IMG/VR virus record: IMGVR_UViG_3300024239_000015 | Coordinates: 62,001 to 126,000 of that record | Length of the DNA: 64,000 nucleotides | Direction: 5' to 3' (one strand) | Shown: positions 1-64,000 of the stretch, one piece after another | Layout of the letters: the number at the start of each line of letters is the position of its first letter | Numbering within the stretch: the stretch's first letter is position 1 | Notes under the pieces: model-generated | What the model saw: the letters and a program-made list of their open reading frames with translations, nothing else | Told to the model about the DNA's origin: nothing | Database searches by the model: none | Made by a program: the position numbers and the translations under genes

Positions 1-87
1 TTCGTTTTCTAACTGATTTAAGATTAAAGCGGTTTGTACTAAACGCACAAACGCTTTGTGGTCTTGATTTCTTTGTTCTTTCGTCAT
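1..87 (-). CDS. Partial hypothetical protein (5' end only; runs off window)
   Basis: ATG at 87 with AGGAAGAG upstream; frame MTKEQRNQDHKAFVRLV... stays open to the window edge. Confidence 0.5.
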   Translation of the reverse strand, partial: MTKEQRNQDHKAFVRLVQTALILNQLENE

Positions 88-112
88 AGTACTCTTCCTT
101 CTTTCTTATCGT

Positions 113-619
113 TTAACGAATTTCAATCACCACCGGAAGATGGTCTCTTAAGAAATCCAACAGAACAGGTAAAGACGCACGATTGTCCTGCCAATTTGGA
201 TTGCTTGGTTTGATTAACAGTTTCTTCACAAACTCTAAAGGAACTCCCCATTGCAGCGCTAAGTCACTATACCGCAGTCTCGACTCTTTGTAGTACCTAC
301 GGATAAATAGGTAAAGATCCAGGTGGAGATTCAGATTGGTAGTCTTGATTTCCCCTGGAGTTTCACTTTCACCCACGAGTACACGAAACGGAGCTAACGT
401 CGCTGAGAAGTCTACGAGCGTTTGAATACAATACCGTGTTTGGTAATACACGCTACGGTCTAACGCTAAACCACGGAGGTTCGTGATCTCTTTCTCTTCA
501 GTGTCGAGTTTCCTTGCTCGCTCTGCGTTGTCTTTACATGTCATTAGGTGTGACATCACAAAGATGGCGAGCCTACGCCTGAACTGAGGTTTCGTCTCGT
601 ACTCAATTTCTACTAACAT
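113..619 (-). CDS. Hypothetical protein
   Basis: ORF 113..703; likely start MLVEIE at 619, just after the stop of the upstream ORF. Confidence 0.6.
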   Translation of the reverse strand: MLVEIEYETKPQFRRRLAIFVMSHLMTCKDNAERARKLDTEEKEITNLRGLALDRSVYYQTRYCIQTLVDFSATLAPFRVLVGESETPGEIKTTNLNLHLDLYLFIRRYYKESRLRYSDLALQWGVPLEFVKKLLIKPSNPNWQDNRASLPVLLDFLRDHLPVVIEIR

Positions 620-621
620 AC

Positions 622-1002
622 TTAATCCATTAACTTGATTACTAACACAGCCGCTCTGTGGGGGTTTGTCCAATGCCCGTCTTCGAACACTTCTAAGAAG
701 CACAATAGAAAACGACGACCATCTTTATACCGCACTTCTATTCTATCTTCTACTGGTATTTGAGTCGGGTAGTGGATGTTCAGCAGCACACGGCTAGAAG
801 AACTAACACAAAGAAGTCCTAAATAAGGTTCTTCGCCGTACGTACGTGTGATTTCAACTGAAGGAAACGCGATGGAGTCGCTGGTCAGTGAGGGTATCTG
901 ATCCAGTAACCAACTCGATACCTGGGACGGAATCCCGTGTTTTGTAACCACCGAAACTTCAAAGTTATCCGTCGAGAATACCTGATTTACAAAGTCTGTC
1001 AT
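622..1002 (-). CDS. Hypothetical protein
   Basis: 126-aa ORF, GGAG RBS, ATGA overlap with upstream ORF. Confidence 0.65.
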   Translation of the reverse strand: MTDFVNQVFSTDNFEVSVVTKHGIPSQVSSWLLDQIPSLTSDSIAFPSVEITRTYGEEPYLGLLCVSSSSRVLLNIHYPTQIPVEDRIEVRYKDGRRFLLCFLEVFEDGHWTNPHRAAVLVIKLMD

Positions 1003-1190
1003 GTTTTGTCTCCCAATGGAAGTGAGTTCCCTCTATTAGCTAACTTCCTGTACGTCTCTACCGCTAACGTCAGGTGTTTGTTTAACGCGTCGAACTTACG
1101 GTTTTTCCAGAGTTCATGTGCTTCAGAACCCGGAGCGATACACAGTTCCCCGTGTTGAGGGTGTTGGTAAGTGATAGTTGCTTTATTCAT
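999..1190 (-). CDS. Small hypothetical protein
   Basis: 63-aa ORF, GGAG RBS, tightly packed between neighbours. Confidence 0.6.
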   Translation of the reverse strand: MNKATITYQHPQHGELCIAPGSEAHELWKNRKFDALNKHLTLAVETYRKLANRGNSLPLGDKT

Positions 1191-1192
1191 CG

Positions 1193-1933
1193 CTACTCCG
1201 CTGGGATTAAGTCGATTGTGATTAACTTAAAGCTACCGTCTGCTGTTTGGATTCCACGTAAACCCATTTTCACCTCCCCTTTCTGTATACCTTCATACGC
1301 CGTCTGGGTGATTGGTTGTACGTGAGCTACATACGTGTGTGGATGTACGCGAGTAAGTTCTACTGTAGCCCCAACACGCTCAGGTTTAACTTCAAACGCA
1401 CGACGCTCCCATTCCTCGTCTGACATCTCAGGCGTGCGGATAGGGCGTCCGTATTCGGCGTGAAACGTTTTCTCTAAAGGAAATTCGTATTTCTCCAACT
1501 CCCGTGTAACGACATCTATCGGAATCCCCTTTGCTACAGCAAATCCGTTCAGATCACCTAACATTATCGTCGTGTACCCTTTTGGTAAGTAAGGGTCTAT
1601 CGCGACCGGTGTATCAAACATTTTGCTGCATTCCCATAACGCACGAGTGGCTTCTTTTACACCGTGTGTGTTTGCTAGGAATAGCAAAGTTGCTTCAGCG
1701 CCACCAGCGCGGATCGTAGTATCGGGGATAACCACACAGTAACCAATACCGTGATAGCATGCTCTGAGTATCGCGATAGGGTCGTGTTCTACAACAACGT
1801 CGATATGAAACCATTTCTGTGGTTTATGCCCTTCAGCGGTGGTTAAACACGCCCCTTTACGTAAGTTCGTCTGGGCGTACGTCGTGTCCGGCGGCGATTG
1901 AAATTTCCCGTACCACTTTAGTAAATGAAACAA
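1193..1933 (-). CDS. Protein with C-terminal degenerate prohead-protease-like domain
   Basis: FHAEYGRPIRTPEMSDEEWERR...MGLRGI...ITIDLI aligns by eye with LTGECGHPKRAPGMTYDDYMVR...FSIRSF...LTWDWV of the protease at 15861..16601. Confidence 0.55.
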   Translation of the reverse strand: MFHLLKWYGKFQSPPDTTYAQTNLRKGACLTTAEGHKPQKWFHIDVVVEHDPIAILRACYHGIGYCVVIPDTTIRAGGAEATLLFLANTHGVKEATRALWECSKMFDTPVAIDPYLPKGYTTIMLGDLNGFAVAKGIPIDVVTRELEKYEFPLEKTFHAEYGRPIRTPEMSDEEWERRAFEVKPERVGATVELTRVHPHTYVAHVQPITQTAYEGIQKGEVKMGLRGIQTADGSFKLITIDLIPAE

Positions 1934-2406
1934 ACCCGCAGTGGTTTCGAATGGAACGTGAAATTTCTGCTTTCCCTTGAACGCATCGATGACAAGGTAG
2001 CAGTTAAACCATCGCGTTTACAAACTTCCCGCATCCGTCGCATCAGGTCACGTAAGTTACAGTCACACCCACCCATCACGTAGATAGTTCTACGCGCATA
2101 ACACGTGCGACACATCCGTGAGACTTCATACGCTAACTGATTCAGCTCCATATCAGTATACCGCCACAATTTTAACCGTGTGGTGTTTCTCCCAAGCTCC
2201 CCTCCTTTACGCGCCACACACATCGCAGGCATATACGTGAGAGCGTTCTGTAAACGCTGTTCCTGTACACGTCTCCATGGATTTGGAAACAGTAAACGAT
2301 GCGAGCAGCGTAGAAAATTAACCAGCAGAAAAACTGCACTTCCGAGTTCTTTACACACGCCCCACCATAGTTTTGCTTCCGTTTGTAACGTAGATGATAG
2401 CGTCAT
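1918..2406 (-). CDS. Hypothetical protein (Cys-rich, basic)
   Basis: 162-aa ORF with AGGAG RBS; CxxC and CxC motifs. Confidence 0.55.
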   Translation of the reverse strand: MTLSSTLQTEAKLWWGVCKELGSAVFLLVNFLRCSHRLLFPNPWRRVQEQRLQNALTYMPAMCVARKGGELGRNTTRLKLWRYTDMELNQLAYEVSRMCRTCYARRTIYVMGGCDCNLRDLMRRMREVCKRDGLTATLSSMRSRESRNFTFHSKPLRVCFIY

Positions 2407-2494
2407 TTCGAGTACTCCTTCGCACTATTCCGCAACATTTTAATTAAAGGCAGCATACAAACCTCCATCTAAACTTCCGCGAACTGTTGAAACA

Positions 2495-3067
2495 CTAACA
2501 TTTTTGTTGCTCCATTAAAAAGACCTCGAAGAATTCTAAGTCTTGTTTTTGTAAACGACATCGAACTTCAATATCTGCGGGATCTATAGGGTTTGGTCGT
2601 CGGGACTCATCAAACCCAAACATTTGTTTGTGGGAGGTGTGCGTCTTCCCAGTGAGGTATGTGAAGCTGTCGTAGTATTTTTCGCCAACACTAAAATAAA
2701 CGTGTGCTCCGTTGTCCCACCACTCCACTGGGAGCCCGCGGCGCCTGAGTACTTCCCCCACACTTAGCGCAAAGAGACCACAGTCACCACAATTCAAATA
2801 CCCATGCAAAGCAGCTTCAGTGAGGCTTACTTGCGCCCAGTTTAACCACGCTGGTGGTTTGAAATGCTCGTCGGCAACATCTTCGATGACCGCGCGATAC
2901 ATCACCCCATACCAAGCTAGAAAGCTTTCTGCGACTCTACGAAAGTAAAGCGCTTCATTTTGCAAGGTTGTTAGACGATCGATTAAACTGCCAAGTTCCC
3001 CGTTGTTTAAGTGAGTAAAACTTTCTGTACAAATACAGAACTTAAGACAAGATGATGTACACGCCAT
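2495..3067 (-). CDS. Putative transglutaminase/papain-like fold protein
   Basis: NCGDCGLFA...AHVYF...YYD Cys-His-Asp pattern; start moved to ATG 3067 (AAGGA RBS) because 3088 lies in a terminator. Confidence 0.45.
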   Translation of the reverse strand: MACTSSCLKFCICTESFTHLNNGELGSLIDRLTTLQNEALYFRRVAESFLAWYGVMYRAVIEDVADEHFKPPAWLNWAQVSLTEAALHGYLNCGDCGLFALSVGEVLRRRGLPVEWWDNGAHVYFSVGEKYYDSFTYLTGKTHTSHKQMFGFDESRRPNPIDPADIEVRCRLQKQDLEFFEVFLMEQQKC

Positions 3068-3086
3068 GTGATATTCCTTCGATGTC

Positions 3087-3117
3087 AAAAAAGAGGGAGT
3101 TTCGACTCCCTCTTTTT
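3087..3117. terminator. Bidirectional intrinsic terminator
   Basis: AAAAAAGAGGGAGT-TTCG-ACTCCCTCTTTTT. Confidence 0.85.
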
Positions 3118-3172
3118 ATTATTTTTAATTGGGGGTAAACTCTCCCCTCTCAGTGCTAACGGTTTGTTTCGA

Positions 3173-3496
3173 TCAGCCGAACGATTTTCGTGCGTCCGTT
3201 TCGTTATCAAACCAACGACACCCCCAGTACGAACAATCAACTGGGTTGAAATAGTTGATAAACCCGTCTTCGTGTTTCTTACTTACGGCATAGGCCAGAC
3301 ACGCTTCACGGAAGGTACGTCCTTCAGAAGTCCCCACCAGACTCGCTCCAGCGGACTGCCCGGTACATGCGTACCCTTCTACCCAAATCTCGTAGGTTTT
3401 TGATGGCATGTTATCGGACAATGTACTACGTTCCAATTCCAATGCATCTTCAACACCGCGATGTCTTTCTTTTAGTCGTCCCACTTTCTGGTTCAT
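3173..3496 (-). CDS. Conserved phage hypothetical protein
   Basis: IWVEGYACTG...YWGCRWFDNETDARKSFG resembles a small family seen in many tailed phages; GGAG RBS. Confidence 0.6.
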   Translation of the reverse strand: MNQKVGRLKERHRGVEDALELERSTLSDNMPSKTYEIWVEGYACTGQSAGASLVGTSEGRTFREACLAYAVSKKHEDGFINYFNPVDCSYWGCRWFDNETDARKSFG

Positions 3497-3525
3497 CCGA
3501 ACACTCCATTCGGTTTAGTGTTTAA

Positions 3526-4992
3526 TTACTCCGGTGAGAAACCCACACGAACCTTTTTCATTCTTCCTTCGAAGATTTCTGCTAAAGTACCAGCAGTCGC
3601 ACAGGACTCTGGTAACTCGTAATGGTTCACAACGCGTGTTGCCTCATGTGAGGTCAGCTCGCGGGTTTCTACCGCTTTGTAACAACGACCAGGACGTATC
3701 AGTGCTTGGTCTATTTTGTTACGCGTGGATAAGTTTGTGGTGATCACCAATTTGATCTTTTTAGAAGCGATACCCTGTAACTCGTTTAACAACATCGACA
3801 TCAGCTCATTACCGTCCTGCCCTTCTCTAGGCGCAAGTAACGTATCTACGTCTTCGAAGATCACCAACGTGTTATCTGGAATCGACATAAAGTACGCGGG
3901 AAACATTGCGTTACGTAAATGGTGCGTACCACCGATTTGTAACAGACGGTAACCTTTGCTGTCACCCGCGCGACAGATCTGTGCTAATAACGAACTCTTC
4001 CCAGTCCCGTAAGGACCTAACAGTAAGGTCATGTTTGCGTTAGACTGGAAGAAGCCCTCTATGTAAGCATCCACTCCACCGTCTAAGTAAGGGTAGTTGA
4101 CGTCGTGTGGTATGTTCTTTCCAGGAACAATCTCACGCGTGGTTACAGTACCCTTACCGTTACAGTCGATGTTCGTTAACAACGACAGCTTCACGGGCTG
4201 TTCAACTTCCCACTTCTTAAACCACTCGAGCTCTTGTAAGATCTTCGGCTGGTCCTTGCGTTCGAAGTAAGCCGCATACACAAACTTCGTCCCGTTAACG
4301 TTCACACGGATCGCAGACGTTAAGATTTCGTTGTCGCCATGAATGCGTTTGCGGTATGCGTTAAAACCAGGCAAGTCTTTATCGAACGAGTACTCGATCA
4401 CGTACTCTAAACTTTCGAGGTATTGTGCTATTTCCTCTACCGTCTCTAGGGTAAATTCTTGGCAGGCAAAACGTCTTTCCAAAAACCCCGTAGAAATACC
4501 ATTCGCCAAATGGTGTTCTACGATTCGAAGTACTCCAGTGATAGCACGTAGTGACATGATATCGGAGAACGTAGTGATTTGTAAGCGAGTGTGTGTCATT
4601 TCTGAAAAATCTCCGTTGAGATACGCTGTGAAAAAGAACCAAGGGTTGGTGAAACCCACATCGGCCATGTGTGATGTAGCCGCCGGTCTACTTTTGTCAA
4701 CTGTTTTAAGGTGCAGTGCAGTCGAGATACCAACGACAGGCGTTCCGGGTATAACTAAGAACGCTTTGCAGGTTAGGTCGATCCCTCCCAGTCTATTAAA
4801 ATCGAAATGATCAAAGTTGACGGGGACGGAGGGTAGACTTGAGACAGACCGCCTCAACGGAAGATTTTCTTTCGCGATCGGTTCTAATAAATCGGTCCAC
4901 TCGGCGTCGTAGCTTGCGAATTCCCAATTCGGCATCATGGGTCTTTCGATAGTTCTTCGTAGGGATTTCCACCCTGAAGGGTCCATATGCAT
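3526..4992 (-). CDS. AAA+ ATPase (classical clade), paralogue 1
   Basis: Walker A GPYGTGKS, Walker B VIFEDVD, sensor-1 TTN, SRH DQALIRPGR. Confidence 0.85.
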   Translation of the reverse strand: MHMDPSGWKSLRRTIERPMMPNWEFASYDAEWTDLLEPIAKENLPLRRSVSSLPSVPVNFDHFDFNRLGGIDLTCKAFLVIPGTPVVGISTALHLKTVDKSRPAATSHMADVGFTNPWFFFTAYLNGDFSEMTHTRLQITTFSDIMSLRAITGVLRIVEHHLANGISTGFLERRFACQEFTLETVEEIAQYLESLEYVIEYSFDKDLPGFNAYRKRIHGDNEILTSAIRVNVNGTKFVYAAYFERKDQPKILQELEWFKKWEVEQPVKLSLLTNIDCNGKGTVTTREIVPGKNIPHDVNYPYLDGGVDAYIEGFFQSNANMTLLLGPYGTGKSSLLAQICRAGDSKGYRLLQIGGTHHLRNAMFPAYFMSIPDNTLVIFEDVDTLLAPREGQDGNELMSMLLNELQGIASKKIKLVITTNLSTRNKIDQALIRPGRCYKAVETRELTSHEATRVVNHYELPESCATAGTLAEIFEGRMKKVRVGFSPE

Positions 4993-5005
4993 CTCCTCTA
5001 AATCG

Positions 5006-5029
5006 ACAGGGGAGGAAACCCTCCCCTGT
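5006..5029. terminator. Intergenic hairpin between the ATPase paralogues
   Basis: ACAGGGGAGG-AAAC-CCTCCCCTGT; no U-tract. Confidence 0.5.
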
Positions 5030-5037
5030 AGTTCTAA

Positions 5038-6414
5038 CTACACACGAAAGCCAGGGCCCGCGGTCAGCTCTGCAGCGTTTGGACCATCTAAAACATCCGC
5101 TAAACTTACGTTATCCCGAATGCGGTCTTCCGGTAAGTTTAACTCCGCAACAATCACCGCAGCTTGATCGCGCGTTAGGTGTTTGAATTGTTTCAATGCG
5201 TAACAACGACCCGGACGGAACAATGCCGGCTCTATCATTTTCGTGTTTTCTAAGTTCGTGGTGATTACAAACTTAACGTCGCGTACAGTCACTCCAGACA
5301 ACTCATTCAGTAACGTTGAGATGCTGGTGTTCCCTTCTTCACGTTTACCGATTAAGGTGTCAGCTTCTTCGATTAAGACTAGTGAGTTTTCTGGTATCTT
5401 CGTCAGATATGCATCAAACGCTGGGTGCGTCAACACTTTCTCACCGCAGAATTGGTAGATTTTCCGTTCGCCCGCACTACGACATAAGTGCCGCAACAAC
5501 GTAGACTTGCCTGTACCTGGAGGGCCGATCAGCAACAACAAGTTGTTTTTGTCGTCTAAGAACGATTCGGTAACGCCATCCAAACCGCCTTCCAGATATG
5601 GATAGAACATATCTTTCGGCGGATTGAAGTTTTCGTCCACGACACGAATTGTGATATCCGCTTCACCGTTTGGTGTAAACCCTACTACGTAATTTATCGT
5701 TGTTGGAGGAGTCGATTTGTATTGTTCCAAAAATGCGATGATCTTCGACTCTTTTACGTCGTGTCCGTCTGCAACGTAGCTCGCGTATCTGAGTTTTTCA
5801 GAACTCACCGAAATGTGAATTGCGGCAACCATGAACTTGTGACCTAGGTCGAGTTCTGTGATATAGAATGCATTGATTGCAAAGGAGTCGGCACCGGAAT
5901 CACGGCTTTCTACCAAGTAACCTAACTCTTTTAAGAACACCACCGTGGATTTAAGTGCTCCGCGGTTGTATCCTTTTTGTAGGTAATCAAAGTCGGTAAA
6001 CGCTGTGGATACGTTATTCGCGAAGTGATGTTCGTTGATACGTAACACACCCGTCATGGCACGTAAAGCGATAAGTTCTTCGGCGGTACGTACGAAGGCT
6101 AAGTTTTGAATAGTTTGCATGAGCTCTCCTAAGAGGTTTAAGTAATGAAATTTAAGTATATCCTCGTAGTCCGAGTTGGTGGGATCTACGAGAGTCGGTC
6201 GTGTTAAAATGATTTGGATGTCGTTACTGTGGCTGAACCTACACGCGGTATAGAGTGTTTCTACGTCGTATCGAGAGTATAACTCGATGTCTTCGCAAAA
6301 CACCGTTCCTGTGACCGCTTGGAGTAACCACCGCCACTGTTTGAAATCTCCCAGAGGGATGGTACGGTCGTAAACGATCTCCGGTATCAGCGGGTCGGCG
6401 TCCTCAGCGATCAT
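5038..6414 (-). CDS. AAA+ ATPase (classical clade), paralogue 2
   Basis: Walker A GPPGTGKS, Walker B VLIEEAD, TTN, EPALFRPGR; likely start MIAEDAD at 6414 (ATGA overlap). Confidence 0.85.
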   Translation of the reverse strand: MIAEDADPLIPEIVYDRTIPLGDFKQWRWLLQAVTGTVFCEDIELYSRYDVETLYTACRFSHSNDIQIILTRPTLVDPTNSDYEDILKFHYLNLLGELMQTIQNLAFVRTAEELIALRAMTGVLRINEHHFANNVSTAFTDFDYLQKGYNRGALKSTVVFLKELGYLVESRDSGADSFAINAFYITELDLGHKFMVAAIHISVSSEKLRYASYVADGHDVKESKIIAFLEQYKSTPPTTINYVVGFTPNGEADITIRVVDENFNPPKDMFYPYLEGGLDGVTESFLDDKNNLLLLIGPPGTGKSTLLRHLCRSAGERKIYQFCGEKVLTHPAFDAYLTKIPENSLVLIEEADTLIGKREEGNTSISTLLNELSGVTVRDVKFVITTNLENTKMIEPALFRPGRCYALKQFKHLTRDQAAVIVAELNLPEDRIRDNVSLADVLDGPNAAELTAGPGFRV

Positions 6415-6842
6415 AAATCCCCCAGAATAATCGCTAGTTCCAAAGAGCGTTTGGTTGACTTCTGAGTGTTCGTAACGTATTCGAAGACCTGCTTGTCGTG
6501 GGGGGTGTTGAACGACTGTCTGTGGTTGTACCCCAAGTACAACGACGTACGATCTAGCACCGCAGGCGAGCAATACAACATCGTTGATCTGCGGTCTGGT
6601 ATGTACGCCAGAGGCTGTAGAAACGGAATCGTATCGGCAAACATTCCTGAGTAAGAGGGGTGCGCAACCGAAAACGGATGGTCTCCTACCTCACTATTCG
6701 CGTGTAGGTCTACAGAGAACATAGGAGCCACACAGAACAAGTCGGGTTGGACTGGGAGTTGTACTCCTTCTTTCAGTTGGGCAATCGTGCACACAGGACG
6801 TTCGTGCTCAAAGACCCACGCATGCACTGTTTTTATTTTCAT
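6411..6842 (-). CDS. Hypothetical protein, paralogue of 6839..7288
   Basis: Start MKIKTV at 6842 (GGAGGGAG RBS, ATGA overlap); VQPDLFCVAPMFSVD motif. Confidence 0.65.
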   Translation of the reverse strand: MKIKTVHAWVFEHERPVCTIAQLKEGVQLPVQPDLFCVAPMFSVDLHANSEVGDHPFSVAHPSYSGMFADTIPFLQPLAYIPDRRSTMLYCSPAVLDRTSLYLGYNHRQSFNTPHDKQVFEYVTNTQKSTKRSLELAIILGDL

Positions 6843-7288
6843 AACTCCCTCCAAAGGGCTAATGCATTTAAAAGCCCAATGAGCGCCACTGTGGTGTCGA
6901 ATTCCAACCCATGCGGGTGGTCTACCACCAACGGGATAAACCCACCAGCTCTCGTCCACTCCCCACGGAGTTGTATGTACAAGTCTATGGGTTTAGGAGG
7001 GTGTACGTACGCAGTAGCACCAGACAACACTCCGTCTCTCCACGCGATGTGTTGTTGGAATAAAGACCTCCCTACTAGCATTGCAGGTTGGGTGTAGAAA
7101 ATACATTCGCTGTACTCGTCATACGCGGTGTTGTGTAGGTTAGGGTCTACGCACAGTAGCGGTGCGACAGAAAAGAGTGTGGGTTGTACCACACTCTGTC
7201 TGTTTGCTAAGTGTAAGACCACGTGATGGAACGGCTGTTCTTCCCCTCGCCGGTACTCGATGTGAGGCATAGCAAACATACAAGTCAC
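6839..7288 (-). CDS. Hypothetical protein, paralogue of 6411..6842
   Basis: GGAGG RBS; VQPTLFSVAPLLCVD motif. Confidence 0.65.
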   Translation of the reverse strand: MTCMFAMPHIEYRRGEEQPFHHVVLHLANRQSVVQPTLFSVAPLLCVDPNLHNTAYDEYSECIFYTQPAMLVGRSLFQQHIAWRDGVLSGATAYVHPPKPIDLYIQLRGEWTRAGGFIPLVVDHPHGLEFDTTVALIGLLNALALWREL

Positions 7289-7300
7289 TTTCTGGCCTCC

Positions 7301-8452
7301 TTACATTTTGTTCAATTGCAATAGCATCCGTTTTTGCTCTTCTGTTAAGTTTGACATCAGCTGGGAAATACTCAGGATCTGTCTAAACTCTGCTTCTGTG
7401 CTGCTTTGTTTAGTGACGTTGATGGAGTGACTACACACCACCGTATTGTCACGAGTATACCCTTTATTGGAGTCTAACCGTTCAATTGACAAGTAGTTCT
7501 CTGGAATACGACGTAAGCGAATGTCCTCTTCTGAAAACTGTGTCACTAAAGGTTGGCGTGTGTAGTAACACACATGACTACGCATCAGTGTGGTAAAGTC
7601 ATCAATCGTTAACGCAAACTCTAACTCACGACGCATCGCGTTACGCGCTTTGTTTAAGTAACGCTGTGCAACCATCATCGAGAACCTGACTTGTTCACTA
7701 CGTTCTTTATTCAACAGGTGTTGGAATTCGAGCTCATCCCGTAACTCATCGGAAAGCACCGTCGTGTCTTCTTCCACCACGTCTTGTTCTTCTACCGCGG
7801 ACGTCTGTTGCTCTTGGGCGATAGAAGGATTCACTTTCACCAACTCTTCTATTTTCTTACTGCCTAGTTTTTCTAACTGTAACGCCAAGCCACTCTTTGG
7901 CGCTTGACCAAACGTAGTTGACTCCCCGTGGAACTTTGTGGTGTCAGCCACTCTGTTTTCCTGCAAAGACGCTTTGTACTCGCTCATGTACCTCGCGATC
8001 AAATGCCATTCTCTGGAAGCCATCCGTTCGATGGGTACTGTATTCCACTTCCACATCACCGTCAAGCGAGTTCCCATTCCAGGCATGTTTTCCTGAGCGT
8101 AGGTTTGTGCTTCCTGGATGTAACTCGGAACCCAATGAATCAGCTGTAAATCAGTCATTGCTTCTTTCAGCTGACGGACGCTGTGGGCTGACATAAAGAA
8201 ATTATCGCTTTGTTTGTCGATAGCGATTTTGATGTGGTCGCGCCCAGCACGGATGAATTGTTCCAAGTCGCGACGTAGAAACGCACCCTCATTCAACGCA
8301 ATGGACGCTTGATGGTAACAGTCTTCTAATTCGACGATGGGTGTGAGTAGCCGCGCGTCTAACGCGCTAGTCATGTATTTCGCAAAGTCTTCTGTAGCAA
8401 ACATTTCGTGACTACGTAGTTCTACCTGAATCTTTTCTGCCAGGGTGGTCAT
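7301..8452 (-). CDS. Protein with C-terminal HNH-like (beta-beta-alpha-Me) nuclease domain
   Basis: CYYTRQPL...LSIERLDSNKGYTRDNTVVCSHSINVTK resembles the phage SIDRIDxxKGY...N nuclease signature. Confidence 0.6.
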   Translation of the reverse strand: MTTLAEKIQVELRSHEMFATEDFAKYMTSALDARLLTPIVELEDCYHQASIALNEGAFLRRDLEQFIRAGRDHIKIAIDKQSDNFFMSAHSVRQLKEAMTDLQLIHWVPSYIQEAQTYAQENMPGMGTRLTVMWKWNTVPIERMASREWHLIARYMSEYKASLQENRVADTTKFHGESTTFGQAPKSGLALQLEKLGSKKIEELVKVNPSIAQEQQTSAVEEQDVVEEDTTVLSDELRDELEFQHLLNKERSEQVRFSMMVAQRYLNKARNAMRRELEFALTIDDFTTLMRSHVCYYTRQPLVTQFSEEDIRLRRIPENYLSIERLDSNKGYTRDNTVVCSHSINVTKQSSTEAEFRQILSISQLMSNLTEEQKRMLLQLNKM

Positions 8453-8763
8453 TAGAGTACTCCTTGAATTTGTTTATTGATTTCGAACGTATTTGAATCG
8501 ACTGTGTAAGTCGTTTTGGGCTCTGACACCAAAGGCATCCAGTGGGCTGAGAAACTCCCCGTGGTGTAGCTACGCATTCCTCTACTGCCGGGACGATACA
8601 TAACGGTGAGTTTACCAGGACCAAACGAAGTGTGGAGTGGATGTTCTACCACCGTTAAGTGATCGGTTTCTGACGTGAAGGTTTGATCTACAAACACTTC
8701 GACAGTTTGTACGTCACCGTTCTGGCGCTGTGTCAATAAAAAGCTTTTGTAGTTTAATTGCAT
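8452..8763 (-). CDS. Hypothetical protein
   Basis: 103-aa ORF, AAGGA RBS, stop overlaps next start. Confidence 0.6.
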   Translation of the reverse strand: MQLNYKSFLLTQRQNGDVQTVEVFVDQTFTSETDHLTVVEHPLHTSFGPGKLTVMYRPGSRGMRSYTTGSFSAHWMPLVSEPKTTYTVDSNTFEINKQIQGVL

Positions 8764-8782
8764 TTTTAAAATTCCTTTCTGG

Positions 8783-9583
8783 TTAACCGTACGTACTGGT
8801 GAGTGCGCAGTACTCGGCTTCTGAACTTATAGATGGGAACGGCGAGCGTATTAACTCACGAGCGTTCGATTCTTCGTATTTTTGTTCAAAATAAGCAGCG
8901 GACAGGTTTGCTTCTTCAGGGCGTTCTAATTGAGCATTCCACGCTTTGAGTCGTTTGATGTTGTGGTTCGTTACTCCCTTCGTGAGAAACGCAGCATCCA
9001 TACGACGACAGGGGGCGCAGTTCCCACAGCGATGGATAGTCTCTCGTTCTATAGGACACTCACACACCCACGTCGTTTCAAAGACGTTGTCTGGTGAGTC
9101 GCGTAAAATTTGTTCTTTGGACAGATAAGCCAAAGGAACTTCTAGAGGAAACTCCTCACCCCAACTCAGCTGCGACATCGCAGACCAAAGCTGTTTGATT
9201 ATAGGAAGTTTTCCTGTTTCTTCCATCAAATACCCGACTACTAACGCACTATGGCGTTCTGGGTTAAACGCCCGTGCGGCTGCAACTGCCCACGTCTGTG
9301 GTTGATTCCAGTGGGGTATTAGGCGGTCACCTTTCTTACAACAATTCCACCAGTCGAGCTCACACTCGTACTCCCGTACCGACCATGGATAGTCCTCTTT
9401 TTGCCTTATTGAAGCTAAGAACTTTTCTCTCACTTCTAACTCTTTCTTTTTCTTTAAGGGATGTACTGCCGTATGAACATACAAGACGTCAAACGGTTCT
9501 TTGTTTGAAACTAACTGACGCAGTATGTGCGTACTATCCATTCCACCACTGTACAAGACTAACTTTCTTTTCTCTGACATCAA
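8783..9583 (-). CDS. queC: QueC-like PP-loop ATPase (7-cyano-7-deazaguanine synthase family)
   Basis: PP-loop LYSGGMDS; PLAYLSKEQI; TWVC...CGNCAPC zinc site. Confidence 0.75.
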   Translation of the reverse strand: MMSEKRKLVLYSGGMDSTHILRQLVSNKEPFDVLYVHTAVHPLKKKKELEVREKFLASIRQKEDYPWSVREYECELDWWNCCKKGDRLIPHWNQPQTWAVAAARAFNPERHSALVVGYLMEETGKLPIIKQLWSAMSQLSWGEEFPLEVPLAYLSKEQILRDSPDNVFETTWVCECPIERETIHRCGNCAPCRRMDAAFLTKGVTNHNIKRLKAWNAQLERPEEANLSAAYFEQKYEESNARELIRSPFPSISSEAEYCALTSTYG

Positions 9584-9876
9584 GGTCTCCTTTCTATTGC
9601 TATTGCGTTAATTCCCACCCAGTTCCACACGACGCCGGGTTGGTCGATTAAAGGTTTAAAACTTCCAGAGTGTTTTCCGCTCGAGTGGTCGTATAAAAGT
9701 GTCACCAAACCTTCTCCAAGGGCCGTAGCGACGTTTAAATTCTTTACGAGTACCGTATTAGTGTCTAACGATTCAAAACGCTTAGCGACCCGTACAGTGA
9801 GTTGTCTTCCTTTCCCATTGGGGTACCTGACGTCCAGTCGGATACTTTTGAGTTGTAGCGCTTTGAGTAATGCCAT
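9580..9876 (-). CDS. Hypothetical protein
   Basis: 98-aa ORF coupled to the queC-like gene. Confidence 0.55.
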   Translation of the reverse strand: MALLKALQLKSIRLDVRYPNGKGRQLTVRVAKRFESLDTNTVLVKNLNVATALGEGLVTLLYDHSSGKHSGSFKPLIDQPGVVWNWVGINAIAIERRP

Positions 9877-9881
9877 GTCGC

Positions 9882-10241
9882 TTACTCAAAACGAATCCAG
9901 AAACGAACGATGTGGTACCTGAACAGATAATCGATACGTGTCCATTCTCCCGTATCTCCACGAGTGTCGTACACTCCGATGGGTTTTTGCGTCATCAGAA
10001 ATCCGTGAACGTGACCGACCCACACACGGACGACCCCCTCCAGTAACAAACGCGGTGGGTCGTATTCCGATCCCATAGCTAAGCAGTCTATTTCTGCTTT
10101 TACTTCGCTTACCCCTCTTTCTACCAACGTTACTGTAGCAGTTAACGTTCTTCCAGTGTCAATACCATACTTAAATAGTATCTGTTTTGCTTGATTCACC
10201 AGCTTCGAAAGTCGATGTACCTCAAACCTTTTTCTCAACAT
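9882..10241 (-). CDS. Hypothetical protein
   Basis: 119-aa ORF, AAGGA RBS. Confidence 0.6.
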   Translation of the reverse strand: MLRKRFEVHRLSKLVNQAKQILFKYGIDTGRTLTATVTLVERGVSEVKAEIDCLAMGSEYDPPRLLLEGVVRVWVGHVHGFLMTQKPIGVYDTRGDTGEWTRIDYLFRYHIVRFWIRFE

Positions 10242-10271
10242 GTCGTGTTCCTTGTTTGTTGCCGCATAAAG

Positions 10272-10292
10272 CGAGGGAGTGAACCTCCCTCG
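10272..10292. terminator. GAGGGAG-family hairpin
   Basis: CGAGGGAG-TGAAC-CTCCCTCG with GCATAAA flank. Confidence 0.6.
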
Positions 10293-10296
10293 TGTT

Positions 10297-10524
10297 TTAA
10301 TGTTTAACTCTGATGTGTCCTACCGTCAATCGTACTATCCACATAACAGGCCAGAGTAATATACACAAACAATACCCCCAACCTGTGTTTAAGTAGTAGT
10401 TGATCGTTCCGTAAGGCACACGACGATCGTACATACACCACCCAAAATACCAGTAGGTGACGAACTGGGATACCGCCACAATACCGTAAAGATAGAAAGC
10501 GAAACCCAACCAAACATCGATCAT
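10297..10524 (-). CDS. Small two-TM membrane protein
   Basis: Hydrophobic; AGGGAG RBS; W..YD..VP...WP pattern shared with the neighbour. Confidence 0.6.
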   Translation of the reverse strand: MIDVWLGFAFYLYGIVAVSQFVTYWYFGWCMYDRRVPYGTINYYLNTGWGYCLCILLWPVMWIVRLTVGHIRVKH

Positions 10525-10550
10525 CAGTAAACTCCCTTGTTAGAGTACAT

Positions 10551-10580
10551 CACGATAATGTATGCCTGAAACCTATTCCG
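10551..10580 (-). promoter_or_regulatory. Putative phage early promoter
   Basis: Minus strand GGAATAGGTTTCAGGCATACATTAT matches a 4-copy motif. Confidence 0.55.
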
Positions 10581-10800
10581 TCTTGTTTCGGTAACGGTCT
10601 AAGTAGACGTCTAACACACCAAAAGAGATTAGTAGTGGCCATCCTAGTACAGCCGCTAAATCTAACCAGAAGTCTTTACGGGTACGTTGTGGAGGGACTT
10701 TAGGATCGTACGTCGCCCACCACACAAACCCAAAAAGTAAAGACCCCATCACCCAGATGAATCCAACCACCAGTAATAAAATCCAAAGTAAAGTGTACAT
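10573..10800 (-). CDS. Small two-TM membrane protein
   Basis: AGGAGG RBS; hydrophobic; WATYDPKVP...GWP. Confidence 0.65.
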   Translation of the reverse strand: MYTLLWILLLVVGFIWVMGSLLFGFVWWATYDPKVPPQRTRKDFWLDLAAVLGWPLLISFGVLDVYLDRYRNKTE

Positions 10801-10818
10801 CTTACCTCCTTGCGGCTA

Positions 10819-11058
10819 TCACATGCTGAACGTAACACCACCGGAGTTTACGAAACATCCCAGCCCATTAGGAACGATCGAGTAGCTACCGTCACCGAAT
10901 TCCACTAAGTAATCCCCGACACGACCTACCCGTACAGGACCATTACCGTTGGACACTCGGACCACCGTAATACCTCCGTCGTCATCGATTTCGCGGACGT
11001 GCTCTCCTTTTCCTGCGTGAAATTTGTCAAAGTCAAACTCCCCAGTACACGGAGACAT
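10819..11058 (-). CDS. Hypothetical protein
   Basis: 79-aa ORF; GDYLV..GDGSY motif; true start may be further upstream near the GGAG at ~11111. Confidence 0.5.
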   Translation of the reverse strand: MSPCTGEFDFDKFHAGKGEHVREIDDDGGITVVRVSNGNGPVRVGRVGDYLVEFGDGSYSIVPNGLGCFVNSGGVTFSM

Positions 11059-11114
11059 AGTATTTTCACCGCAGCAACAATCGGATTGGTTCTGAATACT
11101 TTCATACCAGCTCC

Positions 11115-12008
11115 TTAACTCGCCATCGGAAACACAACCGCAGGATGTGACGTGTAGTCCAGTAACTTAAAGTCATCGGGAGTCACCCAGTTCACGACGT
11201 CGTCCCACGTACGAATCTCCGGGTTAATCCACAGCTTCGGTGGGTTATAAGGCTGACGTTCCAGCATACCCGACTCGTGTAATACATCCAGCTGGTTAGC
11301 GTAAACGTGATAATTCACACTGCGGTGATACACACGTCCCGGTTCGTGGCCAGTGATCTGTGCCATCAGACGTAAGAACATATAACACTGAGGGATGTTT
11401 GACACACAGCCCAATAAGCTGTCGTTGCTCCGTTGTGTGGGGTGTAGGTGCAACACACCTTGCTCCAAACTGAATTGGAAACCATGCATACAAGGACGCA
11501 ACGCACCTAATTCAAATAAGCCCGGATTCCAATAGGTGACTATAAGTCCCCGATCGTCGATTCCCTTCTTCAAGTTGTCGTACACACGACGGAATAAGTC
11601 GATCGTCGTACCGTCGTGCTTAGGCCAGTTGGCCGCTACCGCACCGTACACCAAACCGATGTCGTCTTCACCTTTACGGTTCGGGTTGGCTAACCACGCT
11701 TTGGTTTCATTGGCGTTAGCGTCCCAGTTTGGAGTACCTAAAGCACGGAATTGAGCAGCGGAGGTAAACTGTTTGAAGTATCCCAAGAGCTCGGCAAACA
11801 TCCGTTTGATTCCTACTTTACGAATGGTCAGTAAAGGGAAGTCATCTGAAGCAGCGTCGATGTAAAAGTCTTGGTTGATCAGCTGGATACAATCGATGCC
11901 GGTGCGTTCGTTAGGGATACGCACACCGTAGTCTAATACGTCGTGTATCGACTGGATGTATTGCTGTTCAAACGAGATACTAAATGGATTAAGACGAGGA
12001 TTGGACAT
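11115..12008 (-). CDS. thyA: Thymidylate synthase
   Basis: ERTG, FPLLT, catalytic LRPCMH, QRSND, NYHVYANQ motifs. Confidence 0.95.
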   Translation of the reverse strand: MSNPRLNPFSISFEQQYIQSIHDVLDYGVRIPNERTGIDCIQLINQDFYIDAASDDFPLLTIRKVGIKRMFAELLGYFKQFTSAAQFRALGTPNWDANANETKAWLANPNRKGEDDIGLVYGAVAANWPKHDGTTIDLFRRVYDNLKKGIDDRGLIVTYWNPGLFELGALRPCMHGFQFSLEQGVLHLHPTQRSNDSLLGCVSNIPQCYMFLRLMAQITGHEPGRVYHRSVNYHVYANQLDVLHESGMLERQPYNPPKLWINPEIRTWDDVVNWVTPDDFKLLDYTSHPAVVFPMAS

Positions 12009-12420
12009 TTGGATCTCCGATAGAAATAACTAAGGTTAAAGATTTTAAAGCTGGATCTTGGTCCGGTCTGTCCGCTAAAGCGTGGTAGTAAAAAGCCAGA
12101 ATTCCGGTTTGTTCGTTAAGCTGACTAACTTCCAGACGCATCAACGCTTCGATGTTTTTACATTGCCCTACAGCACGTAACATCGAAACCCGTTGGTTGC
12201 GCAGAGGGTTCTTCTGAATTAACGTCTGTACGCCTTGTTCTGAGTTTACTTGCCACTCAATCGACTCTACGTAAATTTCATTCACCACACCACACGCAAG
12301 CATTGGGTTGGTTGCCAACGCGATACCCAGGAGGTTGATCTGTTTCTTACCAGAATACCCTTCGAGTTGGATAGTAGTTCTTATGGTACTATCCGTCGTT
12401 TCAGTTTTCACTTTCTGCAT
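11989..12420 (-). CDS. Hypothetical protein
   Basis: Likely start MQKVKT at 12420 (AAGAGG RBS). Confidence 0.55.
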   Translation of the reverse strand: MQKVKTETTDSTIRTTIQLEGYSGKKQINLLGIALATNPMLACGVVNEIYVESIEWQVNSEQGVQTLIQKNPLRNQRVSMLRAVGQCKNIEALMRLEVSQLNEQTGILAFYYHALADRPDQDPALKSLTLVISIGDPNVQSSS

Positions 12421-12934
12421 GGGCTGGCCTCTTAATGCGTTCAAAGAAGACTTCATAACCCGTATTAATGGGGTATTGTTGATACAGACCAGGAAACTCT
12501 TTAGAGTCGATACTGACGAGTATCTCGCCTTCGGCACTTTCTTGGCGGGTAATCACTATTGTTTCGAGACCCGAACACCCAGCACGCTGGAGTGTGAATT
12601 CGAATTCCAACGGTTGTCCGACGATCAACTCGATGTCCCACGTCACCGGTGCTGTTTTCTCAATTCCATGTACGATTAACTTACGTAACCACACCCGACC
12701 TAACGTATCGTTCGTGTATGGTGTTCCGCGAGGATGTAACTCTGGTCTGTTGGTTAACGTCAGTAGTGGAGCCGGTGTACCGAATTTCAAAGGAGCAGTA
12801 TAAAATGGCTTTTCACAGTAACACAGCCCACTGGTTTCAACTAAATACATTTTGTCAACCAGAAAATGTATTTGACTATTCGTACAAACGGCGGGGATGT
12901 ATACGCGCGAATCGCTTACTTCACTAGAGGACAT
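12401..12934 (-). CDS. Hypothetical protein
   Basis: 177-aa ORF, AGGAG RBS. Confidence 0.6.
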   Translation of the reverse strand: MSSSEVSDSRVYIPAVCTNSQIHFLVDKMYLVETSGLCYCEKPFYTAPLKFGTPAPLLTLTNRPELHPRGTPYTNDTLGRVWLRKLIVHGIEKTAPVTWDIELIVGQPLEFEFTLQRAGCSGLETIVITRQESAEGEILVSIDSKEFPGLYQQYPINTGYEVFFERIKRPAHAESEN

Positions 12935-12956
12935 AAAAACTCCTAAAGCGGACAGA

Positions 12957-12980
12957 AAAGGAAGAGTTCACTCTTCCTTT
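12957..12980 (-). terminator. Intrinsic terminator
   Basis: AAAGGAAGAG-TTCA-CTCTTCCTTT. Confidence 0.65.
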
Positions 12981-12994
12981 AAACCGCGGTTTAA

Positions 12995-14170
12995 TTAATC
13001 GTTAGCTGCTTCCATCGCAGTGTCTGCAGCTAACTCTTCACGTACTTCAGCAAGCTCTTCTTGACGGGCTTGCTCTTTTGCGCGCAGTGAATCGTACAAC
13101 GCATCTAACGGTTCCATCAGGTCAATGTAACCTACCTGGAAAGGTAAACGCAAACGGGTGATCACGTAACCAGACTCATCACTCACTGGACGTACGTCCA
13201 TGTTTACACCAGGCATGCCACTGCGCTGGTCCTGAGTTAAGTCACGCACTAAGTTGATCAACTGTGGAATCTTCGCTGCGTCAGGAGTGAAACTACCGTC
13301 GGCTTCTGCTTTGAAGTACAGTGACTTCAGAATACTGTCTACTGACTCAGGGATTTCAAAACCTAAACGCTCGATCAGGTTTGTTTCTGCGTTAAAGTCA
13401 GCAAACGCATTACCTTCACCGGAGTGAGCCGCTTCGACTTCAGCCATCTTGCTGTTGAACACATCAAACAGTTGGCGTAACGCACCAGCTGCTTGACTGG
13501 TGGCTTCCATCTGTGCGTACTCAGCATCGACTTGAGCAGAAGGACGGAAGGTAGGCTCTTTGAAGTTCACAGACTTCAACCATTTGCCTTCAGCGATCAT
13601 CTCACCGTTGAACAGCTGTTCTTTCGCACTGCGAGTAATCCAGAACGTCTGACCAAACAGTGTCTGTTGAATCTGATACGTTTCAACATTCAATGCTTCG
13701 TATTTCGCTTTGGTCTTTGCTGCGTCTTCTTCGTTACGATCGAACTTCGATACGTTGGATTGACACACTGCAGCTAAGTCTTCGTCTGCGTTCCAGCCTG
13801 CTAAATGCACACCACCGTACACAGTGAATAACACATCAGCGTAACCATCACGGATTTGGAACAGCGCGTGGGAGTATTCGGCATTCAGGTCTGGGTCAAA
13901 CTGGACATCTTCAGCGGACGGAGTAGTACCACTTTCTGGAGTGTGTTTTGCCCACACAGCGGCGATACGTTCTTTTTCTGCGATCACTTTAGGCTGTAAC
14001 TCAGCAGCGATAGCTAACCAATCGACCAGCTCTTTCATTTCAGAGTTGATGATCTTCTGTTGGTTTTGTAACACCTTAAAGTAGTTAGCGTCAGTGTGTG
14101 CTGCAGCAGCCACCTGACGTGCTTTACCAGCGATCGTGTTAATACCAGCAACTTGCATGAAATTTGACAT
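12995..14170 (-). CDS. MazG/PRA-PH-like NTP pyrophosphohydrolase with C-terminal extension
   Basis: INSEMKEL...DGYADVLFTVYG...VCQSNVSKF...GKWLKS signature. Confidence 0.75.
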   Translation of the reverse strand: MSNFMQVAGINTIAGKARQVAAAAHTDANYFKVLQNQQKIINSEMKELVDWLAIAAELQPKVIAEKERIAAVWAKHTPESGTTPSAEDVQFDPDLNAEYSHALFQIRDGYADVLFTVYGGVHLAGWNADEDLAAVCQSNVSKFDRNEEDAAKTKAKYEALNVETYQIQQTLFGQTFWITRSAKEQLFNGEMIAEGKWLKSVNFKEPTFRPSAQVDAEYAQMEATSQAAGALRQLFDVFNSKMAEVEAAHSGEGNAFADFNAETNLIERLGFEIPESVDSILKSLYFKAEADGSFTPDAAKIPQLINLVRDLTQDQRSGMPGVNMDVRPVSDESGYVITRLRLPFQVGYIDLMEPLDALYDSLRAKEQARQEELAEVREELAADTAMEAAND

Positions 14171-14214
14171 GGGTCTTTCTTCCTTTTCTCAGAGTGTGTT
14201 TTAGTAAAGTTTAC

Positions 14215-14261
14215 AAAAAAATAGTACTACGACACTAGATAGACTGGTGTCGTAGTTTTTT
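14215..14261. terminator. Bidirectional terminator
   Basis: ACTACGACACTAG-ATAGA-CTGGTGTCGTAGT flanked by A- and T-tracts. Confidence 0.75.
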
Positions 14262-14264
14262 ATT

Positions 14265-14564
14265 TTAACGTAAGTGCTCGGGTACGCTGTCGATTTGACG
14301 GAGTGATTTCTGGTACTGTTGCTCGTGGAAATACTTCAGAGCTTCAGGTGTAGAAAGCCAACTTCCTAGCCCTTTAGTGTGTGTTGGTTGTTTCAGACTC
14401 CAATCGAGGGTTTCTTCGATAACGAAAAGTGGAAGTTCGGGTCTAGTAAACACGATTTTAAAACCGTGTTCTCCAGCTTTTAAAGTTTCTATACGACGGG
14501 GTTCTTCGGGAGGATCGGACATTAGCGCTGTCTTTACACTACGAGCGGTTTGATTCAATTTCAC
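14265..14564 (-). CDS. Hypothetical protein
   Basis: 99-aa ORF, GGAG RBS. Confidence 0.5.
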   Translation of the reverse strand: MKLNQTARSVKTALMSDPPEEPRRIETLKAGEHGFKIVFTRPELPLFVIEETLDWSLKQPTHTKGLGSWLSTPEALKYFHEQQYQKSLRQIDSVPEHLR

Positions 14565-14685
14565 TACTCAGTCTCCCTTTATACACCGGTTGTCCCTTAC
14601 GAAACACGGTGACGTTCCACTGCGCTTTAGGTTGTACGGTAGGTTGGCTTAAACGTAATAAATGTTGGTGGAATTTGTTTAACAT
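14539..14685 (-). CDS. Small 48-aa ORF absent from the ORF track
   Basis: MLNKFHQHLLRLSQPTVQPKAQWNVTVFRKGQPVYKGRLSSEIESNRS; GAGG RBS; fills the intergenic gap. Confidence 0.45.
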   Translation of the reverse strand: MLNKFHQHLLRLSQPTVQPKAQWNVTVFRKGQPVYKGRLSSEIESNRS

Positions 14686-14692
14686 ACGCCCT

Positions 14693-14995
14693 CTATTGTC
14701 CTGCTGATTTTAAAACACACACATGCGCATAGCCTGCTTGCAACAGTCTTGAATGCGTGCTATTTTCGGATTGGTCTTCTACCGTGATCTTACTAAAGCT
14801 AAACGTCTCACACAGCCTTTTAAAGAACTCACACGCAAAGGTAGACGAGAGCCTTTGTTTACTCTTTAAACGCACCACAAGCTCTCCTACGCATGTTTCA
14901 AACGGTGGGAAGTCTACCCCACTCACCGCTTGTTCGACGTGCTCTGTAGACAGTGACTCTGGGAGGTCTCGTAAGTCAATTTTTAACTTTTTCAT
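14693..14995 (-). CDS. Hypothetical protein, weak STAS-like/DUF4325 resemblance
   Basis: Likely start MKKLKID (AAGGA RBS); LSSTFACEFF recalls the SSSF motif. Confidence 0.4.
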   Translation of the reverse strand: MKKLKIDLRDLPESLSTEHVEQAVSGVDFPPFETCVGELVVRLKSKQRLSSTFACEFFKRLCETFSFSKITVEDQSENSTHSRLLQAGYAHVCVLKSAGQ

Positions 14996-15056
14996 ACCGT
15001 ATCCTTCTGTAAGAGGGCATACGGAGGAGGACTCCCTCCATCCGTACACCGTAAGC

Positions 15057-15746
15057 TTAAAGTGCTGGGTCTTCCTCATTGGCTAAGAAATACTCTGCGA
15101 TACTTTCTGGGGTATGACCTGCAGCAATGTACGTGTTGAGTTTGGCTTCATCCATATACACCACCGACAGTGACGTCTCTGGTGTGGCTCCTTGGTAGTT
15201 CGCACAGGCAAAGACCACACGGTCACTGGTGTCAAACTGAGCATACGTTTGTTGTAACGTATAGATCAACCAGCACACCCGACGGTAGAGTCGTAATGTA
15301 TTGTTCGCGATCGTCGCTTGCTCAGCAGAGGTGGTTTTCTTTGTGATCACGTGTAAACGACTGAGTACCCCAGCGAGTAAACACAACCCCGCCATCGAGT
15401 GCTGAGAGATTGGAAAGTGATCCACCCACTCCCCAGCGGTGTTCTTAAAGACTTGACGAACAGGGAACTGTGTGTTCAGCACAGGGTTGTTGTACCGTAC
15501 GTTTAAGTAAAGCGCTAACGCGTAACCACTGGGTAAACCCGCAATCGCGGTGGGGTCTAATGTTAAACCGTAAAACAAACTATTGGCATCAAGCGCCAAC
15601 TGTTTCAAGTCGTCATCCGTGCGGTCATACGTCAACAACTCTTCAAACAAAGTTTCGGTAGGTTGTTGGTATCCAGCTTCCGGCGGGACCGTAGGTAAAG
15701 TGACCCACGTTTTGAGTAACGGAACGATTCGAATTTCATAAGCCAT
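15057..15746 (-). CDS. Hypothetical protein (probably early)
   Basis: AAGGAG RBS; lies directly downstream of the early-promoter motif. Confidence 0.65.
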   Translation of the reverse strand: MAYEIRIVPLLKTWVTLPTVPPEAGYQQPTETLFEELLTYDRTDDDLKQLALDANSLFYGLTLDPTAIAGLPSGYALALYLNVRYNNPVLNTQFPVRQVFKNTAGEWVDHFPISQHSMAGLCLLAGVLSRLHVITKKTTSAEQATIANNTLRLYRRVCWLIYTLQQTYAQFDTSDRVVFACANYQGATPETSLSVVYMDEAKLNTYIAAGHTPESIAEYFLANEEDPAL

Positions 15747-15780
15747 CAGGTAGCTCCTTGTAAAGGTAGTAGTTCTCTAT

Positions 15781-15810
15781 AGTGATGATGTAGATCTGTT
15801 TTAAATTCCA
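15781..15810 (-). promoter_or_regulatory. Putative phage early promoter
   Basis: Minus strand GGAATTTAAAACAGATCTACATCAT. Confidence 0.6.
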
Positions 15811-15821
15811 TCCGCACACAG

Positions 15822-15854
15822 CATAGAGGGAGGGTGTAACCCCTCCCTCGTATG
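15822..15854. terminator. GAGGGAG-family hairpin after the protease gene
   Basis: CATAGAGGGAGGG-TGTAA-CCCTCCCTCGTATG. Confidence 0.65.
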
Positions 15855-15860
15855 TCGTAC

Positions 15861-16601
15861 TTACCACGTATGGCTTCCAGAAACCTTCGCGACGTTTAGC
15901 GTAGCTTTTTGGTAACTCCCCACCGTTTCGTTCAGTAGACTCTGTGCTGACTCAAAGCCTAACCCTAAGGTGTGGACTTTCTTCTGAGCAGCCAGTAAGA
16001 CTTCCAATGGAACGTCTAAGTCCATACAGACCGATTCCAGTGCAGGAGATGCAAACTTATTCGCAGGACGTAACCCAGGTTCTGACACCCAATCCCACGT
16101 TAAGATCGTATCCAAGTACTTGATGCGCCGTACGTCATCGTCTCGTGTGAAACTACGAATACTAAACGCGACGTTCTGCTCTGGGTTAGACAACGCTTCC
16201 CGTAGCGCAGGACCCATTGGACCTGACGGTTTGACTTTCCCCATGATCAACACCGCACCGTTGTGCAAGTGTTTCTGTGAGTAGTCTAACCACACTTTAG
16301 AGATATGGTGAGAGATGTTCGTCTCTTCCAGGGTATGCACCCGCACCATGTAATCGTCGTACGTCATCCCAGGAGCACGTTTCGGATGGCCACACTCACC
16401 GGTGAGGTAGCCGTCTTGCACCCGACGCATAAACGCACTGGACTCCGCAAAGAGATGCAACGCCCCTTGCAATGCGTAGGTGTAGCCTACGGAGTTTGGG
16501 TACTCCAATGCACCGAGGATCACGGTGTAGTACCCTAAGTGGTCGGGCGTGAGCTGCCCTGCTTTATTCGTCCCATTTAAGGCCGTACATTGAAACTTCA
16601 T
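15861..16601 (-). CDS. Prohead (capsid maturation) serine protease, phiKZ gp175-like
   Basis: GECGHP (His), AFSIRS (Ser), TWDWVSEPG; synteny with the gp178/180/181 block. Confidence 0.88.
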   Translation of the reverse strand: MKFQCTALNGTNKAGQLTPDHLGYYTVILGALEYPNSVGYTYALQGALHLFAESSAFMRRVQDGYLTGECGHPKRAPGMTYDDYMVRVHTLEETNISHHISKVWLDYSQKHLHNGAVLIMGKVKPSGPMGPALREALSNPEQNVAFSIRSFTRDDDVRRIKYLDTILTWDWVSEPGLRPANKFASPALESVCMDLDVPLEVLLAAQKKVHTLGLGFESAQSLLNETVGSYQKATLNVAKVSGSHTW

Positions 16602-16603
16602 AC

Positions 16604-17335
16604 CTAAAACTCCTTGCTTTGTGGGGTATGCTCTAACGAGAGCAACGACACCTTTAACTTCTTACGCTTCGTGTACTCGTCTTTGGACAGCGTCTGCACG
16701 CTCACGTGGTCAGAGTCAAGATTCCAGAACGTATCGCTCTTTGCGCCTTTGACTTTGATCTCGTAGTAACCAGCCTCTACTTTTCGATCTGGAGACACCC
16801 AAAGCTCAGTACTGCATTCTAAGTACAAGGTAAACTCATACTGGAATTTCTGATCCCCAAATCGCTCCGTTTGGGTTTCATCCAACCAGAGCTTTCCAAT
16901 GACGTCAGGGGTGATGCTGTAGCGACGACGGTTGTACCCTACCAGCCAATGCTCGTTGGTTTTCACGACGTCACTTAAAAGCTTCACGTCAGGTTTCAGT
17001 GCTAAACGATACGGTAATGCGTAGATATAATACCCGCCTTTAAACCCGTCGTTCTCCCGATCCCCCCATAGAAAGTCCCACAGGACGTTTCCATACCCTA
17101 CTACACACTCTAGTACTGAGAGACTCACACAGACTCTCGGTAAGCTGGTGTCTTCAACGTTCGCTGAGCGTGCAGCCACACGAGGTGTAAACTCTTTGAT
17201 CCCACTGTCTTTGGAGATGTGCAGCATCACGGGGTGTTCAGCAGTGCGTTCCACAGGAGTCACTAAGTTACGTTTATCAGGAAACGTAATCTTCAGGAAT
17301 TGCTCCAGGTCTTTGTAGTCTTTCGTAAAGTCCAT
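16604..17335 (-). CDS. Putative virion head protein
   Basis: In the protease operon; C-terminal SLE protease-type site. Confidence 0.55.
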   Translation of the reverse strand: MDFTKDYKDLEQFLKITFPDKRNLVTPVERTAEHPVMLHISKDSGIKEFTPRVAARSANVEDTSLPRVCVSLSVLECVVGYGNVLWDFLWGDRENDGFKGGYYIYALPYRLALKPDVKLLSDVVKTNEHWLVGYNRRRYSITPDVIGKLWLDETQTERFGDQKFQYEFTLYLECSTELWVSPDRKVEAGYYEIKVKGAKSDTFWNLDSDHVSVQTLSKDEYTKRKKLKVSLLSLEHTPQSKEF

Positions 17336-17344
17336 TCGCTCCTC

Positions 17345-18067
17345 CTAAAGCCGTAGTAACTTTTCTGTCCCTTCCACACGCTCAGAAGGATTCACTAACG
17401 CACCGATTAAACCTTCATCGTAGTACGCACCCATCAACCGTGAAATCGTACTCGTCGCACTGTAGAGTACACTACTAAAAGGAACAAACTCGTAGTTGCG
17501 TTTCTCTAAGTCTGCTGGTGTTTCTAACGTGTGTCGCCAGTACTGCTTCTTATTCCCAGCCACACGCGTCATCACTGCAGCCATCAACTGAATTACAGTA
17601 CGGTCAGCCCCCAAACGAACCTTGTTGTACACGCCTGCACGACCGTACAAGTTACCTAAGTCAAACGGAGTGAAATACCAAGGCACATACCCAGAGGCAA
17701 TAAAGAAGTCAAAGATCTCATACGTGATGGTATCACGTACGATCACCTTGCGGGTAGGAAACACCACACTGTTGGGTGCAAAGTAAAACTCAATGTACTC
17801 CAGTTTCCCTTGGGTGTATCGACTACTCCCCGTAGGAGTGATCTCCACCAGTGTCGTGATTTTAGAGACCGCGTACGCGTCTCCAGACTGAAGCGCAAAA
17901 ACACCGAGGACGAAGGTCTCGTCCCCGAATGCTCCTAAGCCTTTCTCAAAGTACTTGGCTGGGACGTGTAACCGACACCCTGTGGTGGTGATCACACTCC
18001 CATCGTCCAACGTCTTCAACGTCTGGTTTACGCGCACTGCGTCTCGTTTGAGTGCGAGTAAATCCAT
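17345..18067 (-). CDS. Conserved virion-associated protein (phiKZ gp176-like by synteny)
   Basis: Position between the protease and vRNAP beta; size matches. Confidence 0.55.
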   Translation of the reverse strand: MDLLALKRDAVRVNQTLKTLDDGSVITTTGCRLHVPAKYFEKGLGAFGDETFVLGVFALQSGDAYAVSKITTLVEITPTGSSRYTQGKLEYIEFYFAPNSVVFPTRKVIVRDTITYEIFDFFIASGYVPWYFTPFDLGNLYGRAGVYNKVRLGADRTVIQLMAAVMTRVAGNKKQYWRHTLETPADLEKRNYEFVPFSSVLYSATSTISRLMGAYYDEGLIGALVNPSERVEGTEKLLRL

Positions 18068-18073
18068 ACGACG

Positions 18074-19501
18074 TTACTCCAAGGTCGCAGTAAACATACC
18101 TGCTACAAACGCACAGACTTTCGCTACTAACGCACGGTAAGCGTTTTTACGGACGTCATCGTCTGGGTACTTTTCAGCAAAGGCGTCGATTGCACGGATA
18201 AACTCCAGTGCATCACTCCCATTGTAAAGTGTGTGACAGACGATTTGCTGTACGGCAAAGTAAGGACGTTTGATCAAGTCGTAGTCGCTGAACATCGCTA
18301 ACGCTTCATTTAAGTGGCGTAACAAGTTCTCTTCCAGTGACCCTTCACCTACGTTGGCTAATACCACGTCTTGCTCTTGTGCTTCATGACACACACGACG
18401 CATGACGTTGGAGATACTCTCTCGTAAGCGTTGTCCCATTTGGTCTTCTGACTGCGTAATGCGAGTTTTCTCATTCGCTAAGAACGTACGGGTTAACGTC
18501 TCGTTCTGTGCCAGTAACTCATTGCTGTCACGCACTTGAGTAGACAATGCTGACCCGATGATTGCATCTGCACTACCGCCATTGGCTAAGTAGTCTTCGT
18601 AGTGACGTGCGGATACTTCAATCACTAGCTGTCCTTCTGCATTTGCTGCAGCAGGGAAGTTGATCACCACACGGTCTGACTTCGCGTGGATGTCCTGCCG
18701 CTCAATCTCTGCAATGCAGTAGTACGCAGCAGCACTGAACAAATCCACCATCTGGTTGGTGTACTGAGCCATCGTAGACGCTACACCTTCTGCTGGTGTT
18801 TCATCTACTAAGTTACGTGCCATCAAGAACAACACCAACATCTCAGAGACGTTGACTTGGTTTAAGGCTAAACAGTTGACGATGTCACCTGACACGAAGT
18901 ACTTGTTGTACACGGACGTTAAGAAGTCAGCACCCTGTGCAGCTACGTGCTCTAACACCGTGTCGTCTAACACACCAGAGCCTGTGGCGATCAGTGCTTT
19001 GAGTTCGTCCTCACTGCGTGCTGGGAAGTTCTTAAAGCCCATCGCCATGGCTGTGCCTGGCTGGTACGTACGGGTAGCAACAGGACGAATCAGCTCATGT
19101 AGAGTGTCGTTTTGAAACACGTCAGCAGGACAGCACTCCACGATCACGTAAGGAGTCATCGGTACTTCTTTGACGTCAGCACTTACCGCTTCGTACACAG
19201 CGCGAATCTGTGGATTCACGACGTCTTTTGAAAACTTCAACTGGGCTTGTAAGCGTGCTTTGAAGTTTTCGATTTCGTGATTCAGCGTGTCGTCATGGTT
19301 CAGTGCACGTACGTCTTCGCCGTTAGTGACGGACTCGATATACATGCTGTCTTCCATGGCGATCTCTGCTTGTGACACAGGAGCACACGTTTCTAAAATA
19401 GCCGCAAGAGGAGTCTCTGGTAAAACACGGAGTACGATTCCACGTTCTTTCAGTTGCTCGTCGATACGCTGTGCGTTTTGTAATGCAATAGGACTAAGCA
19501 C
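18074..19501 (-). CDS. Virion structural/head protein (phiKZ gp177-like by synteny)
   Basis: Likely GTG start at 19501 with GGAGG RBS; AME site near N-terminus. Confidence 0.55.
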   Translation of the reverse strand: MLSPIALQNAQRIDEQLKERGIVLRVLPETPLAAILETCAPVSQAEIAMEDSMYIESVTNGEDVRALNHDDTLNHEIENFKARLQAQLKFSKDVVNPQIRAVYEAVSADVKEVPMTPYVIVECCPADVFQNDTLHELIRPVATRTYQPGTAMAMGFKNFPARSEDELKALIATGSGVLDDTVLEHVAAQGADFLTSVYNKYFVSGDIVNCLALNQVNVSEMLVLFLMARNLVDETPAEGVASTMAQYTNQMVDLFSAAAYYCIAEIERQDIHAKSDRVVINFPAAANAEGQLVIEVSARHYEDYLANGGSADAIIGSALSTQVRDSNELLAQNETLTRTFLANEKTRITQSEDQMGQRLRESISNVMRRVCHEAQEQDVVLANVGEGSLEENLLRHLNEALAMFSDYDLIKRPYFAVQQIVCHTLYNGSDALEFIRAIDAFAEKYPDDDVRKNAYRALVAKVCAFVAGMFTATLE

Positions 19502-19667
19502 GACGGACCTCCGGTGCAATGTGTTGATTCATACAAACGGCTACGTCATCTGCGACGTCGAGTGCGGTGGCCGAAGCCACCTCCTCTCCGCAGACGCCCA
19601 AAACCAGTTGCTGGGCAAGCTCCAGCGCGTTGGCTAGAATAGCCACATTACTGTATTGTTTATCCAC
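19494..19667 (-). CDS. Small 57-aa protein absent from the ORF track
   Basis: GTG start, GGAG RBS; MDKQYSNVAILANALELAQQLVLGVCGEEVASATALDVADDVAVCMNQHIAPEVRRA; fills the gap. Confidence 0.6.
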   Translation of the reverse strand: MDKQYSNVAILANALELAQQLVLGVCGEEVASATALDVADDVAVCMNQHIAPEVRRA

Positions 19668-19683
19668 TTTTTTCTACTCCAGT

Positions 19684-22600
19684 TTAGCTGCGGTAAGCTT
19701 GAGCGGCTAACTCACCGATATGTTTTAAAAGGGTCGTCAAGGTCCCTTGTAATAAAGCAGACTCTACCATCCGTGCATTCACAGAACGGTAACTAAACTC
19801 TGCTCCTATCAAAGCACCAGACTCTGCCTTACGCTCGGTGTGGTACACCCCGCGTGTCACAGTTTTCATCTGATTACAGAAAACGATCTTATCGCCATCC
19901 GCTGAACCCAACGTAGAATCGATGTACACTTTGATCACGACTTTGTCGAGTTCTAAGTCTTCCACTCGTCCTGTAAGTGCGGCTTTCCCACCCCGTAACC
20001 GAGACTCTTTCGCACGCCGACGGTTTGCAGCGAGTACGATTTCTCGTAAAGACTCTGTCATGTCATCCACGTCCCCGTTGTACAGTACTTCCACACGCCC
20101 TACCTTTCCAGCGTATTTCGCTTTTGGAGCATTGCGTGCTAACGTACCAAGTTTCTCTAACGTTTGTTCGTCAAAGAGTCGAGTCCCTGCCGTAACAGAG
20201 TCTTCGATATAACACAGTACGTCATGAATGTCGAGTTCATCTCCAGGGTTGACGAGGTTCCTCACCCCTTGGGTAAAGTCCACAGAGAGCTCACGCACTT
20301 GTGTGGTGTTGGTTTCTAACTCTCTTGCGACTTCCGCAGAGATCACGTTGGAGTCTTCGTAGGTGGATGGTCCTTCCCACAACACGGTTTGTACCAGAGC
20401 ACCATTCATCCACGTGACTTGTTTTGGATTAAAGAAATCTCGTGTGAAGAACCCAGAGTTCCACATCACGATATCTCCCTCGCCGACGTCACTCCCTACG
20501 GTTAAGTCAGTGACTAAGTCGTGTGGTAGTGTCGTACCAGTCATCACTCCGTACTCACGTCCTAAAGGTACAGTTTCAGTCCCTAAGGCTGGATCGTCGT
20601 ACTGGATGACTAAAGACACAGGCGTGACTTCAGTGACCTTTCCTTTTCCTTTCGCGACCCAAGAGAACAACTCCCCTGTAGAATGAGCTAGGACAGTCTC
20701 GTAACCAGTCCGTACAGGTAACGCCCGATAGCCTTTTGCTGCAATTACGTGGCTCTGCTGTATATTTTGAAATGCGAGACGCGGACTTGCCTCACGATCT
20801 GAGAACGAGGTCGCTAACGCACACGCGCTCAAAATACTCGCTGTGTTCTCAGGATCAAACTCAGTCTTCGTTAACCCGTACAAGTCGTCTAGACGACTGT
20901 TTGGGGATAAGAAGGCGGTGACTCCTACCTCAGCGTTATCCACTGTGGCTTCTGAAACAATCCCTAAGTCCGTCTCGTGGAACTCACGGGTTCTACGCAC
21001 CAGACTACGTGACGTCCGCCCACCTGTACCTGAAAGAGTAATGTTCGATTGCTCTTTCAGGTTTTGGATGACGTTAGACTCCTCTACAATACTCACTGCG
21101 GTGTCGTTTTGTAAAGCCATCCAGACTGCGTTGGGGTTGATCTCCACTTTCGCTTTCGTAGTGTGTGGGTTTGTACGGTATTGCTTGATCCCTTTCACTA
21201 ACTCGTTGTACACCACTGCTGAGATCCGCTCATAGCCTTTCACACGACGATACCGTGCGTCAGATTCGTTTGGATGCTCGTCTGTAGTGAGTAACTCCGC
21301 ACTACGGAAGAGTAATTCAGGAAGCGTGGTAGGCTCTCCTAGGCGTTTTAAAACGTCTAGTGTAATCGGGTCAATAAACCCATCAAACAACGACACCAAC
21401 TCCCTCGTGTACCGTCCGCCTAAGCCCATGTTGTACATAATCGTTTCGTATACTTCTGGAGAGTCATACTCGTGGTAAGAGTACTTCTGCACTTCAGTAC
21501 TGAACCAGTTTAAGCTTGCTAATATAAGCATTGCTTTTGGATCATCAAAACGACTAAACACTAACGTCTGGTCTTTAAAGCGAATCGGAAACTCTTCAGG
21601 CTCTAACTCTAAGCGGGCACCACGAGTCACTACCCGAGGTTTGACTTTGAGGGACTGGATCAGTTGGGTTAAGCCCATACGGTGACCAAGCATAAACGCT
21701 AGAGGTATCTCTTTCCCTAAGTAAGAGACTTCAGCCATGTCAATCGGAGCTTTTGCACGATCTAACCCAAGGATGACTTCTAAGTGCTCCAGAGCTGTAC
21801 CGTCTTTTAACGACACAAAGCCTTGGGTGTCCATTAGTAACAAGTCACCTGTCTTGGTCAACCCACAAGGGAACTGACCGAGCTTCACGTGCTGGTCGTA
21901 CACGTCAGCACCAATCGCTTCTTTGAGTACACTGCTCTTAAAGACAAAGCGGTAGTTTTCGGTAGAGACCTCTTTAAAGGTTTTGCCTAGTGCACTATAG
22001 ACCCGAGGACAGACCTGCAAGTGGTCGAAGCTTTTACCGCGTGTGGTACGTAGTAAACTCGCTTGTTCCTTTTCAGTTACAGCAGAGACTAACCACTGGT
22101 TGTAGTCATACGCTTTCTTACTGCTACGATTCACAAACACTTTAGAGTAGTAACTACTCAACGCAACCCGGTAGGAATTCACTTTACGAATTGGATTGTC
22201 AGACCTTTGAATACGCATCCGGTACGTAGTTGACCCGGCTAAATATTCTCCACGTTCATTAATGATCGGTAATTTAAACCGCCACACCGAAGGGGCTCCG
22301 CCGATTGGGCTCAGTTTCACCGTGTGAATCTCGTACTCGTTGTACGCGTCTTTCACAGGTTCTATTTCATACCCAGTGACGTTTACACCAAAGTTCTGAG
22401 CGGAGAGCACCATCTGCGCAGTCCAGCGCGGGAGGGCGTAGTTGATTGACGTTTTGTGGAAATCTTCCAGTGTGGTTTCTAACATACTTTTGTCAAAGAT
22501 AAACGCACTGTCAGGAATACGTTTCTTCTTAAAGTGGGTCAGACGTTCTGGATCAATTTGCACTAAGTCGGCAAGTGTACCTTCTCCACGAGGGTTAGGA

Positions 22601-23790
22601 ATCTTTTTGTACGATTCACTCAACGCAATGGCACGTTTCTGCTCTGCTAAAGACAGTAACCCTTTCGCTGCTAAACGGTTGACGTGCTCCATGGGTTTAA
22701 CGTCCCACAGCGGTAAACTCTCTTCTGTGTCTTTTGGAGGCTCTACTGGAACCTCCGACGTCACAGTCTGGATACGTAAGGAGTTATCCGCAGGTAGCTC
22801 TGGTGTGTCTTCTGCTTCGTCTACGACTTCCGTAGGCGTTTGTAGTACAACCAGCTCCTCTCCGTTCTCGTCCTGTGTGGTAATGAGCTCTACACGCTCC
22901 CCTTGCGTCTGCAGTAACTGCAATTGCATCACAAAGCGATACAGTTGGATCTGTAACTCTTTAGGAGACGCTAATGCTTTCGGGTTACGTTCTGTAGGGT
23001 CTTTTCTCCAACTCCACAGTGTCCCTAAGTTTAATACCACGTAGCGACCTGAGAGTACAAACAGCAGGTTCACACGACTTAAGGTCGTTTCGTCCAACCC
23101 TTTGAGTAACTCGGAGTTGGACTCTTCTCCTAACCACGCCCAGAGCTCTGCTAAGAACAGCGTAAAGTCATTCGTTAACGGTTCTAACGTACTGCGATTG
23201 ACTGCTTTGCGGAAGTTACGTAACTGAGGTAAGCTTGGTAAAACCTCAGGCAGTTCCATCCGAATAAACTGATGGTGGTCTGGAAGTTTCTCTGCTGTAC
23301 TTTTTATAGTCGCCAGTAACGTATTGTACGTATTCCAGAACTCGTGATACCGTGTTAAAGGTACTACACGGTAGCGGTACATGTGCTGCAGTAACGCGTA
23401 GTTAAACACAGGCAACGCACGTGTGTCACGGGCTGGTACGTCTAACGACAGCAAGCGGCGGATGTTTCTTTCTTTACGCCGATACGCTTGAATCAAGCCA
23501 TCAGGAGACACCAGTTTCTTCACTGGGTTTCCTTCCAGTGTAGAGAGTGTTGCTACATGCTCTACCAGTATAGGACCGTTTCTCTTTTGGAAGAATACGT
23601 CTTTCTCTGTAGGACCTAACTCCAACTCACTGGTAGGGAGGTAATGCACCACGCTTTGGAGTGGGAGTTCGAAACTCTCCAGCGTATGAAACGCAGGTTG
23701 TTTAAATAAGGTATAGGTCCTTACCCCACGTTTGTAATAGAAATTATCAAACGTAAGGGCTTCTAAACCTAATTGAAGGAAATCTGACAT
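19684..23790 (-). CDS. Virion RNA polymerase beta subunit, N-terminal part (phiKZ gp178-like)
   Basis: 1368 aa; beta motifs SGTGGR, HETDLGIVSEATVDN..VG, YEDSNVIS, GDKIVFCNQMK. Confidence 0.9.
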   Translation of the reverse strand: MSDFLQLGLEALTFDNFYYKRGVRTYTLFKQPAFHTLESFELPLQSVVHYLPTSELELGPTEKDVFFQKRNGPILVEHVATLSTLEGNPVKKLVSPDGLIQAYRRKERNIRRLLSLDVPARDTRALPVFNYALLQHMYRYRVVPLTRYHEFWNTYNTLLATIKSTAEKLPDHHQFIRMELPEVLPSLPQLRNFRKAVNRSTLEPLTNDFTLFLAELWAWLGEESNSELLKGLDETTLSRVNLLFVLSGRYVVLNLGTLWSWRKDPTERNPKALASPKELQIQLYRFVMQLQLLQTQGERVELITTQDENGEELVVLQTPTEVVDEAEDTPELPADNSLRIQTVTSEVPVEPPKDTEESLPLWDVKPMEHVNRLAAKGLLSLAEQKRAIALSESYKKIPNPRGEGTLADLVQIDPERLTHFKKKRIPDSAFIFDKSMLETTLEDFHKTSINYALPRWTAQMVLSAQNFGVNVTGYEIEPVKDAYNEYEIHTVKLSPIGGAPSVWRFKLPIINERGEYLAGSTTYRMRIQRSDNPIRKVNSYRVALSSYYSKVFVNRSSKKAYDYNQWLVSAVTEKEQASLLRTTRGKSFDHLQVCPRVYSALGKTFKEVSTENYRFVFKSSVLKEAIGADVYDQHVKLGQFPCGLTKTGDLLLMDTQGFVSLKDGTALEHLEVILGLDRAKAPIDMAEVSYLGKEIPLAFMLGHRMGLTQLIQSLKVKPRVVTRGARLELEPEEFPIRFKDQTLVFSRFDDPKAMLILASLNWFSTEVQKYSYHEYDSPEVYETIMYNMGLGGRYTRELVSLFDGFIDPITLDVLKRLGEPTTLPELLFRSAELLTTDEHPNESDARYRRVKGYERISAVVYNELVKGIKQYRTNPHTTKAKVEINPNAVWMALQNDTAVSIVEESNVIQNLKEQSNITLSGTGGRTSRSLVRRTREFHETDLGIVSEATVDNAEVGVTAFLSPNSRLDDLYGLTKTEFDPENTASILSACALATSFSDREASPRLAFQNIQQSHVIAAKGYRALPVRTGYETVLAHSTGELFSWVAKGKGKVTEVTPVSLVIQYDDPALGTETVPLGREYGVMTGTTLPHDLVTDLTVGSDVGEGDIVMWNSGFFTRDFFNPKQVTWMNGALVQTVLWEGPSTYEDSNVISAEVARELETNTTQVRELSVDFTQGVRNLVNPGDELDIHDVLCYIEDSVTAGTRLFDEQTLEKLGTLARNAPKAKYAGKVGRVEVLYNGDVDDMTESLREIVLAANRRRAKESRLRGGKAALTGRVEDLELDKVVIKVYIDSTLGSADGDKIVFCNQMKTVTRGVYHTERKAESGALIGAEFSYRSVNARMVESALLQGTLTTLLKHIGELAAQAYRS

Positions 23791-23795
23791 TACGT

Positions 23796-23984
23796 TTACC
23801 TTCCTCGTTTCACAGGTTCCCCTGTGAGGTTATGTACAATCAAACTGACGGTGTCTCCGTTTGCGGTAATCCGCATCCGTCCGTCTAAGTCGATATAGTT
23901 GTTGCGTGACGACAACAACTTCTTAATTTCAGCATTCGCTTCATCGGACATCCAAATAGGCGAGCTACACATGTCTCCGTCGTT
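23796..23984 (-). CDS. Virion RNAP beta' subunit (gp180-like), exon 2
   Basis: Begins NDGDMC after the intron omega-G and completes the DxDGD motif. Confidence 0.85.
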   Translation of the reverse strand, partial: NDGDMCSSPIWMSDEANAEIKKLLSSRNNYIDLDGRMRITANGDTVSLIVHNLTGEPVKRGR

Positions 23985-24494
23985 CGTAGTGTTCAGGTGG
24001 GTTCGCGACACCCTCCCCGTCAGAGTGCGTCTCACGGCGCTCTAAGACCGCTGTGAGATTTCCTCACAGACCAGACTATATCAATCCCTCTTCCGCTAGT
24101 GCAAAAGTAGGGTGTTCCCATTTCGGACTCGCTTGAGCCCTACACCTTGCTAAAGGGTTAGTCGTTGAGCACACTTCATGCTTTACCTTTTAGTCAGTAA
24201 AGTTTAGAAGCTTCGCGGCTGGTTGTGCATTGTTTACAGTCCTTAGCGGTGAGTCGTAACTCACGTTTTATTTCAGCATAGACCATCTTGACACTTTTGT
24301 ACACCTTTCGGAACCGTGACGTATGTCCTTTCGAACTCCGCTTTGGTAGCCAAGCTTTAGCAGTTTCCAGCATTAGAGAACTTACACACCACACATTACT
24401 GTATAGTGGGACTTTAGAAACGTTTATGTTTTAACTATTGTGTAAAACACGCACTCCAGTATTAGGAGATTGATTAAAACACACGTTTCTTCAA
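23985..24494 (-). ncRNA. Group I self-splicing intron (IA-like) without homing endonuclease
   Basis: P AATGCTGGAAAC (24363-74), Q AACCAGCCGCGAAG (24211-24), R TCAACGACTA (24159-68), S GATATAGTC (24074-82); P7 GACUA/UAGUC; P3 GUUCUC/GGGAAC; P9 hairpin 24051-69; P1 U.G wobble; terminal G. Confidence 0.88.
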
Positions 24495-25940
24495 ATCTGC
24501 CCCCAAGCGCGGATAGCGCAGAGGGTTAACTTTCAAACTTCCTATCCACGTTTGCGACCCATCTACAACGGGATAACGTGGAGCTATAGTCTCTGTGGGT
24601 TGCCATTCTTCGTTGAGTTGGACTAAACGTAAAGACTCGCTGGTGGTTCTCACGCGTACAAAGGAAGGATATACCGAACCATCGTCGGTGATCGGATATC
24701 GCGTGATTGAACACGTTAATGTATCGATCTTCGGTAGTAAAGAAACGTACAGTAGTTCCCCTAACGTAATGGGGTATACGTGTTCTTTAGAGAACCCTTC
24801 TGGTAACTCACGAATATCAGCAAAGAACTTAAAGACCCGATCTGTGCGATACACTAACCCTAAGTAGTAGTTCTCTACATACACGGGACGGTTGCGCAGC
24901 CGATGGATTTCAAACCGGTTGATGAGTTTCTCTAACCCAGGACGAGTCGTGAAGTCTTCGATGGTTTTAGAGTCGAGTTGCACGAGTTCTTTCTGTAGTG
25001 TTTTCTTGTTGGTTAACCAAACATCCGTTTCCCCACCAAAGATTCTACCCAGCCACCCTGTTTGTAAACAGTGGAGCGTATGTAGTACCGCACCACGGGA
25101 GAACTGCCACAACCCCATCTCTGTGTCATTCACACGAGGGGCATCGGGACTGCCCAATAAAGCAGACGTCAGTGTCATTGGCGTAATGACGTTCCGTGTG
25201 CCATGGAAGGTTTTGCGCGCACCCCACTTCCCTTGCAACCAGCCTCGTTTTCCAGATACCATCCGTTTGATGTACAAATAAATAGCCACAGCAGTTTTCT
25301 GGATGGCAATCCGTGCGTTGTCGTATAAAGGAGAGGTAGACGACTCTTTCGTGTCTTGTAAAGACAGTGTAGCGGCTAAGAGTTTCCGGTAGAGGTCATT
25401 GATTTCATCTTCGGTGGTTTTACCGGGTTTCTCTTCGTGGATGTCTCGTAAGCCAGCGGGAATCACCAAGTGATACCGCATCAACGATTTCGCTTTGTAA
25501 CGCTCTAACACAGCAATACGTTCTTTACGGATGTCAGAACCTTCCGTGTTCCACTGGATTTTCTGCCAGTGTTCCATAAAGAACTGATAGCCTGTTTGTC
25601 CGTTTAAGGGGTCAGAGGCTACAAAGTCTTTACTAGCGTCGTCCCATAAAGCGTAGGCTTTGCCTGCCATCACTTGGGCATAAAACGCACGAAGCTTGAT
25701 AAGCTCCATGTAGATCTCTGGGTGGAACACTGTGGTTTTGAGGTCGATGTAACTTTCTTTTAAGTCTCTCTCCTCAGAGCCTTGGCGTCCAAAGGTGACC
25801 AGTGAGAATAAGCCATCGGGATGGTACTCAGTCCCCGCAGCGTTGTGGGTATCTAACACACGCACAGGACGCATGTATTTCACCGACTCTGGGGTGAGTT
25901 GTTCTATCCCTATATTAAAGGGAAGGGTTTCAAGCCTCAT
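24495..25940 (-). CDS. Virion RNAP beta' subunit (gp180-like), exon 1
   Basis: DGLFS..FG, VIPAGLRD, GKRGWLQ, RNVIT, RYP; ends RLGAD at the splice site. Confidence 0.9.
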
Positions 25941-25969
25941 TCTGTGTTAATCCTCTATAAAAGAAAGAG

Positions 25970-28900
25970 ATGGAGACTGTGATGGTAAAGAAACTGGATA
26001 ACGTCGATGACTTTGACATTGACGACTTTGGGTTTGACGGAGACATGGATGATCCGTTTCGACCCAAGAGTGACCGAGAGATCGTAGCTGCTTTACCGAA
26101 AGATTTCTTAAGTGGTGTGAAGTCGTCTGTCACCGACCCAAGTTTTATGCGTCAGGTGTTACGCAAAGCGTTACCAAGTGGGTACAGTGACGCACTCGAC
26201 GTGGCAGACGACGTGGCGTACGCCGCCCAAGGGACGTACGATCACTTAGACCGTGAGCTTCGTCCAGCGGTCAAAGGATTGAAAGGGGCGCTTAAGCGAG
26301 TAAAAGCGTTAGCGACCCCCGTCCTACCCAAAGGGATAAGTGAGAAACTTGATAAATTACTCGAGTCAGAAGAAGAGTATAAAAGGCAGCAAACGGACTT
26401 TCGTGAAGAAGGAATTACGAAAGGGTTAGCGGAAATCTTTGCAGCGCAGACGAAGATTCAAAACGTCAAAGACCAAGACTCAGCAGACCGTGAAACCGTA
26501 CGGGACTTAGCAGAAGAGCAGCGTGCCAATACACAGCGTCAGCTACTCGCCAAAACAGCAGAAGGGATAGGCCACTTAGTTGGGTATCAAAACTCGATTG
26601 GTGTAAAGTTCCAACAAAAGTCATTAGAGCTACAGTACAGAACGTACTACGCCATCAAAGACTTGTTTGAATTAAACAAAGGCGCCGTCCCAGAGAACGT
26701 CAGTTTACTCCGTGGGATTTTAAAGAACACAGGTTTACCAGAAATCCAAAAGATCACCACCTCTGAGCAGATCAAACAAACCTTACAGGAAGGGTTGTTA
26801 GGCAAAGCGTACGAAGGGTTTGACGAGCACCGTCGGAAGTTCTTTGGTCGGTTCTTACAAAACGTCAGTGGGAAGATCAAAGAGTCAGGCAGCGCATTTG
26901 CGGAAGGGTTACGGGGTGGCAGCGATGCGTTAGAGTCGATCACCGATGGCGCTGAGATGCAAAAGGAGATGGGCGGGAGCTCAGCCAGCACTGCTGCTCA
27001 GATGGGCGGTATGTTTGTCGGTAGTATGTTAGGTAATAAAACCGCCAAAGCAATCAAGAAGATCACGTCTAAGATTCCTGGTGCGGATGAGAAACTGGAC
27101 AAGTACGGAGCGAAGTTAAGTTACTTGGTGTCCAACCGCGAAGGGTTGATGGAGAAGTTTGCACGGAACGACGAACAGCTTACGGAACGCGAGGGGATGC
27201 TCGGTAGCTTTGTGAACTGGGTAGGAGATCTGTTTAAAGACAGTATCCCACGGTATGGTTCTTACCAAGCCTTAGCCAAGACGGACACAGCGCAACTGAA
27301 CCAACCTGCAGTGTTTGATAACTTAGTCCGTAGCAGTATCGTCGAAGTTATCCCGACTTACTTAGCGAAGATCCTGCAATCGTTAGAAACATTCCGTACC
27401 GGACAGCCAGTGGATGAATTGCGTTACAATCACCAAACTGCAGAGTTTGTCTCGCGTCGTGACTTAACCGCAAAGATCCGTGAGCGTGCAATTACTGAGA
27501 CACAGTTAGGGACGTTGGATCGCCGTACCAACTCTCTGCTGGATGCTCTAGACCCAGAGAAACAACTGACAGAGAAAGAGCGGAAGAAAGTCCAAGCAGA
27601 ACTCGTGCGTCAAGCGCAGAGTAACAAACTGTTTGATCCAGAGACTTTAAGTGACTCGTGGAGACTGGAAGGCTCTTTAGGGAAAAAGACTGCAGAGAAA
27701 TTTAGTGGGTTGGTGGAGTCTAAGTTCAAACGGACGATCGATGGGAAGATTGATTACGACGACAAAGCCACACGGGATCTGTTAGTCAGTGCAAGTCGTT
27801 TGTACAACGAGTTATTGCAGTCTCTACCTGGGGATTTCAAGAACACTCAGATCTACGCAAACACCGGACTTAGAGACTTAGTGCGTGACACTGGGTTGAT
27901 TAAACGCAACGGAGACGATGAGTCTTACGACTTAAATGCGGTGACTGATCAATTCACTCAGTTTATCTCCGGGTCTCCTCGTGCGGTACCTCCCACTAGC
28001 GCTCCAATTACACCCAGTGTCGCTGCTGTACGTCAAGCACAGCAAGCGCAAACTCAACCGTTCTTTACACGCAACCCAGAGCCTATCTACGGCGCTACTA
28101 CACCCACCCAACCCTACCAGAACGCTTTTAGCGATAACGCTGTACAGCAGATCGTAGACGCGATAGAAGAGTCTTCTACTCGCGACTTACAAGTCTCTCA
28201 AACAGAGTCGTTAAAACAGATCGTGGAGTTGATCCAAGGCTTACCAGAACGCATGACGGTACTGACCGGAAATGTAACGGGTGGAGAGTCTGGTCCACAG
28301 ATGTCGAATCTGGAAAGAAACATCCGTGGTGGTTTGAAAGGTACTGCGAAAGGGTTATGGGGAGCCACTAAAGGGCTGTATAACTTTGGTGCTGGACTTC
28401 GGAACAAACTCTTTAAAGGAGCATGGTTCACTGGAAAATTTGGATGGAATCTCTTAACCAAAAAGGATAAAGAGAAAGACCAGCCGGATGACGTGTACGT
28501 ACCGGGGATGAAAGAGCCGATCTTACAGAAATGGAAGATGGCGCTAGGTTGGTACAAGGATGCCGAGACAGGAGAACCAATCTATTCGTTAAAAGACATC
28601 AAAGGTGTTGTACTCGATCGGTTTGATAAAGTAGTGTTATCTGCCGAAGACGCGAAGAACGCGTTCACGTCCGAAGGGAAGAGTTTACTGGATCGTGCAG
28701 TAAATCTTGCCAGAGGTCTGATTACAGGTCCTGGAGCTACGTTTGTAAAAACGATGTTCAAAAGCGTCACTAAACCTACTGAGTGGTTAAAGAACGGTCT
28801 GAAGTCAGCGTGGGCGTTTTACCACGCACACCAAGACATCTGTGTCAAAGGGGAAGAACCTACCGTGCGTCTTTACGCGAACTTAATGCGTAAAGGGTAC

Positions 28901-31900
28901 TACCACGACCAGCAGACACTGAAAACTATTTACTCCTTTAAAGACATCACAGGACCTGTGGTGGATAACTTTGGGAAAGTGGTGCTTTCCGTAGAGGACT
29001 TCCAAGCGGGCTTAGTCACGACTGACGGTAAACCACTGCGTACACCCGCGGAGCGTTTATACGCCATCGGGAAAAAAGGCGTAGGCTTAGCGGTTTCCGC
29101 TGGTAAGAAAGTATGGGAGCTTACGAAGAAAGCGCACGTCAAAACGTGGGGTTTACTCAAGAAAGGGTTAGGGTGGGTAGGTTCTGGCGTCAAAGGAAAC
29201 ATCGGTGTCTCGTTTGGGAGTCAGTCTGGCGACTCTGAAACGTTAGATCTGCAGTCCAAACAACTGGACGTCTTACTGCGTATCCATGACTTACTGATCC
29301 GTGGGTTTAAGTTTGAAGACGCTCCTTTAGGTGGGTATGGTGCAGCGGGTATCTTCGCAAAAGCCAAAGCCGCAGGAAAGAAAGCAGCAAGTAAACTCTC
29401 TGACGTAGAGATCTCCACCTTAGTCGATGACACCATGGATAAACTCAAGAAAATCGGTGTACCTGATGGGTATATCGAAAAACTGGAGAGTATCAAACAG
29501 GACATCGACTCTGCTGGCGGTTACAAAGAGTACCTGAAGGCTCAAAAGAAAAGCTTCTCTGAGAAACTCAAAGAACGCATTGCTGGAGAGGACAAACGGG
29601 AAAACTCGTGGGTGGACATTATCCGTGACCGTAAAGAAGCAGCGAAAGGGAAAATGACAGGGTGGAAAGATCGTGTCTTAGGAGACAAAGACAATCCATC
29701 GTGGTTAGGGAAGATTCTCTTTGCGATTGCTGGGTTAGGGACGTTGTTCACAACTGCCGTAGGAAAAGTCGTGAGTACACTAACGACGATGTGGGGAGGA
29801 GTGAAAGCGATTCGCGACACTGTACTCGCCACACAAGCTGCAGCTGGAGCAGCAGACTTACTGACTCCTGATGGGTTACCAGAAGGCGCGGACAAAAAAG
29901 GAAAGCTTCGTGCGAAAACGAAGCTAGGTCGTTTAGGTCAAGCGGCGTGGGGTGGGACCAAAGCTTTAGGACGCGGTGCGCTTAGTGTAGCGAAGTGGAC
30001 AGTAGGCATGCCTGCATTACTACTAGCACGGGGAGCACTCGGCTTAGGCGCGTTAGGTTTAGGCGCAGCAGCATCGATCCTAACGTCTCCTGTGGTTCTA
30101 GGCAGCCTTGCTGTTGGAGCTGTAGGGTATGGCGCTTATAAAGGCTATCGTGCGTTACGTGGCGAACTGAAGCCATTAGAGCGCTTACGCGCGGCAGAGT
30201 ACGGACGAGACCCTAACTCCATTGGTGACTTTGAAGACATCCGTGCGTTAGAAGAGAAACTCAGACCTCACTTGATCCTTTCTTCTAAGGGTCCTGCGTC
30301 GTTAGACAAAGAACTTCCATGGAAAGAACTCGTGGATATCTTTGGGATCGACACGAAAGACAAGACAGAAACGATGACGTGGGCCAACTGGTTCCAGTAC
30401 CGTTTTGCTCCTGTGTACTTACGGTGGGTGACGTTAGTACCTCAGTTCCAACCTGGGGTGACGTTAAGTGACCTCGACGGAAAACTCAAAGATTCCTTCA
30501 AGGTTCCTTACGCGGAGAAAGTCACGTGGCGTAAAGACGAAGCAGGGTATCCATACACGGTCGCTGCGGGTCCTTATGGTGAGAGTGACTCAGAGATGGG
30601 CGACTCTGTCGTTAAAGAGGAACTTACAGCACTCACTGCACTCTTTGGAGACGATGCTTTACGTGAGAAAGCCAAAGAGCGTTTAGCTGCTCAAGGCTCT
30701 GGCTCTGGGTCTTTAGGGTTTGTCGCTGGAATGAAAGACGGGATGCCTACAGCAGGCAGTGCGAAACTGGCTGAGTTCAGTGCACCACAACCGGGAAGAC
30801 AGAGTAACCTCAAAACGTACAAAGCGGGAGCTCTGGAGTACGTCACACCATCTACCCTACCGAACTCTGTGAACACCAAATTCACAGACACACTCACGAA
30901 TGAATTCGGACAGCGCAACAACAACATCGATGACTTTGCGGCAGTGCGTCTGAAAACGTACGGGTTGGTGACGTTAGAGGTAGAGAAAGTCAACAGCGTG
31001 TTAGCGCTAGAGTCTGACGTCTTACAGCAAGTGGTGTACAACGCAGCAGGTAGAGCAGAGTTGGTCAAAGACCCCATGCATTACCTGATGCTGTACGCGT
31101 CTCACTTTGGGGTAAACACGGAGAACCCAGACCAACGTACCGAGTGGTTGTACTGGTTCCAGTACCGGTTTACTCCGGTGTTACTGAACTTTATCGCCGC
31201 AGTGAAGCGAATTGACAAAAACGCAGAACCACGTAGTGCGTCTACGAAGTTTAGTAAAGGACGGTTACACGAGATCGCCAAAGCGATTGCGTCCTCTACG
31301 ACTGTGGTGGAGAAGAAACCTACGTCTGTGTGGTCAGTGTACGCTGTAGCGTTCCCAGGTTACGCGATGAACGAACACGCAGCGTCAGTGGATGTCCACT
31401 TAGCAGCACTGAAGAAAGATGCTGAAGAAGTCGTGTATCAAACACCAGGAAGCTTACGTGCGAGTAACCTGAAGGGAGACCGTGAGGTTAAACTCAAGAC
31501 AACCTACACAGCGACCGGTGGGGTTCCTGATGTCTTTAAACCGGGGAATACCGCAGGGTTAGGACAAAGTGGGATCTTCCCAAGCAGTGGGAAGTCAGGT
31601 CAACCGATAGCTCCGTTTATGGCAGGTAGTGGTGCTGGGTATCTGGAGTTACCGAACCCCAAAGGAGACGGTACGCCAGAAGCCTACGCTGCTTTACTCA
31701 AAGCCGCAGCAGAAGCCGCTGGGATTGAACCGGGAATCCTAGAGACGTTTGCAAAGATTGAATCGTCGTTTAGAACCAAGGTGAGAAATCCAGAAAGCTC
31801 TGCAACGGGTTTATTCCAGTTCACTAACCAGACGTGGAAGGAACAGCTGGGGAAGCATGCTGCTACGTACGGGATTCCAAAAGACGCAAGTCCCACAGAC

Positions 31901-32761
31901 CCGAAAGCTTCAGCGCTGCTTGCAGCAGAATACATCAAAGCGAACCGTGCTCAATTAGAGTCGAAGATAGGACGTAAAGCATCTTTGAACGATATCTACT
32001 TAGCGCATCACTTTGGTGTGGGCGGAGCGAGTAAGTTACTCAATAGCTCTCCGATGGAAGATGGTGTAAAAGTTCTACCTGCAGCTGCGGGTGCGAATCC
32101 TTCTGTGTTCTTGGAAGGGAATCGTCATCGTAGTGTGGCTGAGGTACTGGCGTATATCGACAAGAAAGTCAAAGGAAACGTTCCTGCGTTCTTTGACGAC
32201 TCTGCGGTAGGACAACCTACACTCATAGCAACAGCGCAGCAAAGCTTTGCAGCGGATGCACCAGCGACTCCTGCAGAAGTCAAACGGTTGCAAAGCTTGG
32301 GGATCTACGATCAAGCTGCGAAACAACTCGTCACGCCACGCACAGCAGAATTGGTGCAAGTCCAACCCTCTGCAGCCAGTGGCGGGTTTAACGCTGTCCC
32401 TCGTGGAATCGCAGCAGCACCAGCCACTACAGTAGCCGCAGGAGAGCAACTGAGCGCAGTACAACGCATGGCTCAGGAGAAACGGACGCAAGCTGCACAA
32501 ACCCAGCAGCAAGCCAGACACGTCCAACAACTCCAACACACAACCATGGCACAAACGGTAGACTACGCGAAACGGACAACGGAAGCGACCGAGCTTACAG
32601 CGTCCACACTTCAGCGTATAGAAAAACTACTCTCGGTATTCCAACCCAAGGAGCCCGTACAAACCAAACCAGATGAGCCCAGTAGCAACACCAACTTAGC
32701 TCAGCAACGGTTTGCAAGTAAAGCACCACAACCGGTTGTGAAGACCACACGGGACGTTTAG
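25970..32761 (+). CDS. Giant tail protein with lytic transglycosylase domain (phiKZ gp181-like)
   Basis: 2263 aa; SLT motifs AKIESSF, SSATGLFQF..TW, YLAHHFG; divergent from beta' as in phiKZ. Confidence 0.88.
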   Translation: METVMVKKLDNVDDFDIDDFGFDGDMDDPFRPKSDREIVAALPKDFLSGVKSSVTDPSFMRQVLRKALPSGYSDALDVADDVAYAAQGTYDHLDRELRPAVKGLKGALKRVKALATPVLPKGISEKLDKLLESEEEYKRQQTDFREEGITKGLAEIFAAQTKIQNVKDQDSADRETVRDLAEEQRANTQRQLLAKTAEGIGHLVGYQNSIGVKFQQKSLELQYRTYYAIKDLFELNKGAVPENVSLLRGILKNTGLPEIQKITTSEQIKQTLQEGLLGKAYEGFDEHRRKFFGRFLQNVSGKIKESGSAFAEGLRGGSDALESITDGAEMQKEMGGSSASTAAQMGGMFVGSMLGNKTAKAIKKITSKIPGADEKLDKYGAKLSYLVSNREGLMEKFARNDEQLTEREGMLGSFVNWVGDLFKDSIPRYGSYQALAKTDTAQLNQPAVFDNLVRSSIVEVIPTYLAKILQSLETFRTGQPVDELRYNHQTAEFVSRRDLTAKIRERAITETQLGTLDRRTNSLLDALDPEKQLTEKERKKVQAELVRQAQSNKLFDPETLSDSWRLEGSLGKKTAEKFSGLVESKFKRTIDGKIDYDDKATRDLLVSASRLYNELLQSLPGDFKNTQIYANTGLRDLVRDTGLIKRNGDDESYDLNAVTDQFTQFISGSPRAVPPTSAPITPSVAAVRQAQQAQTQPFFTRNPEPIYGATTPTQPYQNAFSDNAVQQIVDAIEESSTRDLQVSQTESLKQIVELIQGLPERMTVLTGNVTGGESGPQMSNLERNIRGGLKGTAKGLWGATKGLYNFGAGLRNKLFKGAWFTGKFGWNLLTKKDKEKDQPDDVYVPGMKEPILQKWKMALGWYKDAETGEPIYSLKDIKGVVLDRFDKVVLSAEDAKNAFTSEGKSLLDRAVNLARGLITGPGATFVKTMFKSVTKPTEWLKNGLKSAWAFYHAHQDICVKGEEPTVRLYANLMRKGYYHDQQTLKTIYSFKDITGPVVDNFGKVVLSVEDFQAGLVTTDGKPLRTPAERLYAIGKKGVGLAVSAGKKVWELTKKAHVKTWGLLKKGLGWVGSGVKGNIGVSFGSQSGDSETLDLQSKQLDVLLRIHDLLIRGFKFEDAPLGGYGAAGIFAKAKAAGKKAASKLSDVEISTLVDDTMDKLKKIGVPDGYIEKLESIKQDIDSAGGYKEYLKAQKKSFSEKLKERIAGEDKRENSWVDIIRDRKEAAKGKMTGWKDRVLGDKDNPSWLGKILFAIAGLGTLFTTAVGKVVSTLTTMWGGVKAIRDTVLATQAAAGAADLLTPDGLPEGADKKGKLRAKTKLGRLGQAAWGGTKALGRGALSVAKWTVGMPALLLARGALGLGALGLGAAASILTSPVVLGSLAVGAVGYGAYKGYRALRGELKPLERLRAAEYGRDPNSIGDFEDIRALEEKLRPHLILSSKGPASLDKELPWKELVDIFGIDTKDKTETMTWANWFQYRFAPVYLRWVTLVPQFQPGVTLSDLDGKLKDSFKVPYAEKVTWRKDEAGYPYTVAAGPYGESDSEMGDSVVKEELTALTALFGDDALREKAKERLAAQGSGSGSLGFVAGMKDGMPTAGSAKLAEFSAPQPGRQSNLKTYKAGALEYVTPSTLPNSVNTKFTDTLTNEFGQRNNNIDDFAAVRLKTYGLVTLEVEKVNSVLALESDVLQQVVYNAAGRAELVKDPMHYLMLYASHFGVNTENPDQRTEWLYWFQYRFTPVLLNFIAAVKRIDKNAEPRSASTKFSKGRLHEIAKAIASSTTVVEKKPTSVWSVYAVAFPGYAMNEHAASVDVHLAALKKDAEEVVYQTPGSLRASNLKGDREVKLKTTYTATGGVPDVFKPGNTAGLGQSGIFPSSGKSGQPIAPFMAGSGAGYLELPNPKGDGTPEAYAALLKAAAEAAGIEPGILETFAKIESSFRTKVRNPESSATGLFQFTNQTWKEQLGKHAATYGIPKDASPTDPKASALLAAEYIKANRAQLESKIGRKASLNDIYLAHHFGVGGASKLLNSSPMEDGVKVLPAAAGANPSVFLEGNRHRSVAEVLAYIDKKVKGNVPAFFDDSAVGQPTLIATAQQSFAADAPATPAEVKRLQSLGIYDQAAKQLVTPRTAELVQVQPSAASGGFNAVPRGIAAAPATTVAAGEQLSAVQRMAQEKRTQAAQTQQQARHVQQLQHTTMAQTVDYAKRTTEATELTASTLQRIEKLLSVFQPKEPVQTKPDEPSSNTNLAQQRFASKAPQPVVKTTRDV

Positions 32762-32762
32762 C

Positions 32763-32784
32763 AGGGAGGGCTTCGGCCCTCCCT
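32763..32784. terminator. Hairpin after the gp181-like gene
   Basis: AGGGAGGGC-TTCG-GCCCTCCCT. Confidence 0.65.
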
Positions 32785-32820
32785 CTATTCTGTGTAATTT
32801 AAACCACAGGGGTTTCCAGC

Positions 32821-34800
32821 ATGGAATTCAAACGCGACGCGAATTGGGTGCGTCAATCTTTTCTTTTGCCTCGTCGGGGGATAGATGCGGTAGACGCAGT
32901 ACGTCGTACGTATTCAAACGGCTATCGGAAGTTCACAGACACGACACTCGGTGGGAACTTTGCGATTAACTCCCCGTATCAATTTACACCTTTTGCTGAC
33001 ATTCCAGAGAAACGAATCCACACGAACCTTTCTTTACCAATGGGCCGGTGGTACTCAGAGGTTATTGACGATAACAGTATTCACGTCCATTTACGGTTTG
33101 GTGTAGCCCAGTACAACAGCTGGACGAGTTTCTTTGGAAACTTCTACTCTCCTGAACTGTCACGCTTGGCGCGTACAGGACGAGGGACTGGGTTGTTCTA
33201 CACGTTAGGTAAACTAGCAGGCTACGTGGTAGCCTTACCTTTTATAGCGCCGATTCTGATTGGTCAGGTCATTAAGTTCTTAGTGAACAAACCCAGTACG
33301 AAGTTTTATTACTTAAAACCCACCATGCCTTTGTACTGGAACGCAGTGACGATGATCACGAACTACATGGCTGCAAATATGGGGTTTATCCAAGGCCAAG
33401 GCTTTGAGGATTACCAGAAAGACTCTATAGGACTTACCGCCCAGGACATCGCTGATCGTAACTTTCTATTACCGGATACGTTCCGCGCGGACGGTGGAAT
33501 CGATATCTACCGGATTGCGACTAAAGCACAACGTTTAGCGGATCAACAAAACAAAGCACTCGCGAAGATGCGCGAAGAAGCGGGGAGCGTACAAGACTTA
33601 CGTGATCGTTTTGTGAAATACCAAAACACAGAACGAACGGACGTTCCTGAAGGAAACCGTCTGGCGGATTATCTGGATAAATACCTTGGAATGTCAAGTA
33701 CCGCACCCGAGGGGGATAAAGTCGTTGAGGTTCCCAACGACGCAGGTAAAGCAACTGAGGGGGTTCCCACCAAAGTCTTCACAGAACCCAGCGAAGATGT
33801 AAGCTCGTATTACGGAGACTTTGATCCAACCGGACAGAAAGGAAAAGAAGACCCAGGGCTTGTAGACTTCTTGATCGCAGAAGCGCGGGATGGTGCTCAG
33901 TTTATCACCTTCCGGGTTGCAGACCCTGGTGAAGTCGGTGAGAGTTTCTCCAGTACGGTGAAAGACTCCGATATCTCCGGTACGATCAACAGTATTTCTC
34001 AAGGTGCACGTAACTCACGCTTTACGTTTGCGAACGGTAACTTAGACGATGGCATTATCGCCACTACCGTCAAAGGGATTGTGGGAGCAGTTACTGACGT
34101 CGTGGCTGGCTTGGCAGACTCGTTAAGTATTTCCGGGTTAGCGTCATTGGCCGGTAATGCCATGGTAGACATTCCTAAACACTGGGATCAATCTACAGCA
34201 AACTTACCTAAAGCAACGTACACCATCGAGCTACGTACACCGTATGGAAACGACCTTTCACGATACCAAGACTTGTTAGTACCGTTAGCGTTCTTACTAG
34301 CAGGAGCACTACCGTTATCCGCAGGTCCAAGTTCGTTCACTTCTCCTTTCTTGTGTGAGCTGTTCTGTAAAGGCAGACATCAATTCAGATTAGGAATGAT
34401 TGACTCATTGGACATCCGTCGGGGGACGGGCAACTTAGGGTGGACACAAGACTCTAAACCGTTAGGGATTGACATTACGGTAAGTTTTGTGGATATGTCA
34501 AGTATCATCCACATGCCACTGACCACGATGTTTAAACCATGGGAGCCGTTCACACCAGGTGGTATACAGCGGATGTTTACTGCGGATGAATCTGCATTCT
34601 CGAACTACATGGCTGTACTGTGTAGCTTGGGCCTATCAGAACAAATCTACGCGTGGTCTGGTCGGTTAAAACGTAACTACTACCGTCAAGTACTGAACTA
34701 CAACAGTTGGTTCAACAAAGCGCACTTTGCGAACTGGGCCTTTGGAACCTTCCCAGGACAACTGATGTCACTCTTTGCTGAGAACACCAACCGTCCGTAA
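32821..34800 (+). CDS. Virion tail/baseplate protein (phiKZ gp182-like)
   Basis: KFTDTTLGGN..IN...QFT...D motif; follows the gp181-like gene. Confidence 0.7.
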   Translation: MEFKRDANWVRQSFLLPRRGIDAVDAVRRTYSNGYRKFTDTTLGGNFAINSPYQFTPFADIPEKRIHTNLSLPMGRWYSEVIDDNSIHVHLRFGVAQYNSWTSFFGNFYSPELSRLARTGRGTGLFYTLGKLAGYVVALPFIAPILIGQVIKFLVNKPSTKFYYLKPTMPLYWNAVTMITNYMAANMGFIQGQGFEDYQKDSIGLTAQDIADRNFLLPDTFRADGGIDIYRIATKAQRLADQQNKALAKMREEAGSVQDLRDRFVKYQNTERTDVPEGNRLADYLDKYLGMSSTAPEGDKVVEVPNDAGKATEGVPTKVFTEPSEDVSSYYGDFDPTGQKGKEDPGLVDFLIAEARDGAQFITFRVADPGEVGESFSSTVKDSDISGTINSISQGARNSRFTFANGNLDDGIIATTVKGIVGAVTDVVAGLADSLSISGLASLAGNAMVDIPKHWDQSTANLPKATYTIELRTPYGNDLSRYQDLLVPLAFLLAGALPLSAGPSSFTSPFLCELFCKGRHQFRLGMIDSLDIRRGTGNLGWTQDSKPLGIDITVSFVDMSSIIHMPLTTMFKPWEPFTPGGIQRMFTADESAFSNYMAVLCSLGLSEQIYAWSGRLKRNYYRQVLNYNSWFNKAHFANWAFGTFPGQLMSLFAENTNRP

Positions 34801-34803
34801 ACC

Positions 34804-34840
34804 AAAAAAAGAGAGAGAGGGGACTCCCCTCTCTCTATGC
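34804..34840. terminator. Terminator between convergent genes
   Basis: AGAGAGAGAGGGG-ACT-CCCCTCTCTCT with A-tract. Confidence 0.75.
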
Positions 34841-35239
34841 TCGCTGACGCACCACAGCAATGTACTGACGGTTGTCGAGCAAACACCCTACTGGGTTTTG
34901 ATTACACAAAAGAGAGTACCCTTCTGAGAAAGGCTGCCACGGGTAGTCGTCTACCGTAATAGGACGGAAGTCGAAATGCCCAATCAGTGCGGTAGTCAGT
35001 GTCTCCACGTACCCTCTATACCACAATAAGAATTTCTTACGATCGAACTCTGCGGAGTGCGGTAGTAAACGCCAGTACTCTTGGTAGTCGTACGGGTATC
35101 TCAGAATCACCAAGTAACCACCGGGGGTTTTGAGTGCCGCGTTGGTAATGTATTCAAATGTCGCTACGTGTAGCTCACCACACGAGATCTTTAGGCTCTG
35201 TGTGGGCGTTGATAGCTTTTCTATGCTAAAATCGCTCAT
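34835..35239 (-). CDS. Hypothetical protein
   Basis: 134-aa ORF, AGGAG RBS. Confidence 0.6.
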   Translation of the reverse strand: MSDFSIEKLSTPTQSLKISCGELHVATFEYITNAALKTPGGYLVILRYPYDYQEYWRLLPHSAEFDRKKFLLWYRGYVETLTTALIGHFDFRPITVDDYPWQPFSEGYSLLCNQNPVGCLLDNRQYIAVVRQRA

Positions 35240-35290
35240 AGGCTCTCCTGTTGCGTTTAAACGGCATACAGGGAGCCGAAGCCCCCTGTG

Positions 35291-36367
35291 CTACCGTGTC
35301 AACCCCCATTGGACTAACTGAGGGTAGAATTTCTTTCCTAAAATTTGAATGTCTTGCAGGGTGTAGCTCTTTGCACAAAGGACTGGGACTAAGTACTCAG
35401 GGTCTAACCCGTTGAGCGCAGGTGTGGTGTGTGACAACAACACAATACTGGCGTCACGAGAGATCCTAGAGAAAGGAGCTAACGCAGGAACGTCCACACC
35501 GTTTCGTTTAGTCAGCGTCCACGTGGGTTGCACCAACCCTAACGTCTCCACCAAGTACGCTTTGAGTGCAGCGTAGTCGGCAGGTTTCGTACGAGGAGGA
35601 AACCGATACCCAGCCAGTAGAAACATCACCGCGTCAGGCATTTTAGCGATGACTGCTTCTGCGCCAATGTACTCTATTACTTTTCGTAAAGATGCTAAGT
35701 CGCAGCGAAGAACAATCGATTGCAGAGAAGCAATCAAACGTTGCTTTGCGAGCTCTTTGTCTTTGACTTGGTTCATGATCTCATCGATGGCGTCTGGTAC
35801 GCCCAGCTCTAACGCTTCGGTCAGTAATGCACCGAAGGCAGAGTCTTTTGCGATGTCACTGACCACACCACCTAAGGCGTCATTCCCAGTCAATCGCGCT
35901 AAGGCTTTAAACACCCCCATGGCATTGTCGGTACGTGCAGTATCCCACACGCTGTACGTCTGCCCTGCTTTGTTAACAAGTTCCCCTACGCCAGGAAACC
36001 CAGCCAACTTTAACGCGCTACTGATCGCGTCTGACTTGACTTTTGCACTGACCGATTCAATCCCACCGATACTCGTACCTAGACTCCGGTCAAAGACGCG
36101 TAACGCTTCAGAGGTGTTTAACCCCACACCGTTCTCGCCAATCTTCACCATCCGACTTAAGTCTTTAAGGTTCAGATCACTCGTAGAGAATCCCGCTTTG
36201 GCTTTATCCAGTAAACTACTACTGGCATCCCCCGTCGTGGTTTTGATCTTCGAGAGCGTCTCCTGTGGGGTGACGCCAGAGGGGTCTACTGTCAGTAATG
36301 AGTCGTCTGGTCCACTTTGGAAAAAACCACCCAACACTCCTTGGATGGCTGTACTTAGATCTGCCAT
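35291..36367 (-). CDS. Putative virion structural protein
   Basis: Likely start MADLS at 36367; FFQSGPDDSL..VD N-terminal pattern; located in the structural block. Confidence 0.55.
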   Translation of the reverse strand: MADLSTAIQGVLGGFFQSGPDDSLLTVDPSGVTPQETLSKIKTTTGDASSSLLDKAKAGFSTSDLNLKDLSRMVKIGENGVGLNTSEALRVFDRSLGTSIGGIESVSAKVKSDAISSALKLAGFPGVGELVNKAGQTYSVWDTARTDNAMGVFKALARLTGNDALGGVVSDIAKDSAFGALLTEALELGVPDAIDEIMNQVKDKELAKQRLIASLQSIVLRCDLASLRKVIEYIGAEAVIAKMPDAVMFLLAGYRFPPRTKPADYAALKAYLVETLGLVQPTWTLTKRNGVDVPALAPFSRISRDASIVLLSHTTPALNGLDPEYLVPVLCAKSYTLQDIQILGKKFYPQLVQWGLTR

Positions 36368-36395
36368 ACGTACCGTACCTTTGTGGCTAAATTGT

Positions 36396-37079
36396 CTATA
36401 CAATCACTCCCGTGGCTTGTCCTAGCTGTTCCAGCTGCTCTTGCCATTGTTGACTTTGCTGTAAAGACGCTAACCCTTCAATCCGTACTGAGTACAACCC
36501 TTTGGTGTAGGGTTTGTTCTCTTGTCCTGCTCCTAAGAGCGCATCGACTTCCGTGGCATTTAACCGAAGTCTCGACACCACGTCATCCAAGTCTTGGGTG
36601 ATATACGTATCTTTAGTAGACAGTGACGTAACGTAGTAGTCAATCACAGGCCCTCTGTGTTTTGGAACGTACGCAGGTTCTTCTCGCACAGTTTCTGTTC
36701 CATACCCTCCGCCGAAGTCTTTAAACTCCAACGAGTGACTGGTCCACTTTTTCTCCCCGTGTCTGCGGATCTCTAACGTAATCCGCATATCCACTACTTT
36801 GTGTAAGAGCAAGATCTTCTCTAACGTCTTCCACGTCATGTCGTTTCTTGCAATCGCTTTCGTGAGGTTTCCCTGTGCGCTGGAGCGATCCTTAGTGGTT
36901 TGGTTAATCCCGACGACAGGATTGCTTAAGTAGTCTCTCATGTAGTTGAAATACACGGAGGGAGTTGTCCCTAAGTCTAACATAAGCTTACGAGCTAATT
37001 TTGCAAGTACTCCTTTTGCAGCACGCATGCCTTTATCGGAGCTTTGTAAGAGCGGGTTGATATTCGAGTCTTTTGACAT
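36396..37079 (-). CDS. Conserved phiKZ-like hypothetical protein
   Basis: KDRSSAQGNL..MTWK motif; GGAAGG RBS. Confidence 0.6.
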   Translation of the reverse strand: MSKDSNINPLLQSSDKGMRAAKGVLAKLARKLMLDLGTTPSVYFNYMRDYLSNPVVGINQTTKDRSSAQGNLTKAIARNDMTWKTLEKILLLHKVVDMRITLEIRRHGEKKWTSHSLEFKDFGGGYGTETVREEPAYVPKHRGPVIDYYVTSLSTKDTYITQDLDDVVSRLRLNATEVDALLGAGQENKPYTKGLYSVRIEGLASLQQSQQWQEQLEQLGQATGVIV

Positions 37080-37106
37080 TGTACCTTCCTTCTTCAGATT
37101 CTTATT

Positions 37107-37580
37107 TTAAGTGCGGTACACGATGCAATCGATGTACTGTTTTAAGTCTTGCCAGAGTACAGCGCCTGCACGGAACGTGTACTCGTCTTCGTTCGGTAAG
37201 TGACGGAAGATCTCTTCGAGTAACACACAGAGTGTCCGGTGTGCGTCAGTTCGATTCAGTAAGACGCGTCCTGCACAGAAATATTGATACATACTTTTCT
37301 CTGTTAAAGCGCTGTCTAACGTGAGCATTGGAACGAATCGTTCTGGGTTACGTTCTAACCACAGACGGTATCGATCGAGTTCTTCCAAGAGTTGTGTAAT
37401 ATCTAACGTGCGTGTAATGAGCATAATACCACGACACGCGTCGTGGTTCTCATTGACAGGGAAGTCTTTGTATAGAGCAAGCCATTGACGCATCCCTTGA
37501 AGAGAGTAGCGTTTGTACGGCTCGTTGAGAAACTCGGTAAGCTTGCGCTTGTACCACCAGCGTTTAGCGGCCTGAATCAT
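37107..37580 (-). CDS. Hypothetical protein
   Basis: Likely start MIQAAK at 37580, downstream of the promoter motif. Confidence 0.6.
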   Translation of the reverse strand: MIQAAKRWWYKRKLTEFLNEPYKRYSLQGMRQWLALYKDFPVNENHDACRGIMLITRTLDITQLLEELDRYRLWLERNPERFVPMLTLDSALTEKSMYQYFCAGRVLLNRTDAHRTLCVLLEEIFRHLPNEDEYTFRAGAVLWQDLKQYIDCIVYRT

Positions 37581-37610
37581 ATAGTTTCCTATACTGTCGT
37601 TGTTATTGTC

Positions 37611-37641
37611 AAAACAATAATATATGTCTGTTTTTATTTCT
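37611..37641 (-). promoter_or_regulatory. Putative phage early promoter
   Basis: Minus strand GAAATAAAAACAGACATATATTAT. Confidence 0.55.
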
Positions 37642-37658
37642 GTTCGTGAGGTGTGGTT

Positions 37659-38105
37659 ATGAGTTCCACGATGATTCCACAAGACCCAGCTGCACTGCTG
37701 AAGTGGACCCGTGAGATGCGGGTGAAAGCGGTCAATAATATCGTTCCTGAAGGTCAGTTCCCTGACGACCCGAAAATGCTTCGAGTGATGGCGGGCTTTT
37801 TAGACGGAATCGACAAACAAGTCCAAACCACACAACGGATGGAGCAGGATAACCAGAACGCTCAAGCCGACCGTGAGATCGCTGCACAGTCCGCACGGAT
37901 CGTCGATCAGATTCGCCGTGAAGCCAAAGGGAACCCATTTGCTGCTGGCTCCGATTACGTCCCTGCTGGGGTGCGTTCAAAAGCTGAAGCCGATGAGTCA
38001 CAACTCCCAGAGATCGAGGTGGTGCCAGGGCAGATGGACATCACACCAGCGGCAATGACTCACGACGAGTTTATGGACCAGATGGAAGCGCAAAGAGAAG
38101 GGTGA
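37659..38105 (+). CDS. Hypothetical acidic protein
   Basis: GAGGTG RBS before ATG 37659; ends at a convergent hairpin. Confidence 0.65.
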   Translation: MSSTMIPQDPAALLKWTREMRVKAVNNIVPEGQFPDDPKMLRVMAGFLDGIDKQVQTTQRMEQDNQNAQADREIAAQSARIVDQIRREAKGNPFAAGSDYVPAGVRSKAEADESQLPEIEVVPGQMDITPAAMTHDEFMDQMEAQREG

Positions 38106-38119
38106 CCCCCCTTCTCTTT
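38092..38119. terminator. Hairpin between convergent genes
   Basis: AAAGAGAAGGG...CCCTTCTCTTT followed by ATGCCG. Confidence 0.6.
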
Positions 38120-38861
38120 ATGCCGTCTGAGAAGCCATCAGCAGTGAGAAGTGTTTTACGTCTTCAAACCGCCATGCTGCGTGCTCACAGAGCATCAACT
38201 CAAAACACCCCCAGATCTTGATTGACTCTCCGTACAGTTGCTCGTCTTCGTTGTTTGGATCTAACTGCACCGCTTGGGTGTTGTCACGTATCTTTGGAAC
38301 GATAAACGTCACGTGCTGTAGTTTCGTTGCATCCAACGCTTTGGGGTAGTGGAGTTTCAACCACTCTGCGTAGTCGTACAACACCACCACGTTGTAGTGC
38401 TGTAAAGCAATACAGACTGGATCGAGTTTCTGTGGGCTGTAGTTCACCACAGTGACTTTACGTACGTTTGGAAACAACACCTGAAGGATCTTCACGTACT
38501 CGTCTTTCTCGTCTTCTTGAAGCCGGTAAGGCCAGACGTTTAAGTCGATGTCGTAGATATACTCCCCAGCAGTTTGCTCACGTTTAGACGTTTCTAAACA
38601 GATCTCCTCAAACAAGAAATCTGCAAACGCTGTAGGACCACTTGCTTGTAAAGTTTGGACGTTTCGTGCTTGGTACGCCGCACGGTAGTCTTCTTTACGA
38701 AACGTACGACTTTGAAACTCGTCATTGTCACGAATGAAATACGTCGTACGCAGTAGCCGCCCTGCGGTTTCAGGACAGAGTAAAGACACCGTAGCGATGC
38801 GTGTGTCTAAAAGCGCATCGATCGGAATCAAGTACCGACTTTCTGAGGTAGGGTTTAACAT
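38118..38861 (-). CDS. Conserved phiKZ-like hypothetical protein
   Basis: IDALLDTR...LNVWPY.L motif; in the gp149-like operon. Confidence 0.6.
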   Translation of the reverse strand: MLNPTSESRYLIPIDALLDTRIATVSLLCPETAGRLLRTTYFIRDNDEFQSRTFRKEDYRAAYQARNVQTLQASGPTAFADFLFEEICLETSKREQTAGEYIYDIDLNVWPYRLQEDEKDEYVKILQVLFPNVRKVTVVNYSPQKLDPVCIALQHYNVVVLYDYAEWLKLHYPKALDATKLQHVTFIVPKIRDNTQAVQLDPNNEDEQLYGESIKIWGCFELMLCEHAAWRFEDVKHFSLLMASQTA

Positions 38862-38862
38862 A

Positions 38863-39387
38863 TCACGTCTCCATCAAGTCATCGGTAAAGACCACACGTG
38901 GACCTAACGACAAAGCACACAACGTCAACGCCCATGGGTTTTGTGCAAAGAGCTCAGTCAAGTACTCCCGTGACGGTAAGGAGCTTAACGTCCCTTGATC
39001 CAACACGCCACCTGTAGGTTCACCTGCACTGCGGCTATGTGGAGCTAAGCCTGCAACAAAGTGGGCTTGTAGTGTATTCCACTGAACATCAGAGATCTCT
39101 AACTGGATACGCGATTGTGCGTGGAGTTTAAACACCCAGTCCCACGCGTCTTGGTCGTTGATCTTCCTTACGACCAACTGGAAGTGGTCTTTGTGTAACA
39201 CCGTAGGAAGACTCCACACGCCTTGTATCCACTCGATACGTAACACGACGTCAGAGTCAACAGACTTACGTATCTCTGTTGGGCGAGTAGACCCTTCTGG
39301 TGGAGGCACAACGTCTAAGGTCTGCGCAGAGAGACTGGCGTTTCGTGCCACGGCTTTTAAGTATTCTGAAGCTAAACGTTCTGACAC
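38863..39387 (-). CDS. Hypothetical / possible virion protein
   Basis: AGGAG RBS; adjacent to the vRNAP subunit. Confidence 0.55.
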   Translation of the reverse strand: MSERLASEYLKAVARNASLSAQTLDVVPPPEGSTRPTEIRKSVDSDVVLRIEWIQGVWSLPTVLHKDHFQLVVRKINDQDAWDWVFKLHAQSRIQLEISDVQWNTLQAHFVAGLAPHSRSAGEPTGGVLDQGTLSSLPSREYLTELFAQNPWALTLCALSLGPRVVFTDDLMET

Positions 39388-39396
39388 TGGAGACTC

Positions 39397-40110
39397 CTAC
39401 GAGTGAGGTAAGTTTGAACTTAAGTGCATACCTCGTAAGTACGCATTCAAACTTAAAGTGGATTTCACGTGCGTGTTTGCATCGAGGATAGGTTGCAAGC
39501 TTGCACCTCCACGTTCGATGATCTCACGCTCAAATGCGTTGAGTGCCTTCTGGTCACCCCCACGGACTTTGATCGCTTCGATGATTGTGTTCTCTAACCC
39601 TTGAGCGTAGAACACCTGGAGCTCTGTGTAGGTCATGGCTGAGCCTTTGGAGTCCCCAGTAGGCTGTCCAGTCAAGTCATCGATCACCGAGGTATCCGTT
39701 GGGATACTTTGCTTTCCATCTAACGTCTGTGCTTGACGACGTACCGCTAGTGGGAGTACAGGGTACTTGATGGGTGTTAAGTATCGCTGTCCAGTGGACT
39801 CATCAGTCGTCCACACACGTTGGTAGATAGGAACGTTAAGCTCATCAGCGAGTTTCAGTAAACCGTCCATGCGGATCTTCGAGTCTTTGAGGTTCGGTAC
39901 GAAGAATGGAAGGATAAACTCAGAGAGCACCGCAGTGGGGGTGTCTCTACCTCGTTCTATACTCGCTACCATGGCTTCAAATTTCTCTTCAGGAAGTTTA
40001 CGAAGCTCTTGAAGGTACGCGTTTAAGTTTTGCTCCCCTTGTTCGATCTTTGGGAAGTACTCTGCAAGGACCGCAATGAATTTCTCTCTACGCGCTTCGA
40101 AGTCTGTCAT
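39397..40110 (-). CDS. Virion RNA polymerase beta subunit, C-terminal part (phiKZ gp149-like)
   Basis: RRQAQ..DDLTGQPTGDSKGS..E...IKVRGGD...LNAYLRGMHL correspond to beta C-terminal motifs. Confidence 0.82.
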   Translation of the reverse strand: MTDFEARREKFIAVLAEYFPKIEQGEQNLNAYLQELRKLPEEKFEAMVASIERGRDTPTAVLSEFILPFFVPNLKDSKIRMDGLLKLADELNVPIYQRVWTTDESTGQRYLTPIKYPVLPLAVRRQAQTLDGKQSIPTDTSVIDDLTGQPTGDSKGSAMTYTELQVFYAQGLENTIIEAIKVRGGDQKALNAFEREIIERGGASLQPILDANTHVKSTLSLNAYLRGMHLSSNLPHS

Positions 40111-40609
40111 GGGAGCCTCTCTCTTTAAAGCCAGCTTTTAAACGTCTGGAATAGTACCGTTTTGGAGTCGTTTCGATCCGTACCGTCCGTACACGACGAC
40201 GCAGTTCAAAACAACGATCACGCATGTCTTTCGTGCCAGTGGATTGACCGTCCCAGAACACCAACACCACACCTACACGTTCTGCGAGTTGTTGGTTACG
40301 GATAAAGCCTGCCGCTTTACCGTGTTTGTCCCAGTCGGCGTCAATGGCTGTAAAGGTGTAGCCGTGATCTGCACAGTAGTCTTCGATCATGCTATCGATT
40401 CCAGGAGCACCGCCTGAGTAGAACTCAAAAGGACGTCCTGGGTAGAGCTCTTTGAGTTCGTTGACGTAATGGACGAATCGTTCACTGAAGAAATCGTAGT
40501 TGTCGTACTGACGACAGCCTACAACTGCAATACGTAGTGGGTCAATCCCTACGTCACTTAATGCGTGCAGACGTTCGGCGGCATCGAAATTGACTTCATC
40601 GTCTCTCAT
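40088..40609 (-). CDS. SLOG-superfamily (YspA/DprA-like, DUF2493) protein
   Basis: IAVVGCR, SGGAPGID, ADWDKHGKAAGFIRN, FWDGQSTGT. Confidence 0.8.
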   Translation of the reverse strand: MRDDEVNFDAAERLHALSDVGIDPLRIAVVGCRQYDNYDFFSERFVHYVNELKELYPGRPFEFYSGGAPGIDSMIEDYCADHGYTFTAIDADWDKHGKAAGFIRNQQLAERVGVVLVFWDGQSTGTKDMRDRCFELRRRVRTVRIETTPKRYYSRRLKAGFKERGSHDRLRSA

Positions 40610-40899
40610 ACGCCGTCTCCGTAACTGCGTGCTATGATCCATAACACGTTTTCGGAGAACCGATCAAACCATTGTTCGAAGGTCACGTTGTGGATCAGTT
40701 CGATGCGGTAGACTAAAGAATCAGTGTCGCCAAACAACCGACACAGCTCAGAGGACAGCCACTGGTTGAGTTCACGGAGTTCTTTGTGGGGATCGCCCAG
40801 CGCGTGATCGCTGTGGTGGAAATTCTGCAGTAAAGCCGCTGAAAACTTCGGAGTCTTGGCTCCGAGTGCGGCAATGGTTTTATGCTTCATTGTTGCCAT
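40606..40899 (-). CDS. Hypothetical protein
   Basis: 97-aa ORF, ATGA-coupled to the SLOG gene. Confidence 0.6.
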   Translation of the reverse strand: MATMKHKTIAALGAKTPKFSAALLQNFHHSDHALGDPHKELRELNQWLSSELCRLFGDTDSLVYRIELIHNVTFEQWFDRFSENVLWIIARSYGDGV

Positions 40900-40962
40900 G
40901 TTATTATTATTCCTAAAAAAGACGTACAGGAAGGAGGGAGCGCACTCCCTCGTTCACTGTCG

Positions 40963-42378
40963 TTACATCCAGTACGGTTTGTACTTACCTGCTCTGACAC
41001 GCAGTAAGTCTAACGTCGATAAAAAGTGCTGTGGATGATTCTGTTCTTCAAACGTCCAGAATCCACGGGTCTGTAGTAAGTCTTCCCACTTGTAGCCCAT
41101 TTTCAGTAAATCAGCGTACAGTGTTTCTGGAGGACACCACAGGTCTTGGTATTGATCAAACGCCACGTAACGCATCTGCGCAAGCTCAGAGGTGATCTGA
41201 AGTGCACGACGTAACTCAGGGGTTTCATCGATCTTTCCGCGTACCGTAGTCCGTTGGAGTTTCACGTCAGGCAGAAAGACCACACTATAACTCTTGTCGT
41301 GTCCCGACAAACCAAAGCGGAACGTGTCGCTGGTGGCTGCGTCGTGGTTCTTGATATAGTAGAACTCTGACAGACCGATCAGGATACCTTCTGACTGAGA
41401 GGCCAGTAAATGAAACGGTGAACCCGTAGGACCGTACTTCCCACGTAAATTCTGGATCGTCATTTCCTGTAAGTCAGTCGAATCGGGGTTATCGTCGTAC
41501 TTGTCCCGTGGGAACTCAGGTGCTTTGGTGGTTTTGTTTTTCAGCGGTGACGTACCGTACACGTACCAGAGGTTGTTCGTTAGAAAGAAAAAGTTGTTCG
41601 GTACTTTCTTAAACTTCAAACTGGACTTTAAGAACGCAAGCTTCTGCTGTACAGGAGCATATGGGTCTAACTGAATGTTGTCATCTACGTGAGCCGTCAG
41701 GATCATGTTAATCCCGCTAGAGGCGGTGAGTACAGGCAGCTCGTTCAGCATCTGCCATTTGTTCATCGCCCCCCGCATCGACTCCATATTTCGACCTGAC
41801 GTACCGATGGTGTTTTTCTCTTGGATTTCTTCCATCTGAGAAGTCGTGAACTGTGACAGGGAGTCGATCTCTACGTTGGATGGGAAGTACGTTTTAAACG
41901 GAACGCCTTTGGAGTCCACAAACGGCGTCGTGTACTTGACTTCTTTCGCAGGAGCGTTTTGTTTGTCTTCTCCGTACTTCCGGATCTCTTCGTACCACTT
42001 GTCACCAATCATCACGTCCCCTGCAGTCAGTAAGAAACGATCTTCTGCTTGCAGGTCGTGTCCTTGTAAGTTTTCAAACCGTCGAGCGAGCTGGTGAGTA
42101 CGGTTCATACTGGCAGAGATCTCGGTGTCGTACAGCATCGCTTCTGAAGGGCTATACCGATCGATCACAGTGAGGTTCATTGACCGTGCCAGTAATGACT
42201 TACCGACGTTGCCACGACCACCGACTCCAGTAACCGGTGCCAAACCACCGTTGAGTACCATCTCTCCTTTCGAGCCGAGTTGGTACGAGCCTGTAGGGAT
42301 GTCGAGCAAACACCCTAAGTTAGGCATAGGACGAATATCAGGAGCAGGTTGAAATCTGTTTTTAAATGCTAAAGCCAT
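40963..42378 (-). CDS. uvsX: RecA/UvsX-like recombinase (phiKZ gp152-like)
   Basis: Walker A GRGNVGKS, YDTE, Walker B EIDSLS, LRGKYGPTG. Confidence 0.82.
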   Translation of the reverse strand: MALAFKNRFQPAPDIRPMPNLGCLLDIPTGSYQLGSKGEMVLNGGLAPVTGVGGRGNVGKSLLARSMNLTVIDRYSPSEAMLYDTEISASMNRTHQLARRFENLQGHDLQAEDRFLLTAGDVMIGDKWYEEIRKYGEDKQNAPAKEVKYTTPFVDSKGVPFKTYFPSNVEIDSLSQFTTSQMEEIQEKNTIGTSGRNMESMRGAMNKWQMLNELPVLTASSGINMILTAHVDDNIQLDPYAPVQQKLAFLKSSLKFKKVPNNFFFLTNNLWYVYGTSPLKNKTTKAPEFPRDKYDDNPDSTDLQEMTIQNLRGKYGPTGSPFHLLASQSEGILIGLSEFYYIKNHDAATSDTFRFGLSGHDKSYSVVFLPDVKLQRTTVRGKIDETPELRRALQITSELAQMRYVAFDQYQDLWCPPETLYADLLKMGYKWEDLLQTRGFWTFEEQNHPQHFLSTLDLLRVRAGKYKPYWM

Positions 42379-42484
42379 CGCAGTGTGCTTCCTTTGAGAA
42401 TTGAGTACATTAAATGAGTGGGTATGGAATTTTTAATTCTATGTTAATTCATAAAAACCAGCAGACCAAAAGGCGGTGTGTACC

Positions 42485-43294
42485 ATGTTTGCAAACTTAA
42501 ACGATTTACAATTTCAGCATGAGGTGTTAGCCCTCGAAGCGTTAGCGGTTCACCGACCGAACATTGGGATGGTGGAAAAACTGGGTACGATGGTCGATTC
42601 TGTCAGTAATCAGATCGCTGACTCGTTACGTGGTTTGATACTACCGGTTGGCGCGATCGACTTCGTACCGGCTTTACGTGAAGTGCAGAAACACAAGTAC
42701 GTGGACTTATCTCCAGTGCAATTACCGATCCCTGCAGGGTTGTCTGCTCCTTTAGTCCCTTACGGTCAGTTGCTCCTGCGTGCTCAAGAGCTATCCATGA
42801 GTATCTTGGATGACACCTTAGAGCCATTCCAGAAGTTTGTAGGGGAGGCATTGAACAATCCTGAGAAATTAGGCAGTAGTGTTTTACGTGCACAAAACCA
42901 TCCAAAAGAAATAAAGGACTTGCAGAACAAACTGAAAGACGTATTTCGTAATGGCACGAAAGCCACACGTCCTTACAGTGAAGTCATTCGTAACAACAAC
43001 GACTGGGTAGAACTCAAAGACATCTGCACGACGTTAAAACGCAACGCAGACCGTCAGAGTCCAAAAGACTTTGCTGACACCGTCACTGAGTTAGACCAAC
43101 AACTGCGTACGTTGATCAAACGGATTCGAGACACCAACGAGCAGTACCGCCCTTCTCCTGAAGTGGTGAAACAACTGGCAGATCTCTCCTACACATTAGC
43201 AGAGCAAGTCAGTTTCTACAGTGTGGTGAACACGCTGATCGCTTCGTACCTGAAAGCTGTAGAAGACGCTGTGGATGTGATCAAAAAACTGTAA
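42485..43294 (+). CDS. Virion head protein (phiKZ gp153-like by synteny)
   Basis: Divergent from uvsX; ALE site near N-terminus; TTCTATG upstream. Confidence 0.6.
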   Translation: MFANLNDLQFQHEVLALEALAVHRPNIGMVEKLGTMVDSVSNQIADSLRGLILPVGAIDFVPALREVQKHKYVDLSPVQLPIPAGLSAPLVPYGQLLLRAQELSMSILDDTLEPFQKFVGEALNNPEKLGSSVLRAQNHPKEIKDLQNKLKDVFRNGTKATRPYSEVIRNNNDWVELKDICTTLKRNADRQSPKDFADTVTELDQQLRTLIKRIRDTNEQYRPSPEVVKQLADLSYTLAEQVSFYSVVNTLIASYLKAVEDAVDVIKKL

Positions 43295-43299
43295 ACAAA

Positions 43300-43330
43300 C
43301 ATACGAGGGAGGCCGAAGCCTCCCTGTATG
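43300..43330. terminator. GAGGGAG-family hairpin
   Basis: CATACGAGGGAGGC-CGAA-GCCTCCCTGTATG. Confidence 0.65.
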
Positions 43331-43416
43331 CTGTAAATTCGTTTGTTACGAATGCAACTCACGAACATGTTCCCTTTCTGACGTCCTATCACTTTTAACC
43401 ACAGCCTGTGTATACA

Positions 43417-43827
43417 CTACCTGCCTAAAAAGTTTAACACGGCACCGATATCAGCACGTAAGTCAGATTCTCTTCCATACCGCAAATGACTGGAGGTATG
43501 GTTAAGAATCTCTTGGATCAATGCATCTCTTTCGAGGTGCTGGATGTCCAATGCCCCACGCGGCCATAAACGGTCCGTGAAAGCTAGGGCCGGGAAGACT
43601 AAAGCTGTAGTACGATCAGCGAGTCCAAAAGTCCGGTTTAGCTGCTCAAGCTCCTCGTTGTCTACTCCGATTCGCTTGGTTAACTCGTCAGTGGTGGGTG
43701 CCCCGTAGTCCTTCAGGTATCGGTAGAGCGTTACGACAAATAACAGACGTTTACTAGCCGTGCTTGCAATTAACTCCCACAGGAAGCCGATCACGGCTCG
43801 TACACATTTCCGAATTGCTGTAAACAT
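43417..43827 (-). CDS. Hypothetical protein
   Basis: 136-aa ORF directly after RNase H. Confidence 0.6.
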   Translation of the reverse strand: MFTAIRKCVRAVIGFLWELIASTASKRLLFVVTLYRYLKDYGAPTTDELTKRIGVDNEELEQLNRTFGLADRTTALVFPALAFTDRLWPRGALDIQHLERDALIQEILNHTSSHLRYGRESDLRADIGAVLNFLGR

Positions 43828-43829
43828 AA

Positions 43830-45365
43830 CTAAGACCTTTCAACATAGAGGTTACTGACCATCGAGGCGTAGATACCTACATCCTCTCCCGCACTCAGTA
43901 CAAGGTAATACCTGAACCCCACGCTAGACTCACGACGGGTGACTAACGTCAGCGTAGGAGACTCTGCAGTTAAAGCAGACAGTGCGTTACGAGACGGGGT
44001 GTCTAACCCAAGGGTGAGGATCACGTTGGCTTCTTTCTTACCTGCACCTAAGTCATACCCTACAGGTAGGGTAAGTGACTTCAGAGTTTGAGCAATCGTC
44101 TTGCGTAAAACGCAGACTGACTTGCCTTTTTTCTCTTCGTGCTCATAGAAATAACTCGTTACATCGGTATACACCGTGTACGGGTCTTGGATGGACTCCT
44201 TAGACAAAAACGTATCTAAGACGCCCTGTAGGTGCGCTAGATTAGAGATCGCGTCAAATACCTTTCTAGGCGGTCTAGCGTGCCACGTCAGTTGTTTCTG
44301 ATCGATGGTGTACAGGTCATTAAAGTGATCTGCTTTGACCACGTAATCCATCTGGTGGTCTTTTAAGTCTTGGTAGACTGAAGCGGTGAACACATTCGCT
44401 AAGTAGACTTTCACTACGTCAAGTTGTGTGGTACGGGAGATTTTCGTTTGGTATTCCCGCAGTTGTTCTAAGACAGGTTCTGGTTCTTTTAAGTACACCA
44501 CAGCGTATGCTTGGTCTGACATCCGTTTGCCGTCGTACTCGTTGTCTGCAGTAGACTGTCCTAAGTGATACACGTGACGGCCGTCGGTGCTTTTCGCCAC
44601 GTCGGTGTTCATCACAAAGTACCAACGGTTTAACGAGAATAAACGATTGTACTCTGCTTTAGGAGCCCAGTAGCCAGCAGGAGGAGAGACTTCTTCATGT
44701 ACCTCACCCGCTCTGTCTTTTTGACTGAGGATCACCGCGCGGGTCGCGTTACGGTCAGCGAGTTTATTCCCTACAGACGTTGCGTGTCCTTTCACCCAGT
44801 TCCACGTGACTTTCGTACCACTACTTTCTAACGTCGACGTAGAGGCTAAAAGCTGACGCCACGCATCGGCATTTGGCATCGGCTCGCCGTCTCGTTTAAA
44901 GTCGGCAGCAATCCATTTCTTTGACCACTCCCGCATCCCTTCTACGACGTACTTGGAATCGGTGTACACCGTTAAGCTTTCTACGTGGTCGACTTTACAG
45001 GTGTAGTTGATCGCATTTAAAGCAGCGTGGACTTCTGCTGCGTTGTTGGAAGCCACACCTAGTGCCCCCCATGAATCGACGTACGTCGTAGCGAGGACTT
45101 GAGTACCCCGTCCTCCTTCTTGTTTAGAGAGCGTAGAGTACCCTTTGTCGGTCACGACACCTTCTCGTTCTGGAGCGAGTTCTTTGTTCGCTAAACGCGT
45201 GGTGTACTGAGTGTTGTTTAAGTCAAAGTGGTAGCCATGAAACCCCCAGCCACACGGACCAGGGTTTGGACGCGCACCACCATCGGTGTATAACACCACA
45301 CCACACCGAGGGGTGGTTTCTACTACTGCTGCAGCTGCGTCTGGAGTCTTTTTCTTTTTAGCCAT
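43830..45365 (-). CDS. rnhA: Ribonuclease HI with long C-terminal domain (phiKZ gp155-like)
   Basis: YTDGGARPNPG, SNNAAE, TDSKYV, WVKGH, GNKLAD. Confidence 0.9.
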   Translation of the reverse strand: MAKKKKTPDAAAAVVETTPRCGVVLYTDGGARPNPGPCGWGFHGYHFDLNNTQYTTRLANKELAPEREGVVTDKGYSTLSKQEGGRGTQVLATTYVDSWGALGVASNNAAEVHAALNAINYTCKVDHVESLTVYTDSKYVVEGMREWSKKWIAADFKRDGEPMPNADAWRQLLASTSTLESSGTKVTWNWVKGHATSVGNKLADRNATRAVILSQKDRAGEVHEEVSPPAGYWAPKAEYNRLFSLNRWYFVMNTDVAKSTDGRHVYHLGQSTADNEYDGKRMSDQAYAVVYLKEPEPVLEQLREYQTKISRTTQLDVVKVYLANVFTASVYQDLKDHQMDYVVKADHFNDLYTIDQKQLTWHARPPRKVFDAISNLAHLQGVLDTFLSKESIQDPYTVYTDVTSYFYEHEEKKGKSVCVLRKTIAQTLKSLTLPVGYDLGAGKKEANVILTLGLDTPSRNALSALTAESPTLTLVTRRESSVGFRYYLVLSAGEDVGIYASMVSNLYVERS

Positions 45366-45389
45366 TTTAGGGAAACCTTAGTTACGTGC

Positions 45390-45427
45390 AAAAGTACGAC
45401 TACACCATTACGCGTAGTCGTACTTTT
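45390..45427. terminator. Intrinsic terminator
   Basis: AAAAGTACGACTAC...GTAGTCGTACTTTT. Confidence 0.65.
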
Positions 45428-45883
45428 TTAGGGGGTGCAATCCACAGGGTCTTGTTGTAACGCAGTGACCATTCGGTTGTAAGAGTCTACTTGCGTTTGA
45501 ATCGATTCGATGTGTTTAAACAACACGTCTTGGATTTCAGTCTCAGTCATGTCGTCAGTGATCTCATCGTCAGGTAACACCAGTGTAAGTTCTGGGACTT
45601 TAGGACGAGGAGGACACTTAGGGAGTTCGTTTGACTCTAGCTTGAAGGTCACGTTTAAGTAGTTGATATACCCAGTTAAGTACTGCTGGTAACCCACAAG
45701 GTCGTCTCTCCAGTGAGTGACGTTCGTAAGAAACGCAGCTGGGTCTTTGGACCGGTATTGATTGTAGTCGTGAGGGATCGAAAACGGAATCAACGACGTG
45801 TTGAGTTCAGGAGATGAAACGCCGGGTGACACACACCCAGCGAGCAGTAGTAAAACGATAGCGAGGTTAGATCGCTTTTTCAT
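45428..45883 (-). CDS. Lipoprotein, putative outer-membrane spanin
   Basis: Signal peptide II with lipobox LAGC; Pro-rich segment. Confidence 0.6.
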   Translation of the reverse strand: MKKRSNLAIVLLLLAGCVSPGVSSPELNTSLIPFSIPHDYNQYRSKDPAAFLTNVTHWRDDLVGYQQYLTGYINYLNVTFKLESNELPKCPPRPKVPELTLVLPDDEITDDMTETEIQDVLFKHIESIQTQVDSYNRMVTALQQDPVDCTP

Positions 45884-46368
45884 TCTGTGTCTCCTTTATC
45901 ACGGATCGTTTCTAACCGATCTTTCACACGTTCGTTGGTGGGTTTCTTGGCTGGAGGATCAGACTTAGGTGTGGGAGCACGGCACGTCTGTGTTAATGTA
46001 TCGAGTTGTTTTTTGGTTTCAGCGTGACGTTCTTTTTCGTTAAAGTAATTCAGCTGGGAGATCTCATAGTCTTTGCGCAGCGCCTGCAGTTGGGACTCAA
46101 CCAGCAAGCGTTGTAAGTAGTCTTCAGAGTGGTACCGTCCTACAGGCTGCCCTTTGTCTTTTTCTTCAGGCTTAGTCAGCTGGGACTGATCGTAGAAATA
46201 CGTAGCTGCATAGGACGAGACGACGATTAAAAGAATCAACACCCACGACAGAAAAGAAGGACGTCGTCCTTCGGGGTGTTGGATGATCTCTTCGATCTTT
46301 TTCTTGAGTATATCAAGTGTATAAGGACCGAGAGACTTCAGTAGAGCGATAAGCATTTGTCCAAACAC
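45880..46368 (-). CDS. Membrane-anchored coiled-coil protein, putative inner-membrane spanin
   Basis: Single TM WVLILLIVVSSY, coiled coil, ATGA overlap with the lipoprotein. Confidence 0.5.
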   Translation of the reverse strand: MFGQMLIALLKSLGPYTLDILKKKIEEIIQHPEGRRPSFLSWVLILLIVVSSYAATYFYDQSQLTKPEEKDKGQPVGRYHSEDYLQRLLVESQLQALRKDYEISQLNYFNEKERHAETKKQLDTLTQTCRAPTPKSDPPAKKPTNERVKDRLETIRDKGDTE

Positions 46369-46432
46369 AGGAATGACCTCCGTAACATATGAACGAAACT
46401 AAAGCATGCTATACCTAAGAAGGAGAGCAGTC

Positions 46433-47734
46433 ATGTACATTTTAAGAGGTTTTGTAACAATGCCGGCGTTGATGAACAACGCGGTAGGACAGAACTCCCC
46501 GATTGGTGAACTCGAACCCCAGCAAGAAACCTACTCCAGAGAGCGTGGGGTTTATGCGAATAACACCTACCCAGACGTCCGTTTAGTGTCGTTTCGTTCT
46601 GAGGATACCACAGGGTTGATCCCCGTGAACACACTCCACCAGAACAAAGCGTTGATGATGTCGCAGTGGCTGTACGCGAGATCGCTTGCGGGGCAGATCT
46701 CAGAGGATAAAACGGATACGCTTTTAGCAATGCGTAGTTACTTCGTTTTAGAAGCAGAAGAGATCGACCTAGGAGACACCGTCACCAATGGTCAGTACTG
46801 GTTTCCTTCATGGGTATCGTACAAAGCGTTAGGGGCTCCTGACAACGAAGTGCGGTTGTGGTACCACAACGCAAGCTTCGCTGCGCAATATGACTACTAC
46901 GACATTATCGTGGTTCCACCGATTGTAGACCCAGAAGCATTCCACACTGGAGTAGCGGCTGTAGATCAGTTACTGGACGAGTACTTACAGTCTGAACACA
47001 TGGCGCGTGCACAATTAGCGCGTGCGGGTACGCCACCAACGTACCAACCGTCGTATGAATTCGATTGGGTGAATCCAAACGACGCTACGTACCGTCGTCG
47101 TACAAACTGGGTGGTGTTGGTGTACGGAATTCGTGGGAATAACGATGACCTGATCAAAGAGAAGATTGCTGATCACCTGCTAGACGCTTCAGCGTACGAC
47201 CGCGATGCATGGGAGACTATTTTCCCTGAGATCTTTATCCCTACGGAATACTACATCGTTCCTGCATGGAACCGCTACGCGTTACCAGAGCTTACACTGA
47301 CGGCTGGGATTTACTCTCCAAGTATTCCACAAGCGGAATTACCACAGTACCAAGCGTTGTTTGTGGACTACGCAACACCACACATTCTAGCACAGAACGA
47401 GATCATCGGCTCAAGCTGGAAAGGGTTGTCGTTTGTGTCCGTAGGACATCACCGTAACCGAAATGGGCTGTATCGTTTAACGGATCAATGGCCTGATTAC
47501 GTCAACATCCCGGTGAATTCTTTGGATTACAACCGAATCTCTCCTGCTACACGCAGCTGGATTAACCAACTCTTTACTGCGTTTATCTACGCAGAACAAA
47601 ACGCAGGGACTCTGCAACTCCCAGAAGGGTATACGTTGATTGACCGAAACGGAGTGTTCTACGTGAGTTTCAACCGCGATCAGATCAAGTACCTGATTGC
47701 ACGCAAAGATAGCTTACCAGACCCAGTGGTGTAA
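46433..47734 (+). CDS. Virion structural protein
   Basis: Start MYILRGF with AGGAG RBS; SPIGEL...TYSRE pattern of phiKZ-like structural proteins. Confidence 0.6.
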   Translation: MYILRGFVTMPALMNNAVGQNSPIGELEPQQETYSRERGVYANNTYPDVRLVSFRSEDTTGLIPVNTLHQNKALMMSQWLYARSLAGQISEDKTDTLLAMRSYFVLEAEEIDLGDTVTNGQYWFPSWVSYKALGAPDNEVRLWYHNASFAAQYDYYDIIVVPPIVDPEAFHTGVAAVDQLLDEYLQSEHMARAQLARAGTPPTYQPSYEFDWVNPNDATYRRRTNWVVLVYGIRGNNDDLIKEKIADHLLDASAYDRDAWETIFPEIFIPTEYYIVPAWNRYALPELTLTAGIYSPSIPQAELPQYQALFVDYATPHILAQNEIIGSSWKGLSFVSVGHHRNRNGLYRLTDQWPDYVNIPVNSLDYNRISPATRSWINQLFTAFIYAEQNAGTLQLPEGYTLIDRNGVFYVSFNRDQIKYLIARKDSLPDPVV

Positions 47735-47737
47735 AGA

Positions 47738-48367
47738 ATGGCGTTAACTCCCACCATAGGACTTAAGGGGCGGTACACACTCGCCGCCCCTTACGACACG
47801 TTAGTGTTACCTACCGGACTGTATGAGTGTATAGCAGTACGGAAGTTTGAAGACTTACTGGTACTGACCGTAGACGTCTTCGCGGACTACTACGAACCGT
47901 ATGGGTTACTCCAAAGTGACTACCAAGCCGATAATCGAAACGGTGCAAGTATCGTCACTTTTGTGGATGTGAATGACAACTACGTGTATGTACCGGATAC
48001 GTATATCCTCTCGATTCCGTCGATGGATAACGTCGCGTATCAACACGTGGTGATCTCTTTAAGTTTAGGTCCTTTCCCTGAATACGTAGGGCTTACAGAC
48101 TTAAGTACAAAACTTAAAGAACTCACAGAAACGACCATCGGTGTAGACACCACGCCTTTAGTGCACGTCGCTCCTACCCGAAACGTGATGCCTAGTGCAC
48201 TCCACGAAGGGATGGAAGTCGCTCGTACTAACCGAATCGTCGGGAGCCAAACTGAACGTGCCAAACGGATTGCGTTAGAAGCACAGTTGGTGGCAGCACG
48301 CGCAGAGATCGCGGCACTACAGCAGATCTTAGTCGATAATGGCTTAGTGGTAGACGTTCCGGATTAA
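47738..48367 (+). CDS. Virion structural protein
   Basis: Co-transcribed; YVPDTYI.S.P motif; C-terminal coiled coil. Confidence 0.55.
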   Translation: MALTPTIGLKGRYTLAAPYDTLVLPTGLYECIAVRKFEDLLVLTVDVFADYYEPYGLLQSDYQADNRNGASIVTFVDVNDNYVYVPDTYILSIPSMDNVAYQHVVISLSLGPFPEYVGLTDLSTKLKELTETTIGVDTTPLVHVAPTRNVMPSALHEGMEVARTNRIVGSQTERAKRIALEAQLVAARAEIAALQQILVDNGLVVDVPD

Positions 48368-48373
48368 CCACCG

Positions 48374-48403
48374 CATAAAGGGAGCTTCGCGCTCCCTTTT
48401 ATG
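48374..48403. terminator. Intrinsic terminator
   Basis: CATAAAGGGAGC-TTCGC-GCTCCCTTTTATG. Confidence 0.75.
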
Positions 48404-48482
48404 TCGTCTTAGAAAAAAAGGTGGGAGGGATAACTCCCACCAAGGCTAACACTCTAAGGAAGATGACGTGTTGCTCATTACG

Positions 48483-50936
48483 TCATACTATTTTAAAGTT
48501 GAGGTTCTCACCGGGCTTCACTAACGCACCACTCGTGTCCAGTACGTTGACTTCCGCATTCGTAAGCGCTCCATGACTAGAGGCGAAGTGAGACACTAAA
48601 AACACCTGAGGGATTCGTTTGAGTTCTAAAAGCGTACGGATGTACGCAAACAAACGATCTCGGTGTGTTTGGTGGAAACTGTGTCCTACCTCGTCTAAGA
48701 ACCACGGGACGTTTTTCCCTCCTAACGCAATCGACATAAACGCAAAGTTAATGACTTCCCGTTGGCCTCGTGAGCCATACGCGATGTCCGGTACGATGTG
48801 ATCAAGTTGAGAACTCACCATAGGGAACAAATAGTCAAGCTCCGTGTCGTTCACAGAAGGTAAGGAGAGTTTCAGCGGTACCGTCCAGATCTGGTGGATG
48901 ATCTGGTTGAGTGAATTCACGAATACCCCTAAGTACCCTAAAAGCTGCTCAGCAATAATCCCTTCGGTAGGAGAGAGTTGTTTGAGTAAACACTGTCCTG
49001 CTTCTAGGTCGGACTGGTACTGCGCAATAGACGCTTCTAGGTGATGCACGACACTGTCTTTGGCATCACTGCGTGCAAGTTCTTGACGAATCTCTGTCAC
49101 CAAACTCTGTAAGCGATCTACGTCATGCGACAATGCTTCGTTGTACGCCGCATCACTTAAGTGTGACATACACTGCTTCAGTTCGGTCAGTGTGCCCTGT
49201 AACTCTTTCTGTAAACGTAACGCATGACTGTACACCCGGTACTCGTCTTCCGCAGCACGGAGTTCCTGCGTTAAACGCTCTAGGAGCACTTTAGAGCTCG
49301 TGTGCTCGTGTTCCAGCTCTACCATACGCCGTTTGAGCGTTTCTAAGCCTCCTTGGCCCACAGAGCGTTTAGCGTGGATCGTCTCTGTAAGGATTGCGTG
49401 ATTCTGACTGGTACGAAACACGTACTCGTCTTGGTCTAACGTCCTTAGGTACAATGAGAGTTTCCCTACTAAAGACTTAGGCGATTCCGCCAGCTGGATA
49501 TCGTCTGGGTCAATGTCGTGAAACACACGAGCAAGCTTTGGGTGTTGACGTCGTGTAGAGAGAACTTCCACGTAGAGGTCTCGGTAGGTGGCGTACTCGG
49601 TTAAGTACGTGGTTACGCGTTCGTGTTGAAGTTGTAACCGTTCGAGTTCTGTCAACGTAGTGGTGAGTTGTTGTTCCAGTACGGCTTGTTCTGTAGGGGC
49701 TACACCGGGAATAAACACGTGCTTACACTCAGGGCACTCTACAGTAGAATGATTCTGAATGTGCCGTAGTTGTAGCCTAAGCTGTTGCTCCAACGCCGTA
49801 AGGCGGTTGATCTCACTTTGCAAAGCCTGTGCGGTTTCTCTGGCTTGCTGTACACGCGCATTGTTGTACGTGGTCTTGTTTGGGTTTTGTGGGAGTCGTA
49901 GGTATAACTCATCCAAACTTTGCTGAGCTTTGAAAAGCTCCGCTTTCACTAACGCGTACTCTTGCAGCGACGTAAGGTCTGCAAAAAACCCAGACGGACT
50001 GAATGTTTCTAGTTCCACTTCAAGTTGTTTGAGTTCTTTTTCCAGTAGCTCCAGGGGTCGCTCATCCGCGTGACTAAACGGAGTCAGTAAAGAGTCCAGT
50101 CGTTCGAATTCTCGTCGTTGTTCTCCTAGAACGTACTCACAATGCCGGAGTTGACTTTTCAGCTCAGCAATCACGGTGTCGTGGTGTCGCCCTTCGGTGT
50201 AAAGACGAGGGACGGATTGCAGCTCACGGTTTAACCGTTGGATCGTTTCGTTGTGGCGTTTAACGTCACGCACTAAAAGACTGTACTCTGGTGTAGTAGG
50301 ATTCTTCGCAGAGAGTAACTCATGAATCTTTTTGGTCAAGGTACTCAGTTCCAGTTTACGTTCTTCTACTACAGCTGCAGAGAGTCGCGTAGAGAGTTCT
50401 TCTGTGAGTTTGACTTCAGCGAGCTTTAATGCTCCTTGTAAATTCCTGACCCGTGTAGCGAGTTCTTTATGGATGCGTAACCCATAGGTGACGTCAACGT
50501 CAGAAAGTTTAGTGAGCCACTCTCGACGCTTCTGAGCAGGGAGGTCAGTAAAAAGGATTAACCCCATGGCGATGTTGTGGGTTTCTGGGGTGTAATCTAA
50601 AAGCTCTATCAACCGCGTACGGATCACGGTTGCGTTTCCTATAATCGGTTCGTCGTCGTTGATCTGTAGAGAGTGGGTCTGCCCTTTTCGAAAGTCACTT
50701 CGAATGGTGTAAAACGTCCCTTCTTTCTCATAGACTTTTTCTTCAAATCCTTTACCTTTGACGTAGTCTCCAGGAGAAGCAGGGAACGGAGCTAATGCAT
50801 ACAACAACGTGGTTTTCCCAGAACCGTTATTTCCTAACAGTAACTGTAAAGGAGACTCTGGCGTATAGTGGACTTCTGTCGTCCCACCGCCTAATAAACG
50901 TGCATTGTGCACAAACGTAGCTTTGACTAAACGCAT
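48483..50936 (-). CDS. sbcC: SbcC/Rad50-like SMC ATPase
   Basis: Walker A GNNGSGKT, coiled coils, zinc hook CPEC, signature SRGQ, Walker B FLDE, VSH; likely start MRLVK. Confidence 0.88.
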   Translation of the reverse strand: MRLVKATFVHNARLLGGGTTEVHYTPESPLQLLLGNNGSGKTTLLYALAPFPASPGDYVKGKGFEEKVYEKEGTFYTIRSDFRKGQTHSLQINDDEPIIGNATVIRTRLIELLDYTPETHNIAMGLILFTDLPAQKRREWLTKLSDVDVTYGLRIHKELATRVRNLQGALKLAEVKLTEELSTRLSAAVVEERKLELSTLTKKIHELLSAKNPTTPEYSLLVRDVKRHNETIQRLNRELQSVPRLYTEGRHHDTVIAELKSQLRHCEYVLGEQRREFERLDSLLTPFSHADERPLELLEKELKQLEVELETFSPSGFFADLTSLQEYALVKAELFKAQQSLDELYLRLPQNPNKTTYNNARVQQARETAQALQSEINRLTALEQQLRLQLRHIQNHSTVECPECKHVFIPGVAPTEQAVLEQQLTTTLTELERLQLQHERVTTYLTEYATYRDLYVEVLSTRRQHPKLARVFHDIDPDDIQLAESPKSLVGKLSLYLRTLDQDEYVFRTSQNHAILTETIHAKRSVGQGGLETLKRRMVELEHEHTSSKVLLERLTQELRAAEDEYRVYSHALRLQKELQGTLTELKQCMSHLSDAAYNEALSHDVDRLQSLVTEIRQELARSDAKDSVVHHLEASIAQYQSDLEAGQCLLKQLSPTEGIIAEQLLGYLGVFVNSLNQIIHQIWTVPLKLSLPSVNDTELDYLFPMVSSQLDHIVPDIAYGSRGQREVINFAFMSIALGGKNVPWFLDEVGHSFHQTHRDRLFAYIRTLLELKRIPQVFLVSHFASSHGALTNAEVNVLDTSGALVKPGENLNFKIV

Positions 50937-51021
50937 GAAAACAGTGTCCCTGTGTGGTTGACGTTTTATGGGTACCATTGTATAGGTAGGTATTGTATTT
51001 TAAAACCCAAGGTGGGACGGT

Positions 51022-52089
51022 ATGTCTGAAAAAGACTTTAGTAAATACGACTTTGACTCCTTTGCGTTCTTTGACGTTGGGATAGTCCACGACAACAAAC
51101 CTCGAAGCACAAACAACATTTTTGCAACACCGATCTCGGTGTTTCCATTTGCGTCGAGTAAACTGACACGTGAGTCTGCGAAGGTAGAAGCTAAAGGGGT
51201 GGATGCGTTAGGAACCGCGTACAGCACGAGTGCAGAAACCGTGAACGCCCAAGAGTACAGATGGCTCCCTACGGGATTCCAAACCACAGCGCCTGACGTA
51301 CGTAAAGGGGAGCGGGTGTTTCTGTATCGGTACGCCGACACCGATGAATACTTTTGGGTGTCCAGTCAGTTAGACCGCAGCTACCGTCGTTTAGAAACGG
51401 GTGCGTTTATGTTCCAAGCCGATCCCAACGCGGATGACAAAGACGAGTGGAGTGAGGAGAACTGTTACACCTTTACCGTCTCTACGCACGATGGACACAT
51501 TACGCTTACCACCAGTCAGAAGAACAAAGAACCGTTTGGGTACGTGATGCAACTGAACACCAAAGACGGGATCTTTACACTGACGGATAACGAGCAGAAT
51601 CTCATCCAGTTAGTCAGCGCAGAACAGTTGATTGTGTTGAAGAACAAAAACGGAACGTACTTCGCAGTCGATAAAGACGACTTAAAAGGGTATGCTCCGC
51701 AGAATATCTACTTTAAAGCAGAAACCCTCGTGGAGTTTCTGTGTAAGAACTTCGTGCTTAAAGCGTCTGAGGACATCACCTTTGAAACGAAAGTATGGAC
51801 GGTGAACGCCAGTGAGAGTATCTCGTTTGATACACAGACGTTTAACTGGAAAGCACAGACGACGAATATTGACTCCCCAACGATTAATATCAAAGGGAAT
51901 ATCTTCCACGAAGGGAATCAAACCACAAGTGGCACCATGGGAGTCGGTGGGGCTACTACGTTGGGCGGTGGGGTCTCCGTCTCTGGCAGCATGACCAATA
52001 ACGGAAAAGACGTGGGGTCCGGACACAAACACACAGGGTCCGCTACCGCACCGAGTGGTCCGGTTTCACCGACAGGTACACCGGTTTAA
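51022..52089 (+). CDS. Baseplate central spike (gpV/gp5-like)
   Basis: TAPDVRKGERV OB-fold segment, beta-helix repeats, C-terminal HKH metal-binding apex. Confidence 0.75.
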   Translation: MSEKDFSKYDFDSFAFFDVGIVHDNKPRSTNNIFATPISVFPFASSKLTRESAKVEAKGVDALGTAYSTSAETVNAQEYRWLPTGFQTTAPDVRKGERVFLYRYADTDEYFWVSSQLDRSYRRLETGAFMFQADPNADDKDEWSEENCYTFTVSTHDGHITLTTSQKNKEPFGYVMQLNTKDGIFTLTDNEQNLIQLVSAEQLIVLKNKNGTYFAVDKDDLKGYAPQNIYFKAETLVEFLCKNFVLKASEDITFETKVWTVNASESISFDTQTFNWKAQTTNIDSPTINIKGNIFHEGNQTTSGTMGVGGATTLGGGVSVSGSMTNNGKDVGSGHKHTGSATAPSGPVSPTGTPV

Positions 52090-52110
52090 CCAAAAAAAAA
52101 GAGAGGGCAT

Positions 52111-52142
52111 ACAGAGGAGAGAGCGTTTGCTCTCTCCTCTGT
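52111..52142. terminator. Terminator between convergent genes
   Basis: ACAGAGGAGAGAGC-GTTT-GCTCTCTCCTCTGT. Confidence 0.75.
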
Positions 52143-52145
52143 GCT

Positions 52146-52604
52146 TTATGCCTTTCCTACTTGCTCACGCAAACGCTTTTCGATTTCTTCCAGCGTATGG
52201 GGGAGTTTGTAGTGGTCTTTTAGAATCCTCGCCCAGGTGGGTAGGTGTTCAATTTCGGGGGTGGCTTTGAACTGTTCTCCGTAGCAGTCGCATTCAATCC
52301 AAAGCGCTAACTTTTTGTTCTGTAGCGCTAAAGAGTAAACGATAAAGCTTAGGAAGATCCCTACCCACATCAACTCAGTAGGGAAGTCAACAACCACCTG
52401 TAAACCCACAGACCACAGACAGCCTAAGAGTACAGTTAAGTACCAATGCAAGACGTGTCTGTACTCGTGTGCGTGGACTCCAGGATCGTTTTGATACTTG
52501 GGGTCTATACGCACGACGAAGCCGTTGGCTTTACCACCCGCGTTTTCTAACTCAGTGTATCGGAGCACCGTCGGGAACGGTGTCCACTTCAGTTGTAGGC
52601 TCAT
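52146..52604 (-). CDS. Membrane protein with HEXXH zinc-peptidase-like motif
   Basis: HAHEYRH followed by two TM helices and ECDCY. Confidence 0.5.
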   Translation of the reverse strand: MSLQLKWTPFPTVLRYTELENAGGKANGFVVRIDPKYQNDPGVHAHEYRHVLHWYLTVLLGCLWSVGLQVVVDFPTELMWVGIFLSFIVYSLALQNKKLALWIECDCYGEQFKATPEIEHLPTWARILKDHYKLPHTLEEIEKRLREQVGKA

Positions 52605-53661
52605 CAGCAGTAACCTCTTCGGTAGGGGCGGTAGCAGCAGCTAAACGCGTTTTGTAGTCATGGAGTAAACCAGAGACGTCAAAACGTCCTAAGTGCTGGT
52701 TTAACACCGCGGTTAACCAGAATTGCAATTGTGCATACGATTCGTTTGGCGTACCGTCTACCGTGGAGACTTTGAGTTGTGGTGACTCTTCGTCAGAGAT
52801 AAACACGTTCAGCAACGCAAGTACCGTCGCGCCTGTGTCGTTGCGTTGTAAGCTCACTTGCATACCGATGTGGACTAAACCAGAGTCATCCGCACTGCAG
52901 GCAGGACGGCTGATCTGTACGCGATCGCCTACGAACAGTACTTTGGTTTTTTCGATACCACAGCACCACAAACCTAAGTTCACCAACGCTTCGATGTTCG
53001 TGGCTTGTGAGTGGTACGCAGACACACTGATAAAGTAGCGTTGCTCGCCGGCTTGGACTAACACAAAACGGTTGGCTTCTGGATTGTACACACCAAGCTC
53101 CGCTGTTAAGATCTCTTCTGCAACGTCCAGTGTTGGGTAGTCACGTGCGAAGATCTTAAACCCCGCTACACCTTTTTTGGTGTTGCCTTGCTCGTCTGCG
53201 GTTTCACCAGGTAAGTCCACCAAAGTTGGTTGAGCCTTCACGGTGTCTGGTAGTAACAGAGGGGTACCCCCATACAGACCTGTGAAGTTTACGTCGTTAT
53301 GGACGTAACCTAACACTTTACGTGCGACGTACACCGCGTAATGTGGTAAGTAACCCAACGCGTGACCGTTGACGTCTACGTCTTGGTTTAGATACGTTGC
53401 GTAGCAAGGTTCCTGACCGAATTCGAAGAAAGCCCCGACCGTGACCTTACAACCGAAACGGGGTTCTAGTTCTTTTTCTAAGTCGGCCGATACAACCGTA
53501 CCCACTTCGGTTTCGTCGTTGAAGTTAAAGGCGGCTGGGATGCTACGTTCGTCGATTACGGTCTCACCGTCTTTTTCTGTCTGCACAGAGGTGGTTAGAT
53601 GTACAACCACAAATGGTTTAGCAGGTTCAAACGTAGTGTAGTTTAAAAATAAAGATTCCAT
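52552..53661 (-). CDS. Hypothetical protein
   Basis: 369-aa ORF, GGAG RBS, acidic tail. Confidence 0.65.
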   Translation of the reverse strand: MESLFLNYTTFEPAKPFVVVHLTTSVQTEKDGETVIDERSIPAAFNFNDETEVGTVVSADLEKELEPRFGCKVTVGAFFEFGQEPCYATYLNQDVDVNGHALGYLPHYAVYVARKVLGYVHNDVNFTGLYGGTPLLLPDTVKAQPTLVDLPGETADEQGNTKKGVAGFKIFARDYPTLDVAEEILTAELGVYNPEANRFVLVQAGEQRYFISVSAYHSQATNIEALVNLGLWCCGIEKTKVLFVGDRVQISRPACSADDSGLVHIGMQVSLQRNDTGATVLALLNVFISDEESPQLKVSTVDGTPNESYAQLQFWLTAVLNQHLGRFDVSGLLHDYKTRLAAATAPTEEVTADEPTTEVDTVPDGAPIH

Positions 53662-53707
53662 TAAAAAAGCTCCAATGCCTGGGGTTAGTTGAACAAAGTA
53701 TTACGCT

Positions 53708-54397
53708 TTATTTGTTTTTTCTTACTCGGGTCATGTACGTGCTCACGCCTTCGTTAGCCGCGTGTAGAAAAAGTTCCCTGTTGGTGCGGTGAGTAAAGTG
53801 TCGGTAGTGGATCACTAATTCACCGATCCCAGAAATCGCCCTTAAACGATTAATCAACATTTCGGATGGTTTATAACCCACGGCTCTCAACCTACGCTCT
53901 ATTCGTTTTTTACACGACTGAGCATCCACCAGACACAATTCGACCGGTTCGTGTTGCGTCACGTCGCCGTCCAGAGTCTGTGTTTTTACCCCCAGATGCA
54001 GGCGCTGCATCGCCACCCATGGAACCAGAGAAACGATGAGTTCCTCGTTCGGTTTCAACTGAGCAATCAATAGGTTGATTTTTGCCACAAAATCACCATA
54101 CGCTTTGGTCGGTTTGTTTTCCGGGAGACCTTTAAACACGGCGGTTAGATACGTGGCTAGTCGTTTTGTGTTAGCGAGCGCTTTCTCTGTAGGTTGAGTT
54201 TCTTCCACCGATAAAATACATACGAGGGTGGCAGGATGGTAGTGTTTAAGGTTTCCTCCCACACGCAACCACACGTGGTGTGTCCAATCGGTTAACTCGG
54301 GTGTATTCACTCGAACCCCTACGTCACCAGAACGTAAAATTTGTACTCTGGAACCTCTAGGGACGAGTGCTAGGGTGGTCTGTTCTACAGTAGTCAT
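53708..54397 (-). CDS. Hypothetical protein
   Basis: Likely start MTTVEQ (GGAGGAG RBS). Confidence 0.6.
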   Translation of the reverse strand: MTTVEQTTLALVPRGSRVQILRSGDVGVRVNTPELTDWTHHVWLRVGGNLKHYHPATLVCILSVEETQPTEKALANTKRLATYLTAVFKGLPENKPTKAYGDFVAKINLLIAQLKPNEELIVSLVPWVAMQRLHLGVKTQTLDGDVTQHEPVELCLVDAQSCKKRIERRLRAVGYKPSEMLINRLRAISGIGELVIHYRHFTHRTNRELFLHAANEGVSTYMTRVRKNK

Positions 54398-54398
54398 C

Positions 54399-54890
54399 TC
54401 AAACTCCTCCTTTGGTTTTAGGACGAGCAACCTCTAACAAAAAGCGAAGGTACGACTCGTACTTAAACTTAACGCCTGCGAACTCTTTGGACCAGAACTG
54501 CGTGGGGCCTTCGAAATTCGCTGGGGTTTTCTCCCAGTGTAATAATTCCACATCGGAGTACGAACGTTCGTTTTTCACACGACACATTAAAGAGAGGAGT
54601 TTTGTGGTATTACCGGGACGGTTACGTCGATAGTACACACGTGGCGTTAAAGCGCCTCCAATAACGTAGGAGCACGTATCTGCAGCTAACCAATACTTAG
54701 GTAGCTCTTTTTTAAAGAACGACTCTAATTGCGTTACAGAGCTTTCTACGTCAAGTTTAGGACTGTACAGAAAGAGCAGTGCTCCATCTGCGTCTGTGAA
54801 CAGGATGGCTCCGTGCGGACAATCCCATAGGACGTGGTCAGAAACCACTGTACCGTCTGGGTAGTCGGTACGATTTGGATTTAAAGGCAT
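54399..54890 (-). CDS. Hypothetical protein
   Basis: 163-aa ORF, AAGGA RBS. Confidence 0.6.
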   Translation of the reverse strand: MPLNPNRTDYPDGTVVSDHVLWDCPHGAILFTDADGALLFLYSPKLDVESSVTQLESFFKKELPKYWLAADTCSYVIGGALTPRVYYRRNRPGNTTKLLSLMCRVKNERSYSDVELLHWEKTPANFEGPTQFWSKEFAGVKFKYESYLRFLLEVARPKTKGGV

Positions 54891-54912
54891 GATTAGTAGT
54901 TCCTTTTGTTAG

Positions 54913-54937
54913 CCTAGGGAGGGGAAACCTCCCTAGG
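54913..54937. terminator. GAGGGAG-family hairpin
   Basis: CCTAGGGAGG-GGAAA-CCTCCCTAGG. Confidence 0.6.
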
Positions 54938-54953
54938 GAACTGGAGTAATGGG

Positions 54954-55937
54954 TTAAGCGATCAGTTGTTGGATGATCGAGTCTAACAATTCATCTGGGA
55001 AGCGCTGTTCTGGAGCGGTAGCTTGGTAATACAGCGTCTCGTAATTAGCTCGAACAACCTCCGGAACGACACCCAAAGGCAGTAACCGTAAATAAACATA
55101 ACCGCAGTCATCAGCGGTCCCACCACCAACTATTAGAGTGACATTTACTTTATCGGCCTGGAGCTGGTAAATCACCTTACCTTCTTGCTGACGGAGGGTC
55201 TCGTTAAACAGACTAAGACGTCTGTTTAAACCTTCTACGAGTTTGGCAACTACTTCGAACTCACTGGAACTAGGGACAGAAATCCACAACGGTCTGATCC
55301 CTAGTAAGACCACGCGGTTTTTTACTTCAGTCTCGGGTTTTGAATTTGAGGGTGTAGGACCGACATAGCAGTAATGTGGAGTGGGGTCGCGTACTACCCA
55401 ATACCGACTACCCGCAACGTCTACGTATTTCGTTCCAGTACCACACAGAAATTCCTGAGTCGGAGCTACGTCAAACAACCTCCAATGTACCAAGCTAGAC
55501 CTTGTATCAAAGACGTTGGATGTTGCAGTGTTTTGTATTACGGTGTCTAACGTTGGACGTAGATCTCGCTGCTCACCGAAAATACTCTCACTGATCGGAG
55601 TATACACTAAGTGCACACCTTTCTCTAAAAGTTCTTGGTCTCCTTCGTACATACGGTCTGGAGTATGTAGAAAGTGATGTTCCACCGTCCAATCGAACTG
55701 AATTACCGCAATGTAGTTTAACGGCGCATCAGCTTTGTTGATGTACTGGACTTTGAAGTGTTGTAAGTCCTTTGAGAGCAGATCTTCCCGTAGTTCGGGG
55801 GGTGTGTTACGTAACAGATCCATGAACGTCGTAAACATTCCGTTGTCAGTTTTCTTCTCGATTCGTTCGAAGAACTCTAATGCCGTTGGGTAGCCGACGT
55901 TGTTTACAAATTGACTTAGTTGGATGTCTTGGCGCAT
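54954..55937 (-). CDS. Hypothetical protein
   Basis: 327-aa ORF. Confidence 0.65.
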   Translation of the reverse strand: MRQDIQLSQFVNNVGYPTALEFFERIEKKTDNGMFTTFMDLLRNTPPELREDLLSKDLQHFKVQYINKADAPLNYIAVIQFDWTVEHHFLHTPDRMYEGDQELLEKGVHLVYTPISESIFGEQRDLRPTLDTVIQNTATSNVFDTRSSLVHWRLFDVAPTQEFLCGTGTKYVDVAGSRYWVVRDPTPHYCYVGPTPSNSKPETEVKNRVVLLGIRPLWISVPSSSEFEVVAKLVEGLNRRLSLFNETLRQQEGKVIYQLQADKVNVTLIVGGGTADDCGYVYLRLLPLGVVPEVVRANYETLYYQATAPEQRFPDELLDSIIQQLIA

Positions 55938-56563
55938 AAAGCCCCCATTTGTTCGGTGCTTAAAAAGATGGTCGACTTACCTCTAGTTAATTGCCGGATT
56001 CTTTCGTTGTTGAGAATCACACCTGGCCACTCCGTCGTGTGCAGATCGTGATAAAAGTTACCTGCGTTAATCGCGCTTTGGTAATCAAACAACAACAAAG
56101 ACAACCTAGCGTGATCTAGAGTAGTCCACGTCTTCTCGAATTCCTGGATGTCTTTGATCAGTATTGACATACGGTACTGGTATTGACTGACCGCGGATAA
56201 CGTAGCCTGCTGGTCTAACAAAACCGTCAGTACCGTTTTTAAGTACTTCTGTGGGTTGGTTTCGTTTGACAACAACACATTAAGGAGTGAAGTCGCGTAA
56301 GGATCACGCATCAACCGACCGGTGTATGCGTTGTAATAGTACTCTAACGGGACTGGGTGTTTAGCTGGCTCCTGAACCACCTCGCTTTCGCAAACCTCTG
56401 AAGTAGGTGGTGTTCCTGCTAAGGTCTTGTAATCGTCAAACGAGAGACTCCCGGATTCTTTCTTCGCGTCCTCTAAACTCTTACGAGCGCGGATGGCCAT
56501 GAACAGACATACGAGTAGGAAGACCGTTCCTGCAATAAAACCCAACCAATCTAAGTAACGCAT
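55916..56563 (-). CDS. Membrane-anchored hypothetical protein
   Basis: N-terminal TM helix; GGAGG RBS. Confidence 0.65.
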   Translation of the reverse strand: MRYLDWLGFIAGTVFLLVCLFMAIRARKSLEDAKKESGSLSFDDYKTLAGTPPTSEVCESEVVQEPAKHPVPLEYYYNAYTGRLMRDPYATSLLNVLLSNETNPQKYLKTVLTVLLDQQATLSAVSQYQYRMSILIKDIQEFEKTWTTLDHARLSLLLFDYQSAINAGNFYHDLHTTEWPGVILNNERIRQLTRGKSTIFLSTEQMGALCAKTSN

Positions 56564-56564
56564 C

Positions 56565-57014
56565 TTACACCTCCAAAAAGTCTGTACTCTGTGGAGTGAA
56601 CCGTTCTGGCTCGTCGCTAAACACCACTTGGTACAACCAGGTGTTCATCCACTGTTGTGTGTTTAAGTGCGGTAATACACTCACGCACTCTGGATCTAAA
56701 GGAACCAACGACACCGTGGTGTCAAAGTCCCCTTCACTCCAGAACTCGTGTAACGACGCTGGGATCTCTAACACACCCCCTTTATCCAGGATTAAGTGTT
56801 GATCTCTCAGTAACTCTACAATCCGTTCTAACACCAACCCAGGGTGGTTAAATTCACCGTCTTCATTACGGGGGGTAAGGATCACTAAGTCAGGTAGCTC
56901 GTAGTCTTTCAGTCCTACGGTATAACCGCCAATCGCTTCATACACGGCTACAGCGTAGCCGTTCTCCTGCACACAGCGTTCTAACTCTAACGCTTCTTTT
57001 TCACTGACAGTCAT
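56565..57014 (-). CDS. DUF4262-like protein
   Basis: NGYAV...YTVGL...LPDLVI...YQVVFSD..RF pattern; start MTVSEK. Confidence 0.55.
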   Translation of the reverse strand: MTVSEKEALELERCVQENGYAVAVYEAIGGYTVGLKDYELPDLVILTPRNEDGEFNHPGLVLERIVELLRDQHLILDKGGVLEIPASLHEFWSEGDFDTTVSLVPLDPECVSVLPHLNTQQWMNTWLYQVVFSDEPERFTPQSTDFLEV

Positions 57015-57220
57015 TTTACCACTCCTTTTTGTTCGGTACACGACCACACGACTTTTTTATCTCTCAGCCCGTACAACGGCGTGGCATCTACTGCATGTCG
57101 GTGTTCTTTAGCAATCGCGTTGCACTCAGTAAGCGAGCTGGTGTGAATTACTACAGTGCTACTGGAATTGCCATCTGTGTTGACTAGGAAAATAGTTAAT
57201 ATTAAAATCCACGTACTCAT
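57011..57220 (-). CDS. Small exported protein with two Cys
   Basis: Hydrophobic N-terminus, AGGAG RBS. Confidence 0.6.
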   Translation of the reverse strand: MSTWILILTIFLVNTDGNSSSTVVIHTSSLTECNAIAKEHRHAVDATPLYGLRDKKVVWSCTEQKGVVK

Positions 57221-57251
57221 GGGTACTCTCCTTTTTTTTGTTTAGTTGTTA

Positions 57252-57638
57252 CTAACGAGGTACGAACACGTCGTCTAATGACAATCCTGTTTCCGCTAGT
57301 ATGCCTGCTTTGGTTTTCACTTCGAAAATCCATTCATCGGGAATGGGTAGTGTTAGGGGGTGGACAAACCGACGACCGAACGTCATCAAACAGTACGTAT
57401 CGAATTGAAACTCAGCGGAGTTCCAGACCCCCTCGCGTTCTAAGGTTTTCTCCCCTTCAAGGATCTTCTTCACGATCCCTTTTGCAAAAGGCGTGCAGCG
57501 AGGAAGCATTTTCTTTAAATACCGACACAACCACGTAGGACGGTCAAACGAAAGCTTAGCTTGCTTGGTGTTTTCATACGCGATGTGTTGTGCTAACAGA
57601 GTCGTGGTTAACAACTCTTTGGTGTTCAGTTTGCTCAC
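57252..57638 (-). CDS. Hypothetical protein
   Basis: 128-aa ORF, GTGA coupling. Confidence 0.6.
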   Translation of the reverse strand: MSKLNTKELLTTTLLAQHIAYENTKQAKLSFDRPTWLCRYLKKMLPRCTPFAKGIVKKILEGEKTLEREGVWNSAEFQFDTYCLMTFGRRFVHPLTLPIPDEWIFEVKTKAGILAETGLSLDDVFVPR

Positions 57639-58036
57639 GTCGTAAAGTCCTTTAAAGGTAAACGTGTTCCGGTGTGGGACAAGTTATCACGAAACACCAA
57701 CACCTCCACACTCCACTCCAACTGAATCAGTGAGTGTTTGGTGATTGTCGGTACGTAATACGCCACACCGTAACGTTTTGCTAAAAATGCTGCGGAGTCT
57801 GGTAATGGGTAGTTAGGGTCTTCCATCAACACAAACCCATTTGGGAGGGGTCCTAAAAGCACACCTCCTAATTCAAGGTTGATTTTGGAATAGAGGACTT
57901 CAGAAGAAACCACTGGCAATTCCGTTTGTTTTCGTAGGTTCTCCGAGCTCACGTTTGGGTTGTGTGCCAGTAAATAGACCGGCACTTTCAACTGGCGTAG
58001 GAAGTTGTCTACTATAGCTAATTCACGTACTGTCAT
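57635..58036 (-). CDS. Hypothetical protein
   Basis: Likely start MTVREL (AAGGA RBS). Confidence 0.55.
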   Translation of the reverse strand: MTVRELAIVDNFLRQLKVPVYLLAHNPNVSSENLRKQTELPVVSSEVLYSKINLELGGVLLGPLPNGFVLMEDPNYPLPDSAAFLAKRYGVAYYVPTITKHSLIQLEWSVEVLVFRDNLSHTGTRLPLKDFTT

Positions 58037-58040
58037 TCGG

Positions 58041-58508
58041 TTATCCTTTTTGTGGGGAATCGTCAAACAACTCAGCGATCCACTTGGGTTGGTTTTCAAG
58101 TGGTGGGGTTACAAATTCTACCGGTAGGTTTAAGAACGCAGCAAACTGTTCGGAGTCCGACTTCACGATCCCTAAAGCCACTAACGTCTCACCTAACATT
58201 ACACGCACCTCTTGTGGGTCGGTGGTATATAAAACCTTAGCGATGTGGTATTGTTCTTCGGTGGCGTCGTTCGTACGTACGTCAGATGCGAGGTCGTACG
58301 CAAACTCGAAGTAACGGTCAGCGACAGTCTGTTCGAGCGTCTTCAATGCCGACAGGATGTAACGCCTCATTCTGAACAGATATTGGCTCTGCAATTCTTT
58401 TAGTCGAGCTTCTTCACGAGACTTCTTTGTGAACAACCCACTGCCGAATAACCCTAAGGTACGGGTCGCTGTATTGTTTACTCTTTGGTGGTTAGGTTTG
58501 CGTTTCAT
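58041..58508 (-). CDS. Hypothetical protein
   Basis: 155-aa ORF, ATGA coupling. Confidence 0.6.
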   Translation of the reverse strand: MKRKPNHQRVNNTATRTLGLFGSGLFTKKSREEARLKELQSQYLFRMRRYILSALKTLEQTVADRYFEFAYDLASDVRTNDATEEQYHIAKVLYTTDPQEVRVMLGETLVALGIVKSDSEQFAAFLNLPVEFVTPPLENQPKWIAELFDDSPQKG

Positions 58509-59236
58509 TCGAACAATTTCCTTATTGGTAGTTTGTGGAAGTGTAAGAGGTGTTTCATTTCCTCTTCGGTGTATTCTTTCTCACACAACACGACTAAACT
58601 GAGGTTCTGTGTGTTGATGCGGTACAGACGGGACTTATCCACGCGTTCACTTACTCGCGTTTGGTACACGTGGTCAGGTGTGTTTAATACTCCAACTTCA
58701 ATAATTTGGAATTCCAAACTACGTATCGCTCGTCTGAGGTACGCGTGATCTTCTTCTGCAATCACGTAAGGTACTAGATCTTCTTCTACTGTTATGTAGG
58801 GAAAAGCGTTCCGCGATACTTGTTCGTACAACTCGTTCTCTAACTCTTTGAGAGGACGATACATTTCACAAAGGTTCTCTCCGTATTCAAATTCATACCA
58901 ACGGTGTGCGGTTCTGTAATGGCTACCGTCGTCCTTCTCGACAGGTTTGGTTGCTGAGAAAATAGACAGCGCCATACGACGACTATTCACACCAGAGACG
59001 TACTCGGCGGTAGAGAGTTTCTGACACTCAGGACAAAGCATACAACCGATGTCCTCTCCTAATGACTTCAGTTGTCTTTGCTCGGACTGTCGTTCTTGAT
59101 GGCTTTCTAAAATGAATGCTTTAATGCAGCATGAAGGGTAACCGTAATAGATACCACGGTAGACCCAATTTATCAAACGCCAAGCGCCTAATTGTGAAGC
59201 ATTTACTTTTAATTGGTTTAATTCGATTTCATTCAT
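58505..59236 (-). CDS. Hypothetical protein with GYPxCC / CxxC putative Zn motif
   Basis: GIYYGYPSCCIKAF...LCPEC; first gene after the early promoter. Confidence 0.6.
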   Translation of the reverse strand: MNEIELNQLKVNASQLGAWRLINWVYRGIYYGYPSCCIKAFILESHQERQSEQRQLKSLGEDIGCMLCPECQKLSTAEYVSGVNSRRMALSIFSATKPVEKDDGSHYRTAHRWYEFEYGENLCEMYRPLKELENELYEQVSRNAFPYITVEEDLVPYVIAEEDHAYLRRAIRSLEFQIIEVGVLNTPDHVYQTRVSERVDKSRLYRINTQNLSLVVLCEKEYTEEEMKHLLHFHKLPIRKLFE

Positions 59237-59269
59237 GGGAACCTCGATGTCTTAGAGTTGACTTGTCCC

Positions 59270-59300
59270 AACGATGATATATACCTGTATTTAATTCCAT
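59270..59300 (-). promoter_or_regulatory. Putative phage early promoter
   Basis: Minus strand GGAATTAAATACAGGTATATATCAT. Confidence 0.6.
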
Positions 59301-59306
59301 AGGGAC

Positions 59307-59335
59307 AAAAAAAAGAGGAGACCGAAGTCTCCTCT
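59307..59335 (-). terminator. Intrinsic terminator
   Basis: AGAGGAGAC-TTCG-GTCTCCTCT plus U-tract on the minus strand. Confidence 0.8.
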
Positions 59336-59345
59336 ACGCACATCA

Positions 59346-59690
59346 CTAAAAGAACACATCCGTCGTGTAGTCAATACGAATCGATAAACGTACCGGAGAC
59401 ACTCCCTCGGCTGTCTGCGCGTACATCACTGGCTCTCCTTCTAACGTGAGGGAGATTGTGTTGTGTTCTCTTTTCAACTTCACCCAAACAACCAGAGTAT
59501 GTACGCCATCGCCACTCTTTGCCACGATTTTCAAACCGATCGGTTTATACCCTACGACCAACCCGTTGTACGTATCGCATTGAACGACGTTGGGTTGGCC
59601 TAACGGAGTATTTATTAGTTCGGTCGATACAACCGTCAGTAGGTTAACGTCTTCTGCCAAAGCAGAGACTGAATTGAAAGTGATGTTCAT
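59346..59690 (-). CDS. Hypothetical beta-rich protein
   Basis: 114 aa, AGGAG RBS. Confidence 0.6.
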   Translation of the reverse strand: MNITFNSVSALAEDVNLLTVVSTELINTPLGQPNVVQCDTYNGLVVGYKPIGLKIVAKSGDGVHTLVVWVKLKREHNTISLTLEGEPVMYAQTAEGVSPVRLSIRIDYTTDVFF

Positions 59691-60021
59691 TCTGGTCTCC
59701 TAGTTTTGTGGTACGAACACCCAATCCGTCGTTAGTCGTAAAAAACATCTCTGGGACCGGCGTGCCAACAACAGGACGACAAAGTATTTGTACTCTGCTC
59801 ACTTCCTGTCGCTTGCTATTCACAGTGAGTTCAAAGTCGGCTGTGTGAGTTTCACCGCGATAGTCCACCATAGCACGAATCTGCAACACGTCACCATCGT
59901 TAGCAACCAAAGGAAGCGGCGTTTGGATTCTGAGCACAGGTATGTTCGATACTTCTGTGCTAGGATTTCTGGGAGTCAGTAACTCCATAGAAAAACGTTT
60001 TAAATCTACTTTTACATTCAT
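59644..60021 (-). CDS. Hypothetical beta-rich protein
   Basis: 125-aa ORF. Confidence 0.6.
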   Translation of the reverse strand: MNVKVDLKRFSMELLTPRNPSTEVSNIPVLRIQTPLPLVANDGDVLQIRAMVDYRGETHTADFELTVNSKRQEVSRVQILCRPVVGTPVPEMFFTTNDGLGVRTTKLGDQNEHHFQFSLCFGRRR

Positions 60022-60024
60022 AGT

Positions 60025-60558
60025 TTAGTTACCCTTCTGCTGTGCTAGAATCTCGGATTCCTTGGTAAACCAATTTAGGGTGTTTGTTTTCTCTATGACT
60101 TCAGAGATCGGGCGTGACGGTAGGTCATTAAACATCTCTTTGCATAACAACACAGTACCGCGAAAGACACGATCCACACTGACAAACACCAACGGCCCTT
60201 CTCGGTGATGGAACCGGATCTCTTTCTGCTCCCACCCGTGTAGGTGAAATAAACCGACTGGACTTAACTGGAAAAGTTCCACGTCTGTCAGTAAGGCTCT
60301 CGGTAGAGGGAGATATGCCGGGTATTGCAAGATCGGACGCATTGTCTGTTTGTGTTTACGGTCCTTCGCTCTGTCTTTTACCAGCTGAGCGTAACGTTCT
60401 TTGCGAAGGTTTGTGTTAAACTTACGAGCGTGCCGTTTCACACGTCTGAGGAGTAACTCCCTTTGACTTTCGTGGTAGTTCTCCTCTACTAAAGAGAGTA
60501 GTTCTTTATACCGTTCTATAGATAGGACTACTAGCTGAGGATTTGGATTTACGTTCAT
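60025..60558 (-). CDS. Hypothetical protein
   Basis: 177 aa, AGGAG RBS. Confidence 0.6.
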   Translation of the reverse strand: MNVNPNPQLVVLSIERYKELLSLVEENYHESQRELLLRRVKRHARKFNTNLRKERYAQLVKDRAKDRKHKQTMRPILQYPAYLPLPRALLTDVELFQLSPVGLFHLHGWEQKEIRFHHREGPLVFVSVDRVFRGTVLLCKEMFNDLPSRPISEVIEKTNTLNWFTKESEILAQQKGN

Positions 60559-60562
60559 TCGT

Positions 60563-60916
60563 TTATTGCTCCTTAATTACAGCAGCTTTGAGTACCGGTT
60601 CAACTGTTAGCTTCACATCGGCCTGCGAGGCATTCTGGCCAGCCGATAGAAAAGAAGCAGCACCGCCAGCGACAATGAAGTTAGTTACGTCACTGGGTAC
60701 TGGAATCACGCTAAATGTGTACACGAAAGGAGTTTTCTTTCCTTGGTGCTCTAATTCACCGTGAAGATAGCCTAACTCAAAAACTGGTATTACCAGCGGG
60801 AGTTGAGTTTGATAGTGCACCACTAATGATTCTTCGGGAATCCTGCGGGCGCCTATCTTTTCGTCAACCATTACGACCGCAAAACTATCAACGGTTATTT
60901 CTACCTTCTGGTTCAT
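60563..60916 (-). CDS. Hypothetical beta-rich protein
   Basis: 117 aa, ATGA coupling. Confidence 0.6.
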   Translation of the reverse strand: MNQKVEITVDSFAVVMVDEKIGARRIPEESLVVHYQTQLPLVIPVFELGYLHGELEHQGKKTPFVYTFSVIPVPSDVTNFIVAGGAASFLSAGQNASQADVKLTVEPVLKAAVIKEQ

Positions 60917-61773
60917 TCTGGATTCCCATTAGGACGCAACGCCCTTGCAAAGCCGTACACGTATGGGTTTAAGTCTTCCTGTCCGTCGGGTTGAGGTTTT
61001 AACTTAAAGCCATTGCGGAGTGCTAACTCGCGGATTTGGTCATTCGTCCACTGGAACGCCACACCAGCCGCTTTGAGTTGTCTCAAGATAAAACTCACGT
61101 ACTTGATCTGGTGGAAACAATCGTGCAGGGAGTCGTGAGGCTCTCCTTCGAAAGTTAAAGTTTTCTTCGGGTTGATTCCAAAGAGATACCCTACTTCTAC
61201 GACAGTACGGACGTCGAGTTCTTTAAAGAACTTCCATGGCAGTGGTACACCAGAGACTTCAAACGCATTCGCGAGTATCCCTAAATCAAACCGAGCGCCG
61301 TTCCCCCAGAGGACGGCGTCTTTGCCGATTTCATTCAGGAACACCGCAACGAGGTGAAGCGCATCTTCTAACTCTAACCCGTTCTCTAACGTACGAGATA
61401 ACGGAAGACGTGTAGTATCGGGTTGTCTTAACCACCACGCTACAGTACCACCGTTTATTTTTAAACCCGCTTTGAGTAAGCTGTCTAAACGAATCGGCAC
61501 TTTTAAGAACAGACCAGACTCTCCTGTAAAGCGATTAAACTGCACTAAGGAGATCTCTACAAACGCAGCTTGTGAGCTCAGTCCTAACGTCTCGATGTCC
61601 ACCATGACGTCTTTCCAGTCGAACTGTGCGACTTCTCCTTTAAGGAGCATGTGTAGCCCTTCAAAGAAGTTTTCGTGGTACCACTTGTCTGTCTTGAGTT
61701 GGATACAGACTTCGTCCTTTTGGAAGTTCCGTGTCTGTAGGTTCAAACGGGGGTGTTGGGTTGCTTCACTCAC
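60913..61773 (-). CDS. DEDDh 3'-5' exonuclease (exonuclease VIII/DexA-like) with extra C-terminal module
   Basis: ExoI MVDIETLG, ExoII WGNGARFD, ExoIII HDSLHD. Confidence 0.8.
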   Translation of the reverse strand: MSEATQHPRLNLQTRNFQKDEVCIQLKTDKWYHENFFEGLHMLLKGEVAQFDWKDVMVDIETLGLSSQAAFVEISLVQFNRFTGESGLFLKVPIRLDSLLKAGLKINGGTVAWWLRQPDTTRLPLSRTLENGLELEDALHLVAVFLNEIGKDAVLWGNGARFDLGILANAFEVSGVPLPWKFFKELDVRTVVEVGYLFGINPKKTLTFEGEPHDSLHDCFHQIKYVSFILRQLKAAGVAFQWTNDQIRELALRNGFKLKPQPDGQEDLNPYVYGFARALRPNGNPE

Positions 61774-62245
61774 GGGTGGTCTCCTGTATAGGTTTTAACA
61801 CTACTGGGCTGAATTTAATCAGTCGAGTAGCTTTATTTTCATAGAGCTCCGTGTCAAGTAACAACACGAACGAACCATCGGTTTGTTTTGCAAGTACCGC
61901 CTGAAAAGGAGAGAAGGACTCCCCTTTCAAGATCTTACTTTTCGAATAACCGATAAGTGCTCCCATGGCGGTAGCGGACAAAGTGAAACACGTGTGGTTG
62001 AATGGAGTGAGGCCAAACCGAGGAATAGCAGCTTGAACAAACTCTTTGACTAAACCATCGGCTGTGTCGGTCTCTTCGTACTCTAAAGCAACGGTTTCTT
62101 TCAGCTGAATATCGTGGTCTCCTACTAAAGGGGTAACGAACACCCCTTGATACACGAAGGGTTGGTCTTCTTCAAGTAACCGACGACGAAGCATATCCGC
62201 TTCGCTAAAGTCTTTGTTCTTAGTGATGGATACGACGTTGTCCAT
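61766..62245 (-). CDS. Hypothetical protein
   Basis: Likely start MDNVVS (GGAGG RBS). Confidence 0.6.
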   Translation of the reverse strand: MDNVVSITKNKDFSEADMLRRRLLEEDQPFVYQGVFVTPLVGDHDIQLKETVALEYEETDTADGLVKEFVQAAIPRFGLTPFNHTCFTLSATAMGALIGYSKSKILKGESFSPFQAVLAKQTDGSFVLLLDTELYENKATRLIKFSPVVLKPIQETTRE

Positions 62246-62246
62246 T

Positions 62247-62600
62247 CTACTCGCCTCCGCGATAAGTGTACTCAACAGCAAGTTTGAACTTGACCTCTAC
62301 GGGCACAAATTCCAACCCATCGGGCGTAGCGATTGTAAATCCAAGTGGGTCGCCTACCCATTCTAAAAATAAACTACCTGTCCATTTATTGGCTTTGATC
62401 ATCAACGTGGGATCACAAAAACACAACTGGACGTTGTAAAGTCCAGTGACTCGTAAACTTACGGCTTGGTGATCCGACCACCCTTGAGTGAATAACTCTA
62501 GAGAAAGATCTAGAGGAGTCCCATCGAGCATACAGACAGCGAGGTCAGTGATTTGTGCATGTGCTGCGGTTACTTTCAGATCGGTAATTTTGATGTTCAT
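62247..62600 (-). CDS. Hypothetical beta-rich protein
   Basis: 117-aa ORF. Confidence 0.6.
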   Translation of the reverse strand: MNIKITDLKVTAAHAQITDLAVCMLDGTPLDLSLELFTQGWSDHQAVSLRVTGLYNVQLCFCDPTLMIKANKWTGSLFLEWVGDPLGFTIATPDGLEFVPVEVKFKLAVEYTYRGGE

Positions 62601-62620
62601 TTAAACCCCCCCCCTTTGGA

Positions 62621-63148
62621 TCACCAACGATCGGCTATGCTTTTGACCATGACTAACCACTGTTTACGGTACGTTTGTGAAACGATTTGATACGCCAAAC
62701 GTTCATAATACTTCGGTTTATCTGTAGAAAGAAACACGGTATCAAAGTGGTGTCTACAGTGGTCTTCTAAAGTCCTCACTAGCAATTTCCCTACTCCAGA
62801 ACGCTGCCACTGCCACGCTACGCAAAGTTGGTTCAACGAAACGCACTCTGCATCAAACGCACAAGGACTGGCGTTAAGAAAGCCGATCAATACCCCATTG
62901 TCAACGTACACCCCAAGCGTTACACTTTTAGGACGAGTTAGGTCTTCTAGAAAGCGATCAAAGTACTCATTAGCTACAGCACGATTAGTGAGTGTCGTTT
63001 GGTGTGCGCCTAGAAAGATTTCTACAACGCGTTGATGGTCTGTTCCTTCTATGACAGCCACGTAACAGGACGTTGTGTCCGTATCCCGTAAGACGTGCTG
63101 AGTTTGGTGCGCGTCGCTCATTAGGTCCTTCAGTTCAGGTGTGCTCAT
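62621..63148 (-). CDS. GNAT-family acetyltransferase
   Basis: LCV..QWQRSGVGKLL acetyl-CoA motif A; YYERLAY motif B. Confidence 0.8.
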   Translation of the reverse strand: MSTPELKDLMSDAHQTQHVLRDTDTTSCYVAVIEGTDHQRVVEIFLGAHQTTLTNRAVANEYFDRFLEDLTRPKSVTLGVYVDNGVLIGFLNASPCAFDAECVSLNQLCVAWQWQRSGVGKLLVRTLEDHCRHHFDTVFLSTDKPKYYERLAYQIVSQTYRKQWLVMVKSIADRW

Positions 63149-63417
63149 GTTGGTTCCTTTTCTGGTTCAGAAAGTGACTTTAGCCAGTTGATGAATTTCT
63201 CACGCTCCCATCTCGGACTTCCTCCCAATTTAAAATCTGGGAGAGGCACTGCCGTAATATTCCCGCGAGAGTCCCTAAGTGGCACGTAGTCAGGGTGTTC
63301 CGGAGAGTACCGCATCCTCTCCAGAGTACGACGACTAACGCTTAGAAGACGGTATATGTCAGACAGTGTTAAGTACCTCGGTATTTCCCAAGATACACCA
63401 CCGGAAATAATCATCAT
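63145..63417 (-). CDS. Excisionase/AlpA-like HTH DNA-binding protein
   Basis: YLTLSDIYRLLSVSRRTLERM...PLPDFKLGGSPRW. Confidence 0.65.
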   Translation of the reverse strand: MMIISGGVSWEIPRYLTLSDIYRLLSVSRRTLERMRYSPEHPDYVPLRDSRGNITAVPLPDFKLGGSPRWEREKFINWLKSLSEPEKEPT

Positions 63418-63719
63418 TCTACCACCGCCTCGTATAGGTTAAAGGTAATGACCGGCTCTACGCTCCGGTCGGTTAAACGCTCGCTGATGTAACAGAACGG
63501 TCCGTTGTCTGGGTGGTCTAACCACACCACGAGGTTGTTGTTCTCAAAGAAACTCAGCGCTTCGTAATAGTTTCCACGGCTAGGCCAGACGTGGGAGATG
63601 GGTAGTTGTGTGGACAACTGCTTCACTAACGGGTTCAGCGTTTTAAAGTGCGCTCGAAGTACCGCGTCTGTCGTAGGAGAGACGGTGGTACCGATTTTGA
63701 TGTCGACGTATTCGTACAT
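63414..63719 (-). CDS. Hypothetical protein
   Basis: 101 aa, GAGG RBS. Confidence 0.6.
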   Translation of the reverse strand: MYEYVDIKIGTTVSPTTDAVLRAHFKTLNPLVKQLSTQLPISHVWPSRGNYYEALSFFENNNLVVWLDHPDNGPFCYISERLTDRSVEPVITFNLYEAVVE

Positions 63720-63722
63720 GGT

Positions 63723-63908
63723 TCAATCCTCTTCTTCCCAATCGATGCAAGCGGTCGCTACACGAACCGATTCATCGCCACTGTATGGGGTGACCAATGA
63801 ACACTGCAACCACACCCGGTCTTTAGGGGCGCAATAAGGACTATCAAAACAGACGTACGTTTGTCTCCAGGTCAACAAAGGAGCATGGCAGTTGTTCTTC
63901 ACATCCAT
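63723..63908 (-). CDS. Small hypothetical protein
   Basis: 61-aa ORF abutting the next gene. Confidence 0.45.
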   Translation of the reverse strand: MDVKNNCHAPLLTWRQTYVCFDSPYCAPKDRVWLQCSLVTPYSGDESVRVATACIDWEEED

Positions 63909-64000
63909 TGCTTGGGTTATTTTCCACTCAACGCGATGCTGGTGTTTGTGTTGTGGGTTGCGTGTTTCCCAAACGTTACAGACCGCAAAGAAAGTTTCTG

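What the first reader, a model, noticed from the sequence alone, without database searches (positions are those of the whole stretch)
1193..1933. Apparently inactive prohead-protease paralogue in the accessory region
Seen: the C-terminal ~100 aa track the real protease at 15861..16601 motif by motif. GECGHPKRAPGMTYDDYMVR corresponds to AEYGRPIRTPEMSDEEWERR, GKVKP to AHVQP, FSIRSF to MGLRGI and LTWDWV to ITIDLI. The presumed catalytic His becomes Arg and the Ser becomes Gly. The domain is fused to an unrelated ~140-aa N-terminal region and lies ~14 kb from the head genes. Inference: a pseudoprotease, for example a substrate-binding decoy, a regulator of head maturation, or a decoy for host defences that sense phage proteases.
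Basis: partly seen in the sequence, partly recalled or inferred. Interest (0 to 1): 0.62.

Follow-up and report, generated by a model that had tools for sequence, protein, structure and literature searches.

The report
Dead, truncated copy of head protease
This giant phage carries, far from its head genes, a second and very diverged copy of its capsid-maturation protease; the copy has lost the cutting residue and the capsid-targeting tail, and in this genome it has also lost its own start, so it is a further, partly decayed example of a protease look-alike already noted in giant phages whose job is still unknown.

Summary
Evidence: hhalign against 36 S80 proteases (E 3.5e-6); hhalign against second S80-like genes of other jumbo phages (E 3.8e-9); a profile built only from those genes finds it (E 3e-8); the model matches T4 gp21 (Z 10.6). 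The nucleophile Ser is Gly and the His is Arg. The Asp and five non-catalytic invariant residues are kept. The ~70-aa C-terminal prohead-targeting tail is absent.

Two things change the picture. First, the kind is known: Ali et al. 2017 described such paralogues (SPN3US gp117, Stratton gp135, 201phi2-1 gp206), function unknown. I found them in about 10 of 37 jumbo-phage records, nearly all lacking His and/or Ser. Second, the window's copy is a 5'-truncated allele. A co-occurring sister strain has a 324-aa gene with a Shine-Dalgarno site, an ATG and the His. The window lacks 612 bp, which removes 55 codons and the start. Contigs from four runs confirm this allele, and it is the dominant one.

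It is a non-catalytic pseudoprotease. A role in binding is inference only. This copy may be a dispensable remnant.

The parts
1193..1933 (-). ORF as flagged: 246 codons from a TTG with no Shine-Dalgarno site. It is the 5'-truncated allele of a 324-aa gene (intact form = P0003, L003:2217-3191).
1196..1648 (-). S80/gp21-fold pseudoprotease domain (residues ~96-246). It ends 5 residues after the conserved Asp, so it has no C-terminal tail.
   Evidence: hhalign; profile; alignment; model and fold search
1445..1447 (-). Arg163 at the catalytic His position (His in the sister allele and in all 36 proteases).
1262..1264 (-). Gly224 at the catalytic Ser position (Gly in both alleles). The second Ser of the FSIRS motif is also Gly (1253-1255).
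1211..1213 (-). Asp241, the third triad residue, retained.
1649..2017 (-). Remnant of the N-terminal region of unknown fold. The frame stays open up to the stop at 2018-2020, but the only start codon is the TTG at 1933.
   Evidence: no family found
1996..1997 (.). Junction of a 612-bp deletion relative to the sister strain (L003:1770-2381). It removes the 3' 149 codons of the upstream gene and the SD site, ATG and first 55 codons of the paralogue.
   Evidence: contigs and loose ends
1918..2406 (-). Upstream ORF made by the deletion: 136 codons of the neighbour gene (268 aa in L003), then 26 out-of-frame codons read from the paralogue's 5' part. It keeps its own AAGGAG site and ATG.
1619..1621 (-). 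First in-frame ATG (Met105), window-specific (Leu CTA in the sister allele). If used it would give a 142-aa domain-only product. It has only a weak GGGAA 9 nt upstream.
15861..16601 (-). Genuine S80 prohead protease (His72, Ser147, Asp170; C-terminal tail 176-246), the reference for the comparison.

Best explanation
The ORF encodes a very diverged, non-catalytic paralogue of the phage's S80 (phiKZ gp175-type) prohead protease. It belongs to the loose class of 'second protease-like genes' of phiKZ-related giant phages, first noted as SPN3US gp117.

Shown: the domain has the gp21/assemblin-type protease fold. It keeps the non-catalytic invariant residues of the family (Glu, Gly and Pro of the E-x-G-H-P motif, two Arg, one Pro) and the triad Asp. 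It has Gly in place of the Ser nucleophile. It lacks the ~70-aa C-terminal tail that Ali et al. infer targets the real enzyme into the prohead and is then removed by self-cleavage.

Inferred: it cannot cleave and is not delivered into proheads by the protease's own route. Because the pocket-lining invariants are kept in every paralogue while His and Ser are lost again and again, the intact protein most likely acts as a binding module. It would hold either Glu-containing cleavage motifs or propeptides of head proteins, or the protease itself, and it is tethered to a 171-aa N-terminal domain of unknown function.

Shown for this genome: a 612-bp deletion removed the gene's SD site, ATG and first 55 codons, and the catalytic His has become Arg. 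This allele is the dominant genotype in the source samples.

Inferred: the full-length protein is dispensable, and the window's copy is probably poorly translated or untranslated. That would make it a recently disabled remnant rather than a working regulator.
For: Homology. Fold: AF2 model pLDDT 77. T4 gp21 5JBL is the top PDB hit (Foldseek prob 0.99; VIA Z 10.6, rmsd 3.4 A, 137/153 residues, next unrelated hit Z 5.1; herpesvirus proteases Z 3.8-4.6). The best BFVD hits are 124-159-aa uncharacterised proteins of jumbo phages (Phabio x3, 201phi2-1 x2, RAY, Miami, Eowyn) and prohead proteases. Catalytic state: (12 paralogue sequences: His kept in 2, Ser in 3, both in 1; Asp, Glu, Pro, Pro and Arg149 kept in all 12; the motif Gly and Arg87 in 11 of 12). 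Class already described: PMC5694885 section 17. Prevalence: a second or third S80-like match in 10 of 37 IMG/VR jumbo-phage records, 8 of them above the Pfam cut-off, after excluding one match that is the protease split at a record end; also in cultured Erwinia and Salmonella phages. Real gene: dN/dS against the sister allele is 0.14 (N-terminal part 0.09, S80-like domain 0.20), like the neighbouring genes at 0.06-0.14. Truncation. The intact allele has a canonical SD site (TTAGGAG) and ATG, whereas the window's TTG has none; 13 of 18 window starts checked have a GGAG-type site. The deletion allele has 0 differences in contigs of four runs. In run X4 it has depth ~1990 against ~137 for the variant carrying the 612 bp. 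It is not a recent duplicate of its own protease.
Against: No expression, protein or binding data exist for this phage or for any gp117-like protein, so the binding role is inference. The frame is still open for 274 codons and the past dN/dS is low, so a truncated product could still be made and used, by re-initiation at the TTG 13 nt before the upstream ORF's stop or from the new ATG at 1619-1621. The structure model used an alignment that contains S80 proteases, so the fold match is not fully independent. Only one independent relative (92% nucleotide identity, same sample) exists, so selection after the deletion cannot be measured. The predicted complex with the protease gave no verdict.
Confidence: 0.6

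Rival explanations
1. The truncated window allele is still functional. A 246-aa product (TTG at 1933, translationally coupled to the upstream fused ORF) or a 142-aa domain-only product (new ATG at 1619-1621) works as a pseudoprotease. The second would be about the size of the standalone 124-160-aa paralogues of other jumbo phages.
For: The frame is intact over 274 codons. dN/dS is 0.14-0.20. The Leu-to-Met change that creates the ATG at the start of the domain is window-specific. The upstream ORF stops 13 nt after the TTG. The deletion allele is dominant in four samples. Standalone paralogues of 124-159 aa are common.
Against: There is no GGAG-type site before the TTG and only GGGAA at -9 before the ATG, whereas 13 of 18 window starts checked and the intact allele have a clear one. 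dN/dS sums both lineages and cannot see a recent loss. There are no RNA runs.
Confidence: 0.33
2. Chance resemblance: the ORF is not related to the protease.
For: Pairwise BLASTP gives E 0.08. Pfam has no hit for the window ORF. An exhaustive phmmer search with the sister allele finds no S80 protease.
Against: Four independent profile tests are significant. Every family-invariant non-catalytic residue aligns. The fold match to T4 gp21 has Z 10.6.
Confidence: 0.02
3. It is still an active protease that uses non-canonical residues (for example another Ser or Thr near the pocket), giving the phage a second, non-prohead protease.
For: The Asp and the pocket invariants are kept. The sister allele keeps His. 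One paralogue in another phage (G015) keeps His, Ser and Asp.
Against: Both Ser of the FSIRS motif are Gly in both alleles, and His is Arg in the window. Nothing tested here shows a substitute nucleophile in register.
Confidence: 0.03
4. It is a decoy or shield against a host defence that senses or targets the prohead protease or its cleavage motifs.
For: It lies in a hypervariable accessory island with strain-level gene replacement and indels. The class evolves fast, is patchily distributed and varies in copy number.
Against: No defence system is known to me that senses S80 proteases. Nothing in the neighbourhood points to counter-defence. The dominant strain has disabled or truncated the gene.
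Confidence: 0.07

Closest known systems
SPN3US gp117 and its relatives (Stratton gp135, Kwan gp144, 201phi2-1 gp206, PhiPA3 gp143): diverged paralogues of the giant-phage prohead protease (Ali et al. 2017, PMC5694885)
   Same: A second S80-like gene far from the head module. It is detectable only by profiles, lacks the protease's C-terminal region, lacks an aligned catalytic His, keeps the Asp, and has no known function. The window domain matches a profile of such paralogues better than the protease profile and groups with them in a tree, though long branches make this weak.
   Different: Those proteins are 136-165-aa standalone domains, whereas the intact allele here is 324 aa with a 171-aa N-terminal region of unknown fold. 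There is no detectable close sequence relative apart from one sister strain. The Ser is also lost, whereas the paper aligns a Ser in gp117. The window copy is 5'-truncated.
MEROPS S80 / Pfam PF20034 prohead proteases (phiKZ gp175, SPN3US gp245; here window:15861-16601)
   Same: Same domain fold and same invariant Glu, Gly, Pro, Arg, Pro, Arg and Asp.
   Different: No Ser nucleophile, no His (window allele), no C-terminal tail, a ~13-aa shorter hairpin, below the Pfam cut-off, and not in the head gene cluster.
T4 gp21 (MEROPS S77; PDB 5JBL) and herpesvirus assemblins
   Same: Best structural match of the model: Z 10.6 over 137 residues. Assemblins score Z 3.8-4.6.
   Different: 13-16% identity. 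gp21 is an active His/Ser/Asp enzyme packaged in the prohead core.
Pseudoenzymes derived from proteases in general
   Same: A catalytic residue is lost while the fold and pocket are retained under purifying selection.
   Different: In established cases a binding or regulatory role has been shown. Here none has.

Membership tests
Peptidase S80 (PF20034, phiKZ gp175 type) | Sequence match above the Pfam gathering score (23.4 bits) | tested here: not met
   Window ORF: no hit; 9.7 bits in six-frame search. Sister allele: 21.4 bits, E 1.6e-4.
Peptidase S80 (PF20034, phiKZ gp175 type) | Remote homology of the whole catalytic domain | tested here: met
   hhalign E 3.5e-6 against 36 proteases. Through the paralogue profile: E 3.8e-9 and 4e-36. 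Profile search E 3e-8.
Peptidase S80 (PF20034, phiKZ gp175 type) | Catalytic His (His72 here; H77 in SPN3US gp245) | tested here: not met
   Arg163 in the window; His in sister allele P0003.
Peptidase S80 (PF20034, phiKZ gp175 type) | Catalytic Ser (Ser147; S153 in gp245) | tested here: not met
   Gly in both alleles.
Peptidase S80 (PF20034, phiKZ gp175 type) | Catalytic Asp (Asp170; D178 in gp245) | tested here: met
   Asp241.
Peptidase S80 (PF20034, phiKZ gp175 type) | C-terminal tail that targets the enzyme to the prohead and is removed by self-cleavage | tested here: not met
   The ORF ends 5 residues after the Asp strand, whereas the protease has 71 more residues. The role of the tail is as inferred in PMC5694885.
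Peptidase S80 (PF20034, phiKZ gp175 type) | gp21/assemblin fold | tested here: met
   5JBL Z 10.6, 137/153 residues aligned. Caveat: the model's alignment includes S80 proteases.
Peptidase S80 (PF20034, phiKZ gp175 type) | Proteolytic activity on S/A/G-X-E sites | not testable with these tools
   Needs biochemistry.
gp117-like diverged S80 paralogues of giant phages | A second S80-like gene in a genome that also has a bona fide S80 protease | tested here: met
   Exactly two S80-like places in the 233-kb genome.
gp117-like diverged S80 paralogues of giant phages | Profile similarity to other such paralogues | tested here: met
   hhalign prob 96%, E 3.8e-9, 135 columns. Best BFVD fold hits are such proteins.
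gp117-like diverged S80 paralogues of giant phages | Lacks the protease's C-terminal region | tested here: met
   PMC5694885.
gp117-like diverged S80 paralogues of giant phages | Short standalone protein (~125-165 aa) | tested here: not met
   The intact allele is 324 aa and the window ORF is 246 aa. The metagenomic examples also range from 153 to 567 aa, so size is a loose criterion.
gp117-like diverged S80 paralogues of giant phages | Common descent from one ancient duplication | tested here: inconclusive
   The tree groups it with most paralogues (85/94), but on branches of 2-5 substitutions per site. Two paralogues fall among the proteases.

The most novel reading that the evidence does not exclude
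The catalytically dead S80 paralogues of jumbo phages, this one included, form a functional family of cleavage-motif or propeptide binders that act outside the prohead. They might chaperone or sequester ejection-protein precursors, or hold the protease, until assembly. Different N- or C-terminal add-ons (171 aa here) would direct them to different partners. The coexisting full-length and truncated alleles in one subsurface population would then be a natural experiment in tuning that control.
Probability: 0.15. Interest if true: 0.7.

Novelty: new member of a known kind. Interest (0 to 1): 0.38.

Why it matters
Giant phiKZ-like phages build heads with dozens of proteins that one S80 protease trims. 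Since 2017 it has been known that some of them carry a second protease-like gene, but nobody knows what it does. This case adds three useful facts. The class is common in uncultured jumbo phages (about a quarter of 37 genomes, sometimes in tandem). It has lost His and/or Ser repeatedly while keeping the other invariant pocket residues, which argues for a non-catalytic use of the same pocket. And at least one natural population is dominated by a strain in which the gene is truncated, so it is not essential. A practical point also follows: RefSeq labels several such paralogues 'head maturation protease', which is misleading.

Tried and rejected
- Megablast of window:1-6000 and tblastn of the ORF against 50,697 phage records: no match.
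- Word-index protein search: one relative only, P0003.
- Exhaustive phmmer search of 1.84 billion representatives with P0003: only itself, so no alignment of close homologues could be built.
- IMG/VR scan with P0003 returned L004, which is 100% identical to the window and so not independent. The scan with the protease likewise returned only the same genome.
- The 70%-identical protease relative (P0005, L006) could not be searched genome-wide because the record is not held. Its 10-kb flank does not reach the syntenic position.
- Single-sequence AF2 of the 324-aa protein: pLDDT 42, unusable.
- Idea that the paralogue is linked to an upstream AAA+ ATPase, as in Salmonella phage SPAsTU where an HslU-like ATPase lies two genes upstream: rejected. 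The two ATPases share only the P-loop and belong to different families.
- Idea that the N-terminal region is a second degenerate S80 domain: rejected (hhalign prob 0.7%).
- N-terminal region against Pfam, PHROGs and the ESM Atlas: nothing usable.
- Profile of the paralogues against PDB sequences: no hit.
- Predicted complex of protease plus paralogue domain: first call busy, then 'no answer' (score 0.01). This is not evidence either way.
- Thomas & Black 2013 on gp175 is not held, so the catalytic residues are cited from PMC5694885.
- Assembly artefact as the cause of the 612-bp gap: rejected by contigs from four runs and by coexisting alleles in one run.

Full report
**What is at the coordinates.** The window is bases 62001-126000 of a 233,377-bp virus record with direct terminal repeats, that is, a jumbo phage. 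On the minus strand, 1193-1933 is a 246-codon ORF that begins with TTG. The ORF at 15861-16601 is, by coincidence, also 246 codons. It is an unambiguous S80 prohead protease (PF20034 E 7.2e-71; phrog_3014 'head maturation protease' E 1e-74). It sits next to virion genes (phrog_2926 and others). An alignment of 36 homologues shows invariant Glu69, Gly71, His72, Pro73, Arg87, Pro125, Phe146, Ser147, Arg149, Ser150 and Asp170. Ali et al. 2017 (PMC5694885) align the catalytic triad of the homologous SPN3US gp245 as H77/S153/D178. This corresponds to His72/Ser147/Asp170 here.

**Check of the observation.** In a 28-row alignment, the paralogue's A-E-Y-G-R-P segment, its H-V-Q-P, its M-G-L-R-G and its I-T-I-D-L-I fall in the same columns as the protease's G-E-C-G-H-P, K-V-K-P, F-S-I-R-S and L-T-W-D-W-V. 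His is replaced by Arg163 (codon 1445-1447). Ser is replaced by Gly224 (1262-1264). Asp is kept (1211-1213).

Pairwise BLASTP is only E 0.08 and Pfam does not call the window ORF, so significance had to come from profiles:
- PF20034 finds the ORF in a six-frame search of its own genome (E 0.045).
- PF20034 hits the intact sister allele at 21.4 bits, E 1.6e-4, just under the 23.4-bit cut-off.
- phrog_3014 hits the sister allele at E 5e-4.
- hhalign against the 36 proteases gives prob 87.6%, E 3.5e-6, with the match starting at protease residue ~8.
- hhalign against eight second S80-like genes of other jumbo phages gives prob 96%, E 3.8e-9 over 135 columns, right to the C-terminus. That set in turn matches the proteases at E 4e-36.
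- A profile made only from those eight sequences picks the window ORF out of the 233-kb genome at E 3e-8.

So the homologous domain is ~150 aa (residues ~96-246), not ~100. It covers the whole catalytic domain of the protease, with a ~13-aa shorter hairpin. The protease's last ~71 residues have no counterpart.

**Structure.** A single-sequence model was useless (pLDDT 42). With the 28-row alignment the domain folds at pLDDT 77, pTM 0.73. In the PDB the three top Foldseek hits are the chains of T4 gp21 (5JBL; prob 0.98-0.99, TM 0.50-0.55). VIA-align gives Z 10.6, rmsd 3.4 A, 137 of 153 residues. The next unrelated hit is at Z 5.1, and herpesvirus proteases score Z 3.8-4.6. Because the alignment contains S80 proteases, this is corroboration, not independent proof.

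**The gene in this genome is a truncated allele.**
- The only relative found anywhere is P0003, 324 aa and 90% identical (word search; exhaustive search). It lies on a 4.3-kb contig from the same JGI sample (L003).
- Against L003, the window lacks L003:1770-2381, which is 612 bp. That segment holds the last 149 codons of the upstream 268-aa gene, plus the Shine-Dalgarno site, the ATG and the first 55 codons of the paralogue.
- In the window the upstream gene therefore runs out of frame into the paralogue and stops at 1918 (the fused 162-codon ORF 1918-2406). The paralogue's frame is open only back to a stop at 2018-2020, and its first start codon is the TTG at 1933.
- Of 18 window starts checked, 13 have a GGAG-type site a few nucleotides (about 4-10) before the start codon, most of them an ATG. 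The intact allele has TTAGGAG followed by ATG. The window's TTG has nothing comparable. The first in-frame ATG (1619-1621, a window-specific Leu-to-Met change at the start of the domain) has only GGGAA at -9.
- The sister allele also keeps the catalytic His (E-Y-G-H-P), so His-to-Arg happened on the window's lineage. Gly at the Ser position is shared.

The deletion is not an assembly artefact. Logan contigs of four runs from four samples of one subsurface-metagenome study carry window:1-5000 without a single difference. These runs may include the source of the window, so they are not fully independent. In run X4 a major form (depth ~1990) coexists with a minor form (~137). The loose ends of the minor form at 1996/1997 read into the 612-bp segment of L003. 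L004, from IMG/VR, is the same genome and was not counted.

**Is it a real gene?** Between the two alleles dN/dS is 0.14 overall (0.09 for the N-terminal part, 0.20 for the S80-like domain). Neighbouring genes give 0.06-0.14. So both parts have been under purifying selection over most of the ~8% divergence. This cannot show whether constraint continued after the deletion, because there is no outgroup.

**What the kind is.** I searched PF20034 in 37 long IMG/VR records that carry an S80 protease. Ten of them had a second or third S80-like match far from the main protease. Eight of these were above the Pfam cut-off, one record had two in tandem, and two were weak. An eleventh extra match is just the protease split across a record end, so I did not count it. 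tblastn finds the same in cultured phages:
- Salmonella phages SPAsTU and STsAS: 148 aa.
- Erwinia phages Asesino, phiEaH2, Huxley, Caitlin, ChrisDB and Machina.
- Erwinia phage Stratton: gp135 and gp136 in tandem.

RefSeq labels several of these 'head maturation protease'. The best BFVD fold matches of my model are 124-159-aa uncharacterised proteins of Phabio (three), 201phi2-1 (two), RAY, Psa21, Miami and Eowyn.

This class is in the literature. Ali et al. [quoted passage not shown] They list counterparts in Stratton (gp135), Kwan (gp144), 201phi2-1 (gp206) and PhiPA3 (gp143). They call a protease paralogue 'unprecedented', and they note the missing aligned His and the missing 3' region. 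They infer that in gp245 this region targets the enzyme to the prohead and is removed by autoproteolysis. I found no later paper that assigns a function.

**Pattern across the class.** I aligned 12 paralogue sequences to one model:
- His is kept in 2 (the sister allele and one IMG/VR gene).
- Ser is kept in 3.
- Both are kept in only 1.
- Asp170, Glu69, Pro73, Pro125 and Arg149 are kept in all 12. Gly71 and Arg87 are each kept in 11.
- All stop shortly after the Asp strand or continue into unrelated sequence, and none has the protease tail.
- Some carry N-terminal additions (124 or ~360 aa) or C-terminal additions (~100 aa), so the 171-aa N-terminal region here is not unique in principle. It has no detectable relative or fold.

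In a tree, the window's own protease pairs with its orthologue from another phage (100/100). The paralogue sits on a very long branch among the other paralogues (85/94). So it is not a recent duplicate, but long-branch effects forbid more than that.

**How it most likely works.** Shown: the protein has a protease fold without a nucleophile and without the targeting tail, and it is conserved as a protein. Inferred: it cannot cut and does not ride into the prohead as the protease does. The repeated loss of His and Ser, with strict retention of the other pocket residues (including two Arg in an enzyme family that cuts after Glu), is the signature of a pseudoenzyme that still uses the pocket to bind. 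The likely ligands are cleavage motifs or propeptides of head and ejection proteins, or the protease itself. I give that role about 0.35-0.4 for the intact allele.

For the window's allele, the SD site, the ATG, 55 codons and the His have all been lost in the strain that dominates four samples. This makes 'dispensable, weakly translated or untranslated remnant' somewhat more likely than 'working truncated product'. I put it at roughly 0.5 against 0.33. A predicted protease-paralogue complex returned no verdict and is not used.

**Context.** The ORF lies 14.7 kb from the protease among non-structural genes:
- two tandem AAA ATPases (3526-4992 and 5038-6573);
- an HNH/Srd-like protein;
- a QueC-like protein;
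- thymidylate synthase;
- a MazG-like protein.

The stretch between the ATPase and the paralogue is a strain-variable island. One gene is replaced (only 67% identity over part of it), and the minor strain differs by several indels. A tempting parallel was that SPAsTU has an HslU-like ATPase two genes upstream of its paralogue. It failed, because the ATPases are unrelated beyond the P-loop.

**Verdict.** The specific roles remain untested. The kind is already known (gp117-like paralogues), so this is a new and unusually diverged member with an added N-terminal region. In this genome it is a truncated allele. Interest is moderate. The value lies in the class-wide pattern and in the natural full-length/truncated polymorphism, not in this copy itself.

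Noticed in passing
window:3526-4992(-) and 5038-6573(-): Two tandem, paralogous AAA-family ATPases (both phrog_14322; PF00004 in the C-terminal third) with long N-terminal regions of unknown function, directly upstream of the variable island.
   Followed up: partly
window:2296-3146 versus L003:836-1470: Strain-variable island. The gene here (2495-3088, 197 aa, phrog_6870) is only ~67% identical over part of its length to the sister strain's 176-aa gene, while the flanks are 91-97% identical. The minor strain in run X4 shows further indels at 2420-2646 and 2675-3157.
   Followed up: partly
window:1918-2406(-): The upstream gene of unknown function (268 aa in the sister strain) is cut to 136 native codons plus 26 out-of-frame codons by the same deletion. 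Its first ~30 codons also differ between the strains (dN/dS 0.5).
   Followed up: partly
L101 (G026:C1:88800-91700); L110:2926-3892 (Stratton gp135/gp136): Some jumbo phages carry two S80-like paralogues in tandem. Phabio and 201phi2-1 have two or three small gp21-fold proteins according to BFVD. The class has expanded repeatedly.
   Followed up: partly
RefSeq records NC_031107.2, NC_019929.1, NC_031127.1, NC_031120.1 and others: The 135-165-aa dead paralogues are annotated 'head maturation protease' in RefSeq, although the real protease lies elsewhere in those genomes. This is a likely annotation error that will propagate.
   Followed up: no
window:7301-8452(-): A 383-aa protein whose C-terminal part matches HNH endonuclease, endonuclease VII and 'decoy of host sigma70 / Srd anti-sigma' PHROGs.
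   Followed up: no
window:999-1190(-) versus L003:3194-3361: The small gene just downstream of the paralogue is 63 aa here and 55 aa in the sister strain (different C-terminal end). For the next gene (113-703), the sister strain's ATG aligns with an internal Met, at residue 29 of the listed GTG ORF, which suggests the real start is that ATG.
   Followed up: no
L100 (G015:C1:7300-9700), ORF 974-1759(-): This is the one second-copy S80-like gene that keeps His, Ser and Asp (262 aa, with a 124-aa N-terminal addition and no tail). It is a candidate for a genuinely active second protease in a 324-kb phage.
   Followed up: no

What the first reader, a model, noticed from the sequence alone, without database searches (positions are those of the whole stretch)
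3526..7288. Duplicated cluster of two small paralogues plus two paralogous AAA+ ATPases
Seen: four consecutive minus-strand genes; the first three are chained by ATGA overlaps (7288>6842>6414). The two ~145-aa proteins share VQPxLFxVAPxxxVD and YxxPAxL. The two ATPases share LRAxTGVLRIxEHHxANxxSTxF and YPYLxGGxD ahead of a classical AAA module (TTN, ALxRPGR arginine finger). Established: classical-clade AAA proteins (FtsH/Cdc48/Bcs1 type) are ring unfoldases that often use adaptors. Inference: an adaptor-plus-unfoldase system, possibly heterohexameric, for remodelling host or phage proteins. I do not recognise it as a described system.
Basis: partly seen in the sequence, partly recalled or inferred. 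Interest (0 to 1): 0.62.

Follow-up and report, generated by a model that had tools for sequence, protein, structure and literature searches.

The report
Phage Bcs1-like ATPase pair with small partners
A nucleus-forming jumbo phage from a subsurface metagenome carries two old duplicate copies of a Bcs1/YjoB-like ring ATPase (the phiKZ gp208 family), the first copy translationally coupled to a fast-changing array of small lineage-only proteins. This is a new variant of a known but uncharacterised phage ATPase family, not a new kind of system.

Summary
Four minus-strand genes lie at 3526-7288, and the first three are chained by ATGA overlaps. The two ATPases are clear paralogues (35% identity, E 2e-66). 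The two small proteins are probable paralogues: only their first ~40 residues are significantly alike, but a relative carries a third copy that links them.

The genome is a 233-kb chimallivirus with chimallin, PhuZ, PicA and phage RNA polymerases. Both ATPases are long forms of the phiKZ gp208 / PHROG 14322 family. Their fold matches Bcs1 and B. subtilis YjoB best, N-domain included. They have the ED-type Walker B, no pore-loop-1 and no membrane anchor.

BCS1-like ATPases in jumbo phages were already reported (Iyer et al. 2021). So "undescribed system" and "threading unfoldase" are only partly right. New here:
- the A1/A2 duplication, retained in a distant relative;
- a 90-130-residue N-terminal extension;
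- a hypervariable, copy-number-variable small-gene cassette (65-69% nucleotide identity between 95-97% flanks) found in no other lineage among 1.84 billion representative proteins.

Whether the small proteins bind the ATPase is untested: the complex prediction gave no verdict and their fold could not be predicted.

The parts
6839..7288 (-). S1: small protein of 149 aa with a GTG start, first member of the small paralogue array.
   Evidence: ORF and translation. A GGAGG lies 7 nt upstream, and the GTG start is conserved in L009. An orthologue in L009/L010/L011 is 71% identical, with dN/dS 0.125, so the gene is coding. No Pfam, PHROG, NCBIfam or PADLOC family matched.
6411..6842 (-). S2: small protein of 143 aa. 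Its ATGA overlaps the S1 stop, and its own stop overlaps the A1 start.
   Evidence: The orthologue P0056 is 61% identical, with dN/dS 0.20. It is a paralogue of S3 in L009 (E 1.6e-12) and a probable paralogue of S1 (hhalign E 1.5e-5). The fold could not be predicted (AF2 pLDDT 39.5; ESM Atlas pLDDT 0.31).
5038..6414 (-). A1: Bcs1/YjoB-like AAA ATPase of 458 aa. It is the long form of the phiKZ gp208 family.
   Evidence: PF00004 E 2.6e-17 and PHROG 14322 E 8e-49. phiKZ gp208 hits it at 1.5e-34. AF2 model pLDDT is 79.3, above 90 for residues 135-455. The twelve best Foldseek matches are all Bcs1.
6169..6414 (-). A1 N-terminal extension (residues 1-82). It is absent from phiKZ gp208, poorly conserved and not confidently folded.
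   Evidence: pLDDT is below 50 for residues 1-75. The alignment shows no counterpart in the 350-400-aa homologues.
5998..6087 (-). Conserved helical motif LRAxTGVLRI.EHH.AN..ST.F (A1 residues about 110-139). It is shared by all long-form A1 and A2 orthologues.
   Evidence: R118, T121, G122, R125, E128, H129, H130 and T137 are invariant in alignment A7. Helices 111-121 and 123-132 appear in the model.
5629..6012 (-). A1 middle alpha/beta domain (residues about 135-262). It is the structural counterpart of the Bcs1-specific domain and the YjoB N-terminal domain.
   Evidence: VIA alignments run through this domain only for YjoB (model 121-450) and Bcs1 8t14_A (model 72-447, 311 aligned, Z 14.0). 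Foldseek Bcs1 alignments span 359-439 columns. No Pfam BCS1_N hit by sequence.
5041..5628 (-). A1 AAA module: Walker A GPPGTGKS, Walker B LIEEAD, sensor-1 TTN, RPGR arginine fingers, a short lid and a C-terminal GF tail.
   Evidence: The best per-domain profile score in the PDB is to the Bcs1 AAA domain (about 70 bits, against 47 for Cdc48 D1).
5006..5029 (-). 10-bp G+C-rich hairpin in the 45-nt A1-A2 spacer. It is a possible attenuator or RNA-stability element.
   Evidence: Folding energy -25.1 kcal/mol, z-score -3.3. The stem is conserved in L009 but the whole hairpin is reverse-complemented, so the loop is flipped.
3526..4992 (-). A2: second Bcs1/YjoB-like AAA ATPase, 488 aa (486 aa from the ATG at 4986). 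Walker A is GPYGTGKS and Walker B is IFEDVD.
   Evidence: Its own orthologue exists in L005 (344 bits, against 222 bits to the A1 type). The A2 clade has 100/100 support in the tree.
3088..3117 (.). Palindromic terminator-like hairpin flanked by A5 and T5 runs. It is the likely 3' end of the transcription unit, after the 107-aa gene at 3173-3496.
   Evidence: Terminator scan: 13 pairs, 4-nt loop. The 107-aa ORF matches PHROG 26055, function unknown.

Best explanation
The locus is a lineage-specific elaboration of the jumbo-phage Bcs1/YjoB-like AAA+ chaperone family, whose phiKZ member is gp208.

Shown:
- A1 and A2 are two anciently duplicated, catalytically intact, soluble members of this family.
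- Each has a Bcs1/YjoB-type N-domain stacked on a pore-loop-less AAA module, plus an extra 90-130-residue N-terminal extension.
- A1 is translationally coupled to an array of small paralogous proteins: S1 and S2 here, and S1-S2-S3 in a close relative.
- These small proteins have a conserved N-terminal head (..VQPxLFCVAP..) and a fast-diverging body.

Inferred:
- A1 and A2 form ring oligomers, homo- or heteromeric, with an internal chamber. They handle folded or partly folded proteins in the way Bcs1 and YjoB do, not by threading.
- The S proteins are the ring's dedicated small partners. They would dock through their conserved head on the ATPase N-terminal face.
- Their variable bodies are then either the cargo or the element that selects the target.
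- The function is accessory (host takeover, counter-defence or assembly help), not core.
For: Phage identity: hits for chimallin, PhuZ, PicA and the phage RNA polymerase subunits.

Family:
- PHROG 14322 and phiKZ gp208.
- 118 phage records hold a homologue, one of them annotated as a BCS1-domain protein.

Fold:
- The twelve best Foldseek hits are all Bcs1, followed by YjoB.
- Only Bcs1 and YjoB align through the N-domain.

Hallmarks:
- ED-type Walker B, as in Bcs1 and YjoB (PMC9565160).
- Deletion at the pore-loop-1 position (PMC7994207).
- No segment reaches a Kyte-Doolittle score of 1.6, so there is no evident membrane anchor.

Duplication: it is old and both copies were retained.

Small proteins:
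- They are real genes under purifying selection.
- The ATGA chain is conserved, including the S3 junctions.
- In L005 and L006, whose A1 is about 50% identical, a 154-155-aa ORF overlaps or precedes the A1 orthologue. It carries the only copy of the motif in those loci.

Background on relatives:
- phiKZ gp208 sediments in high-molecular-weight fractions (PMC10914614).
- Its knock-down does not reduce plaques (PMC12571901).
- YjoB binds small proteins under 20 kDa, including one encoded nearby. Whether these are substrates or adaptors is still open.
Against: - No result here shows S-A binding. The complex prediction gave no verdict and the S fold is unpredictable.
- The S family is detectable only in this narrow lineage.
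- The link to the L005/L006 upstream ORFs is a motif plus position, not a significant alignment (hhalign E 0.03 and 0.33).
- Most family members, including phiKZ gp208, L014 and several complete jumbo genomes, have neither a small overlapping upstream gene nor a second copy. The ATPase clearly works without S proteins elsewhere.
- Oligomeric state, ATPase activity and cellular location are all inferred.
Confidence: 0.5

Rival explanations
1. The small genes are unrelated accessory genes, for example host-takeover or anti-defence proteins. They sit in a recombination hot spot upstream of the ATPases. The ATPases act on their own, as single-copy gp208 does in phiKZ.
For: - The S cassette is a mosaic divergence island: 65-69% nucleotide identity and saturated dS, between flanks at 95-97%.
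- Copy number varies, with S3 present only in L009.
- The family occurs nowhere else.
- Most homologous ATPases lack such neighbours.
- Overlapping starts and stops are common in dense phage operons.
Against: - The ATGA chain runs into A1 specifically, and it is preserved across S-cassette alleles, including the new S3/A1 junction.
- Positionally equivalent motif-bearing ORFs accompany A1 orthologues at about 50% identity.
- Only the long-form ATPases, which have the extra N-terminal extension, carry such neighbours.
Confidence: 0.27
2. The ATPases act in phage DNA metabolism, remodelling or loading nucleoprotein complexes. They are not general protein chaperones. The S proteins would be DNA-side specificity factors.
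For: - In six IMG/VR loci the homologous ATPase is ATGA-coupled to an SNF2-type DNA helicase (PHROG 62).
- dCTP deaminase lies upstream in L014 and HNH endonuclease upstream in L035.
- In phiKZ a DprA-like gene is the upstream neighbour, and a DEAD-box helicase and dCTP deaminase are close by.
- An HNH-like gene precedes S1 in the window.
Against: - The fold and motifs are those of protein-handling Bcs1/YjoB, not of clamp loaders or helicase loaders.
- The neighbourhoods differ between lineages and no single partner is shared.
Confidence: 0.13
3. This is the proposal of Iyer et al. 2021: a phage BCS1 that translocates folded proteins during membrane-proximal virion assembly or head packaging. 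The S proteins would be the cargo.
For: - The proposal is published for this family (PMC7824862).
- Bcs1 moves a folded client protein.
Against: - There is no membrane anchor.
- The locus is not among structural genes.
- phiKZ gp208 knock-down leaves plaque formation intact.
Confidence: 0.08

Closest known systems
Pseudomonas phage phiKZ gp208 (AAA family ATPase; PHROG 14322)
   Same: It is a homologue of both A1 and A2 (phmmer 1.5e-34 and 4e-26). It shares the middle domain, the ED-type Walker B, the TTN and RPGR motifs and the C-terminal GF tail. It is also from a nucleus-forming jumbo phage.
   Different: gp208 has 366 aa and is single copy. It lacks the 90-130-residue N-terminal extension and has only a degenerate version of the RAxTGVLR..EHH motif. 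Its upstream neighbour is a DprA-like gene, with no overlap and no S-like protein. Its function is unknown: it sediments in the high-molecular-weight fraction and is dispensable for plaques.
Mitochondrial Bcs1 / BCS1L (folded Rieske-protein translocase)
   Same: It is the best structural match over both domains (Foldseek E 2e-13 to 7e-11; VIA 311 residues, Z 14.0). It gives the best per-domain sequence score in the PDB. Walker B is of the ED type, and there is no pore-loop-1 or sensor-II region.
   Different: The phage proteins have no N-terminal transmembrane helix and no Pfam BCS1_N match by sequence. Identity is only 15-19%. Heptameric state and membrane translocation were not tested. The phage proteins also carry an extra N-terminal extension and the conserved helical motif.
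Bacillus subtilis YjoB (soluble Bcs1-like hexameric chaperone, PDB 7W42)
   Same: It is the top VIA match (Z 15.1, 273 residues, model 121-450). It is soluble, with a Bcs1-like N-domain and ED Walker B. It binds small proteins under 20 kDa, one of them encoded nearby, whose role as substrate or adaptor is still open.
   Different: YjoB is restricted to Bacillales and is a stress-regulon protein. Identity is 13%. It has no tandem paralogue and no translationally coupled small-gene array.
BCS1 orthologues of jumbo phages (Iyer, Anantharaman, Krishnan, Burroughs, Aravind 2021, PMC7824862)
   Same: This is the same family at the comparative-genomics level. It is reported in all three major jumbo-phage groups, consistent with the 118 phage records found here.
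   Different: In the passages read, that survey does not describe tandem A1/A2 paralogues, the long N-terminal form or a coupled small-protein array. The role it proposes, membrane-proximal virion assembly, has no specific support at this locus.

Membership tests
Classical-clade AAA (PF00004) | Pfam AAA match above the gathering score, with Walker A, Walker B, sensor-1 and arginine fingers. | tested here: met
   PF00004 scores 63.9 bits for A1 and 43.1 bits for A2, against a cut-off of 21.2. G297, G300-K303, E349, R400, G402 and R403 are invariant in 53 homologues. The AAA module aligns to proteasomal, p97 and FtsH ATPases at Z 14-15.
Classical-clade AAA (threading unfoldases such as FtsH, Cdc48 D2, Rpt) | Aromatic-hydrophobic-Gly pore-loop-1 between Walker A and Walker B. 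| tested here: not met
   The family profile has a 5-residue deletion opposite the Cdc48 pore-loop segments (MSKMAG in D1, SMWYG in D2). A1 and A2 have no aromatic-hydrophobic-Gly in that stretch.
Bcs1 family | Bcs1-specific alpha/beta domain directly N-terminal to the AAA domain. | tested here: met
   This is met by structure only. All twelve best Foldseek matches are full-length Bcs1, with 359-439 aligned columns. The VIA alignment covers model residues 72-447 against chain residues 6-402. By sequence there is no BCS1_N hit. The domain was not folded and searched on its own.
Bcs1 family | Walker B with ED in place of DE. | tested here: met
   A2 has IFEDVD and the family consensus is VIEDAD. 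A1 of the window has the variant LIEEAD. The hallmark is stated in PMC9565160.
Bcs1 family | N-terminal transmembrane anchor. | tested here: not met
   The maximum Kyte-Doolittle score over 19 residues is 0.98 for A1. For A2 it is 1.58, in a segment that contains Pro and Gly. Orthologues score 1.2-1.4.
Bcs1 family | Homo-heptameric ring that translocates a folded client across a membrane. | not testable with these tools
   Only a monomer was modelled.
YjoB-like soluble Bcs1 relatives | Soluble protein with a Bcs1-like N-domain plus an ED-type AAA domain. | tested here: met
   7w42_B is the best VIA match (Z 15.1, model 121-450). There is no transmembrane segment. ED Walker B is present. Orthology is not implied: identity is 13% and YjoB is restricted to Bacillales.
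phiKZ gp208 / PHROG 14322 family | Significant full-domain sequence match to the family profile and to gp208 itself. | tested here: met
   PHROG 14322 gives E 8.4e-49 for A1 and 1.4e-46 for A2. gp208 against the genome ORFs gives 1.5e-34 and 4.1e-26, and these are its only hits. In the tree the long forms are a sub-clade of this family.
S family (S1/S2/S3, defined here) | Protein of about 145 aa with an N-terminal E.P...VQP.LF[CS][VI]A head, encoded immediately upstream of an A1-type ATPase. | tested here: met
   The test is met for S1, S2, their L009 orthologues and S3. For the L005 and L006 154-155-aa ORFs only the motif and position are met, and the alignments are not significant.

The most novel reading that the evidence does not exclude
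In a nucleus-forming phage, A1 and A2 form a heteromeric Bcs1-like translocase for folded proteins. The S proteins are exchangeable licensing adaptors or cargo. The machine would move or mature folded proteins at a phage-built barrier, such as the chimallin shell or the early injection vesicle. The S cassette would diversify in an arms race. One distant homologue is encoded directly upstream of the chimallin gene, but nothing else links the family to the shell.
Probability: 0.07. Interest if true: 0.85.

Novelty: new variant of a known kind. Interest (0 to 1): 0.4.

Why it matters
Bcs1-like ATPases are widespread in jumbo phages, but none has an assigned substrate or partner. Even phiKZ gp208 is known only as a dispensable protein found in high-molecular-weight fractions. 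This lineage offers a natural handle on the problem: candidate small partners encoded in the same translationally coupled unit, in two or more allelic versions, plus two retained ATPase paralogues. If the S proteins bind A1, they would give the first client or adaptor for the phage branch of the Bcs1/YjoB family. They would also offer a way to ask what these rings do during infection by nucleus-forming phages. If they do not bind, the locus is an ordinary case of a conserved accessory ATPase next to a recombination hot spot.

Tried and rejected
Searches that found nothing for the small proteins:
- Pfam, PHROGs, NCBIfam and PADLOC gave no hit for S1, S2 or S3.
- tblastn against 50,697 phage records gave nothing.
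- The word-index protein search found only one close orthologue for each protein.
- The exhaustive profile search of 1.84 billion representatives found only the family itself. It also returned three long multi-stretch proteins, which I take as spurious and did not examine.
- ESM Atlas feature and structure look-alikes were at chance level.

Predictions that failed or gave no verdict:
- AF2 of S2 with a 5-row alignment reached pLDDT 39.5, so no fold search was attempted on it.
- Complex prediction on A1+S2 gave no verdict (score 0.00, partner fold uncertain). This is not evidence either way.

Other dead ends:
- A two-sequence profile of the L005/L006 155-aa ORFs found neither S1 nor S2 in the genome, and hhalign between these sets was not significant.
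- Megablast of the locus against phage records found no match.
- IMG/VR scans with single proteins returned only the window's own contig.
- Public sequencing runs that hold the locus are four DNA runs from one subsurface-metagenome study, with no RNA.

Ideas rejected:
- A defence-system ATPase: only P-loop-level PADLOC hits.
- A clamp or helicase loader: weak P-loop-only matches.
- A membrane-anchored Bcs1: no transmembrane segment.

Full report
**What is in the sequence**

Four genes lie head to tail on the minus strand.

| Gene | Coordinates | Size |
|---|---|---|
| S1 | 7288..6839 (GTG start) | 149 aa |
| S2 | 6842..6411 | 143 aa |
| A1 | 6414..5038 | 458 aa |
| A2 | 4992..3526 | 488 aa |

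- For A2, the ATG at 4986 is better placed behind the GAGGAG.
- S1/S2 and S2/A1 overlap by ATGA.
- A1 and A2 are separated by 45 nt that holds a stable 10-bp hairpin at 5006-5029 (-25 kcal/mol, z -3.3).
- A 107-aa gene (3496..3173, PHROG 26055, unknown function) follows A2. After it comes a palindromic terminator-like hairpin at 3088-3117.
- Upstream of S1, 12 nt away, is a 383-aa protein with an HNH-endonuclease-like C-terminus.

**The genome**

The window is bases 62001-126000 of a single 233,377-bp virus contig. phiKZ chimallin (gp54), PhuZ (gp39), PicA (gp69), gp59, gp67, gp68, gp70, the RNA polymerase subunits (gp55, gp71, gp73, gp74, gp80), the gp50 DNA polymerase and the gp75 and gp203 helicases all find ORFs in it. 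It is therefore a member of the nucleus-forming phiKZ-like jumbo phages (Chimalliviridae). The only public runs that hold the locus are DNA runs of one subsurface-metagenome study. No close relative is among 50,697 deposited phage genomes.

**The ATPases**

- A1 and A2 are 35% identical over 360 residues (E 2e-66).
- Both pass Pfam AAA and match PHROG 14322 at E 1e-46 to 1e-48.
- Both are homologues of phiKZ gp208, which has no other hit in the genome.
- Walker A, sensor-1 (TTN) and the RPGR arginine fingers are intact in both.
- Walker B is of the ED type: IFEDVD in A2, consensus VIEDAD, and LIEEAD in A1.
- The family profile has a 5-residue deletion where Cdc48 has its pore-loop-1.
- The lid after the arginine fingers is short and ends in a conserved GF tail.

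The AF2 model of A1 has pLDDT 79, and above 90 for residues 135-455. It shows an alpha/beta domain (residues about 135-262) in front of the AAA module.
- The twelve best Foldseek matches in the PDB are all full-length Bcs1 (E 2e-13 to 7e-11, 359-439 columns). B. subtilis YjoB follows.
- On re-alignment, the AAA module matches every classical AAA protein at Z 14-15. Only YjoB (model 121-450, Z 15.1) and Bcs1 (model 72-447, 311 residues, Z 14.0) align through the N-domain.
- By profile, the best single-domain score in the PDB is to the Bcs1 AAA domain (about 70 bits, against 47 for Cdc48 D1).
- ED Walker B is described as a peculiarity of Bcs1 and YjoB (PMC9565160). Absence of the substrate-contacting pore loop and of sensor II is a peculiarity of Bcs1 (PMC7994207).
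- No segment of A1, A2 or their orthologues reaches the usual hydropathy threshold for a membrane helix. The proteins therefore resemble soluble YjoB more than membrane-anchored Bcs1.

**What is already known about this family**

- Iyer et al. 2021 reported BCS1 orthologues in representatives of all three major jumbo-phage groups. They proposed a role in membrane-proximal assembly (PMC7824862).
- A PA5oct-like homologue is annotated as an "AAA+ ATPase and BCS1 domain protein".
- phiKZ gp208 sediments in high-molecular-weight fractions (PMC10914614).
- Its antisense knock-down had no effect in the first and a weak effect in the second of that table's two read-outs, which I take to be plaque formation and ChmA level in that order (PMC12571901).
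- No substrate or partner is known.

**What is particular here**

1. Long form. A1 and A2 have 90-130 extra N-terminal residues that are poorly conserved and not confidently folded. These are followed by a strongly conserved helical motif, LRAxTGVLRI.EHH.AN, which is only vestigial in gp208.
2. Old duplication.
   - A 206-kb relative (L005) has separate orthologues of A1 (51% identity) and A2. Reciprocal scores are 430/217 and 344/222 bits.
   - In a maximum-likelihood tree, the A1 clade (94/99) and the A2 clade (100/100) sit inside a long-form clade (86/84). This clade is distinct from gp208 and the other short forms.
   - phiKZ, FLC9 and three complete and one 71%-complete IMG/VR phage genomes (177-257 kb) each have a single copy. 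None of 22 further IMG/VR loci (L014-L036 except L019) has a second copy within 4 kb.
3. The small-gene array, described next.

**The small proteins**

- S1 and S2 match no family library, and their fold could not be predicted.
- They are real genes. Orthologues in three independent short contigs (L009-L011) are 71% and 61% identical, with dN/dS 0.13 and 0.20.
- In L009, a third gene, S3 (144 aa), sits exactly between S2 and A1. It is 27% identical to S2 over 125 residues (E 1.6e-12) and carries VQPQLFCIAP.
- With S3 in the profile, S1 is the best non-self hit in the genome (E 0.002). Profile-profile comparison gives E 1.5e-5 over the first ~40 residues. A collinear full-length alignment shows scattered invariant positions.
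- I conclude that S1, S2 and S3 are paralogues with a conserved head and a diverged body.
- All junctions (S1/S2, S2/S3, S3/A1 and S2/A1) are ATGA overlaps.

Nucleotide identity between the window and L009 changes sharply along the locus:

| Segment | Identity |
|---|---|
| Upstream gene | 95% |
| S1 | 69% |
| S2 | 65% |
| A1 | 82% (mosaic, 74-96%) |
| Spacer and A2 5' end | 97% |

dS is saturated in S1 and S2 but is 0.05 in A2. The cassette is therefore a mosaic hot spot with copy-number change, not just a region of relaxed constraint.

An exhaustive profile search of 1.84 billion representative proteins found no member outside these three clusters.

In more distant relatives, a small ORF again abuts the A1 orthologue:
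- 155 aa, overlapping, in L005;
- 154 aa followed by an overlapping 108 aa in L006;
- 97 aa in L007.

The 155- and 154-aa ORFs carry the only occurrence in their loci of the head motif (VVPVLLSIA and IVPCLLSIT). That motif occurs only in S1 and S2 in the whole 233-kb genome. Their alignments to S1 and S2 are not significant, and the motif was loosened after seeing them. This is suggestive, not proof.

**How it most likely works**

Shown:
- family membership, fold and intact catalytic motifs;
- the absence of a threading loop and of a membrane anchor;
- the old duplication;
- the conserved translational coupling of a variable small-gene array to A1.

Inferred:
- ring assembly with a chamber, as in Bcs1 and YjoB;
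- S proteins docking by their conserved head on the N-terminal face or extension of A1;
- their variable bodies serving as cargo or as target selectors;
- an accessory role in infection.

The YjoB precedent fits this reading. Its strongest interactors include small proteins under 20 kDa, one encoded nearby, and their role as substrate or adaptor is still open. The one complex prediction available (A1+S2) gave no verdict.

**Rivals**

1. The S genes may be independent accessory genes in a recombination hot spot.
2. The family may work in DNA metabolism. In six IMG/VR loci the ATPase is ATGA-coupled to an SNF2-type helicase. Elsewhere it follows a PHROG 1250 P-loop protein, a dCTP deaminase or an HNH endonuclease. 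In phiKZ it follows a DprA-like gene.
3. It may have the virion-assembly role proposed in PMC7824862.

Neighbourhoods differ between lineages, so none of these readings is compelling.

**Verdict**

The ATPases belong to a family already recognised in jumbo phages. The tandem long-form paralogues with a coupled, hypervariable small-protein array are a new variant of it. Interest is moderate: the locus gives testable partner candidates for an uncharacterised but widespread phage ATPase, but no evidence yet shows that the partners bind.

Noticed in passing
window 5006-5029 and L009:3505-3528: The A1-A2 intergenic hairpin has an identical 10-bp stem in the relative, but the whole 24-nt element is reverse-complemented, so the loop reads GTTT here and AAAC there. 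This is a small inversion between the inverted-repeat arms, within DNA that is otherwise 96-97% identical.
   Followed up: partly
window 8783-9583 (minus strand): A 266-aa protein matches PHROG 1550, QueC-like queuosine biosynthesis (E 1e-23), and part of Pfam QueC (E 3e-9). It may be a 7-deazaguanine-pathway or other PP-loop enzyme in a chimallivirus. Neighbouring genes were not checked for QueD, QueE, FolE or DpdA.
   Followed up: no
window 7301-8452 (minus strand): A 383-aa protein whose C-terminal 130 residues match HNH endonuclease PHROGs. They also match PHROGs labelled 'decoy of host sigma70' and 'Srd anti-sigma factor' (E 1e-12 to 2e-20). It ends 12 nt before S1 and is 95% identical in L009.
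   Followed up: no
L026, L029, L031-L034 (IMG/VR contigs of 8-65 kb): In a different phage group, the short-form homologue (363-367 aa) overlaps by ATGA with an upstream SNF2-type DNA helicase of 513-528 aa (PHROG 62, E 1e-80). In L017, L018 and L022 it directly follows a 287-319-aa P-loop protein of PHROG 1250; L019 has an unscanned 294-aa ORF in the same position.
   Followed up: partly
contig carrying P0021 (Logan SRR23617270, no DNA served): A 472-aa homologue of the ATPase is encoded directly upstream (77-nt gap) of a chimallin gene (PF25677). This is a single observation.
   Followed up: no
C-termini of A1 (window 5041-5052), A2 (3529-3546) and all family members aligned: The extreme C-terminus is a conserved hydrophobic-Gly-Phe tail (..VGF.., G455 and F456 invariant in the long forms) with 0-7 residues after it. 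It recalls the docking tails of other ring ATPases. Its function is unknown.
   Followed up: no
window about 26000-34000: GC skew and AT skew switch sign (from about -0.05 to +0.14) over roughly 8 kb and then switch back. This is consistent with a block of plus-strand genes inside an otherwise minus-strand region.
   Followed up: no
L005:16234-16836 and L006:8689-9306: Relatives of this phage encode proteins with Pfam Acb2_Tad1_hairpin hits (anti-CBASS/anti-Thoris sponge family) a few kb downstream of their A1 orthologues. L006 also has a BubE-family hit.
   Followed up: no

What the first reader, a model, noticed from the sequence alone, without database searches (positions are those of the whole stretch)
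23985..24494. ORF-less group I intron splitting the catalytic motif of virion RNAP beta'
Seen: the beta' ORF ends RLGAD|LKKRVF* and a separate frame resumes NDGDMC 510 nt later. The gap has a full group I core: P/Q/R/S elements, P3, P7 with P7.1/7.2-type extra stems, P9 and a terminal G. A long P1 pairs exon GAU with GUC (24410-12, U.G wobble) and AGAAACGU with ACGUUUCU. Splicing gives a 544-aa subunit. Established: phiKZ and PhiPA3 carry endonuclease-encoding introns in the orthologous gene. Here no endonuclease remains, and the AT-rich P1 loop may be its deletion scar. Inference: active vRNAP production depends on ribozyme splicing, a possible regulatory checkpoint.
Basis: partly seen in the sequence, partly recalled or inferred. 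Interest (0 to 1): 0.75.

Follow-up and report, generated by a model that had tools for sequence, protein, structure and literature searches.

The report
ORF-less group I intron in phage RNAP

Summary
On the minus strand, a 482-codon exon (24495-25940) and a 62-codon exon (23796-23984) match the two ends of one phage RNA polymerase family. Uninterrupted homologues are collinear across the junction GAD|NDGD, with no indel. The 510 nt between them match Rfam Intron_gpI at E 6e-10 (44.6 bits, below the 50-bit gathering score). They show a P1 helix with a U.G wobble at the 5' splice site, P2-P9, P7.1/P7.2 and a terminal G. phiKZ has a 1443-nt intron at the same codon boundary of the orthologous gene gp180, carrying the HNH nuclease gp179. 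New here: a metagenome contig (L027) holds this same intron with a 475-aa HNH/NUMOD1 nuclease gene, homologous to gp179. That gene replaces 17 nt of the P1 loop. Both forms co-occur in one sample. So the P1 loop is the nuclease slot, though deletion versus insertion is unresolved. The genome carries five more group I introns. One lies at the homologous site of the paralogous non-virion beta' gene. No RNA data exist, so splicing is inferred. The "regulatory checkpoint" has no support. This is a new member of a known kind.

The parts
24495..25940 (-). Exon 1 of the vRNAP beta' N-terminal subunit gene (482 codons, ends ...RLGAD)
   Evidence: phrog_2986 positions 1-484 of 539, E 3.6e-167. tblastn finds 297 phage records covering at least 80% of it. 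Gene order matches RAY gp162-164 and phiKZ gp181-178.
23985..24494 (-). Group I intron, 510 nt, no endonuclease ORF
   Evidence: RF00028 44.6 bits, E 6e-10. Same insertion site as the phiKZ intron. MFE z = -2.47.
23796..23984 (-). Exon 2 (62 codons plus stop; starts NDGDMC)
   Evidence: phrog_2986 positions 480-538, E 8e-11. It is contiguous with exon 1 in RP31 and PhiEaH1 and in the alignment.
24410..24497 (-). P1 stem-loop. Exon GAU plus intron UU pair with AAGUC; U.G wobble at 24495:24412. Extended by an 8-bp helix and a 9-10-bp helix.
   Evidence: Pair check 5/5, 8/8 and 9/9. MFE of the isolated region gives this fold, z = -3.97.
24474..24476 (-). In-frame TAA stop, six codons into the intron. 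It ends translation of unspliced RNA before the ribozyme core.
   Evidence: Sequence and ORF list.
24444..24460 (-). 17 nt of the P1 terminal loop. In variant L027 these are replaced by 1453 nt carrying a 475-aa HNH/NUMOD1 homing-endonuclease gene.
   Evidence: blastn and alignment of L027 against the window. Pfam HNH_3 and NUMOD1. E 5e-48 to phiKZ gp179.
24387..24408 (-). P2 hairpin (9 bp, GUAA loop)
   Evidence: phiKZ has an equivalent hairpin with a different sequence.
24218..24371 (-). P4 (GCUGG/CCAGC), P5 and a roughly 130-nt P5 extension. The spurious 66-aa ORF lies here.
   Evidence: The extension motif recurs in the genome's DNA polymerase intron and in the PS119XW intron.
24074..24163 (-). 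P7 (GACUA/UAGUC) enclosing P7.1, P7.2, the P3 3' strand (24119..24114) and P8
   Evidence: P7 covaries (U-A to C-G) in L020.
23985..24069 (-). P9 (7 bp), P9.1, P9.2 and the terminal G (23985)
   Evidence: The 3' tail GAACACUACG resembles phiKZ GAACAUAACG.
19684..23790 (-). Downstream vRNAP beta-like subunit gene (phiKZ gp178 orthologue), uninterrupted here
   Evidence: phrog_3148, E 0. There is no second RF00028 hit in the window.
25970..32761 (+). Divergent 2263-aa protein with an SLT lytic transglycosylase domain (phiKZ gp181-like). Serves as a gene-order marker.
   Evidence: Pfam SLT.

Best explanation
This is a group I (subgroup IA-like) self-splicing intron in the gene for the N-terminal beta' subunit of the virion-packaged multisubunit RNA polymerase of a 233-kb phiKZ-like jumbo phage.

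Inferred mechanism. The pre-mRNA folds so that exon GAU and intron UU pair with the internal guide AAGUC. Guanosine bound in P7 attacks after U24495. The terminal G23985 then occupies the G site and the exons are ligated, GAU|AAC. This creates the Mg-binding motif G-A-D-N-D-G-D and a 544-aa subunit. Unspliced RNA gives a protein that stops six codons into the intron and lacks two of the three catalytic aspartates. Active vRNAP therefore needs splicing.

The intron belongs to a mobile lineage that targets the xxD|xDGD site of jumbo-phage beta' genes. That lineage normally carries an I-HmuI-like HNH/NUMOD1 nicking endonuclease gene in the P1 loop. This copy is the ORF-less form and has no nuclease of its own. 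A nuclease-carrying sister form circulates in the same phage population.
For: Shown:
- Split family match and collinear junction.
- RF00028 full-length match, E 6e-10.
- P1 with U.G wobble, P2, P3, P4, P7, P7.1, P7.2, P9 and the terminal G all pair fully.
- Four introns at this site or its paralogous site fold independently into the same hairpin series with different stem sequences. They are ours, phiKZ, L020 and the own-genome nvRNAP beta' intron.
- P7 and P9 carry compensatory changes.
- The phiKZ intron sits at the identical codon boundary and scores 92.2 bits. KTN4, the same species, is intronless.
- All intron-bearing alleles have GAT before the site, whereas four of the five intronless IMG/VR alleles examined have GAC.
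- L027 is the same intron plus a 475-aa HNH gene in the P1 loop. Its flanking intron sequence is 100% identical over 126 nt.
- Both forms occur in run X2, at depths of about 37 and 26.
- The same DNA is found in four metagenome runs and in contig L012.

From the literature: phiKZ gp180 is the vRNAP subunit bearing DFDGD (PMC10612078). phiKZ gp56, gp72 and gp179 were predicted to be intron nucleases (PMC10914365).
Against: - There is no RNA evidence. The only RNA-labelled run (X6) holds other organisms' intron cores, and no joints were seen.
- The Rfam score is below the gathering threshold (44.6 vs 50 bits).
- Canonical splicing gives Asn after the first Asp, where 12 other homologues have Phe or Tyr.
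- A P10 helix adjacent to P1 cannot form with exon 2 AAC. In phiKZ, UU can pair with AA.
- ONT-cappable-seq did not detect splicing of the phiKZ introns under the conditions tested (PMC10914365).
Confidence: 0.88

Rival explanations
1. Direction of change: the ORF-less form is the older state, and the HNH gene invaded its P1 loop later or was brought in by recombination with a diverged nuclease-carrying intron. On this reading the 17 nt are not a deletion scar.
For: - The two forms differ by more than one clean deletion. The hairpin loop and the spacer also differ.
- Eight synonymous differences cluster at -4 to -19 of exon 1 in L027, next to 126 nt of identity. This looks like a recombination or co-conversion tract from another donor.
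- Four of the five other introns in this genome also lack ORFs.
Against: - The ORF-less loop keeps CUCC...GGAG followed by GUGUUU. This resembles the SD-sequestering hairpin and the GTG-TTT start of the L027 nuclease gene.
- phiKZ, L020, L027 and the paralogous intron all carry homologous nucleases in the same loop, so a nuclease in that loop looks ancestral to the lineage.
Confidence: 0.4
2. The splice junction is shifted by +1 or +2 nt at both ends (GAUU|AC or GAUUU|C). This would restore the usual Tyr or Phe (D-Y/F-D-G-D).
For: The intron starts UU and exon 2 starts AA, so such shifts stay in frame. They give the residue seen in all 12 other homologues.
Against: The shift would end the intron in A rather than G. 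It would also move the cleaved bond away from the only U.G pair in P1. The 3' tails of phiKZ, L020 and the paralogous intron align with ...ACG| as the end.
Confidence: 0.06
3. It is a dead intron. The RNA no longer splices and the gene is a pseudogene or is expressed as two separate polypeptides.
For: Sub-threshold Rfam score. Asn in the motif. No nuclease. No RNA data.
Against: - Every core helix is intact.
- The ribozyme part seen in L027 is 100% identical.
- Exon 2 has no start codon or ribosome-binding site of its own. The only upstream start is a GTG inside P9.x.
- The catalytic triad would be split between two chains.
- The phage is abundant, complete with terminal repeats, and seen in four runs.
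Confidence: 0.04
4. Splicing is a regulated checkpoint that times or limits vRNAP production.
For: Only general precedent. T4 intron splicing depends on translation and growth state, as cited in PMC10914365.
Against: Nothing in the sequence points to a sensor or switch. Intronless alleles of the same gene work in close relatives of phiKZ and of L020. A selfish-element explanation is therefore enough.
Confidence: 0.1

Closest known systems
phiKZ gp180/gp179 intron (AF399011 187788..186346, minus strand)
   Same: Orthologous gene and identical codon boundary (GAD|xDGD). U at -1 and a terminal G. Same helix series, including P7.1/P7.2 and the P9 extensions. Similar 3' tail. The nuclease slot is in the P1 loop. 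The nuclease of the sister variant L027 is homologous to gp179 (29% identity, E 5e-48).
   Different: The phiKZ intron is 1443 nt with an ORF, against 510 nt with none. The stems differ in sequence; blastn finds no phiKZ match. Ours has a roughly 130-nt P5 extension. The first residue of exon 2 is Phe in phiKZ and Asn here.
PhiPA3 gp210 intron (Birkholz et al. 2024, PMC11620839)
   Same: A group I intron in a jumbo-phage vRNAP gene, placed next to catalytic aspartates. It carries an HNH/NUMOD1 nuclease of the same family. 54 nt of the core are 85% identical to ours.
   Different: It lies in the beta subunit gene (gp211/209, the phiKZ gp178 homologue), not in beta'. It carries an active nickase with a demonstrated role in phage competition.
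Classical subgroup IA phage introns (T4 td/nrdB/sunY, SPO1 and Bastille DNA polymerase, Twort), including ORF-less examples
   Same: They interrupt conserved sites of nucleic-acid-metabolism genes. They have P7.1/P7.2, an early in-frame stop, and an optional nuclease ORF looped out of a peripheral stem (my own knowledge, plus PMC11878797).
   Different: Different host genes. Here the nuclease slot is in P1, whereas in the T4 introns it is in P6 or P9.1 (my own knowledge). The host is a jumbo phage with its own RNA polymerases.

Membership tests
Group I intron (Rfam RF00028) | Statistically significant full-length covariance-model match | tested here: met
   Model positions 1-253 of 253, 44.6 bits. 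E 6e-10 in the region and 4.3e-8 in the window. This is below Rfam's curated gathering score of 50 bits, so it is absent from the default scan.
Group I intron (Rfam RF00028) | P1 helix between the 5' exon end and an internal guide, with a U.G wobble at the cleavage site | tested here: met
   GAUUU/AAGUC, U24495.G24412.
Group I intron (Rfam RF00028) | Terminal guanosine at the 3' end of the intron | tested here: met
   G at 23985. The tail aligns with those of phiKZ, L020 and the paralogous intron.
Group I intron (Rfam RF00028) | Conserved core P3-P8 with the P3/P7 pseudoknot and conserved J6/7 and J8/7 sequences | tested here: met
   P3 6/6, P4 5/5 and P7 5/5 pairs. UCAACGACUA and GAUAUAGUCU are shared with nine other introns.
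Group I intron (Rfam RF00028) | Removal restores one reading frame collinear with uninterrupted homologues | tested here: met
   544 aa, with no indel against RAY, SA002, RP31, KTN4, L014 and L020.
Group I intron (Rfam RF00028) | P10 pairing of the 3' exon with the guide, adjacent to P1 | tested here: not met
   Exon 2 AAC cannot pair with the AA next to GUC. Only a non-adjacent AACG/CGUU pairing is possible, by inspection. P10 is weak or dispensable in many group I introns (my own knowledge), so this is not disqualifying.
Group I intron (Rfam RF00028) | Guanosine-dependent self-splicing | not testable with these tools
   No RNA run holds this phage.
Subgroup IA | Extra stems P7.1 and P7.2 between P7 and the 3' strand of P3 | tested here: met
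   CCUU/AAGG and GGGCUC/GAGUCC hairpins at 24156-24125. The criterion itself is from my own knowledge (Michel and Westhof 1990).
Mobile (homing) group I intron | Encodes a homing endonuclease | tested here: not met
   No ORF over 66 aa. No Pfam hit for either ORF, and no PHROG hit for the 66-aa ORF. The sister variant L027 does encode one.
phiKZ gp179-type beta' D|xDGD intron lineage | Same insertion site, same nuclease slot (P1 loop), homologous nuclease | tested here: met
   Site. Slot and nuclease, via L027.

The most novel reading that the evidence does not exclude
The population snapshot may capture an ongoing contest between a nicking HNH homing endonuclease and its targets. The same intron occurs with and without the nuclease in one sample. 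The two forms differ by eight clustered synonymous changes at -4 to -19 of exon 1. The ORF-less allele has an unusual first exon-2 codon (AAC in place of TTY/TAY). These flank changes could be immunity mutations against a nuclease which, like I-HmuI, can also cut intron-bearing alleles. The same intron-plus-nuclease lineage also sits at the homologous D|FDGD site of the paralogous non-virion beta' gene in this genome. That would imply homing across paralogues, between the two RNA polymerases of one phage.
Probability: 0.2. Interest if true: 0.6.

Novelty: new member of a known kind. Interest (0 to 1): 0.42.

Why it matters
The intron affects annotation. The vRNAP beta' gene of this phage is one 544-aa product and not two ORFs. 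The same applies to phiKZ itself, whose GenBank record lacks exon 2. The xxD|xDGD site of jumbo-phage beta' genes turns out to be a recurrent homing site. It is occupied in phiKZ, in this phage, in an unrelated IMG/VR lineage, and in the paralogous nvRNAP gene. The with-nuclease and without-nuclease pair in one natural population is a clean example of the homing-endonuclease gain/loss cycle. It also offers a testable system for nuclease-mediated competition of the kind shown for PhiPA3 against phiKZ. It is not a new kind of element.

Tried and rejected
- Rfam at gathering thresholds found nothing in the window. The hit appears only with E-value thresholds.
- The exon 1 protein has no PDB sequence match and no Pfam match.
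- A search for exon-2-sized proteins, meant to find other split alleles, found nothing.
- Exact-pattern scans of viral contigs found neither the intronless junction nor the variant's loose end.
- The look-up of encoding contigs for the L027 nuclease gave only two more short contigs. The exon 2 flank of the nuclease-bearing form is therefore unknown.
- Read laying showed no joints and no RNA from this phage. X6 matches only 24045-24391, and those matches come from other organisms' introns.
- MAFFT plus RNAalifold on ten introns recovered only P7 and P9, because the variable hairpins misalign. I relied instead on independent folding of homologous segments and on explicit pair checks.
- I did not use the covariance-model or the structure-pair tools on the whole intron. 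It is too long for the model limits, and I avoided typing a long structure string.
- Intein, frameshift and assembly-artefact readings were rejected. The insert is a ribozyme fold with stops in frame, and it is identical in independent assemblies.

Full report
**What is there.** The window is bases 62001-126000 of a 233,377-bp IMG/VR phage genome with direct terminal repeats. It was assembled from subsurface and soil metagenomes.

On the minus strand, an ORF at 24474-25940 (488 aa) matches PHROG 2986 ("RNA polymerase beta subunit") over profile positions 1-484 of 539, E 3.6e-167. A short frame at 23796-24035 matches positions 480-538, E 8e-11.

The flanking genes are a 1368-aa phrog_3148 subunit downstream and a divergent 2263-aa SLT-domain giant protein upstream. 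This reproduces the order gp181-gp180-gp178 of phiKZ and gp162-gp163-gp164 of Erwinia phage RAY. In RAY the middle gene is annotated "vRNAP beta' subunit 1". phiKZ gp180 is the vRNAP subunit that carries the DFDGD Mg-binding motif (PMC10612078).

**The junction.** Exon 1 ends GGG GCA GAT at 24495. Exon 2 starts AAC GAC GGA GAC at 23984. The gap is 510 nt and the joined frame is 544 aa.

In Ralstonia phage RP31 and Erwinia phage PhiEaH1, the tblastn matches to the two exons abut exactly. A protein alignment with RAY, SA002, RP31, KTN4, L014 and L020 shows no indel at the junction.

One oddity stands out. The residue after the first Asp is Phe or Tyr in all 12 other sequences examined, but Asn here. 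Shifting both splice sites by +1 or +2 nt would give Tyr or Phe. That shift would break both the U.G rule and the terminal-G rule, and it disagrees with the aligned 3' tails of related introns. I keep it as a low-probability rival.

**The RNA.**
- Rfam's Intron_gpI model matches 24051-24429(-) over its full length at 44.6 bits. E is 6e-10 for the region and 4.3e-8 for the window. This is under the 50-bit gathering score, so the default scan is empty.
- Explicit pair checks give the following helices:
  - P1: GAUUU/AAGUC, with U24495.G24412.
  - Two P1 extension helices of 8 bp and 9 bp.
  - P2: 9 bp with a GUAA loop.
  - P3: GUUCUC/GGGAAC.
  - P4: GCUGG/CCAGC.
  - P7: GACUA/UAGUC.
  - P7.1 and P7.2, lying between P7 and P3'.
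  - P8, P9 (7 bp), two further 3' hairpins, and G23985.
- The isolated P1 region folds as predicted, z = -3.97. The whole intron has z = -2.47.
- A TAA six codons into the intron stops ribosomes before the core.
- The only sizeable internal ORF (66 aa) lies in a roughly 130-nt P5 extension. The sequence motifs of that extension recur in other introns. The ORF has no family match, so it is spurious.

**Relatives at the same site.**
- phiKZ. gp180 (annotated as 490 aa) is followed by gp179 (HNH_3) and then by an unannotated exon 2. KTN4, the same species, has an uninterrupted 550-aa gene. DNA alignment puts the phiKZ intron at L004:2555-3997 (1443 nt), with junction GAT|TTC. This is the same codon boundary as here. 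It ends ...GAACAUAACG, against ...GAACACUACG here. Its core scores 92.2 bits. The gp179 ORF starts 55 nt after the splice site and runs into the guide sequence, so it sits in the P1 loop.
- An unrelated IMG/VR lineage. L017, L020 and L021 have the intron at GGD|YDGD. It carries a homologous HNH ORF in the same slot plus a second, DUF559-type ORF. L016, L019 and L023 are intronless alleles of that lineage.
- This phage's own paralogous non-virion beta' gene (phrog_2987). It carries an intron with an HNH ORF at NCD|FDGD.
- Structure conservation. Homologous segments of four of these introns fold independently into the same P7.1, P7.2, P8, P9, P9.1 and P9.2 hairpins, with different stem sequences. 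P7 and P9 show compensatory changes.
- Every intron-bearing allele has GAT before the site, whereas four of the five intronless IMG/VR alleles checked use GAC.
It is in the neighbouring beta gene.

**The nuclease slot.** Laying public contigs on the locus showed the intron-containing DNA intact in run X1. In run X2 the assembly graph branches at 24414-24443.

The loose end led to metagenome contig L027. Its structure is as follows:
- The first 179 nt are exon 1 plus the first 34 intron bases.
- The last 126 nt are 100% identical to 24443-24318.
- In between, 1453 nt replace the 17 nt at 24460-24444.

The insert encodes a 475-aa protein with HNH_3 and NUMOD1 domains. It is 29% identical to phiKZ gp179, E 5e-48. 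A hairpin that sequesters an AGGAG ribosome-binding site precedes it, as in phiKZ and L020.

The ORF-less loop keeps CUCC...GGAG followed by GUGUUU. This resembles that hairpin and the GTG-TTT start. Several small differences remain, however, so a single clean deletion does not explain the pair.

L027 also differs from the window at eight positions between -4 and -19 of exon 1, all synonymous, beside 126 identical bases. That pattern suggests a recombination or co-conversion tract, or selection on a nuclease recognition site.

The P1 loop is thus shown to be the nuclease slot. Whether this copy lost the gene or the other copy gained it is open; I put it at about 60:40 in favour of loss.

**Mechanism and limits.** The best explanation is canonical group I self-splicing. 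It is required to assemble the D-x-D-G-D motif and hence to make an active virion RNA polymerase. The intron copy has no nuclease of its own.

The evidence for this is structural and comparative. No RNA data for this phage exist. ONT-cappable-seq did not detect splicing of the phiKZ introns (PMC10914365), although a functional phiKZ gp180 requires it.

Nothing supports a regulatory role. Intronless alleles function in close relatives, so a selfish-element account is enough.

**Context and novelty.** The genome holds at least six group I introns:
- one in the RNAP beta-like gene (phrog_3295);
- two in the phrog_2987 gene;
- one in the DnaB helicase gene;
- one in the DNA polymerase gene;
- this one.

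Only one of the six carries a nuclease gene. Group I introns in jumbo-phage RNAP genes, ORF-less phage introns and HNH homing nickases are all known (PMC11620839, PMC11878797, PMC12908238). This is a new member of a known kind. The extra interest comes from the shared beta' homing site across lineages and paralogues, and from the natural polymorphism with and without the nuclease.

Noticed in passing
G000:C1 5377-5767(-), 16870-17221(-), 18523-18903(-), 174242-174571(+), 204017-204368(+) (loci L006-L010; outside the window): There are five more RF00028 matches in the same phage genome. They split an RNAP beta-like gene (phrog_3295), the nvRNAP beta'-like gene (phrog_2987, two introns), a DnaB-like helicase and a DNA polymerase. 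Only one of them carries an HNH ORF.
   Followed up: partly
L007/L009: genome about 16805-18358(-): The second intron of the paralogous phrog_2987 gene sits at NCD|FDGD. This site is homologous to the one in the window. It carries a 324-aa HNH nuclease in its P1 loop. This suggests the same intron lineage occupies both RNA polymerases of one phage.
   Followed up: partly
L027 (Ga0247725_1017336), also L028 and L029; window 24496-24514: The nuclease-bearing variant differs from the window at eight synonymous positions clustered at -4 to -19 of exon 1, and at intron base 4. The next 126 exon bases are identical.
   Followed up: partly
window 23982-23984: The first codon of exon 2 is AAC (Asn), at the position where 12 other homologues have Phe or Tyr in the D-F/Y-D-G-D catalytic loop.
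   Followed up: partly
L004 (phiKZ AF399011) 3998-4183: The phiKZ reference record does not annotate exon 2 of gp180. The annotated 490-aa gp180 ends in intron read-through and so lacks the DGD part of the catalytic motif. About ten phiKZ-like records show the same gap.
   Followed up: yes
L002 (PS119XW MN103543) about 2982-3361: There is an unannotated group I intron (RF00028, 75.7 bits) in a gene annotated as hypothetical. It is inserted directly after NADFDGD, four codons downstream of the site used here, with a compact P1 (GGAGAU/GGUCUCC).
   Followed up: partly
L020 6481-7152: The same-site intron of an IMG/VR lineage holds a second ORF (DUF559; PHROG homing or HNH endonuclease families) that appears to lie in the P5 region. 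This probably explains why RF00028 misses that intron.
   Followed up: partly
L003 (Clostridium phage c-st AP008983) 3001-3098 and 5287-5348: An unannotated 100-nt stretch is 77% identical to the P4-P5-extension part of this intron, but there is no full group I match. A RAGATH-18 RNA (61 bits, above its threshold) lies just downstream of the OrfB gene of an IS transposase pair.
   Followed up: no
window 24128-24171: In the wastewater run X6, very deep contigs (word depth about 2200) match only the P7-to-P3' core at 85-99% identity. This shows that close relatives of this ribozyme core are abundant elsewhere.
   Followed up: no
L013 (IMGVR_UViG_3300033997_000220), contig end: A 67.7-kb contig of the same phage ends 27 nt before the 5' splice site. 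This is consistent with an assembly break at the polymorphic flank in that sample too.
   Followed up: no
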